This document shows, piece after piece, positions 1 to 32,000 of a stretch of DNA of 32,000 bases; position 1 is the stretch's first letter, and the number at the start of each line of letters is the position of its first letter. The position numbers were made by a program, and so were the translations under genes. The stretch covers positions 1 to 32,000 of the forward strand of contig JAFXOY010000093.1 in assembly GCA_017528375.1 (NCBI GenBank), in the 5' to 3' direction. The notes under the pieces were generated by a model. It searched no databases, was not told where the DNA came from, and was given only the letters and a program-made list of their open reading frames with translations. Source of the stretch: Clostridia bacterium (lineage in GTDB: Bacteria > Bacillota > Clostridia > TANB77 > CAG-508).

Positions 1-2
1 AT

Positions 3-611
3 GAAATATATAATAATATTAATAAAAATCAAAAAGATGATACTTTTGAGAAAGATGATGATATATTAGATAAAAATTTAAATATTAATAAAATAAATAT
101 AGAAAATTTAATTATAAATATTAATAAAAAAATAGATTTAATTTCTGGAATTAATTTAATTTTCGATTCTAATAATAAAATTAGTGAAGAAAAATTAAAT
201 TATATTATAAAAATATTATCAGAAAAATATGATTTTATTATTATTGATACTTCGTCAGAATGTTTTTTTGAATATAATAAAGAATTAATAAAAATAAGTG
301 ATAAAAGTATTTTTTTGACAGAACCAAATCTGCTAGAAATAAGTAAAAGCAAACGCTTTTTAGAAATGTATTATTACAATTGGAAAATTGAAAAAAATAA
401 AATAAATATTATTTTTAATAAATTTAATAAAAATAGTATTGATATTAATTTATTAAAAAAATTATTTTATGATTATAAAATAATTGGAAAAATAAAATTA
501 AAAAATAATTATAATTTATTAATTAATAATAATTTTAAAAATATTAAAATAAAAAATAATTTAATAAAAAAATATAATAATTTTGGAAAAAATTTTTTAA
601 TAAATAATTAG
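3..611 (+). CDS. MinD/ParA-family P-loop ATPase, C-terminal part (5' end lies outside the window)
   Basis: Frame 3 is open from nt 3 to the TAG at 609-611. The ORF track only reports the part after an internal TTG at 315. The translation contains KYDFIIIDTSSECFF (the hhhhD(T/S) Walker-B-type box of MinD/ParA/CpaE ATPases), then SIFLTEPNLLEISKSKRFLE and INIIFNKF, in the usual order for this family. Extremely Asn/Ile/Lys-rich. Confidence 0.5.
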   Translation, partial: EIYNNINKNQKDDTFEKDDDILDKNLNINKINIENLIININKKIDLISGINLIFDSNNKISEEKLNYIIKILSEKYDFIIIDTSSECFFEYNKELIKISDKSIFLTEPNLLEISKSKRFLEMYYYNWKIEKNKINIIFNKFNKNSIDINLLKKLFYDYKIIGKIKLKNNYNLLINNNFKNIKIKNNLIKKYNNFGKNFLINN

Positions 612-621
612 GAGGTTTTTT

Positions 622-1332
622 ATGGAATTAATTCAAAATTTAAATAATAATTTATCAGAAGATATAAATATTAATAATTTACAAAATAATTTTTTAAAAT
701 CAAATATTGGACAAATTGCCAATACTGCCATTGATATTGGAATAAAAAGCTTAATGCCTGAATTTATTGAAAATGAAGTTATTGATGTTAAAAATGCAAT
801 AATTAATGGAGGAATAAAAGAAGGAATAAATACGGCAATTGAAAATGCAATAAATTTAGGAAAAAATATTTTAGGTATTAATAATAGTGATATCAAGTCT
901 ATTGGTGAGGCAAAAAGCATTTTAGAAAATGGTAATTTAATAAATGGTATTTCCAAAAGTATGGACTTTGTTTTGGAAGGGTTATCAGATAATAATATTA
1001 TTTCAAAAAATACTTTTAATTTAATAAAAGGAGGTAAAGATTTAATATTAAATAATATTAGTACTAATGTAGAAAATGAATTCGAAAATGAAATTAAATC
1101 TTTGAAAAAAATAGAAAAATATATTTCTAATTGGGAAAAATATTATTCAGAAAAAAATATGGATGGTTTAAATAAAGAATATAAAAAAATAGAAAAACAA
1201 ATAAAAAATATTTTACCATTAAAAAATATAATTAATAATATTAATAAAATAGAAAATATTAATGAATTAATTAAAAATAATGAAAATTTTGATTTTAGCG
1301 AATATTATTTAGACTTGGCAGGTAGTTTTTAA
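622..1332 (+). CDS. hypothetical Asn/Ile/Lys/Glu-rich protein (236 aa), family not recognised
   Basis: AGGAGG at 610-615 lies 6 nt before the ATG at 622, directly after the preceding stop. The frame is long and open in very AT-rich DNA. There is no signal peptide or TM segment. The N-terminal half has Gly/Ile/Asn repeats and the C-terminal half looks like a charged coiled coil. Confidence 0.55.
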   Translation: MELIQNLNNNLSEDININNLQNNFLKSNIGQIANTAIDIGIKSLMPEFIENEVIDVKNAIINGGIKEGINTAIENAINLGKNILGINNSDIKSIGEAKSILENGNLINGISKSMDFVLEGLSDNNIISKNTFNLIKGGKDLILNNISTNVENEFENEIKSLKKIEKYISNWEKYYSEKNMDGLNKEYKKIEKQIKNILPLKNIINNINKIENINELIKNNENFDFSEYYLDLAGSF

Positions 1333-1359
1333 TATTTAAATTTAAATTTTTTTATAAAA

Positions 1360-1519
1360 TTAATATACTACATCTTAAAGTTACTCTGTTAAATTTTCTT
1401 AAATATCAAAAATTAAACTGTATTCTTAATTTTTTTTCTTAAATTATACATAGAATCTTTTAAAATTTTATTCAAAAATCACCAATTTAACAGAGTAACT
1501 TTAAGATGTAGTATATTAA
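1360..1519. repeat. perfect 36-bp inverted repeat (arms 1360-1395 and 1484-1519) around an 88-bp spacer
   Basis: The left arm is ttaatatactacatcttaaagttactctgttaaatt. The right arm is its exact reverse complement. Checked base by base. Confidence 0.9.
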
Positions 1520-1603
1520 AAAATAAATAAAAATTTAATAAAAAAAGAAATAAAAATATTGTTAAAAATATTAAAAAAAGTTACGGAAATTTGGATTTTC
1601 TTA

Positions 1604-1632
1604 TTGCATATTTTTTCCTATTTTAGTATAAT
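1604..1632 (+). promoter_or_regulatory. sigma-A-type promoter candidate for gyrA
   Basis: TTGCAT (1604-1609), 17-nt spacer, TATAAT (1627-1632), about 35 nt upstream of the gyrA start. Confidence 0.45.
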
Positions 1633-1668
1633 ACAAGGAGTGAATACACTAGAAAAGGGGTAGAAAAT

Positions 1669-4113
1669 ATGGATTCAAAGGACGGAAAAATTATACAAAG
1701 AGATATCGAAACAGAAATGAAAACTTCTTATATTGATTATGCAATGAGTGTTATAGTTTCTCGTGCACTACCAGATGTTAGAGATGGTTTGAAACCAGTT
1801 CACAGAAGAATTTTATATGCTATGTATGAAGATGGTATTACTTCAGACAAGCCTTACAGAAAATGCGCAAATACAGTAGGTTCTGTTTTAGGTCGTTACC
1901 ATCCACATGGCGATTCATCTGTTTATGATGCTATGGTAAGAATGGCGCAAGACTTTTCTTTAAGATATCCTTTAATAGATGGTCATGGAAATTTTGGTTC
2001 AATAGATGGTGATGGAGCTGCCGCAATGAGGTATACAGAAGCCAGAATGGCTAAAATTTCTGAATTAATGTTAACAGATATTGAAAAAAATACAGTTGAT
2101 TTTATGCCAAACTATGATGATAGATTACAGGAGCCTGTTGTTTTACCTTCAAAAATTCCAACATTATTAATTAATGGATCATCAGGGATTGCCGTTGGTA
2201 TGGCTACAAATATTCCACCACACAATCTTACAGAAGTAATTAATGGTATAGTTAAAATTATAGATGAAGATGATGTATCTGATGAAGAATTAATGAAAAT
2301 TATTAAAGGTCCAGATTTTCCAACTGGAGGAGTAATTCTTGGATATGAAGGAATAAAACAAGCATATACAACAGGAAGAGGAAAAATTACAGTTAGGGCT
2401 GAAGCTGAAATAGAAGAAATGAGTGGAAATAAACAAAGAATTATTGTTACATCACTTCCATACCAAGTTAATAAAGCAAAATTAGTTGAAAATATTGCTT
2501 CTTTAGCTAGGGAAAAGAGAATTGAAGGTATTTCAGATTTAAGAGATGAATCAGATAGAAATGATAAAGTTAGAATTGTAATTGAATTAAAAAGAGATGC
2601 AAATGCTCAAGTTGTTTTGAATCAATTATATAAATTTACACAAATGCAAGATACATTTGGAGCAATTTTACTAGCTTTAGTAAATGGAGAACCAAAAGTA
2701 TTAACACTAAGGCAATGTTTAGATTACTATATTGAACATAGAAAAGAAGTAATTTTGCGTAGAACACAATTTGAATTAGATAAAGCTTTAGCAAGAGCTC
2801 ATATATTAGAAGGTTTAAAAATAGCTTTAGATAATATCGATGAAGTTATTAATATAATTCGTGCTTCATATGATGATCCAAAAGAAAGATTAATGGAAAG
2901 ATTTGGTTTATCTGATATTCAAGCACAAGCTATTCTAGATATGAGATTAAAAACTTTATCTGGATTGCAAAGAGAAAAAATCGAAGATGAATATAATGAA
3001 TTAATGAAATTAATTGCACATTTAAGAGAAATTTTAAATAGTGAAAAATTAGTTTTTGATATCATCAAAACAGAATTATTAGAAATAAAAGAAAAATATG
3101 GTGATGAAAGATTAACTAAAATAGTTGCAGCTGAAGGTGAATTTAATGTTGAAGATTTAATTAAAGATGAACAAACTGTAGTTGCATTAACTCATTTTGG
3201 TTATATTAAAAGAATGCCAATTGATACTTACAAGAGTCAAAGAAGAGGTGGAAAGGGAATAACAGGAATTGCAACAAGAGAAGAAGATTTTGTTAAACAA
3301 ATATTCACAGCTTCTACACATGATACAATATTATTCTTTAGTAACAAAGGTAAATTATACAGATTAAGAGGATATGAAATTCCTGAAGCAGGAAGAACTG
3401 CAAAAGGAACAGCTATTGTTAACTTACTAAGTCTTGACAATGGAGAAAAGATATCTGCTGTAATTCCATTACAAAACTTCGCTGAAGGAAAATATTTGTT
3501 GATGGCAACACGAAATGGTTTAATCAAGAAAACAGCATTAAGCGAATATAGTTCAAGCAAGAGAACAGGATTACTTGCTATAACATTAAAAGAAGATGAT
3601 GAATTAATCGACGTTAGATTAACTGATGGTGAAGATAATGTTGTATTAGTAACAAGTAAAGGTATGTCAATTACTTTTGATGAAAAAGATGTAAGACCTG
3701 TTGGAAGAACTGCGCAAGGTGTTCTTGGAATAAGATTAGATAAAGATGATTTCGTAATTGGAATGGAATCTGTAATTGGTGGAAAAAATGCTACATTATT
3801 AGCAATCACTGAAAATGGATTTGGAAAGAGAACAGAACTTGAAGAATATAGAGTACAAAACAGGGGAGGAAAAGGTGTAATAACATACAAAATAACTCCT
3901 AAAACAGGAAATATAGTTGGAATTAGAATTGCTAATGGAAATGAAGATGTTATGATGATAACAGACAAAGGAACAATTATAAGATTAAAAGTTTCTGAAG
4001 TTAGTGTATTAGGAAGATCTACTCAAGGTGTTACTTTAATGAGAACTAACGACGGAGGAAAAGTAGTTAGCATAGAAATTATAGAACCTGAAGAAAATGA
4101 AAATAAAGAATAA
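1669..4113 (+). CDS. gyrA: DNA gyrase subunit A
   Basis: 814 aa. Contains the hallmark GyrA N-terminus ([30 protein letters not shown]), the [21 protein letters not shown] with wild-type-like Ser/Asp at the E. coli 83/87-equivalent positions, and the active-site region [11 protein letters not shown]. The C-terminal beta-pinwheel repeats follow. RBS aagggg lies upstream. Confidence 0.97.
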
Positions 4114-4126
4114 AAATAAATAAAAT

Positions 4127-4158
4127 AAAAGCTACAGTTTATTGTAGCTTTTATTTTT
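4127..4158. terminator. bidirectional intrinsic terminator between convergent gyrA and dnaI
   Basis: Stem aaaagctaca (4127-4136) pairs with tgtagctttt (4143-4152). It is flanked by A and T runs. Confidence 0.7.
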
Positions 4159-5170
4159 ATCTATTAGAAAATCTAATATCATCACCAAAAAATCTGCAAA
4201 TATTATAATTACCAATTAATCTTGATGTAATTCTTTCTCCATATGTTTTATTTAAAATTGGTAAACTTAAATTAGTTGAAATAATTGTTTTTAGACATTT
4301 ATTATTTTGATTTAATAAACGCGTATTTATAATATTAAATAATTCGGTAAATTTAATATTATTTAAGGATTCGGTTCCTAAATCATCAATAATTAATAAA
4401 TCAACATCCAATAAATTTTTATAAGTTTCATCTGAAGAATTATTTTTATTAAATTTATAATCAATTATTGTATCTAACATAATAGGTGCGGTTTGATATA
4501 AAACTGTTTTGTCTCTATCTATCATTTCCCTAGCAATACAGCTTGATAAAAATGTTTTTCCAAGACCAGTATTTCCAGTAAATAATAAATTTTTTTCATT
4601 AGGGTCATCAAAATTATTAATAAAATTCATACATACATTTTTTATTAAAGTAATATTTTCCCTTGGTGAAATATCTGAATTATATTTTTCTTTATCAACT
4701 TTATCAGAATATTTTTCAAGAGAAAAATTATCAAAATTTTGTGTTTCTAAATTAGCAATATTTGATTTATTATATTTAATATTATAAATTTCTTGTTTTA
4801 AACAATTACACATTACGGTACTAATATTATTTGTAACATAACCGGTGTCGTTACATAATTTACATGAATAATTAGGCAATAAATAATCATCAGGTAGATT
4901 TAAAGTCTTAATTATTTGAGCTTTTTCAGCTTTAAGAGTATCTACTTTATTATTTAATTCGTCTAATAATTCTTTCGAATTAGACATAATCAAAGCTTTA
5001 GCAGTTGAAATACCAACTCTTGTTAGTTCATCATCTATATCTTGTAATCTAGGATTTTCAAAATATAATTTACTTTTTCTTACTTCTAAATCTTTTTCAG
5101 CAAATAATCTTTTTTGTTCATATTTTTTTAAAAGGTTTGATAAAATACTACTGTCTACCATTTGGATCAC
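4157..5170 (-). CDS. dnaI: primosomal helicase loader, DnaI/DnaC family AAA+ ATPase
   Basis: Walker A GNTGLGKTFL and Walker B LLIIDDLG. The N-terminal Cys cluster (CKLCNDTGYV...CNC) is typical of the DnaI zinc module. The gene overlaps the upstream DnaD-domain gene, as in the B. subtilis dnaB-dnaI operon. Confidence 0.8.
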   Translation of the reverse strand: MIQMVDSSILSNLLKKYEQKRLFAEKDLEVRKSKLYFENPRLQDIDDELTRVGISTAKALIMSNSKELLDELNNKVDTLKAEKAQIIKTLNLPDDYLLPNYSCKLCNDTGYVTNNISTVMCNCLKQEIYNIKYNKSNIANLETQNFDNFSLEKYSDKVDKEKYNSDISPRENITLIKNVCMNFINNFDDPNEKNLLFTGNTGLGKTFLSSCIAREMIDRDKTVLYQTAPIMLDTIIDYKFNKNNSSDETYKNLLDVDLLIIDDLGTESLNNIKFTELFNIINTRLLNQNNKCLKTIISTNLSLPILNKTYGERITSRLIGNYNICRFFGDDIRFSNR

Positions 5171-6146
5171 TTCCTAACTTATTTGTATTATTTATATAGA
5201 AATTGTCCCAATTTGAGAACTCTCTTTGATCATAATTCGTATATCCAGTTTGTTTTTCTAATTTTTTAATATTTTGATTTTTATTTTTTGTTTCTAATAT
5301 ATATGAATTAATTTCTGCAGGAGTCTTTAATTTTCTTTCATGCCAGTCAGTCAAAATTTTATCTAAATAATCAAAGCTAATATTAGATTTCGAAGTAGTT
5401 TTTTTCAAAGCTAATTCGATTACATCAAAATTATAACCATAATCTACATTCCACCTTGAAACATATCCTTCTTCATACTGTGATAACTGTCTATTTAAAT
5501 TTAATTTTTTAGAAATTGTATGACTAATACTTTTTAGTTTCTCTTGTTTTTCCATATATAACTCTAAATCATTAAATGTTTTAACATGATTTTGAGACCA
5601 ACTTTCTGCAACAGTTTGTATATAATTTCTATGAAGTGCAGAATGATTAAAGCAAACTCTAAATAAAGCAATCATAACTTCTTCATCAAAATTATATTTT
5701 TTAAACCATAAATCAATATCACTATACCATGATGGAGACATGATACCTTGGAAAAATTCGTTATTAATATTTTCAATTGCTTTAGAACGATATTGATTTT
5801 TAGCGGATTTTTCAAGTTCTTCTGGAGATGAAGTAATTTTAGGATTATATAATTTGTGTAATTCAATTTCTTGTAAATTATTTAAAATATAACCTGTATT
5901 TTTCTTTGTAATAATTTTTTGTTCTTCCCAGAATTTAATTCCATCTTGAATAGTTTTTAATGGAAGTTGTAACTTTTTAGCTAAATCATTAACTTTAATA
6001 TCTTTTCCATACTTAGAAAGAAACATCATATATAAATATATCTTTACGTAGTTTCCATCAGCATATGATAAGTATTCAGAAAAGAATACATCAGGTATTG
6101 ATGTTGTTGAAAAAATAAATGGTGAATCACTTTGCTCTAATTTCAT
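5148..6146 (-). CDS. DnaD-domain replication initiation / membrane attachment protein (B. subtilis DnaB/DnaD-like)
   Basis: 332 aa. N-terminal winged-helix-like region (YVKIYLYMMFLSKYGK). C-terminal DnaD-type repeat (YVSRWNVDYGYNFDVIELALKK...FDYLDKILTDWHERKLKT). Translationally coupled to dnaI by a 23-nt overlap. Confidence 0.7.
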   Translation of the reverse strand: MKLEQSDSPFIFSTTSIPDVFFSEYLSYADGNYVKIYLYMMFLSKYGKDIKVNDLAKKLQLPLKTIQDGIKFWEEQKIITKKNTGYILNNLQEIELHKLYNPKITSSPEELEKSAKNQYRSKAIENINNEFFQGIMSPSWYSDIDLWFKKYNFDEEVMIALFRVCFNHSALHRNYIQTVAESWSQNHVKTFNDLELYMEKQEKLKSISHTISKKLNLNRQLSQYEEGYVSRWNVDYGYNFDVIELALKKTTSKSNISFDYLDKILTDWHERKLKTPAEINSYILETKNKNQNIKKLEKQTGYTNYDQREFSNWDNFYINNTNKLGSDPNGRQ

Positions 6147-6283
6147 ATTACTACCTCCATTTCGAATTTGGTCAAATTATATCATTAAAAGGCGCTTTCT
6201 TCAATACTAAAACAGAATTTTGTGATTTAGTATAAATTTTTCAAAATTTGGAAAAAATGTAATAAAGAAGGGAGCGATTAAAT

Positions 6284-7435
6284 TTGTATATATATTCTCA
6301 TAAAAAGAAAAAAATAAAAAGAGTTTCAATAATAGTATCTATAGTAATAATAGCAATATTAAGCTTTATAAAATTATATCAAATATATGCAGGTATAGAA
6401 ATTAAAGATTATAACTCTGTAGATGCCAGACGTTTATCTCAAACAGTAGAGGAAAAGAAAAATGAGGATTTAACAATAACACAAATGCTAGAAAATACTA
6501 CGGATAGTGTCGTTGGAGTCTCTAAACTAAAAAATAACGGAAATACAATTTTTAGTGAAAACGGAGTATCCCAAATGGGAATTGGAAGTGGAGTTATAAT
6601 ATCAGAAAAAGGATTTATTCTAACCAATGAACATGTATCAGGTCCTAAAAATAGTACATGTTATGTAACAATGGAAGACGGAAAAAACTATAATGCAAAT
6701 GTAGTTTGGTCCGATCCTAATTTAGACTTAGCAATTATAAAAATAAATATGAAGTGTATAAGTTATGCAAAATTAGGAGATTCAGATTTGTTAAAAGTAG
6801 GAGAAAGCGTATATGCAATAGGAAATCCTATAGGATTTGAATTTCAAAAAACAGTAACATCAGGAATTGTAAGTGCATTAAATAGAACAATTATTTTTAA
6901 AGAAAATAATCAAGCTAATGGAAGCTCAAGTAAAGAAGAACATGAAGTATATATGTCAAATTTAATTCAAACAGATGCAACAATAAATCCAGGAAATAGT
7001 GGTGGACCATTAATAAATAATAATGGTGAAATTGTAGGAATTAATACTGTTAAAATTACTTCAGCTGAGGGAATTGGTTTTGCAGTACCAGTTAATAGTA
7101 TCAAACCTATAATTGATAGATTAGAAACTGAAGGAAAATTTGAAGAAGCAAGTATAGGAATTTTTGCTTATGATAAAAACGTAATTCCGTATTTAAATAC
7201 AAATATAAAATTTGAAACAGGAATTTATATTGCACAAATATCACTTGATTCGCCAGCAATTACAAGTGGCCTACAAATTGGTGATGTAATAACAAAAATT
7301 GATGATAAATCATTAGAAAAAATGTGTGATTTACGAGAATATATTTATACTAAAAAAATTGGAGATAAAGTAACTTTAACAGTTTTAAGGAATAATAAAG
7401 AAAGAAATGTTGAAATTAAATTAAGTAAAAAATAA
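6284..7435 (+). CDS. htrA: HtrA/DegP-family serine protease with N-terminal membrane anchor and C-terminal PDZ domain
   Basis: Catalytic-triad contexts TNEHV, DLAIIKI and GNSGGPL. PDZ-like tail (GLQIGDVITKIDDK). TM segment VSIIVSIVIIAILSFI. A TTG start at 6284 follows aagggag; no in-frame ATG precedes the TM segment. Confidence 0.88.
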   Translation: MYIYSHKKKKIKRVSIIVSIVIIAILSFIKLYQIYAGIEIKDYNSVDARRLSQTVEEKKNEDLTITQMLENTTDSVVGVSKLKNNGNTIFSENGVSQMGIGSGVIISEKGFILTNEHVSGPKNSTCYVTMEDGKNYNANVVWSDPNLDLAIIKINMKCISYAKLGDSDLLKVGESVYAIGNPIGFEFQKTVTSGIVSALNRTIIFKENNQANGSSSKEEHEVYMSNLIQTDATINPGNSGGPLINNNGEIVGINTVKITSAEGIGFAVPVNSIKPIIDRLETEGKFEEASIGIFAYDKNVIPYLNTNIKFETGIYIAQISLDSPAITSGLQIGDVITKIDDKSLEKMCDLREYIYTKKIGDKVTLTVLRNNKERNVEIKLSKK

Positions 7436-7456
7436 TTATTAAAGGAGTGAATTATT

Positions 7457-8986
7457 ATGATGGAAAAATCATTATGGATAGCTGATAGCTGCGAAACAAA
7501 TTACCCAGAATTAAAAGAAGATATTAATGCTGAAGTATGTATAATAGGTGGAGGTATTGTAGGAGCAATAACTGCATATTTATTAGAAAAAAATGGGGTA
7601 AATGTTGTAGTTCTTGAAAAGGATAAAATATGTATGGGAGTGACTGCAAACTCTACGGCCAAACTAACTAGCCAACATGGGTTATTTTATAAATATTTAG
7701 AAAATGAAAATGGATTAAATTTTGCAAAAAAATATTTAGAATCAAATGAAGAGGGAATAAAATTAGCAGAAAAAATAATAAAAGAAGAAACTATAGATTG
7801 TGATTATGAAAAAAAGGATGCATATGTTTTTGCAACTAATGAAAGTGAACTTAAGAAAATTGAAGAAGAAATTGATGTATTAAAACGAATTAATTATGAT
7901 GCAGAACTCGAAAAAAATATAGATATTCCAGTTGAAAAATGTTTAGGAGCTGTTAAGTTTAAAAATCAAGCACAATTTAATAGCAGAAAATATGTTATAG
8001 AATTATTTAAAATTGTAAGTAGAATTGGAGGAAAAATATATGAAAATAGTAAAGTAGAAAATATCCAGCATGATAATGCGGCATATAATATAAGTGCAAA
8101 TGGTTATAATGTAAAGGCTAAAAATGTTGTAATTAGTACACATTATCCAATAAAAAATTTTCCAGGAATGTACTTTAGCAAAATGTATCAAGACAAATCA
8201 TATGCAATTGCAGTAGATACAAAGCAAGATGAGAACGAAATTATAGATGGAATGTTTATACAATCATGTGATCCCGTAATATCTTTTAGAACTGCAAAAT
8301 ATAAAGATAAAAATTTATTAATAGTAGCTGGTTCTGGACATAGAACAGGACAAGCTGAAGGAAAAATAGAAGACAGTTTTGTTAATTTGGAAAATTATAT
8401 AAAAAAATATTATCCTAATGCAGAAACAAAATTCAAGTGGTCTACAGAAGATTGTGTAACACTAGACAAAGTTCCATATATAGGTCAGTTTTCAAATTTA
8501 TTACCAAACATGTATGTTGCTACAGGATTTAAAAAATGGGGAATGAGTACGTCACATGTAGCAGGAAAATTAATATCAGATTTAATATTAGGTAAAGAAA
8601 ATGAATATGTTGATATTTACAAAGCAACAAGGTTAGAACCAATAAAAAATATTAAAGAGTTTGGAAACATGTTAAAAGAAAGCACATATTCATTATTAAT
8701 TAATAAAATAAAACCAGCAAAAGATATTTTAGAAAAAATACCTTTAGGAGATGGAGGAATAGTTGAAATAGATGGGGATAAAGTAGGCATATATAAAAGA
8801 GATGATGGTGAAATTTTCGCTGTAAAGCCATATTGTGGTCATTTAGGTTGTTTAGTATCATGGAATAATTTAGAAAAAACATGGGATTGCCCATGCCATG
8901 GCTCTAGATATGATTATATGGGAAATATTATTACTGAACCTACTGTAAAAAAATTAGAAAAAATAAATATTGAATATGATGAATAA
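7457..8986 (+). CDS. FAD-dependent oxidoreductase (DAO family) fused to a C-terminal Rieske [2Fe-2S] domain (YhfW-like)
   Basis: N-terminal dinucleotide-binding motif VCIIGGGIVGAITAYLL. C-terminal Rieske motif CGHLGC...CPCHGSRYD. AGGAG RBS upstream. Confidence 0.85.
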   Translation: MMEKSLWIADSCETNYPELKEDINAEVCIIGGGIVGAITAYLLEKNGVNVVVLEKDKICMGVTANSTAKLTSQHGLFYKYLENENGLNFAKKYLESNEEGIKLAEKIIKEETIDCDYEKKDAYVFATNESELKKIEEEIDVLKRINYDAELEKNIDIPVEKCLGAVKFKNQAQFNSRKYVIELFKIVSRIGGKIYENSKVENIQHDNAAYNISANGYNVKAKNVVISTHYPIKNFPGMYFSKMYQDKSYAIAVDTKQDENEIIDGMFIQSCDPVISFRTAKYKDKNLLIVAGSGHRTGQAEGKIEDSFVNLENYIKKYYPNAETKFKWSTEDCVTLDKVPYIGQFSNLLPNMYVATGFKKWGMSTSHVAGKLISDLILGKENEYVDIYKATRLEPIKNIKEFGNMLKESTYSLLINKIKPAKDILEKIPLGDGGIVEIDGDKVGIYKRDDGEIFAVKPYCGHLGCLVSWNNLEKTWDCPCHGSRYDYMGNIITEPTVKKLEKINIEYDE

Positions 8987-8992
8987 TAAAAA

Positions 8993-9025
8993 AGACAAGT
9001 AAATAAAAATTACTTGTCTTTGATA
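8993..9025. terminator. hairpin terminator shared by the oxidoreductase gene (+) and tRNA-Arg (-)
   Basis: Stem agacaagta (8993-9001) pairs with tacttgtct (9011-9019). The T-run is best on the minus strand. Confidence 0.5.
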
Positions 9026-9028
9026 GTA

Positions 9029-9105
<77 letters not shown>

Positions 9106-9118
9106 AAAACTATATATT

Positions 9119-9147
9119 ATTATAACTGTTTTTTATTATTATTTCAA
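9119..9147 (-). promoter_or_regulatory. promoter of tRNA-Arg(ACG)
   Basis: On the minus strand: TTGAAA (9142-9147), 17 nt, TATAAT (9119-9124). The tRNA 5' end is 13 nt downstream. Confidence 0.55.
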
Positions 9148-9186
9148 GAGAAAAATGTTTTTTTATAAAAATTTTTTAAAAAACTC

Positions 9187-9215
9187 TTGAAAAATGTATT
9201 AGATTATGTTATATT
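9187..9215 (+). promoter_or_regulatory. promoter of tRNA-Pro
   Basis: TTGAAA (9187-9192), 17 nt, TATATT (9210-9215). It lies back to back with the tRNA-Arg promoter. Confidence 0.5.
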
Positions 9216-9247
9216 ATATTAGTCATCAAAAAGATGAAAAAAATAAT

Positions 9248-9323
9248 CGAGGCGTAGCGCAGTTGGTAGCGCGCGTGGTTTGGGACCATGAGGTCGCAGG
9301 TTCGATCCCTGTCGCCTCGACCA
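9248..9323 (+). tRNA. tRNA-Pro (anticodon UGG)
   Basis: Cloverleaf folded by hand. Acceptor stem cgaggcg/cgcctcg, anticodon loop ttTGGga, T-loop ttcgatc, encoded CCA. 76 nt. Confidence 0.92.
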
Positions 9324-9325
9324 TA

Positions 9326-9366
9326 AAAAGCTATTTTCTAAATATATTAGAAAATAGCTTTTTTAT
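9326..9366. terminator. bidirectional terminator between tRNA-Pro and the convergent T4SS-like operon
   Basis: Perfect 15-bp stem: aaaagctattttcta (9326-9340) pairs with tagaaaatagctttt (9348-9362). T/A runs on both sides. Confidence 0.75.
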
Positions 9367-9367
9367 T

Positions 9368-9655
9368 TTAAAATTCTTTTTTAAACAAATAAATTTTCTG
9401 TTTAATTAAAAATCTAACAACATACTTCAAAGTGTAAACCGGAGATTCATTATTAAATCCAACTATAGTAATTAATAAAACCGGAAAAGATAAAAGTGTA
9501 AAAATAAAGATTCTAATAGAAATATTAGCATCAATATTTCTTAATAAAAAATAAATAAAAACATCCCACACGATATTAACTATAGCAGTTGGATAATCAA
9601 TAATTCCAAATATTCTATTTTTAAATTTGTAATTTTTAGGAATAATAAACTTCAT
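9368..9655 (-). CDS. small two-TM membrane protein, PrgI/TcpE (VirB3-like) family candidate
   Basis: The start was moved to the ATG at 9655 (MKFIIPKNYKFKNRIFGIIDYPT...), which has RBS aaagga 8 nt upstream; the track start at 9682 is a TTG. The pattern IPKxxxxxKxxIFG, then two hydrophobic helices and a basic tail, matches PrgI-family proteins of Gram-positive conjugation systems. Assigned by motif recall only. Confidence 0.45.
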   Translation of the reverse strand: MKFIIPKNYKFKNRIFGIIDYPTAIVNIVWDVFIYFLLRNIDANISIRIFIFTLLSFPVLLITIVGFNNESPVYTLKYVVRFLIKQKIYLFKKEF

Positions 9656-9682
9656 AAAACAAATCCTTTCTATAAAAAGCAA

Positions 9683-10564
9683 TTATTTTAATAAATATTT
9701 TAATGATCTAATATTAGTAGAAACATCTGTAGAAATTCCACCAATTAATTCTCTAATATAAGAGTTTGCTTTTGTTAATGCATAAATTGAACCAATACAA
9801 ATTACTTTAGAAAACATATCAGTTGATGAAAAGTTTGTAGAAAATACTACTAATAAAATAATTGAAACAAGCGATTGGAGTAATAGCAAAGACAAAATAG
9901 CTTTAAACCAAGATTTGAAAAACCATGAGGTTGAAGAATTAATTAAAGTTAAAATTGCAAAAGGAGTTATTAAAATAAATACTTTTAAAATGACATATCG
10001 TAAAGAATAAGTAAATAATAAATTCAGCAAGCTTACGGAAACAAAGCTTTTTAACAAGCCATCAAGTGAAAATACATTTACACTTGTAAAATCTGTGGTT
10101 ATAACACTATTTAATTTTAAAACTAACTCAGAAAAACTGATATTGCAATTAAAAACATGTTCACCAACTTCTCTTATTGATGATGATAAAAGGGAATTAA
10201 TATTTATTAATTGTTCCATTAAAAAATATGAAGAGTTAGCTAAAATTGCATATATAAATAATTTAAATAAAAATTGAAAAGGTTGCTCTGTTTCAGTTGA
10301 TAAATAATGTGCGGCAAAATACCTTATCACATAAAAAAGAGCAAAACCAAGTAGTAATGAATTTGCAACTAAAATTAATCCATGGGTTGATGACGTTCCA
10401 AAGAATGAAAGCATAAAATGATCTCTTAAAATATCAGTATCAATAAAAATTATATCATCTAAAATTGAATAAATATTATTATCAATAGACGAAAAAAGGG
10501 AAGAAAATAAAGTATTAATTGTTGTAATAATTGTTTGAACAATTGATGCTTGTGATTCTTGCAT
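9683..10564 (-). CDS. polytopic (about 6 TM) membrane protein, VirB6/TrbL-like candidate
   Basis: 293 aa with hydrophobic helices throughout. The call rests on its position between a VirB2-like and a VirB3-like gene. AGGAG RBS upstream. Confidence 0.45.
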   Translation of the reverse strand: MQESQASIVQTIITTINTLFSSLFSSIDNNIYSILDDIIFIDTDILRDHFMLSFFGTSSTHGLILVANSLLLGFALFYVIRYFAAHYLSTETEQPFQFLFKLFIYAILANSSYFLMEQLININSLLSSSIREVGEHVFNCNISFSELVLKLNSVITTDFTSVNVFSLDGLLKSFVSVSLLNLLFTYSLRYVILKVFILITPFAILTLINSSTSWFFKSWFKAILSLLLLQSLVSIILLVVFSTNFSSTDMFSKVICIGSIYALTKANSYIRELIGGISTDVSTNIRSLKYLLK

Positions 10565-10596
10565 TTAATAAAAACTCCTTTCTAATATATTTAATC

Positions 10597-10962
10597 CTAT
10601 CCAGCTAACAAGTTTTGAATAGTAGATAAAACTAAGTCTAAAACTAAAATCAGTGCATATGATACCAGAGCAGTTCTAATTAATTTTTTTCCAATTCTCA
10701 TTCTTTCATCATCACCAAAACTAAATTTTTTCATAAATATCCCGGAAGCTACGGCGACTGCAGCCGCAGGAGTTGCTAAGCTTACCATCCAAGATTTAAT
10801 TTTCTCAAAAGCTACATTTAAGGTATTAATTAATTTGGGATATGCAGCAAAAGAAAAGTTAGATAAAATAAAAATAAATATAATTGAAAAAATAAAAATA
10901 GTAGAAATATTATTAACATTAATAAATTTTTTTATATATTTCATAAAAATCAGCCCTTTCAT
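10597..10962 (-). CDS. VirB2/TrbC-like (or Maff2-like) small secreted two-TM protein
   Basis: Long signal peptide ending SFA/AYP. Then TM1 (ATPAAAVAVASGIFM), a short charged loop (KKFSFGDDERMRIGKK) and TM2 (ALVSYALILVLDLVLSTI), which is the classical T4SS pilin topology. Its ATG overlaps the upstream stop (ATGA at 10959-10962). An alternative ATG at 10944 has RBS aaaggg. Confidence 0.5.
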   Translation of the reverse strand: MKGLIFMKYIKKFINVNNISTIFIFSIIFIFILSNFSFAAYPKLINTLNVAFEKIKSWMVSLATPAAAVAVASGIFMKKFSFGDDERMRIGKKLIRTALVSYALILVLDLVLSTIQNLLAG

Positions 10963-12686
10963 AAAAATAATTTTTCATTTTTAAAATAAGGAATTAATTC
11001 TAATTTTTGTGGGGGTAAAATAGAATTTCCATTTGATAAAAAAGCGACACAATTAAATGTATCTAAATTTTGAGTGAAATAATTTGTATCAAAAATAAAG
11101 TCATGTTGAATTACTGAACTAATGCTTTCAGTAATACTTGAATTTTTTGAATTTAAGGAATTAGTAAAATAATTAAAAACAGTTTCTTTCGCGTTTTCGG
11201 AAACACTTTTTGAAATTTTTTGTTTATCTTCTTTTCCGATTTGTTTTTGAGCTTCCTCAATTGTAAAAGCATCATCGGTTCGAAGCCAAATTTTATTAAT
11301 TAAATTTTGAATAATAACTTTAACACTGGATTCATTATTTAAAGTTTTAAGAAGCGAAGTGTAGCTTTGTGTTGCAACAATATTTATGCACTTAGCTTCT
11401 CTACTTTGAGCAAAAAAGTCTGCATCAGTTGATGTGACATACTCGTGATATTCATCAGAAATAAAAGCAACAGTTCTTGAAACATTATTTTGAGCTAAAC
11501 TAGACAATACTTCAGTTTGAAAGTCAAGTTTTAAATATGCAGCTATAATTTTAGATAAATTTTTATATTCCGAAATATTCATATTTAAAATTACAATTTT
11601 TCCTTTATTAAGAATATCTGAAAGCGAATTCAAATTTTCTTCAGATTTATCTGGATTAAAAGTATGTAAGACTTGATAATCAGAAACAAAACAATTGGTA
11701 ATTCTTGTTATTTCAGATTTTAAAATACACATAGTACGATCATCTAACTTCAAAAATTCGTTTTCAAAAAAAGTAATGGCAGTTAGTAAATTATAGCAAT
11801 CTTGTTCATTGAATTCATTTTTTAAAAACATGCTTTTAAGTAAATCGATTTTGGAATAATAATAATTAGTATCAGTAATTAGTTTATGCAATTCGCTGAA
11901 ATTTACATAGTTATCGTTATATAATCTACACAGCTTAATTGCTTGTTCTATAATTTGTTCAGCCTTATCTAACCAATACGATTCTGAATTATTTTCAGAA
12001 AATAATAATAAAATAGTTTTTAATCTATTTGCTAAAATCGAGGCTTTAAGATTAGGTTTGTTTAAAGGGTTATATTTATATTTTCCACCAAGTTCAATAA
12101 CTATTAAATCGTCAAGTCTATTAAATTGTTTGCAAAATTCTGTTACTTGGAAATGATAATTACCTTTTACATCTAAAATAAGCATTCCAATTTTTTTATC
12201 TGGATTGTTATTTTGATAATAAATTAATTGTTTAGTAAATGGATACATAGCACTGCTAGTTTTTCCAGACCCAATGGTTCCGGTAATTATCATGTTCTGA
12301 TATAACCCTTTTTCTGGAACAATTACAGAATTATTATTTTTATCTTTTCCAATTAATAACTGCAAGCTATTTTTATCCAGTGAAGTTTTTGACTTTATTA
12401 TATTTGAATTTTTATTTATGGAATTATTTTCTATATGAGCATTAAAATGATTAATAAAAAATGAGAAAATAGAATTTGAAATAAATAGAGTATTAAACAA
12501 ACTACATACAATAAAAACAATTTTTATTGTAATCCATAACTTTGGTTGTTTTTCACAAATATCAAAAGGAACTAAGCCATAATATATATAAACAGAATCA
12601 AGTTTATAAATTGGTGAAAAAATAAAATATCCAATTGTAAAAATTGATAGTAAAATAAGTAAGTTAAAAATTAATCTTTTTTTCAT
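10959..12686 (-). CDS. type IV coupling protein-like ATPase (TraG/TraD/VirD4 family)
   Basis: 575 aa with two N-terminal TM helices. Motifs appear in T4CP order: Walker A ITGTIGSGKTSS (nt 12255-12281), LILDVKGNY, YNPL, ESYWLDKA, Walker-B-like VAFISDEYHEY, and NIVATQSYTSL (the TraG-D_C-type Q-S box). Strong RBS AAGGAGG. Confidence 0.65.
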   Translation of the reverse strand: MKKRLIFNLLILLSIFTIGYFIFSPIYKLDSVYIYYGLVPFDICEKQPKLWITIKIVFIVCSLFNTLFISNSIFSFFINHFNAHIENNSINKNSNIIKSKTSLDKNSLQLLIGKDKNNNSVIVPEKGLYQNMIITGTIGSGKTSSAMYPFTKQLIYYQNNNPDKKIGMLILDVKGNYHFQVTEFCKQFNRLDDLIVIELGGKYKYNPLNKPNLKASILANRLKTILLLFSENNSESYWLDKAEQIIEQAIKLCRLYNDNYVNFSELHKLITDTNYYYSKIDLLKSMFLKNEFNEQDCYNLLTAITFFENEFLKLDDRTMCILKSEITRITNCFVSDYQVLHTFNPDKSEENLNSLSDILNKGKIVILNMNISEYKNLSKIIAAYLKLDFQTEVLSSLAQNNVSRTVAFISDEYHEYVTSTDADFFAQSREAKCINIVATQSYTSLLKTLNNESSVKVIIQNLINKIWLRTDDAFTIEEAQKQIGKEDKQKISKSVSENAKETVFNYFTNSLNSKNSSITESISSVIQHDFIFDTNYFTQNLDTFNCVAFLSNGNSILPPQKLELIPYFKNEKLFL

Positions 12687-12814
12687 AATCCTCCTTTTTT
12701 AGTTTTAATTTTGAACCTTGTTGATTATGCAAAATTTTTATATCTATAAATGTGTATATAGTATAAAAACAAAGAATTAAATTAATAATAAATAATATGA
12801 AAAATAAATCTAAA

Positions 12815-12843
12815 GTTTTAATGGGAAATCTCCTTTCTGTCAA
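12815..12843 (-). promoter_or_regulatory. possible promoter of the T4SS-like operon
   Basis: On the minus strand: TTGACA (12838-12843), 17 nt, TAAAAC (12815-12820). The -10 element is weak. Confidence 0.3.
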
Positions 12844-12931
12844 ATAAATTATCTGACTTAAATAGAATTCTTTACTTTCTAAAGCATTTGTGATAAAATA
12901 AATACCAATACTATAAAGGAAGGTGAAATTA

Positions 12932-13117
12932 ATGGAAATAAATAAAGATACAAGAATAGGTGAATTATTACACGCTGCACCTGAAAAGGCAGAAATATTA
13001 TTAGAAGCTGGAATGCACTGTTTAGGATGCCCTGCTTCTCAAGCTGAAACATTAGAAGAAGCATGCGAAGTACATGGAATTAATGTTGATGAATTAGTAG
13101 AAAAATTAAATGCATAA
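12932..13117 (+). CDS. DUF1858-type small protein (hybrid-cluster-protein-associated redox disulfide domain)
   Basis: MEINKDTRIGELLHAAPEKAEILLEAGMHCLGCPASQAETLEEAC matches the conserved DUF1858 pattern with its CxxC. The ATG at 12932 (RBS aaggaagg) is preferred over the track GTG at 12923. Confidence 0.8.
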   Translation: MEINKDTRIGELLHAAPEKAEILLEAGMHCLGCPASQAETLEEACEVHGINVDELVEKLNA

Positions 13118-13203
13118 ATAAAAACAAGTAATGAATTAACTTTGAACAGTATAACACGTTAATATTGATTTGTCATCAAAAATCGTACGTCAAAGTTCGA
13201 CAA

Positions 13204-13245
13204 AAAAGGAAAAATTATATTAATATAATTTTTCCTTTTTATTAT
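13204..13245. terminator. bidirectional terminator
   Basis: Perfect 16-bp stem: aaaaggaaaaattata (13204-13219) pairs with tataatttttcctttt (13224-13239). A T-run follows. Confidence 0.7.
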
Positions 13246-13248
13246 TTT

Positions 13249-13824
13249 TTAAATTTCAAATATTTTATTTAATTCCCCTTTAGTCAATTCTAAATTTTTT
13301 CCGTTTTCAATTTTATAAACTTTAATATCAGGATATTTTTCAATCACTTCATCAGCCATTTTTAAATACTCACGTTGCTGAGCAATACTATTATCACCAC
13401 TAAATTTAGCATAAGCTGGTTCAACCTTGCCATCACGTTTTAATCTTTCCTCATATATACTTTCATCTTCTAAATAAAGAGTTAAATAATAAATATCAAA
13501 ATCTAATTTACTAAATTGTTCTAATAAATCATTATAAACTTCTGTAAAAGTATAATCCTTTTTTCCTAATCTACAATAATTTTCCTCAGTGAAGAAAGTT
13601 CTGTCAAATAATAGATTTATATCTAAATTTTCAAGCTTTTTAATATAATCTAACAAATCATAATACATTTTTTTACTTTTTTCTAAACCTGCAATTGAAG
13701 AATCGCTAACACCACTTAATCTATATAAGTTAGTATGTTTGATTGTGTATCTCAAATAGTCTGTAATAGTAGTTTTACCAGCACCTTGAGCACCTTCGAC
13801 AACAATAATTTTCGATCTTGCCAT
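13249..13824 (-). CDS. P-loop nucleotide/nucleoside kinase-like protein (thymidylate-kinase-like layout), function unknown
   Basis: Walker A VEGAQGAGKTT close to the N-terminus, a DR-containing box (LLFDRTFF) and a basic LID-like RLKRDGK. The start is set at the ATG at 13824 (MARSKIIVVEG). In-frame ATGs at 13833 and 13851 are alternatives. Confidence 0.55.
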   Translation of the reverse strand: MARSKIIVVEGAQGAGKTTITDYLRYTIKHTNLYRLSGVSDSSIAGLEKSKKMYYDLLDYIKKLENLDINLLFDRTFFTEENYCRLGKKDYTFTEVYNDLLEQFSKLDFDIYYLTLYLEDESIYEERLKRDGKVEPAYAKFSGDNSIAQQREYLKMADEVIEKYPDIKVYKIENGKNLELTKGELNKIFEI

Positions 13825-13931
13825 ATCTATCATTTCCCTTCTATTGTTCATTTATTTTACTTTAACATTAATAAAAAATAATTTCAATACAAAAAATAAA
13901 ATAAAAATTTAAAAAAAGTTTGAAGAAAGTA

Positions 13932-13960
13932 TTGACAAACTTTGTCAAATATATTAAAAT
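13932..13960 (+). promoter_or_regulatory. promoter of the tRNA-Lys/Glu/Thr cluster
   Basis: TTGACA (13932-13937), 17 nt, TAAAAT (13955-13960). Confidence 0.55.
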
Positions 13961-14013
13961 AATAACTGCGTTAACCAATAACAAGTTAATGCATGTGCAA
14001 AAAGCACTAACTT

Positions 14014-14089
14014 GGGTCATTAGCTCAGGTGGTAGAGCACTTGACTTTTAATCAAGTTGTCCGCGGTTCGAATCCGCGATGGCTCACCA
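14014..14089 (+). tRNA. tRNA-Lys (anticodon UUU)
   Basis: Cloverleaf folded by hand. Anticodon arm cttga-ctTTTaa-tcaag, T-loop ttcgaat, encoded CCA. 76 nt. Confidence 0.9.
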
Positions 14090-14091
14090 AG

Positions 14092-14136
14092 TCTAGGATT
14101 TAAGCGAAAACTTAAATCCTAGAAACTTATTTTTTA
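14092..14136 (+). terminator. perfect 13-bp hairpin plus T-run inside the tRNA cluster (attenuator or processing signal?)
   Basis: Stem tctaggatttaag (14092-14104) pairs with cttaaatcctaga (14111-14123). The run tttttt follows 7 nt later. Confidence 0.4.
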
Positions 14137-14144
14137 AAATATAT

Positions 14145-14219
14145 GGCCCGTTGGTCAAGCGGTTAAGACATCGCCCTTTCACGGCGGAGACATGGGTTCG
14201 ATTCCCGTACGGGTCACCA
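14145..14219 (+). tRNA. tRNA-Glu (anticodon UUC)
   Basis: Almost identical in layout to B. subtilis tRNA-Glu (GGCCCGTTGGTCAAGCGGTTAAGAC...). Anticodon loop ctTTCac, encoded CCA. 75 nt. Confidence 0.92.
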
Positions 14220-14225
14220 AAAAAT

Positions 14226-14302
14226 GCCACTTTAGCTCAGTTGGCCAGAGCACCGCACTTGTAATGCGGGGGTCCTCAGTTCGAATCTGAGAAGTGGCTC
14301 CA
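14226..14302 (+). tRNA. tRNA-Thr (anticodon UGU)
   Basis: Cloverleaf folded by hand. Anticodon arm ccgca-ctTGTaa-tgcgg, T-loop ttcgaat, encoded CCA. 77 nt. Confidence 0.9.
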
Positions 14303-14401
14303 TATAAAGGTCAGTAGTTTTGATTAAATCTTAATTACGGGCTTTTTTTTATTGCAAAAATATAGTATAATAGAAACATAGTAGTCAAAGGAGATGAAAA
14401 A

Positions 14402-15136
14402 ATGTTTAATAATAAAGTAGTAATAGTAACAGGAGGCTCAAGAGGAATAGGAGCCAGTATTGTTAAAGAACTTGCAAATTCTGGATATAACGTAGTTTTA
14501 AACTACAATAAATCTGAGGATGCAGCAAAACAAATAAAAGAAGAATTAATAAGCAGTGGAAAAACTGTGGATATCTATAAGGCAGATATTCGAAATAGAG
14601 AAGAAGTGAAAAGCTTAATAGAATTTACAATTAAAAAATACGGAAAAATAGATGTATTGGTTAATAATGCGGGAATAAGTCAAATTAAGCTATTTACAGA
14701 TATTTCAGATGAAGACTGGAACAATATGCTACAAACAAATTTAACATCAGCTTTTTATACATCACAGGAAGCTTTAAAATATATGATTCCCAAAAAACAA
14801 GGATGTATAATTAACATATCATCAATATATGGAACAACAGGCGCATCATGTGAAGTGCATTATTCAGCCGCAAAAGCCGGATTGGACGGAATGACAAAAT
14901 CATTAGCAAAAGAATTAGGATTATCAAATATAAGAGTAAATAGTATTGCACCAGGTGCAATAGAAACAGATATGAATGCATTTTTAACAGAAGATGAAAA
15001 AATAGAATTAAATAAAGAAATTCCATTAGGCAGAATGGGAAAACCGGAAGAAATTGCATCATGTGCTAAATTTTTAATAGAGAATGAATATGTAACAGGA
15101 CAAGTAATTTCAATAAATGGCGGATGGAATATTTAA
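14402..15136 (+). CDS. short-chain dehydrogenase/reductase, FabG-like 3-oxoacyl-ACP reductase
   Basis: TGGSRGIG cofactor motif, NNAG, and catalytic S...YSAAK. Similar along its whole length to FabG, but it is not in a fab operon, so the exact substrate is open. Confidence 0.85.
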   Translation: MFNNKVVIVTGGSRGIGASIVKELANSGYNVVLNYNKSEDAAKQIKEELISSGKTVDIYKADIRNREEVKSLIEFTIKKYGKIDVLVNNAGISQIKLFTDISDEDWNNMLQTNLTSAFYTSQEALKYMIPKKQGCIINISSIYGTTGASCEVHYSAAKAGLDGMTKSLAKELGLSNIRVNSIAPGAIETDMNAFLTEDEKIELNKEIPLGRMGKPEEIASCAKFLIENEYVTGQVISINGGWNI

Positions 15137-15148
15137 ATATAAAAAAGA

Positions 15149-15184
15149 AAACTATCACTAAAATAAATAAGTGATAGTTTTTTA
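15149..15184. terminator. bidirectional terminator
   Basis: Stem aaactatcac (15149-15158) pairs with gtgatagttt (15171-15180). A T-run follows. Confidence 0.65.
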
Positions 15185-15186
15185 TA

Positions 15187-15879
15187 TTATTTTTCATTAT
15201 TTTTATTTAAATTTCTTTTATAATTTCCAGAAATTAATTTTGGAACATAAGAGAAAAATTTGCAAACTGTTTCCCTTATTTTTTGAGTCCAATAAATAAA
15301 TCCAGTAGGTGCAAGAGCAATTGATTGTTCTTGTTGATTATTTACAGGATTTACTATTTCTGTAGCTGTAATGCACTCAACATTTTCATCGCTAGTACAT
15401 GGAATTTCAGTACATTGAATTGTTTCAATAGTATCATTTCCGTTTTTATTTATAAAAGTATCAACACTTGTTGGTACGCTAGCAACAACATCTTTAAGAA
15501 CACCATCAGACTGATTTAAATCTTGACCAAAATTTTTACCCCAAAAAACTAAAGTTTTTTGTTCTTGATTTTGATGAATTTCAGGTTTTTCAATATTGAA
15601 TGAATAATTTTTACCAAAATTATTATCCCATTCATTATTTTGATTTTTAAAGCAGAAATTTAAACTATCAGAACCAGCTAAATTTAATTCAGCTTGATAT
15701 CCTAAATCAGTTTTTTTCATTTCAATTTCATTTACATTGTTCCAATCTTTTCCATAACCATAATGTAGAAATACTTTTTCATTTTCACCTTGGTAGAATT
15801 TACCAGTATAAGAAACCTTAACATTTGTATTTTCAACAAGTTTATCAGTATTGAAATAGATATCTTTTACTAATTCCAT
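15187..15879 (-). CDS. protein with an N-terminal CBM25/CBM53-like starch/glycogen-binding module and an unknown C-terminal half
   Basis: VKVSYTG...VFLHYGYGKDWNNV...YQAELNL...LNFCFKNQNNEWDNNFGKNYSF fits the CBM25/53 pattern, including the WDNNxGxNY signature. No signal peptide is visible. Confidence 0.55.
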   Translation of the reverse strand: MELVKDIYFNTDKLVENTNVKVSYTGKFYQGENEKVFLHYGYGKDWNNVNEIEMKKTDLGYQAELNLAGSDSLNFCFKNQNNEWDNNFGKNYSFNIEKPEIHQNQEQKTLVFWGKNFGQDLNQSDGVLKDVVASVPTSVDTFINKNGNDTIETIQCTEIPCTSDENVECITATEIVNPVNNQQEQSIALAPTGFIYWTQKIRETVCKFFSYVPKLISGNYKRNLNKNNEK

Positions 15880-15916
15880 AAAATCTCTCCCTTTATTTTA
15901 TCTTTTGATTATCTAC

Positions 15917-15945
15917 ATTATATTATTAAAAAAATATTAATTCAA
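15917..15945 (-). promoter_or_regulatory. promoter of the CBM-domain gene
   Basis: On the minus strand: TTGAAT (15940-15945), 17 nt, TATAAT (15917-15922). Confidence 0.5.
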
Positions 15946-15972
15946 GTATTTTCAACAAAAATTTTAAAAAAA

Positions 15973-16138
15973 TGCACAGCTGGGGACGCGTCCCCGCTGT
16001 GCATTTTGCACAATGGGGGACACATCAAAGATTAAACATTTAAAGACCGTCCCTTTTTGTGTCAAAAATGTCCAATTCCGGGACGGACTCATTTTGGGAC
16101 ATTTTTGACCCAAAATGAGTCCGTCCCCAAATGTGTCA
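15973..16138 (-). repeat. composite GGGACG-core palindromic repeat element (A-type hairpin plus three B-type units)
   Basis: 15973-16003 (tgcacagctggggacgcgtccccgctgtgca) is identical to 27985-28015. The reverse complements of 16106-16138 and 16035-16064 each match 24920-24952 and 24957-24986 with a single mismatch. The element holds seven GGGAC(G/A)/(C/T)GTCCC cores. Confidence 0.9.
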
Positions 16139-16147
16139 AAAAAACAC

Positions 16148-16177
16148 TTGACTTTTATAAGTCGAAAGTAGTATAAT
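16148..16177 (+). promoter_or_regulatory. promoter of tRNA-Lys(CUU)
   Basis: TTGACT (16148-16153), 18 nt, TATAAT (16172-16177). Confidence 0.5.
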
Positions 16178-16205
16178 AATCAATGTGTTAACAAACTAAT
16201 TAAAT

Positions 16206-16281
16206 GGGTGATTAGCTCAGTTGGTAGAGCAGCTGACTCTTAATCAGAAGGTCCGGGGTTCGAGACCCCGATTGCCCACCA
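16206..16281 (+). tRNA. tRNA-Lys (anticodon CUU)
   Basis: Cloverleaf folded by hand. Anticodon loop ctCTTaa, with a G-A mismatch at the top of the stem. T-loop ttcgaga, encoded CCA. 76 nt. Confidence 0.85.
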
Positions 16282-16282
16282 A

Positions 16283-16320
16283 AAAGCAAGAAAACGTAAA
16301 AAGTTTTCTTGCTTTTTATT
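16283..16320 (+). terminator. intrinsic terminator after tRNA-Lys(CUU)
   Basis: Perfect 13-bp stem: aaagcaagaaaac (16283-16295) pairs with gttttcttgcttt (16303-16315). The run ttatttt follows. Confidence 0.75.
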
Positions 16321-16378
16321 TTGCAAAAATTTCCATGTGAAAAATGCATAAAAAACGACAAAAAAATTAATAATTTTA

Positions 16379-16407
16379 TTGACAGTAAATTTTTTTATAT
16401 TTATAAT
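16379..16407 (+). promoter_or_regulatory. consensus sigma-A promoter of the LPXTG surface protein gene
   Basis: TTGACA (16379-16384), 17 nt, TATAAT (16402-16407). The ORF-track start at 16379 is actually the -35 box. Confidence 0.6.
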
Positions 16408-16456
16408 TTATGTAGTGCTAATGCATAAGAAAAAAGTAAAAAAAGGAGGGAAACTG

Positions 16457-18028
16457 ATGAAAAAATTTAAAAGTGCGATGATTGCAGCATTATCAGGGAT
16501 TATGCTATTTAGCAGTTGCTCATTTTTTGCACCAGGTGTAAAAGCTGTTGAAACAGCAACTGAAAAAGACTCTACAAATCCATATCTTTTCTCTTATCCA
16601 AGAGATGCGTTTGAATTTAGTGCAGAAGAAATGTTACATGTGTATGCATTGAATTCTAGTAGTGACTGGACTGAGAATTATACAAAACATTTTTATGTAA
16701 GACACAGAATGGATTTAACAGATAAAAATGTTATACCATTAAGATCATACAATGAAGATGGGACATTCATGAATACAAGTGCAGCAGAAGATAAATGGAG
16801 CGATGGAAGAATAGATGCAGTTGATGCAAGTAATATTTTAGCTTTAGGAGCACACGTTAACGGAATAGCTAATTTACCAGAAGTATATTGGCCACAACCA
16901 GTTAATGATATTTTATGGTCACTAGCTAAAGCATTAAATGTATCAAAAGATGATGTTACATTAGAATCAGAAGCTATTTATCAAAAAATTGAAGGACTTG
17001 CAGGTGCTGAAAAAGAATTAATAACAGTAATTTCTAGTACAACAGGTCCAACACCACAGAATGATGCGTCTGTCTTAAATTATACAACATTAGATAGAAA
17101 ATTGTATATTCAAAATTACAAAGAAAGACATCCAGAAATGACAGATGAGCAAATAGCTGAAAAATTCGAAGATGAAAAAGCTCGTCCAACACAAATGACA
17201 ACTAGAATAACAGTTACAGCACCAAACGGAGACAAATACAGAATGGTACTTGGAAATGATAACAAATTCTATTTATTATCACCAAATGCACCAAAAGCTG
17301 AATTCAAAACAACACTTGATTATGCATCTGAAGAGAAAGGTAAAATGGATGGAGACACATATCTTCCACCATATTACGAAAATGAAGAAAAAAATGCTAA
17401 GAAAGATTTAGATGCAACAGCAATCATCAAATCAACAACAAATGAAGAAATCATCAAAACAAACGGTGTTGAATTAACAACAGATGGAAAAGCTAATAGC
17501 CAAGGATGGTATTATCCAGATGTAAATGATAAACGTACAATTGCTAAAGTTTATCCATTTGATAAATATGACAACACAACAGATAACGGAGCAGTAAAAG
17601 AAACTGTAAAACTAACAGGAGCTGAAGGTGGAGAAGATTCTCAATCACCATCAATAAGATGGACTTTCAGACTAATCAACAGAGATGATAAAGAAAATGC
17701 AGATGGAAGTATAACTGTTACTTTAACATATAACTTACCTGTTGATCCAGACAGCATCCCAGAAGGATGGACACCAGTTTATGATAAAGATGGAAAAACA
17801 ATCCATGCTATCACAAAAACAATCAAAAAAGGTGAAAACTATGACAAAGATGTCACAGTAAAAAGAAATGGACCAATAGATGAAAAAGTTACAACACATG
17901 TTAAAAAAGAATGGGAAAAACTTTCACCAACATTACCACAAACAGGTATATTCTCTGTAGTTTTAGTAGTAATAGTTGCTGGAGCTGCAGTATTTGCAAT
18001 AACAAGATATCGCAAAATTAATAATTAA
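16457..18028 (+). CDS. sortase-anchored (LPXTG) cell-surface protein, passenger domain unrecognised
   Basis: The start was moved to the ATG at 16457, after AGGAGG. Signal peptide MKKFKSAMIAALSGIMLFSSCSFFAPGVKA. The C-terminal sorting signal is LPQTG, a hydrophobic helix and RYRKINN. Confidence 0.85.
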   Translation: MKKFKSAMIAALSGIMLFSSCSFFAPGVKAVETATEKDSTNPYLFSYPRDAFEFSAEEMLHVYALNSSSDWTENYTKHFYVRHRMDLTDKNVIPLRSYNEDGTFMNTSAAEDKWSDGRIDAVDASNILALGAHVNGIANLPEVYWPQPVNDILWSLAKALNVSKDDVTLESEAIYQKIEGLAGAEKELITVISSTTGPTPQNDASVLNYTTLDRKLYIQNYKERHPEMTDEQIAEKFEDEKARPTQMTTRITVTAPNGDKYRMVLGNDNKFYLLSPNAPKAEFKTTLDYASEEKGKMDGDTYLPPYYENEEKNAKKDLDATAIIKSTTNEEIIKTNGVELTTDGKANSQGWYYPDVNDKRTIAKVYPFDKYDNTTDNGAVKETVKLTGAEGGEDSQSPSIRWTFRLINRDDKENADGSITVTLTYNLPVDPDSIPEGWTPVYDKDGKTIHAITKTIKKGENYDKDVTVKRNGPIDEKVTTHVKKEWEKLSPTLPQTGIFSVVLVVIVAGAAVFAITRYRKINN

Positions 18029-18049
18029 TTAAAAAATAAATAGCACAAG

Positions 18050-18083
18050 GAGAATTAAGATTAAATCTTGATTCTCTTTTTTT
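18050..18083 (+). terminator. intrinsic terminator
   Basis: Stem gagaattaaga (18050-18060) pairs with tcttgattctc (18067-18077) with one G-U pair. The run tttttt follows. Confidence 0.7.
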
Positions 18084-18147
18084 GGATAAAGTTCGATCCA
18101 TCTATTCGTCATTTTCTAATTTTTGGAACTGTCCCTCTTATTCGCCC

Positions 18148-18176
18148 TTGATTACATAAAATATTTGTGCTATAAT
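18148..18176 (+). promoter_or_regulatory. promoter of corA
   Basis: TTGATT (18148-18153), 17 nt, TATAAT (18171-18176). The leader is too short for an M-box. Confidence 0.5.
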
Positions 18177-18203
18177 AGTTAAGTATTAAAAGGAGGGGAA
18201 AAA

Positions 18204-19154
18204 ATGATTAAAATTTATAACACAAATGTAGAAACAAACGTAACATCAGAGCAAGAAGAAATAAAAAAAGGTTGTTGGATAAATATGGTCTCCCCCTCTG
18301 AAAAAGAGATAAAAAAAGTATGTGAAGAAACAAACATATCAGATGACTTCATAAGATATGCCCTAGATTACGAAGAAAAAGCCAGAATTGATATCGAAGA
18401 TGATGGAACAATATTATTTATTGTGGATGTTCCAGTTATGGAAAAAGATCAAGACGCAGAAATATACACAACAATGCCAGTTGGTTTAATAGTAGTAAGA
18501 GATGACTTTTTCATAACAGTATCATTAAAAAAGAACAAAATTATTACAGGACTAGAAAATTCAATTAATAAAAAGAAAATAACAACATACAAAAAAAGTA
18601 GATTTATTTTCCAATTTTTCTATGAAAATGCATCAGTATTTTTAAGATTATTAAAACAAATTAATAAAGAGACTGAAGTAGCAGAAAACATATTAAAAAA
18701 GACACAAAAAAATAGAGAACTATTAAAATTATTAAGCTTAGAAAAAAGCTTAGTATACTTTACAACATCACTTAAATCAAATGAAGTAGTCATGGAAAAA
18801 ACATTAAGAGGAAAAATAATAAAGCTATATGAAGAAGACGAAGACTTACTAGAAGACGCCATCATTGAAAACAAACAAGCAATAGAAATGAGCAAAATAT
18901 ATAGCGACATTTTAAATGGAACAATGGATGCATATGCATCAATAATTTCGAACAACCTAAACGGAGTTATGAAAATGCTTACATCAATAACAATAATATT
19001 AGCAATACCAACATTAGTAGCAAGCTTATGGGGAATGAACGTACCAGTACCATTCCAAAACAATTCATGGGGATTCTTAATACTAATTGTAGGAAGCATT
19101 ATAGTAACAGGAATTACAATAGCATGGCTAAAATATAGAGATTTATTATCATAA
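18204..19154 (+). CDS. corA: CorA-family magnesium/cobalt transporter
   Basis: 316 aa. Two C-terminal TM helices carry the signature WGMNVP (the GMN motif) between them. Confidence 0.9.
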   Translation: MIKIYNTNVETNVTSEQEEIKKGCWINMVSPSEKEIKKVCEETNISDDFIRYALDYEEKARIDIEDDGTILFIVDVPVMEKDQDAEIYTTMPVGLIVVRDDFFITVSLKKNKIITGLENSINKKKITTYKKSRFIFQFFYENASVFLRLLKQINKETEVAENILKKTQKNRELLKLLSLEKSLVYFTTSLKSNEVVMEKTLRGKIIKLYEEDEDLLEDAIIENKQAIEMSKIYSDILNGTMDAYASIISNNLNGVMKMLTSITIILAIPTLVASLWGMNVPVPFQNNSWGFLILIVGSIIVTGITIAWLKYRDLLS

Positions 19155-19212
19155 TGCACAGCTGGGGACGCGTCCCAATTGTGCAAAATGCACAGCTAGG
19201 GACAGGTTAATG
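19155..19212 (+). repeat. GGGACG-core repeat, A-type (two units), starting immediately after the corA stop
   Basis: tgcacagctggggacgcgtcccaattgtgca-aaa-tgcacagctagggacaggttaatg. The first unit differs from 15973-16003 at three positions. Confidence 0.85.
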
Positions 19213-19252
19213 TTTTTGCTTGCAATATTAAACAAGCTAAAAGCTTGGTGAA

Positions 19253-19287
19253 AAAAGGAAGTTAAAATATATTTCAACTTCCTTTTT
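19253..19287. terminator. terminator between convergent corA and the capA-like gene
   Basis: Stem aaaaggaagtt (19253-19263) pairs with aacttcctttt (19276-19286). The T-run is best on the minus strand. Confidence 0.6.
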
Positions 19288-19289
19288 CG

Positions 19290-20555
19290 TTATTCCATAC
19301 TCATAATCTTATCAATCTTGCTCTTTGCAGCTTTAAGCGTATTATACAATTTCTCGGAAATACTTTTATCACCACTTTCATAAGCACTAATAGCTTTATT
19401 TATATCCAAAATTTTATATCTATCACTTTGTCCAGAACCTTTATCGTACATGTAAATTGGAACATAATTAATCGAATCAATTGTAATCTTATTATCTGAA
19501 TGCTTTGTAACTTTTAATTGTAAAATAATGGTATTCATAGTATTTTCAGCAACTTGACCAGACATAAAATTTCCAAGTGAATAAATTACAAAACCATCTT
19601 TTTTAGTTCCATCAGCTAAAGTAATAGTTCTCCTTTCCATTGGTTCTAGAACATGTGGATGACTTCCAAAAATAATATCAACACCATTTTCAAAAAGAAA
19701 ATCAGCCAGTTTCTCTTGAGTAGCATTTTGTTTTAATTTATACTCATCACCCCAATGCATACTAACACAAATCAAATCAGGGTTTAAAGCTTTAGCTTTA
19801 GAAATTTGATCAAGCATTAAATCATTATCAATAAGATTAATGCAATATTCTTTTCCAGAAGGAACCGGAATTCCATTAGTTCCATATGTAAAAGATAAAA
19901 ATGCAATTTTAATACCATTAACATCTTTAGTAAGAATAGTATTTTGTTCATCTTTACTTCTATAAGTTCCAGTATGACTTAAATTTACTTTATCTAATTC
20001 ATCCAAAGTACTTACTAAACCGGCATAACGTTTATCTAAACTGTGATTATTAGCAGTTGAAACAACATCAACACCTAAATCTTTAATGTTTTGAGCCAAT
20101 TGTTCTGGGGTGTTAAAAGTAGGGTAACCAGTATATCCAACGTCTTTACCAGCAAAAGTAGTTTCTAAATTTCCAATTGCAATATCGGCATCTTGAATAT
20201 AATTTTTAATATCTGTAAAAACCTTAGAAAAATCATAAGTATCTTTTTCGCTATCATATGCATCATAAAAATTAGTAGTATGACACATAATATCGCCAAT
20301 TACAGCCATATTTATGGTAACATCCTTCTGAATATTTGCGTTAGCTGGAACATTTTTCTTGTCATGATTAAACAATTTAGAAAATCCAAAACATATTAAA
20401 TACAAGAACAAAATAATACCAACAAAGAAAACAAAAACTTTTTTATAATTCAATTTTTTTGCTTGGCGTTTTCTATAATTAGATTGCTGTTTTGCATATG
20501 TACTCCTTTTATTTCTATGATTTGAATTATGTAATTTATAATAATTATCTTTCAT
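19290..20555 (-). CDS. CapA/PgsA-family metallophosphoesterase-like protein with N-terminal membrane anchor
   Basis: Basic N-terminus plus TM (VFVFFVGIILFLYLICFGF). The CapA pattern follows: MAVIGDIMCH..., GNLETT..., ANNHSLD, and SMHWGDEY...GSHPHVL. Confidence 0.8.
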   Translation of the reverse strand: MKDNYYKLHNSNHRNKRSTYAKQQSNYRKRQAKKLNYKKVFVFFVGIILFLYLICFGFSKLFNHDKKNVPANANIQKDVTINMAVIGDIMCHTTNFYDAYDSEKDTYDFSKVFTDIKNYIQDADIAIGNLETTFAGKDVGYTGYPTFNTPEQLAQNIKDLGVDVVSTANNHSLDKRYAGLVSTLDELDKVNLSHTGTYRSKDEQNTILTKDVNGIKIAFLSFTYGTNGIPVPSGKEYCINLIDNDLMLDQISKAKALNPDLICVSMHWGDEYKLKQNATQEKLADFLFENGVDIIFGSHPHVLEPMERRTITLADGTKKDGFVIYSLGNFMSGQVAENTMNTIILQLKVTKHSDNKITIDSINYVPIYMYDKGSGQSDRYKILDINKAISAYESGDKSISEKLYNTLKAAKSKIDKIMSME

Positions 20556-20558
20556 CTT

Positions 20559-21275
20559 TTATTTAAACTCCTTAAATCCATTAATATTTGCACGTTTTAT
20601 AGCCCCATATAAATTAGCTCTAACATTAGGGATATCTTTTTGCATATTAAATAAAAATTGCTTCATATCTTCACGTTTTGAATAGCCATCCATTGGGCAA
20701 GCCTTAGGCATTACAGTGATGTTATTTCTTTTAACAAAACTGCGAATATACTTTTCTGGAGCGTAAATTAATGGACGAATAAGCGTAATTTTAGATCTAT
20801 CCATATAACTAATTGGTGCAAATGTATTAATGCTTCCAGCGTAAAATAAATTCATCAAAAATGTTTCTAAAACATCATCCTCATTATGGCCAACCGCAAT
20901 TTTGTTGCAGCCTTCGCGAATAGCTATGCTGTTTAACATTCCTCTACGAATATTTGCACACAATGAACATGGATTTTTTTCATTACGAATATCAAAAACA
21001 ATTTCTTGCATATGTCCATTTTCAACGATTAAAGGAACATCAATATCATCACAGATTTTTTGTAATAAATTTACATCAAAACCTTCAAAACCTGGATTAA
21101 TTGAAACAGCGATAAGATCAAATTTTTTAGGATAAAATCTTTGTAAATTTTTAAATCCCATAAGCATAGTGATAGAATCTTTTCCACCTGATAAGGCAAC
21201 TGCAATTTTATCACCATCTTCAATCATATTATAATTATCTATAGCTTTTCTCATGTAACCTAGAATTTTTTGCAT
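20559..21275 (-). CDS. ttcA: PP-loop ATPase, TtcA-family tRNA thiolation protein
   Basis: PP-loop SGGKDS and Cys motif NPCSLCANIRRG. The start was moved to the ATG at 21275 (MQKILGYMRKAI...), which has RBS aagagg. The track start at 21329 adds an implausible hydrophobic leader. Confidence 0.75.
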   Translation of the reverse strand: MQKILGYMRKAIDNYNMIEDGDKIAVALSGGKDSITMLMGFKNLQRFYPKKFDLIAVSINPGFEGFDVNLLQKICDDIDVPLIVENGHMQEIVFDIRNEKNPCSLCANIRRGMLNSIAIREGCNKIAVGHNEDDVLETFLMNLFYAGSINTFAPISYMDRSKITLIRPLIYAPEKYIRSFVKRNNITVMPKACPMDGYSKREDMKQFLFNMQKDIPNVRANLYGAIKRANINGFKEFK

Positions 21276-21337
21276 AAATAAAACCTCTTTCTTAATTAAA
21301 AATAAAACAAATTTTATATAGTATAACACAAATTATC

Positions 21338-21367
21338 TTGAAAAAAAAGACCAAATGTTATATACTA
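21338..21367 (+). promoter_or_regulatory. promoter of tRNA-Arg(CCU)
   Basis: TTGAAA (21338-21343), 18 nt, TATACT (21362-21367). Confidence 0.45.
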
Positions 21368-21377
21368 TAAACACATG

Positions 21378-21453
21378 TGCTCATAGCTCAACAGGATAGA
21401 GTAGTCGCCTCCTAAGCGACCGATAGAGGTTCGAGTCCCCTTGGGCACACCAT
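21378..21453 (+). tRNA. tRNA-Arg (anticodon CCU)
   Basis: Cloverleaf folded by hand. Anticodon arm gtcgc-ctCCTaa-gcgac, T-loop ttcgagt, with one A-C mismatch in the T stem. Encoded CCA. 76 nt. Confidence 0.85.
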
Positions 21454-21463
21454 AACTATTTAG

Positions 21464-21490
21464 GGACGATTTAAAAAAATCTCCGTTCCC
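21464..21490. repeat. degenerate copy of the GGGACG...CGTCCC hairpin repeat
   Basis: gggacgatttaaaaaaactccgttccc resembles the 23086-23139 element (ggggacggag...ctccgtcccc), but with a shortened left arm and one core mismatch. Confidence 0.5.
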
Positions 21491-21517
21491 AATTTAAAAT
21501 TTAAAAGGAGAAAAATC

Positions 21518-21988
21518 TTGGAAGAAAAATTTATGAAAGAAGCTCTAAAGGAAGCTCAAAAAGCATATGATAAACTTGAGGTACCAGTTGGAGCAGTAAT
21601 AGTAAAAGATGGTAAAATAATAGCCAGAGCATATAATCAAAAAGAAGAAAAAAATGATACAACAAATCACGCCGAGATTTTAGCAATAAAAAAAGCAAGT
21701 AAAAAACTTGGAAGCTGGAGGCTATTAGACTGTGACATGTATGTTACATTAGAGCCATGCAGCATGTGCGCAGGAGCGTTAATTCAATCAAGAATTAGAA
21801 AAGTATACATAGGTGCAGATGATGAAAAAACAGGAGCATGCGGAACAAAACTAAACTTACTAGAAGATTACGATTTTAATCATAAAGTAGAAATTCAAAG
21901 AGGCGTTTTAAAAGAAGAATGCGAAAATATAATGAAAAAATTCTTTAAAGAATTAAGAAAAATAAAAAAACAAAATAATAATCAATAA
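21518..21988 (+). CDS. tadA: tRNA-specific adenosine deaminase
   Basis: Zinc motifs HAEILAI and LEPCSMCAGAL, of the usual TadA length. A TTG start at 21518 lies 7 nt after AAGGAG. An in-frame ATG at 21533 is an alternative. Confidence 0.9.
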   Translation: MEEKFMKEALKEAQKAYDKLEVPVGAVIVKDGKIIARAYNQKEEKNDTTNHAEILAIKKASKKLGSWRLLDCDMYVTLEPCSMCAGALIQSRIRKVYIGADDEKTGACGTKLNLLEDYDFNHKVEIQRGVLKEECENIMKKFFKELRKIKKQNNNQ

Positions 21989-22016
21989 AAATTGATTATT
22001 AAGAAAGGAAATTATT

Positions 22017-22856
22017 TTGATAATAGAAAAATTAAAAAGAATTCCAGTTAGCGAAAAATCTAAAAAAAGAATAAAATTTTGTTTAATAATATTTTTAATA
22101 ACAATAGCAATTGCATTTGCACTATTTACAGTGATGAAGTACCAAGTTGAAGGAGAAAAACAAGTTCCTTTCAGAATAGGAAAGGTAATTGTAATTAGTT
22201 CAGCAGCAACAACAGATGCAACAAATCTTGAAAATGAAGCAACACAAAACTCAGAAGAAAATCAAACAGAAGATGAAGCACAAACACAAACTGAAGCTGA
22301 AAATTACATTTGGAATGAAAGAGTAGTTCAAACAAATGACTTATACATATATCTAGATAAAGATGAAAACTACAAGAAAGACCAAGTAATAAGAAGCGTA
22401 AAAATAGACAACATACAAATTTTAGAAAACGTAAAACTTGGAAAAATTCAAGTATATATGCCAAATAGTTTAGACGATGGACTATATAAATATGCAAATG
22501 AATTTTTAGTAAATTCAAGCTTAACTTATAAAGGTGGGGCAGCAGATAATGTAAAAGCACTAGAAATAGGTAATCAAGGGGGATGCGTTTGCATAAGCTT
22601 TGCAAATGTAGGTCTTGGAGATTATAAATCAAATGAAGCACAAGAAATAGAGCAAGGTGGATCAATATTATCACAAATGAACATACAAAACGATGATTTA
22701 AAATTCAAAGTTTCATTTGATTTAATAATAGAAGTAGAAGATAAAACATACAAAACAAACCTTGTATTTGACTTACCAATTAATGAATTAGTTGGGCAAA
22801 AAGAAACACACACAGAAATTAAAGATTTCAGTAAAACAATATATAAAAGATTATAA
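22017..22856 (+). CDS. hypothetical membrane-anchored protein
   Basis: TTG start after gaaagga. N-terminal TM (FCLIIFLITIAIAFALFTV), an acidic Q/E/T-rich linker and a beta-rich C-terminal domain. No family recognised. Confidence 0.55.
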   Translation: MIIEKLKRIPVSEKSKKRIKFCLIIFLITIAIAFALFTVMKYQVEGEKQVPFRIGKVIVISSAATTDATNLENEATQNSEENQTEDEAQTQTEAENYIWNERVVQTNDLYIYLDKDENYKKDQVIRSVKIDNIQILENVKLGKIQVYMPNSLDDGLYKYANEFLVNSSLTYKGGAADNVKALEIGNQGGCVCISFANVGLGDYKSNEAQEIEQGGSILSQMNIQNDDLKFKVSFDLIIEVEDKTYKTNLVFDLPINELVGQKETHTEIKDFSKTIYKRL

Positions 22857-22886
22857 AATCAGAATACAGAAAAAATACAAAAACTA

Positions 22887-22915
22887 TTGCTAAAATAGAA
22901 AAAACATTATATAAT
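22887..22915 (+). promoter_or_regulatory. promoter of the SRP RNA gene
   Basis: TTGCTA (22887-22892), 17 nt, TATAAT (22910-22915). Confidence 0.55.
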
Positions 22916-22921
22916 AACAAA

Positions 22922-23060
22922 GGTATGAAAAAAATCTAGCCTTTGTGTGGAGGATATTTTTCAATAAAAACCTATGAATCTTGTCAGGTCCGGAAGGAAG
23001 CAGCAATAAGTAGTCATTTTTATGTGAAAAATACTTCCACAGAAAGGCTAGAAGTAAATT
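22922..23060 (+). ncRNA. ffs: signal recognition particle RNA (4.5S/scRNA); ends approximate
   Basis: Contains the universally conserved domain IV sequence gtcaggtccggaaggaagcagc (22984-23005). It is closed by the long helix tctagcctttgtgtggagg (22935-) with cttccacagaaaggctaga (23034-23052). It sits directly upstream of dnaX, as in B. subtilis (scr-dnaX-yaaK-recR). Confidence 0.85.
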
Positions 23061-23085
23061 ATCAATTCGGAACGATTTGATTTTC

Positions 23086-23139
23086 AAATTGGGGACGGAG
23101 AAAATTTCAAAAATTTTAAATTTTCTCCGTCCCCAATTT
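23086..23139. repeat. perfect 22-bp-arm hairpin carrying the GGGGACGG/CCGTCCCC core
   Basis: aaattggggacggagaaaattt (23086-23107) pairs with aaattttctccgtccccaattt (23118-23139) around a 10-nt loop. There is no flanking T-run. Confidence 0.9.
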
Positions 23140-23158
23140 CAAAAAAGAGGTGAAATCT

Positions 23159-24922
23159 ATGTCATATACAGCATTATACAGAAAATTTAGACCAATTAAA
23201 TTTAGTGAAATTGTAGGCCAAGAGCATATAACAAGAACATTAAGAAATCAAATAATAGCAAACAGAGTTGGACATGCATATCTATTAACAGGTGGACGTG
23301 GAACAGGAAAAACTTCTGCAGCAAAAATTCTAGCAAGAGCCATAAACTGCCTAAATCCACAAGATGGCGAACCATGTAATGAATGCGAAATATGTAAAGC
23401 AGCAATTCAAGGTTCATTAACAGATATAGTGGAAATGGATGCAGCTTCAAACAACAGCGTTGAAGACATTAGATCAATAAGAGAAGAAGTAAACTTTTTA
23501 CCAACTGTTGCAAAATACAGAGTATATATAATAGATGAGGTTCACATGCTTTCAGTTGGTGCATTTAATGCGCTTTTAAAAACATTAGAAGAACCACCAG
23601 AACACGTTAAATTTATATTAGCAACAACAGAACCACAAAAACTTCCAGCAACAATATTATCAAGATGTCAACGTTTTGATTATAAAAAAATATCACCAGA
23701 AAATATAAAATCAAGATTAGAATTTATATGTAAAGAAAGCAATATAAATATTACAGATGAAGCATTAAAAACAATTTCAGTTTTAGCTGAAGGCGCAATG
23801 AGAGATGGATTAAGTATTTTGGAAAGATGTGTGCAAGAAGGCGAAGACGAAATAAATGATGACAAAGTAAAAGAACTAGTTGGAATTCCAAAAGTAGAAT
23901 ATATTAATAAAATTGTAAATTCAGTAATAGATTATAATGTTGAAGAAACATTACAAAACATAGATACAGTAATAGCAGACGGAAAAGATTTAAATAATTT
24001 AATTTGGGAAATTATAAAATATGTAAAAGACATTCTAGTATTTAAATCAAGCGGAAGCTTAAGTTTATATAATGAAAATGAATTATCAAAAATAAAAGAG
24101 ATATCAGAAAAAACATCAAAAGATAGATTACTAAAAATAATTTATGATTTATCTGAACTTGCAAATGACTTAAAAATGACAACACAAAAAACAATTATGT
24201 TAGAAGTTGGAATTATGAAGTTATGCAATCAAGAAGCTAGCAAGTCAAGCAATCTAAATGGAGAAAGTTCAAACGGAACAATGCAAGCTGCCCAACAATC
24301 TGGAGCACAACAAGCTAGCATACAGCCAGCAGTCTACGCAAGTTTTCCAAACGAGGCACCTGCCGGAAATAACGGAAACATGCAATCAGGTAACTCAGCA
24401 TCAAACAATAAAGAACTTGAAAGTAAAATAAAAGAATTAGAAAACAAAATAAACAAAATTACAAACCTAGTTATCCACAATCAAGGAACAAATGTGGATA
24501 ACTCATCTGAAAAATCAAGCAATACAAGAAAAACTATAAATAGAAATACATCAAACGGACCAACAAATATAGTAAAAAATATAGCACCAACCGGAAAGAA
24601 AGTAGAAGGATGGGGCAATATGGTAAAAGGTCTAAAAGAAAGCGGAGATGTAATGTTATACATGAACCTGCTAAATACAACAGCAACAGAAATAAACGAC
24701 ATGACAGTAGGAATTGTATTCCCAGATGGAATAACGCCATTTGGACAAAGCATTTTAGACAAACCAGAAAGTGTAGCAGCACTTTCAAAAGTAATATCAA
24801 TGGAATACGGAAAAACAATGCAAGTAAGATATATAGATGCAAAGCATCCAGAACAAACAAAGGATATAGTTGGCGAAATTTCAAAAGAAATGGGAATGCC
24901 AATCAATGTCATAGATGAATGA
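23159..24922 (+). CDS. dnaX: DNA polymerase III subunits gamma/tau
   Basis: MSYTALYRKFRP...GQEHI, Walker A GGRGTGKTS, the zinc module CLNPQDGEPCNECEIC, Walker B IIDEVHML and sensor SRCQRF. The ATG at 23159 follows gaggtg; the track GTG at 23150 is less likely. Confidence 0.95.
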   Translation: MSYTALYRKFRPIKFSEIVGQEHITRTLRNQIIANRVGHAYLLTGGRGTGKTSAAKILARAINCLNPQDGEPCNECEICKAAIQGSLTDIVEMDAASNNSVEDIRSIREEVNFLPTVAKYRVYIIDEVHMLSVGAFNALLKTLEEPPEHVKFILATTEPQKLPATILSRCQRFDYKKISPENIKSRLEFICKESNINITDEALKTISVLAEGAMRDGLSILERCVQEGEDEINDDKVKELVGIPKVEYINKIVNSVIDYNVEETLQNIDTVIADGKDLNNLIWEIIKYVKDILVFKSSGSLSLYNENELSKIKEISEKTSKDRLLKIIYDLSELANDLKMTTQKTIMLEVGIMKLCNQEASKSSNLNGESSNGTMQAAQQSGAQQASIQPAVYASFPNEAPAGNNGNMQSGNSASNNKELESKIKELENKINKITNLVIHNQGTNVDNSSEKSSNTRKTINRNTSNGPTNIVKNIAPTGKKVEGWGNMVKGLKESGDVMLYMNLLNTTATEINDMTVGIVFPDGITPFGQSILDKPESVAALSKVISMEYGKTMQVRYIDAKHPEQTKDIVGEISKEMGMPINVIDE

Positions 24923-24986
24923 CACATTTGGGGACGGACTCAATTTGGGTCAAAAATGACACAAAAGGGGACGGTCTTTAAATGTT
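24920..24986 (+). repeat. GGGACG-core repeat, B-type (two units); its first three bases are the dnaX stop codon
   Basis: TGAcacatttggggacggactcaatttgggtca-aaaa-tgacacaaaaggggacggtctttaaatgtt. It is a near-identical inverted copy of parts of 16035-16138. Confidence 0.9.
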
Positions 24987-25014
24987 AAAATACAATATAA
25001 AGGAGGAAATTACA

Positions 25015-25365
25015 ATGTCAAAAAGAGGAGGATTCCCAGGTATGGGAGGAATGGGTGGATTTGGTGGAATGAACATCAACCAACTTATGAAAGAAGCAAA
25101 AAAAATGCAAGCTGATATGGAAAAATCACAAGAGGAGTTAGTAGCAAAAGAATTTGATGCAACAGCAGGTGGAGGAGCCATAGAAGTTAAAGTTAGTGGA
25201 GATAAATTAATAAAAGAAATAAAAATAAAACCAGAAGTTGTAGATCCAGATGATGTAGAAATGTTACAAGATTTAATTTTAACTTGTGTAAATGAAGCAA
25301 TGAAAAAAGTAGATAGTGCACAAGCTGCATCTTTAGGAAAATATAATATTCCTGGGCTTATGTAA
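25015..25365 (+). CDS. ybaB: YbaB/EbfC-family nucleoid-associated protein
   Basis: MSKRGGFPGMGGMGGFGGMNINQLMKEAKKMQ... is typical of YbaB, and the gene sits between dnaX and recR. The ATG at 25015 lies 8 nt after AGGAGG. The track ATG at 24982 lies inside the repeat. Confidence 0.9.
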   Translation: MSKRGGFPGMGGMGGFGGMNINQLMKEAKKMQADMEKSQEELVAKEFDATAGGGAIEVKVSGDKLIKEIKIKPEVVDPDDVEMLQDLILTCVNEAMKKVDSAQAASLGKYNIPGLM

Positions 25366-25420
25366 GAGAAAAATCGAGTTATTGGCTCGATTTTATAGTG
25401 AAGAAAGAGGTTGAATTGGT

Positions 25421-26020
25421 ATGGGGTATTACTCACCATCTATAGAAAAATTAATTGAAGCATTTGAGAAGCTACCTAGCATAGGAAATAAAACAGCAGC
25501 TAGACTTGCGTTTCATATGTTAAATGCTAGTGAAACAGAAACAAACGAATTTATTGAGGCAATTACAAATGCTAAAAAGAATTTAAAATATTGTTCAAAA
25601 TGCTTTAATATTACAGATACAGACCCTTGTCCAATATGTGCTAATGCTGGAAGAGATCAGTCAACAATATGTGTTGTAGAAGATGTAAAAGATGTTGTAG
25701 CAATGGAAAGAACTCATGAATTCAAAGGTGTATATCATGTTTTACATGGCGTTGTTTCACCAATGAATGGAATTGGACCAGATGATATAAAAATAAAAGA
25801 ACTTTTAGCAAGATTAATGGATGGACAAGTAAAAGAAATAGTTTTAGCAACAAATCCAAGGGTAGAAGGTGAAGCAACAGCAATGTATATTTCTAAATTA
25901 GTTAAACCACTTGGTGTGAAGGTTACAAGAATAGCACATGGTATTCCAGTTGGTGGAGATTTAGAGTATACAGATGAAGTTACTTTAAGCAAAGCTTTGG
26001 AAGGAAGACGAGAACTGTGA
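25421..26020 (+). CDS. recR: recombination protein RecR
   Basis: [21 protein letters not shown] (HhH), the C4 zinc finger [16 protein letters not shown], and Toprim ([10 protein letters not shown]...). Confidence 0.95.
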
Positions 26021-26078
26021 AACATTTGGGGACGGTCTTGTTTTGTTTCAGATTTGAAACATTCAGGGACGGACATGG
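26018..26078 (+). repeat. GGGACG-core repeat, B-type (two units); its first three bases are the recR stop codon
   Basis: TGAaacatttggggacggtcttgttttgtttca-gatt-tgaaacattcagggacggacatgg. Confidence 0.85.
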
Positions 26079-26110
26079 AAAAAAGTAGCATTAATTACAA
26101 AATAAAAAGA

Positions 26111-26178
26111 AAAAAGGGATTAGCCTAGCTTGAAGTGAACCCCATATAGTTCACTTCAAGCCTAGCTAATCCTTTTTT
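26111..26178. terminator. long bidirectional terminator hairpin between convergent recR and the glycosyltransferase gene
   Basis: aaaaagggattagcctagcttgaagtgaac (26111-26140) pairs with gttcacttcaagcctagctaatccttttt, with a 3-nt internal mismatch. A/T runs lie on both sides. Confidence 0.75.
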
Positions 26179-26183
26179 ATAAT

Positions 26184-27317
26184 TTAAAAATCTCCCAAAA
26201 CCTTCTTACATATATCTCTAGTAGAATCAGGCTTCGCAATCGAAACACTTTTTTCTTTCATCTCTTGCAACCTAGCAGAGTTGCTCAAAACACCATCAAT
26301 AACAGCATCAATATCATCATCTTTTTTAAGCCACACAGCTGCACCAGAACCTTCAAGAAATTCTGCATTTTCCTCTTCTTGCCCAGGAATAGGATTTGTA
26401 ATAATAATTGGCAAATGTGAAGCTAAACTTTCTGAAGAAGTTAATCCACCTGGTTTCGTAACAACAAGAGTTGAAATATGCATTATATCAGGCACATCTG
26501 TGCAATATTTCATAACATGCAAATCCTCGTTATTTATTTTTTCAGCTATTTTAGTGAACTCTGCATTCATCTTTTTATTTCTACCTGAAATCGCAATAAT
26601 TTGATATTCATCAAGATGTCTAGCTAAACTTTCAAGAATTTGAAGAGTCTTCTTTTGACCTAGACCAAACTCGCCACCACCAAAGAATAAAATAAGTTTT
26701 TTATCCTTTTTTAGTTGATATTTCTGATATGTTTCATCATCATAAAAAGGATATGAAAATGTGTTAGCCAAAGGAACACCAGTTGCAAATACTTTTTCAG
26801 CAGGAGTTCCGTAATTATAAATCATATCTTGTCTCATTTTATCATTTGAAACAAAGAAATACTCGCAATAATCTTGTCCAACTAACCATTGCTCATGTGG
26901 AGCAAAGTCTGTTAACACTGTTGCTAAAACACAATCAACCTTTCCAGTTTCCTTTAAATAACTTGTCATTTGAGTTCCAAATGGATGAGCTGAAATAACA
27001 ACATCAGGAGAAAATTCTTTAAATAATTTAAACAATTTATTAGCCATAATTTCATTTGCTTTATTACTAACGTGTGATAAAACCCCTTTTCTTGAATTGT
27101 AATAAATAGTTTTCCATAGTTTAGGAGCATGTTTAGCCATTTGTTTGTAAGCGCCAGTTGTTGTCTTATTTAAAAATGGACTTATATATTCCATTAAATC
27201 AACACATCTAACCTCACAATTTCCGTAATAATGATCTTCAATATATGTTGTAATAGCGTTTGCTGCTGATAAATGACCACCACCATATTTTGCATATAAT
27301 ACTAAAACTTTTCGCAT
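26184..27317 (-). CDS. ugtP: diacylglycerol glycosyltransferase (MGDG synthase / UgtP-like, GT28)
   Basis: 377 aa. N-terminus KVLVLYAKYGGGHLSAANAI resembles UgtP (...ANYGNGH...). C-terminal GT-B motif TKPGGLTSSESLASHLPII...PGQEEENAEFL. Confidence 0.75.
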   Translation of the reverse strand: MRKVLVLYAKYGGGHLSAANAITTYIEDHYYGNCEVRCVDLMEYISPFLNKTTTGAYKQMAKHAPKLWKTIYYNSRKGVLSHVSNKANEIMANKLFKLFKEFSPDVVISAHPFGTQMTSYLKETGKVDCVLATVLTDFAPHEQWLVGQDYCEYFFVSNDKMRQDMIYNYGTPAEKVFATGVPLANTFSYPFYDDETYQKYQLKKDKKLILFFGGGEFGLGQKKTLQILESLARHLDEYQIIAISGRNKKMNAEFTKIAEKINNEDLHVMKYCTDVPDIMHISTLVVTKPGGLTSSESLASHLPIIITNPIPGQEEENAEFLEGSGAAVWLKKDDDIDAVIDGVLSNSARLQEMKEKSVSIAKPDSTRDICKKVLGDF

Positions 27318-27430
27318 AAAATCCTTCTTTCTAATTAATAAATGTTTTATTTGATGAAATCATTTTACCACATAATAAAAGAAAAATGAATATTTTTTCA
27401 AAAATTGGAGAAAATTTAAAATTGAAGATG

Positions 27431-27500
27431 TGAAACATTTCGGGACGGTCTTAAAATGTTTCATTTTTGACACAAAACAAGACCGTTCCCAAATGTTTCA
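27431..27500. repeat. GGGACG-core repeat, B-type, forming a 70-nt nested palindrome upstream of sleB
   Basis: tgaaacattt-cgggacggtctt-aaaatgtttcatttttgacacaaaac-aagaccgttccc-aaatgtttca. The outer and inner arms are each complementary. Confidence 0.85.
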
Positions 27501-27522
27501 AATTAATAGAAAGGAAAGTAAA

Positions 27523-27984
27523 ATGAAAAGAAGATTCTTAATAATTCTGGTAATAACACTTATTTTATCTACAATTATTATTTTAAATAATAAAGATAAT
27601 AATTCCAACGCAGCAAGCAGTAGAACCACATCAGACGTCCAATTATTAGCAAGAGCAATAAACGGAGAAGCCAGAGGAGAAAGTTATGAAGGCCAAGTTG
27701 CGGTTGGAGCAGTAATTTTAAACAGAGTAAAAAATCCAAACTTTCCAAATTCTATAGCAGGAGTTATATATCAACCAGGTGCATTTACAGCTGTTTCAGA
27801 CGGACAAATAAATGTGCCAATTGACCAAAACGCAACAGTAGTAAAGGCCGCCCAAGACGCCCTAAATGGCTGGGATCCAACAAATGGAGCAATATACTAT
27901 TTCAACCCAAACACAGCAACAAGCTCATGGATATGGTCCAGACCATTTATCAAAACAATAGGAAAACATAGATTTTGCAAATAG
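27523..27984 (+). CDS. sleB: spore cortex-lytic enzyme, SleB/CwlJ family (Hydrolase_2 domain only)
   Basis: The start was moved to the ATG at 27523 (MKRRFLIILVITLIL..., after aaagga). The catalytic-domain pattern is LLARAINGEARGESYEGQVAVGAVILNRV...AGVIYQPGAFTAV. It lies immediately upstream of ypeB, as in Bacillus. Confidence 0.8.
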   Translation: MKRRFLIILVITLILSTIIILNNKDNNSNAASSRTTSDVQLLARAINGEARGESYEGQVAVGAVILNRVKNPNFPNSIAGVIYQPGAFTAVSDGQINVPIDQNATVVKAAQDALNGWDPTNGAIYYFNPNTATSSWIWSRPFIKTIGKHRFCK

Positions 27985-28101
27985 TGCACAGCTGGGGACG
28001 CGTCCCCGCTGTGCAAAATGCACAACGAGGGACGGGTCAATCAAGCTGACGTGTCCCTGACTGTGCAAAATGCACAGTCGGGACGCGTCCCCAGCTGTGC
28101 A
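27985..28101 (+). repeat. three tandem A-type GGGACG-core hairpins filling the sleB-ypeB spacer
   Basis: Hairpins at 27985-28015, 28019-28067 and 28071-28101. Each runs tgcaca...tgtgca, and they are separated by aaa. The first is identical to 15973-16003. Confidence 0.9.
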
Positions 28102-28113
28102 GAAGGAGGAAAA

Positions 28114-29499
28114 ATGATAAGTTTAAAAGAAAAAGTATATGATTGGAAAGATAGGTTAAAAGATAGGCACATGCTAACATTGGTTGTAACGCTAATTGCA
28201 ATTATTGTAGCACTAGGCCTATATACGTATAAAAAGCAAAGAGATTATCGCCAAGCATCGGAAAATGCTTATAATATGGCATTTTTTGAATTGGTAGATT
28301 ATGTTGATAGCGTAGAAGTTTATTTAGCAAAAGCTTTAGTTTCAAATACACCGGAGCATGGTGCTGAAACACTAACATATGTGTGGAGAGAGGCAAATTT
28401 GGCACAAAGTTATTTAGCAAGGCTTCCAATAAACAGCAGTGAGCTAGAAAATACAGCTAAATTCTTAAATCAGGTAAGTGATTATAGTTATGCATTATCA
28501 AGAAAAAACATTGATAATCAGCCTCTAACACAGCAAGAACTAGACAACTTAAAAGAATTACATCAATACAGTGTTGACTTAAAAAACACATTAAATCAAT
28601 TATCAGAAGATTTAAACAGTGGAAGAATCAGTTGGGGTGAATTAACTAAAAAAGCAGCTCCAGTGTTTGCACAAGAAGTAAGCAATGTTTCAAAAGAAAG
28701 CTTTAGCAATTTAGAAGAAAATTTTCATGAATATGCTGGCCTAATATATGACGGCGCATTTTCAGAACACATGACAAACCCAGAAAGAAAAGGATTAACT
28801 GGTGAAGAAATAGATGAAGAAACAGCAAAACAAAGAGCTATTGAATTTATAGGAAGCGATAATATAAAAGAAATAAATTCAAATGGATTAAACCAAAATG
28901 CAAATATACAAAGCTACGACTTTTCAGTTACAAGAAATGATGGAGACAATGCATGGATTTCAATTTCACAAAAAGGTGGTCATGTAGTTTTATATAATAG
29001 TAACAAAGATGTAAAAGCTGAAGTTTTAACTCAAGAACAAGCAAATGAAGTTGGACAAAAGTTCTTGGAATCTAGGAAAATATATAACATGAAACCAACA
29101 TATTATTTAAAACAAAATGGAATTGTAACAATAAATTATGCATACACACAAGACAATGTAACAGTATATCCAGATTTAATTAAATTAAAAGTAGCATTAG
29201 ATGATGGCGAGATTATGGGAATGGAAACATCAGGGTATTTAAATTCACATACACCAAGAGCGTTTGTAACACCAAAGATTTCACAAGATGAAGCTAGAAG
29301 CAAAATTAATAAAAATCTAGAAATCACCAGCGAAGGTTTAGCAATGATACCAACAGAATACCAAACAGAAATATTATGTTGGGAATTTAAAGGAAATGTA
29401 GAAGATAGACAGTTCTTAGTTTATATAAATGTAGAAACCGGAAAAGAGGAAGATGTTTTAGTTATACTAGATACACCAAATGGGACTATGACAATGTAA
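28114..29499 (+). CDS. ypeB: germination protein YpeB
   Basis: The start was moved to the ATG at 28114, after AAGGAGG. It has an N-terminal TM (LTLVVTLIAIIVALGLY), a YpeB-type N domain and C-terminal PepSY-like repeats, and is paired with sleB. Confidence 0.8.
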   Translation: MISLKEKVYDWKDRLKDRHMLTLVVTLIAIIVALGLYTYKKQRDYRQASENAYNMAFFELVDYVDSVEVYLAKALVSNTPEHGAETLTYVWREANLAQSYLARLPINSSELENTAKFLNQVSDYSYALSRKNIDNQPLTQQELDNLKELHQYSVDLKNTLNQLSEDLNSGRISWGELTKKAAPVFAQEVSNVSKESFSNLEENFHEYAGLIYDGAFSEHMTNPERKGLTGEEIDEETAKQRAIEFIGSDNIKEINSNGLNQNANIQSYDFSVTRNDGDNAWISISQKGGHVVLYNSNKDVKAEVLTQEQANEVGQKFLESRKIYNMKPTYYLKQNGIVTINYAYTQDNVTVYPDLIKLKVALDDGEIMGMETSGYLNSHTPRAFVTPKISQDEARSKINKNLEITSEGLAMIPTEYQTEILCWEFKGNVEDRQFLVYINVETGKEEDVLVILDTPNGTMTM

Positions 29500-29624
29500 T
29501 TTTAAAAAAGGATTTTTCAAAATTTTCCCAGCATAAAATGTCGAAAAAAATCAAACAATAAAAGTAATCCATTGGAATAATTTCTTCAATGGAAACGACA
29601 CTGAAACTTTAGGAGGTATTTGTT

Positions 29625-29795
29625 ATGTCTAGAAGAAATAGTGGACTAATGTCTGAAGATTTAAAAGTAGAGATAGCAAAAGAACTAGGAGTATATGAAC
29701 AAGTAAAGCAAGACGGTGGATGGCAAAATGTGTCTTCAAAGAATTGCGGAAACATTGTAAAAAAAGCAATAGAAATTGCTAATAGAAAAGTGTAA
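29625..29795 (+). CDS. small acid-soluble spore protein, alpha/beta type (56 aa; below the ORF-track length cutoff)
   Basis: AGGAGG lies 8 nt upstream of the ATG at 29625. MSRRNSGLMSEDLKVEIAKELGVYEQVKQDGGWQNVSSKNCGNIVKKAIEIA carries both conserved alpha/beta SASP blocks (KxEIAxELGV and GxxVKxxIExA). A terminator follows. Confidence 0.85.
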   Translation: MSRRNSGLMSEDLKVEIAKELGVYEQVKQDGGWQNVSSKNCGNIVKKAIEIANRKV

Positions 29796-29798
29796 TGT

Positions 29799-29836
29799 AA
29801 AAGCTGATCATTTTTTATGTGATCAGCTTTTATTTA
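29799..29836 (+). terminator. intrinsic terminator after the SASP gene
   Basis: Perfect 12-bp stem: aaaagctgatca (29799-29810) pairs with tgatcagctttt (29820-29831). A T-rich tail follows. Confidence 0.75.
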
Positions 29837-29988
29837 CGGAAATAACCAATTCAAGAAATTACACATATATAAAATAACAAAAAACAACAAAATATTACAT
29901 AAATGTAACTAAATTTTAATAAAAAAGTAATAAAACACAAAGTGAATATTTCCGCAGTGTTATAAAAAAAATACAGAATTTACAGTAC

Positions 29989-30017
29989 TTGAAAAATTTT
30001 TTAAATATATCGATAAT
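29989..30017 (+). promoter_or_regulatory. promoter of the large surface-protein gene
   Basis: TTGAAA (29989-29994), 17 nt, GATAAT (30012-30017). Confidence 0.45.
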
Positions 30018-30076
30018 GAGTATAAGAAAATTAAATTTCAAGAAAGAAAAATATTGTGAGTGGGGGAAAACGAAAG

Positions 30077-31999
30077 ATGGAAAGAACAAATTTAAGAATT
30101 ACAGAAATCTTAAAAAGAATTATCTGCTTGGTAATAGTATTTGTAATGCTAGCAGGTAATTTTATTAGTCCAGTAAAAAGTTTTGCAGAAGAGATAAACA
30201 ACACTGCAAATTTAACTGTAACTGAAGAAAACACAAACAAAGAAGAAAATGCAGAAGGAACAGAAGAAGGAGAAGAAGCAACAGAAGAAGATACAACTTC
30301 TGAAGAAGACACTCAAGCAAAAATTGAAGAAATTGAGGCTGCATTTGAAGCAAACCAAGTAAAGGAGCAAGCTAATAACAGCAATGCAAATGAAGATGCT
30401 GAAGAAAATCAAGAACCAACAGAGCAACAAGCTGCACCAGCTCAAACAAGAGGCTTAAAAAAATCAGCACCAGCACTTCGTGGAGCAAATACACAAGCTT
30501 CTCAAACAGCATCAAACAAAATTGAAGACAGAATAACTCCAGACAAAAAAGGTGAAGTAACAGTAAAAACAAAAAACGATGCATATGAAATTAATACATT
30601 CAATACAGAATTCGTATCAGGAGCAACAAAAGATGGAAACAATAATCTAGTATGGACACCAGATTCACCAGCTTCAGGACACGAGTTTAGATTTCGTATT
30701 AATTATGCTTTATCTGGATTAGGAGAACATCCAGCAGAAGCAATAAAAATCACAATACCAAAACAAATATTAAGAAATCGTAATGGAACTTTTGCAGATA
30801 AATACGAAATGTCATTACCAACAGACAAAGAATATGATGGAACAACAGAATTTGCATTTATAGAAAACGAAGACTATATCGTAATTTATAACCCAGACCC
30901 AGTAAAAGCAGCAGTTAATGGATATATAGAAGTAGCGTATAAAACAAATACATCAACAACAAATTATAGAGATTATGATAAAACAAATACTGATTTAGTT
31001 ACAAATGGTGGAACTGCATCAGACCCATTCAATGCAGTTATAACAGTAAAAACAACAGTACGTGATACAGAAGATATATTAGCAAATACATCAGATGATA
31101 AAAATGTATTCATAGACACAATTGCTAAAATTCTAAGTACACAAAAATACCAACCAACATTATATAGAGAATGGAACAATTCATGGACAGCTGAAGTTCC
31201 AGCAGACAAAGACGATTACTATTACTTAGTATGGCAAGTTGTTACAAATATTCAAGCAGGAACACAACCTTACACATTCTCATTACAAGATACAATAACA
31301 AACTTAACAGAAGGAACAAACGCAGACGATTATCAATTTGTTGGATATAAATTATCAGGAGAGAGATATTATTCAGATAAAAACACAGATACAACAGCAA
31401 GCATAGGAACATCAAGAACAGATTATGTATTAACACGTCACAAAAAAGCAACATTCACAGGTATAAATTATCAATTAAAGAATACAGTAACAGCAACAGT
31501 AAATCCAATAGATCAAGTAGATCCAAGTACAAACGCAACATCATCAAATGTATTTAATTGGAAGTCAGAATTCACAGTTCCAACAGGACATTTTAATTTA
31601 TTTAAATATGGAAACAATAGATGGAAATATGGAAAATGGGATTATGCAAATTATGATTTAGACAAATTACAAAGTGGAGAAGTAAATGAACTAAAAGGAT
31701 TCAAATACTTAACAGAAACAGTTGGATATGCATATCCATGGACACTAAAAGAAGGTGGTTCTTCAACAAACCCAGAAGACTATGGATATAATCCAGTAAC
31801 TTATGACACATGGGATGATACATTATACTTAGAAAATGACGAAAACCCAATGAATTATGAAGATTATTATTTAGAATATTTTACATACTCAATTAATAAT
31901 TCAGATGCAAATTACGATGATTTTTATAACAAATTTAATATAACTTCAGCAACATATGCAAATGATGAAACAATAACATTCTATGGCAAATTTGCTGAC
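30077..31999 (+). CDS. large secreted surface protein, N-terminal 641 codons (3' end outside the window; absent from the ORF track)
   Basis: The frame is open from the ATG at 30077 to the window edge. An in-frame GTG at 30056 is an alternative start. Signal peptide MERTNLRITEILKRIICLVIVFVMLAGNFISPVKSFA. An acidic E/T/A-rich linker is followed by Thr/Asn/Tyr/Asp-rich beta-type sequence typical of Gram-positive adhesins. All minus-strand ORFs listed here are antisense artefacts. Confidence 0.75.
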   Translation, partial: MERTNLRITEILKRIICLVIVFVMLAGNFISPVKSFAEEINNTANLTVTEENTNKEENAEGTEEGEEATEEDTTSEEDTQAKIEEIEAAFEANQVKEQANNSNANEDAEENQEPTEQQAAPAQTRGLKKSAPALRGANTQASQTASNKIEDRITPDKKGEVTVKTKNDAYEINTFNTEFVSGATKDGNNNLVWTPDSPASGHEFRFRINYALSGLGEHPAEAIKITIPKQILRNRNGTFADKYEMSLPTDKEYDGTTEFAFIENEDYIVIYNPDPVKAAVNGYIEVAYKTNTSTTNYRDYDKTNTDLVTNGGTASDPFNAVITVKTTVRDTEDILANTSDDKNVFIDTIAKILSTQKYQPTLYREWNNSWTAEVPADKDDYYYLVWQVVTNIQAGTQPYTFSLQDTITNLTEGTNADDYQFVGYKLSGERYYSDKNTDTTASIGTSRTDYVLTRHKKATFTGINYQLKNTVTATVNPIDQVDPSTNATSSNVFNWKSEFTVPTGHFNLFKYGNNRWKYGKWDYANYDLDKLQSGEVNELKGFKYLTETVGYAYPWTLKEGGSSTNPEDYGYNPVTYDTWDDTLYLENDENPMNYEDYYLEYFTYSINNSDANYDDFYNKFNITSATYANDETITFYGKFAD

Positions 32000-32000
32000 G

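Follow-up and report, generated by a model that had tools for sequence, protein, structure and literature searches.

The window (the whole stretch of DNA analyzed, 32,000 nucleotides) carries, at positions 9368 to 12843, five genes that make up half of an apparatus of type IV secretion system (T4SS) origin that has become fixed in the chromosome. The other half, separated from them by the dnaB/dnaI-like genes and gyrA, comprises a VirB4-family ATPase, which is split, together with a ParA/MinD-like ATPase and a protein of ~240 aa. We consider it probable that this is a domesticated, split, and relaxase-less monoderm T4SS near a replication-gene cluster, analogous to the T4SS of Patescibacteria. 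The host lineage, presumably GTDB order TANB77, family CAG-508, is a large assemblage of spore-forming gut Clostridia that are uncultured and low in G+C; carriers of the module include Clostridium sp. CAG:273, CAG:492, and CAG:567. At the level of comparative sequence data, the T4SS-derived genes are shown to be fixed in the chromosome and vertically inherited across hundreds of these species.

Composition of the five-gene operon

An earlier note on this DNA had described a four-gene module on the minus strand. All of its ORFs were found intact where the note had placed them, but the conserved genes in 9368–12843 number five, the additional one being a 59-aa ORF (orf59). The four family assignments made in the note (coupling protein, VirB2-like, VirB6/TrbL-like, and PrgI/VirB3-like) were upheld by Pfam, orthologue, and Foldseek matches.

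The gene at 10959–12686 (minus strand) encodes a type IV coupling protein (T4CP) of 575 aa, an ATPase of the VirD4/TrwB type. It matches Pfam TrwB_AAD_bind (34.1 bits; cut-off, 20.5) and TraG-D_C (24.6 bits; cut-off, 22) and, partially, the NCBIfam family SXT_TraD. Two hydrophobic transmembrane (TM) helices are found at its N-terminus, and its Walker A (GTIGSGKTS), Walker B (ISDEYHEY, within AFISDEYHEY), and ATQSYTSL motifs are invariant across 12 relatives. The top 25 Foldseek matches of its AlphaFold model were to DndH-C, Cagbeta, DotL, and TrwB; both this model and that of the 293-aa protein described below are of low confidence (pLDDT 57–58), and the fold matches are therefore supportive at most. 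The dN/dS of the gene is ~0.1. Few sequenced plasmids carry this T4CP subfamily: it is found in 25–30 of 72,556 records, at identities of at most 31%.

Upstream, orf59 (12664–12843, minus strand) encodes a small membrane protein with one TM helix, is kept in 143 of 147 loci with a dN/dS of 0.11–0.14, and overlaps the T4CP start by 23 nt. It has two candidate starts, a TTG at 12843 or an ATT at about 12822 that follows an AGGAGA ribosome-binding site. The alignment of orthologues showed an invariant C-terminal motif, HN-QGSKL-LK. A similar segment, composed of a TM helix and GxKL, makes up the N-terminus in 89 of 106 full-length T4CPs of the sister clade and in none of 18 outgroup T4CPs. As read from these sequences, this distribution indicates that orf59 and the T4CP are partners in a gene fission or fusion.

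The next gene (10597–10962, minus strand) encodes a VirB2/T4SS-pilin-like protein with two hydrophobic helices and, as the earlier note had it, a signal peptide, whose cleavage is predicted after FSFA. Pfam T4SS_pilin is matched by the window protein (E = 2e-4) and by 33 of 34 orthologues, 10 of the 34 also matching TrbC, and the aligned orthologues share an invariant loop, KKFSFGD(D/E)ER. The ATGA overlap with the T4CP gene reported at 10959–10962 does exist, but in orthologues and in the output of gene callers the pilin-like gene begins at the following ATG, at 10944 (115 aa), which is the likely start.

The protein encoded at 9683–10564 (minus strand), of 293 aa, is a VirB6/TrbL-like polytopic membrane protein: 14 of 39 orthologues match Pfam TrbL/VirB6 (best E = 1.6e-4), and the top seven Foldseek matches in the PDB were R388 TrwI/VirB6 chains (E = 2e-3 to 0.1; model pLDDT 57). 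The last gene lies in an ORF spanning 9368–9682 (minus strand), with a probable start at the ATG at 9655 (MKFIIPKNY), and encodes a PrgI/VirB3-like protein of 95 aa that is predicted to form a two-helix hairpin. Its family carries an N-terminal P-NY---K--G and a C-terminal K-YLYKK motif in alignment, and 5 of 38 orthologues match Pfam PrgI. For both the VirB6-like and the VirB3-like protein, the Pfam matches are weak and confined to a minority of orthologues.

The operon is adjoined by tRNA-Pro (9248–9323, plus strand). Between the last stop codon of the module and the tRNA lies a 17-bp hairpin followed by a T-run (9325–9363, with flanking T/A runs), the sole terminator-like site in 9000–13300 and likely the bidirectional terminator that the earlier note had proposed. 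In agreement with that reading, a search of the window for a second copy of the tRNA-Pro 3′ end found none, and no VirB4, relaxase, or integrase is encoded within the 32 kb. The note had also listed cell-wall hydrolases as absent; the window does encode one, SleB (27430–27984), a spore-cortex enzyme paired with YpeB and not related to T4SSs. The low G+C content of the module was borne out relative to the whole window (23.6% versus 28.2%) but lies, as does its GC3, within the range of the neighboring housekeeping genes (dnaI-like, 21.6%; dnaB-like, 24.5%), and there is therefore no compositional anomaly.

Fixed position and the second cluster beyond gyrA

The synteny comparison that the earlier note had called for showed the module in 163 loci of relatives (L001–L086 and L089–L171) in identical gene order, and ~520 species-representative genomes encode the T4CP. 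Per gene, presence was 135 of 136 loci for M2, 118 of 118 for M3, and 110 of 110 for M4. The position is likewise fixed (DUF1858, module, DnaB_2, DnaI-like, gyrA) and is kept in the sister clade at 44% identity. The dN/dS estimates, also proposed in the note, were 0.03–0.2 across all five genes, and the divergence of the T4CP follows that of gyrA (Mantel r = 0.81, a value reached by 0 of 999 permutations). In most relatives the dnaB/dnaI-like genes directly follow the last module gene and no tRNA adjoins the module; the block of htrA, DAO/Rieske, and tRNA-Arg/Pro is an insertion specific to the sublineage of the window. The idea of an island inserted at tRNA-Pro was thus not sustained.

Beyond gyrA, an intact VirB4-family ATPase of 588 aa is encoded two genes upstream of gyrA in conserved synteny in 45 of 53 relatives, the 53 being loci whose sequence extends at least 2.5 kb past gyrA, a set that leaves out the closest relatives (72–81% identity), for which coverage stops at gyrA. 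The order in relatives is VirB4, the ParA/MinD-like ATPase, the ~240-aa gene, and gyrA, and this cluster is transcribed towards the five-gene half. In this lineage VirB4 is split into an N-domain ORF and the 588-aa ATPase, which matches Pfam P-loop_TraG (6e-19) and AAA_10 (2e-15). The VirB4 alignments are nearly all free of stop codons, the few with stops having them at the C-terminal end. Median dN/dS values for the genes of this cluster are 0.13–0.15.

The left end of the window carries the corresponding genes. Positions 3–611 (plus strand) encode the last 202 aa of a ParA/MinD-like ATPase, the gene for which starts outside the window, to its left; it is 53–66% identical to ORFs of relatives that match Pfam AAA_31/CbiA/ParA, has a median dN/dS of 0.15, and is counted as a candidate for membership in the second cluster. 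The adjoining gene at 622–1332 (plus strand), between the ParA-like gene and gyrA, encodes a conserved 236-aa protein with 65 orthologues in the same position (median dN/dS 0.13), no Pfam match, and no homologue in the conjugative outgroups; synteny makes it, too, a candidate member. These two genes match those that part VirB4 from gyrA in relatives. Since the window begins inside the ParA-like gene, which adjoins VirB4 in relatives, VirB4 is predicted to lie most likely just left of position 1; the identical contigs L001–L006 end before that edge.

Conjugative ancestry and competing explanations

Distant homologues of all four proteins are found in true conjugative elements with a relaxase, VirB4, and M23 hydrolase, where they keep the ancestral module form beside the relaxase. 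One such element, L180, carries genes for a relaxase, MobC, VirB3-like protein, VirB4, pilin, T4CP, M23 hydrolase, and VirB6-like protein, and its proteins are linked by HMM to those of the window at 2e-16 to 6e-153. The pilin family HMM matches the T4CP-adjoining pilin genes of L180, L177, and L175 (1e-14 to 1e-18); the 293-aa family HMM matches a 315-aa gene of L180 (3e-18); and the PrgI/VirB3-like family HMM matches the small genes directly upstream of VirB4 in L180 (2e-16) and L177 (3e-14). The VirB4 proteins of relatives are 39–47% identical to that of L180 over up to 600 aa. In L177 the order is T4CP, pilin, VirB6-like, M23, VirB3-like, VirB4, and homology and gene order together argue that the system is descended from a monoderm conjugation module of this composition (T4CP, pilin, VirB6, M23 hydrolase, VirB3, VirB4). 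The relaxase and M23 hydrolase of L180 and L177 had no tblastn match in ~170 clade A and B loci, and precomputed Pfam gene calls of L001–L006 and L089–L091 include no relaxase or integrase; these searches cover loci that end before the region upstream of VirB4, so that a relaxase, hydrolase, or VirB8-like gene could lie there or elsewhere in the genome.

The earlier note had offered two readings, one being a decayed ICE remnant at tRNA-Pro whose genes have yet to acquire stop codons. The abutting tRNA gene, a G+C content slightly below the window mean, and the lack of VirB4, relaxase, and integrase genes within the window would fit such a remnant. However, the same order and position across 163 loci and ~520 species, the low dN/dS, and the gyrA-tracking divergence rule it out for practical purposes, and the missing tRNA repeat, the tRNA-free arrangement of most relatives, and the housekeeping-like composition also speak against it, so that we give this reading almost no credence. 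The note's other reading, a retained machine lacking VirB4, holds in that the genes are intact and retained, but its lack of VirB4 is not supported for the lineage. A variant in which the T4CP alone powers a VirB2/VirB3/VirB6 complex while the gyrA-side VirB4 serves something else is improbable. It could draw on the tight operon with its own terminator, on the unlinking of VirB4 from its usual partner VirB3, and on the sister clade (L089–L091), which has the operon but no VirB4 within 10 kb on long contigs. Yet VirB4 is kept in synteny a few kilobases away under purifying selection, the ancestral conjugative arrangement has a VirB3-like gene immediately before VirB4, and VirB4 has no other obvious machine, because only the ParA-like and 240-aa genes accompany it. 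The note had also reckoned with a VirB4 immediately beyond the operon; in relatives one is indeed close by, but dnaB/dnaI/gyrA stand between. Such distance has precedent, as T4SS genes can stand far from virB4 in Rickettsia, and so can t4cp in Patescibacteria (PMC12102498).

True conjugation, in which the fixed T4SS acts with a relaxase and oriT elsewhere to transfer chromosomal or mobilizable DNA, is somewhat less improbable but still unlikely. The T4CP belongs to the DNA-conjugation (TrwB/TraD) type and has kept the all-alpha domain, its relatives occur in relaxase-bearing elements, the relaxase searches cover loci around the module and leave room for a relaxase elsewhere, and the archaeal Ced system is a domesticated T4SS able to move cellular DNA (PMC9905601). 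Against this, T4CP genes usually lie near a relaxase gene (PMC12102498), whereas neither the L180 relaxase search nor the Pfam gene calls found one at these loci, and the ancestral M23 hydrolase is likewise missing from them.

Comparison with known systems and a proposed role

Known monoderm conjugative modules of the kind closest to this one include PcfC/PrgH/PrgI/PrgJ on pCF10 and, on pCW3, the Tcp locus. Monoderm conjugative T4SSs such as those of L180 and L177 use the same protein families as the window module, and the core order of L177 (T4CP, VirB2-like pilin, VirB6-like, VirB3-like, VirB4) is shared. In contrast to them, the genes here are a fixed feature of the chromosome throughout a lineage, with no relaxase, MobC, M23 hydrolase, or integrase nearby; VirB4 has been split and moved past dnaB/dnaI/gyrA, and there is an extra gene, orf59, either gained by the T4CP or split off from it. 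Other vertically inherited, chromosomal, non-conjugative systems include the rvh T4SS of Rickettsiales and ComB of Helicobacter pylori; both are P-type systems of diderms and have outer-membrane core complexes, and ComB lacks a T4CP. In Rickettsia the T4SS genes are scattered in several islets (PMC12102498).

Similar in description, descent left aside, are the lineage-wide, chromosomal, monoderm-type T4SSs that Patescibacteria/CPR derived from conjugative elements, which have a VirB2-like pilin, mostly lack a relaxase, are often near oriC, and have been read as recruited to a function other than conjugation (Quinonero-Coronel et al. 2025, PMC12102498). They belong to another host phylum and their t4cp is seldom near the other genes, whereas in the present system VirB4 stands apart and the main operon is headed by the T4CP. 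Archaeal Ced/Ted, domesticated chromosomal conjugation derivatives for DNA import (Beltran et al. 2023, PMC9905601), share VirB2-, VirB6-, and VirB4-like parts and the absence of a relaxase but list no coupling protein; because an intact T4CP is kept here, substrate export is favored over import of the Ced/Ted kind.

In the apparatus that we propose, the coupling ATPase, anchored by its own two TM helices and by the separate one-helix orf59 subunit, would recruit a cytoplasmic substrate and hand it to a VirB3/VirB6 membrane channel powered by VirB4. The signal-peptide-processed VirB2-like protein may form an extracellular conduit or short pilus, and the ParA/MinD-like ATPase may position the machine. 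Because the T4CP is retained in full with no relaxase gene next to it, we think that the machine exports a host-encoded substrate, either a protein or a nucleoprotein, to the surface or to neighboring cells for the benefit of the cell, and that it probably moves no mobile element. With VirB4 most likely a short way past the window's left edge, these genes would represent a machine that the lineage has kept, neither a dead remnant nor a motor-less oddity.

Gene content of the module and its surroundings

The T4SS-like genes form a tight run on the minus strand, from 9368 to 12843. ORF calling placed a 59-aa ORF (orf59) at 12664-12843, a 575-aa T4CP-like ORF at 10959-12686, a 121-aa pilin-like ORF at 10597-10962, a 293-aa VirB6-like ORF at 9683-10564, and a small VirB3-like ORF at 9368-9682. 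The earlier note's observation of such a run stands with small corrections. It had counted four genes; the run is real and comprises five conserved genes, orf59 being the fifth. The ATGA start/stop overlap that it described is there but probably does not mark the true start of the pilin-like gene, as gene callers and orthologues prefer the second ATG at 10944, which yields a protein of 115 aa. All orthologues of the VirB3-like protein in the alignment start at the position of ATG 9655, giving 95 aa that begin with MKFIIPKNY.

A 17-bp hairpin with T/A runs (9325-9363) lies between the module's last stop codon and tRNA-Pro(UGG) (9248-9323, plus strand), with tRNA-Arg immediately past the latter. 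This hairpin, the terminator described earlier beside the 3′ end of tRNA-Pro, is the sole terminator-like site detected in 9000-13300. An Rfam search near the module found no regulatory RNA. The flanks consist of housekeeping genes, as had been noted: gyrA (beginning at 1669, after a 236-aa gene), a DnaB_2 and DnaI-like pair, htrA, SDR, CorA, SRP RNA (22949-23044), the 590-aa gene dnaX (23150-24922, with the SRP RNA before it and recR after it), and recR (25421-26020). A sleB (Hydrolase_2) and ypeB pair at 27430-29499 on the plus strand indicates that the organism is a spore former. SleB is the only cell-wall hydrolase of the window, where none had been recognized before, and it is unrelated to the T4SS. 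A 549-aa ORF at 16379-18028 on the plus strand (523 aa as called on the identical contigs) matches no Pfam family.

Gene calls, Pfam, and tblastn bore out that no VirB4, relaxase, or integrase is encoded within the 32-kb window, and a second copy of the tRNA-Pro 3′ end is likewise absent from it.

The 575-aa protein is, by its sequence, a coupling protein of the VirD4/TrwB type, in line with the T4CP-like ATPase first proposed. It scored 34.1 bits against PF10412 (TrwB_AAD_bind; curated cut-off 20.5) and 24.6 bits against PF12696 (TraG-D_C; curated cut-off 22), with a partial match to NCBIfam SXT_TraD. Its Walker A (GTIGSGKTS, residues 135-143) and Walker B (FISDEYHEY, residues 408-416) motifs are invariant in 12 relatives. 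The top 25 Foldseek matches of its AlphaFold model were all members of the T4CP family (DndH-C, Cagbeta, DotL, and TrwB; E=4e-4 to 3e-2), and these fold matches are supportive only, given a shallow alignment, a pLDDT of 58, and TM-scores of about 0.3. The protein belongs to a divergent and fairly small subfamily; a PDB search with the family profile retrieved no chain at E≤0.01. Relatives account for only 220 of 1.84 billion cluster representatives at E≤1e-30. On plasmids, tblastn with the window T4CP and an outgroup T4CP found them in 25-30 of 72,556 records at no more than 31% identity, mostly on non-mobilisable plasmids in uninformative contexts.

The N-terminal anchor of the T4CP consists of two hydrophobic helices, within residues 2-27 and 48-91. 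A third helix comes from orf59 or, in the sister clade (clade B), is fused on: 89 of the 106 full-length T4CPs of that clade start with a hydrophobic helix and a GxKL motif, a segment whose counterpart in the window's clade (clade A) is the separate 59-aa protein. The segment was found in none of 18 outgroup T4CPs and none of 120 T4CPs of clade A. This distribution argues that orf59 is a genuine gene, encoding a putative split-off or fusable subunit of the coupling protein.

The remaining three proteins were also assigned much as the earlier note had proposed. The pilin-like protein has a signal peptide, two hydrophobic helices, and a short charged loop in the alignment, which is the VirB2 architecture, and the loop carries the invariant motif KKFSFGD(D/E)ER. 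The window protein itself scored 21.8 bits against PF18895/PF04956, under the cut-off of 26.6; among 34 orthologues, 33 matched T4SS_pilin and 10 matched TrbC at E≤0.01. Its homologues adjoin the T4CP gene in conjugative outgroups. The 293-aa protein of the window has no Pfam match itself, and a PDB search with its family profile found none; TrbL/VirB6 was matched by 14 of 39 orthologues (best E=1.6e-4), and the top 7 of 350,000 PDB chains in Foldseek were R388 TrwI/VirB6, again supportive only, as the model comes from a shallow alignment and is of low confidence (pLDDT 57). The VirB3-like protein is small with a two-helix membrane topology in the alignment, and 5 of its 38 orthologues matched PrgI (PF12666; best E=0.0046).

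Two variations in this part of the operon were seen among relatives. In one subclade (L032 2480-4474; L034 7293-7939; L041 11862-13425), the VirB3-like gene has the pilin-like gene on one side and the VirB6-like gene on the other, and the ORF of the latter seems shortened or split, at 153-175 aa; both features could be due to rearrangement or to MAG frameshifts. In a group of rabbit-gut species, the pilin-like and VirB6-like genes stand a further 0.5-0.9 kb apart, and the added DNA contains no long ORF (L048 12127-12987; L049 7658-8398; L054 2758-3401; L067 12114-12641).

Conjugative relatives and the second gene cluster

Outgroup loci that encode T4CP homologues suggested where the module came from. 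The conjugative element L180 encodes the homologue P0262, 39% identical over its full length, in the order relaxase (PF03432), MobC, a 106-aa gene, an 861-aa VirB4-like ATPase, pilin, T4CP, M23 peptidase, and a 315-aa membrane protein. HMMs built from orthologues of the window proteins linked the VirB3-like protein to the 106-aa gene (E 2e-16), the pilin-like protein to the pilin (5e-16), the VirB6-like protein to the 315-aa protein (3e-18), and the T4CP to its counterpart (6e-153). Another outgroup locus, L177, encodes P0249, which is 50% identical to the window T4CP, followed by pilin, VirB6-like, M23 hydrolase, VirB3-like, and VirB4 genes; the VirB4 ORF is cut by the contig end and matches that of L180 at 1e-23. 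In view of these gene orders and HMM links, the window operon is an ancestral conjugation module minus the hydrolase and minus the adjacent VirB4. The VirB3-like gene is directly upstream of VirB4 in both L180 and L177, but not in the window or clade A; the VirB4 of clade A loci lies several kilobases away on the other strand. Homologues of the relaxase and the M23 hydrolase are absent from about 170 loci of clades A and B by tblastn with outgroup queries, and Pfam gene calls found no relaxase or integrase in the six contigs identical to the window (L001-L006) or in three sister-clade contigs (L089-L091).

A third outgroup locus, L172 (1323-14140), carries a T4CP-like gene (P0252, 712 aa, 39% identical) together with an integrase, a 1000-aa wHTH protein, an M23 peptidase, and a Gp49/HTH toxin-antitoxin pair. 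No pilin, VirB6, VirB3, or VirB4 homologue was detectable in it, and it may be a different kind of mobile element with a T4CP only.

When the L180 VirB4 was used as a tblastn query against 2.56 Mb of locus DNA, homologues were found in 43 clade A loci. The identity is 39-47% over as many as about 600 residues, and every homologue lies immediately past gyrA, on the other strand from the module. Nearly all alignments were free of stop codons, a few having stops at the C-terminal end, and direct translation (for example, of L020) confirmed that the conserved region is an open reading frame. Where the start is clear, the ORF has 588 aa, and it matches P-loop_TraG (6e-19), AAA_10 (2e-15), and DUF87 in Pfam. 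The N-domain of clade A VirB4 appears to be encoded separately, because a distinct upstream ORF matches residues 127-201 of the L180 protein. L044 (12144-12452) and L029 (12211-12552), for example, show this pair, an N-domain ORF longer than 100 aa and the 588-aa ATPase; in L029 a short stretch with stop codons in every frame comes between them. The loci examined reach no further upstream than the N-domain ORF. With the L044 VirB4 as the query, 45 of the 53 loci with at least 2.5 kb beyond the gyrA 5′ end were positive, a set outside which the closest relatives (72-81% identity) fall; those lacking VirB4 include three sister-clade loci.

The second cluster has the order VirB4, ParA/MinD-like ATPase (AAA_31/CbiA, 207-410 aa), a protein of about 240 aa, and gyrA, and the median dN/dS of its first three genes (0.13-0.15) indicates purifying selection. 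The window opens inside this cluster. The C-terminal 202 aa of a ParA/MinD-like protein, open at the left edge, are encoded at 3-611 on the plus strand and are 53-66% identical to the copies of relatives; with a G+C of 10.8% and a GC3 of 5%, the segment looks like spacer DNA yet is coding. A 236-aa protein follows at 622-1332 on the plus strand, between the ParA-like gene and gyrA. It has copies at the same position in 65 related loci (dN/dS about 0.13), no Pfam match, and no homologue in the conjugative outgroups. As the ParA-like gene of relatives is directly downstream of VirB4, synteny predicts a VirB4 gene no more than about 1-3 kb beyond the left edge of the window. The earlier suggestion of a retained, VirB4-less machine thus held in its first half, the module being retained and not decaying; the machine of the window is probably not VirB4-less, given the VirB4 found past gyrA in relatives.

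Distribution, synteny, and selection

T4CP relatives were found in at least 520 genomes in a scan of one genome per species. The best 80 of these are all uncultured gut Clostridia MAGs, with titles including Clostridium sp. CAG:273, CAG:492, and CAG:567 and samples from rabbit, Hadza, chicken, and deer; from the CAG names, we take them to be GTDB order TANB77, family CAG-508. A metagenome scan added 80 loci. It was seeded with outgroup T4CPs and returned the window's clade, and its loci were therefore used for conservation counts and not for ancestry. A scan of viral contigs gave no match.

Comparison of synteny across relatives, suggested in the earlier note, showed the same gene order and site throughout 163 loci: SDR, DUF1858 (divergent), module, DnaB_2, DnaI-like ATPase, and gyrA (convergent). 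Among the loci that cover the respective positions, the pilin-like gene was present in 135 of 136, and the VirB6-like and VirB3-like genes were present in every one (118 and 110 loci, respectively); orf59 was found in 143 of 147 loci. The sister clade, at about 44% identity in the T4CP, shares the four-gene operon, which again stands directly upstream of the DnaB_2 and DnaI-like genes and near gyrA. Every module gene showed a dN/dS of 0.03-0.2 in species pairs with unsaturated dS (0.1-0.8), an estimate that had likewise been proposed. T4CP distances tracked those of gyrA (Mantel r=0.81; none of 999 permutations as high).

These observations bear on whether the module is the remnant of a mobile element. 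The earlier note had considered a decayed ICE, pointing to intact genes beside a tRNA and to low G+C. The G+C of the module is 23.6%, and both G+C and GC3 match values seen in the replication genes next to it, so that base composition was ruled out as an island signal. The adjacency to tRNA-Pro is peculiar to the window's sublineage, in which htrA, a DAO/Rieske gene, tRNA-Arg(ACG), and tRNA-Pro(UGG) occupy 6284-9323 between the module and the dnaB-like gene. This block is missing in most relatives, where the module directly abuts the dnaB-like gene; it is therefore a lineage-specific insertion that made the tRNA adjacency secondary, and the tRNA-Pro was ruled out as an insertion site by synteny and by the lack of repeats. 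Of the features of an ICE, an integrase and a repeat of the tRNA 3′ end were both looked for in the window and not found, and content and position do not vary among the 163 loci. Collectively, the distribution, fixed content and position, low dN/dS, tracking of gyrA, sister-clade operon, and orf59 results excluded a decaying ICE remnant. The module is lineage-wide, vertically inherited, under purifying selection, and outside any mobile element.

Several features of the neighbourhood deserve mention. Downstream of the T4SS operon, both clades have the DnaB_2 (DnaD/DnaB-like) and DnaI/IstB-like pair in the same orientation (4157-6146 on the minus strand of the window), a strikingly stable linkage. 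Where relatives have no intervening terminator, transcription of the module could conceivably run on into these replication genes. A DUF1858 gene of 61-64 aa (window 12923-13117, plus strand) diverges from the module; it is at the same position in nearly all clade A loci and not in the sister clade. The identical 21.8-kb copies of the locus on L009 and L010, which are contigs of one MAG (CAKOWZ01), probably arose in assembly or binning and do not reflect a real duplication; past the module, these contigs differ from other relatives in having 423-aa and 2082-aa ORFs where the dnaB/dnaI-like genes would be.

Function and significance

The best reading of these genes is that the module represents one half of a T4SS of monoderm type that has been split and has become domesticated in the chromosome. 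The T4CP with its one-helix subunit would recruit a cytoplasmic substrate, which would pass through a channel of VirB3 and VirB6 powered by VirB4; the VirB2-like protein, once processed, would form the external conduit, and the ParA/MinD-like ATPase would position the machine.

A role in anti-phage defence was considered and rejected, as PADLOC matched only the DndH T4CP-like C-domain and the other four proteins had no match. Our preference is for an exporter whose substrate, a protein or nucleoprotein, is encoded by the host. Archaeal Ced and Ted, which derive from domesticated T4SSs, move cellular DNA (PMC9905601), and the listed parts of Ced, which imports DNA, include no coupling protein, whereas the Clostridia module keeps a complete T4CP. 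Export is also favoured because no relaxase is encoded beside the T4CP, although T4CP genes usually are near a relaxase gene (PMC12102498). Transfer of chromosomal DNA is a serious rival to export, and it would use a relaxase encoded elsewhere. We give an even chance to the broader proposal that an order-level lineage of uncultured gut Clostridia maintains a domesticated, relaxase-less, split monoderm T4SS with a two-polypeptide T4CP for the cell's own purposes. The T4CP-led operon and the separate VirB4/ParA-like cluster around the replication genes would then be a core chromosomal trait, used for delivering effectors or nucleoproteins to neighbouring cells or for chromosomal DNA exchange, and not for moving a mobile element. 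Under this proposal, the sister-clade T4CP operon, with no VirB4 nearby, may even work independently of VirB4.

Co-opted T4SSs are well known in diderm pathogens, and the T4SS of Rickettsiales (rvh), which is inherited vertically, is spread over several islets. Recently, co-opted systems have been described in Patescibacteria (PMC12102498) and archaea (PMC9905601); bacterial conjugation machinery is otherwise generally seen as belonging to mobile elements (PMC9905601). The closest precedent for the Clostridia module is the T4SS of Patescibacteria, which is monoderm-type, chromosomal, lineage-wide, mostly relaxase-less, often near the replication origin, and read as co-opted (PMC12102498). Searches of the literature for TANB77 with T4SS and for domesticated or monoderm T4SSs turned up no account of a comparable system in Clostridia. 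The T4CP-led operon, the relocated and split VirB4, the fission or fusion of orf59 and T4CP, and the constant linkage to dnaB, dnaI, and gyrA look particular to the present case.

If the proposal is true, the novelty lies in a T4SS that hundreds of abundant, uncultured gut Firmicutes species carry as a fixed part of their chromosome. In annotation, matches of this kind in these MAGs should not be read as evidence of an ICE. The fission and fusion of orf59 and T4CP, together with the relocation of VirB4, provide a natural experiment in how a T4SS is rewired after domestication. A T4SS kept by purifying selection beside replication genes, with no relaxase nearby, would be a lineage-defining envelope machine of a monoderm gut commensal. 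Such a machine may hint at DNA exchange or contact-dependent interactions, which would help to account for the ecology of these organisms with their small genomes and resistance to culture.
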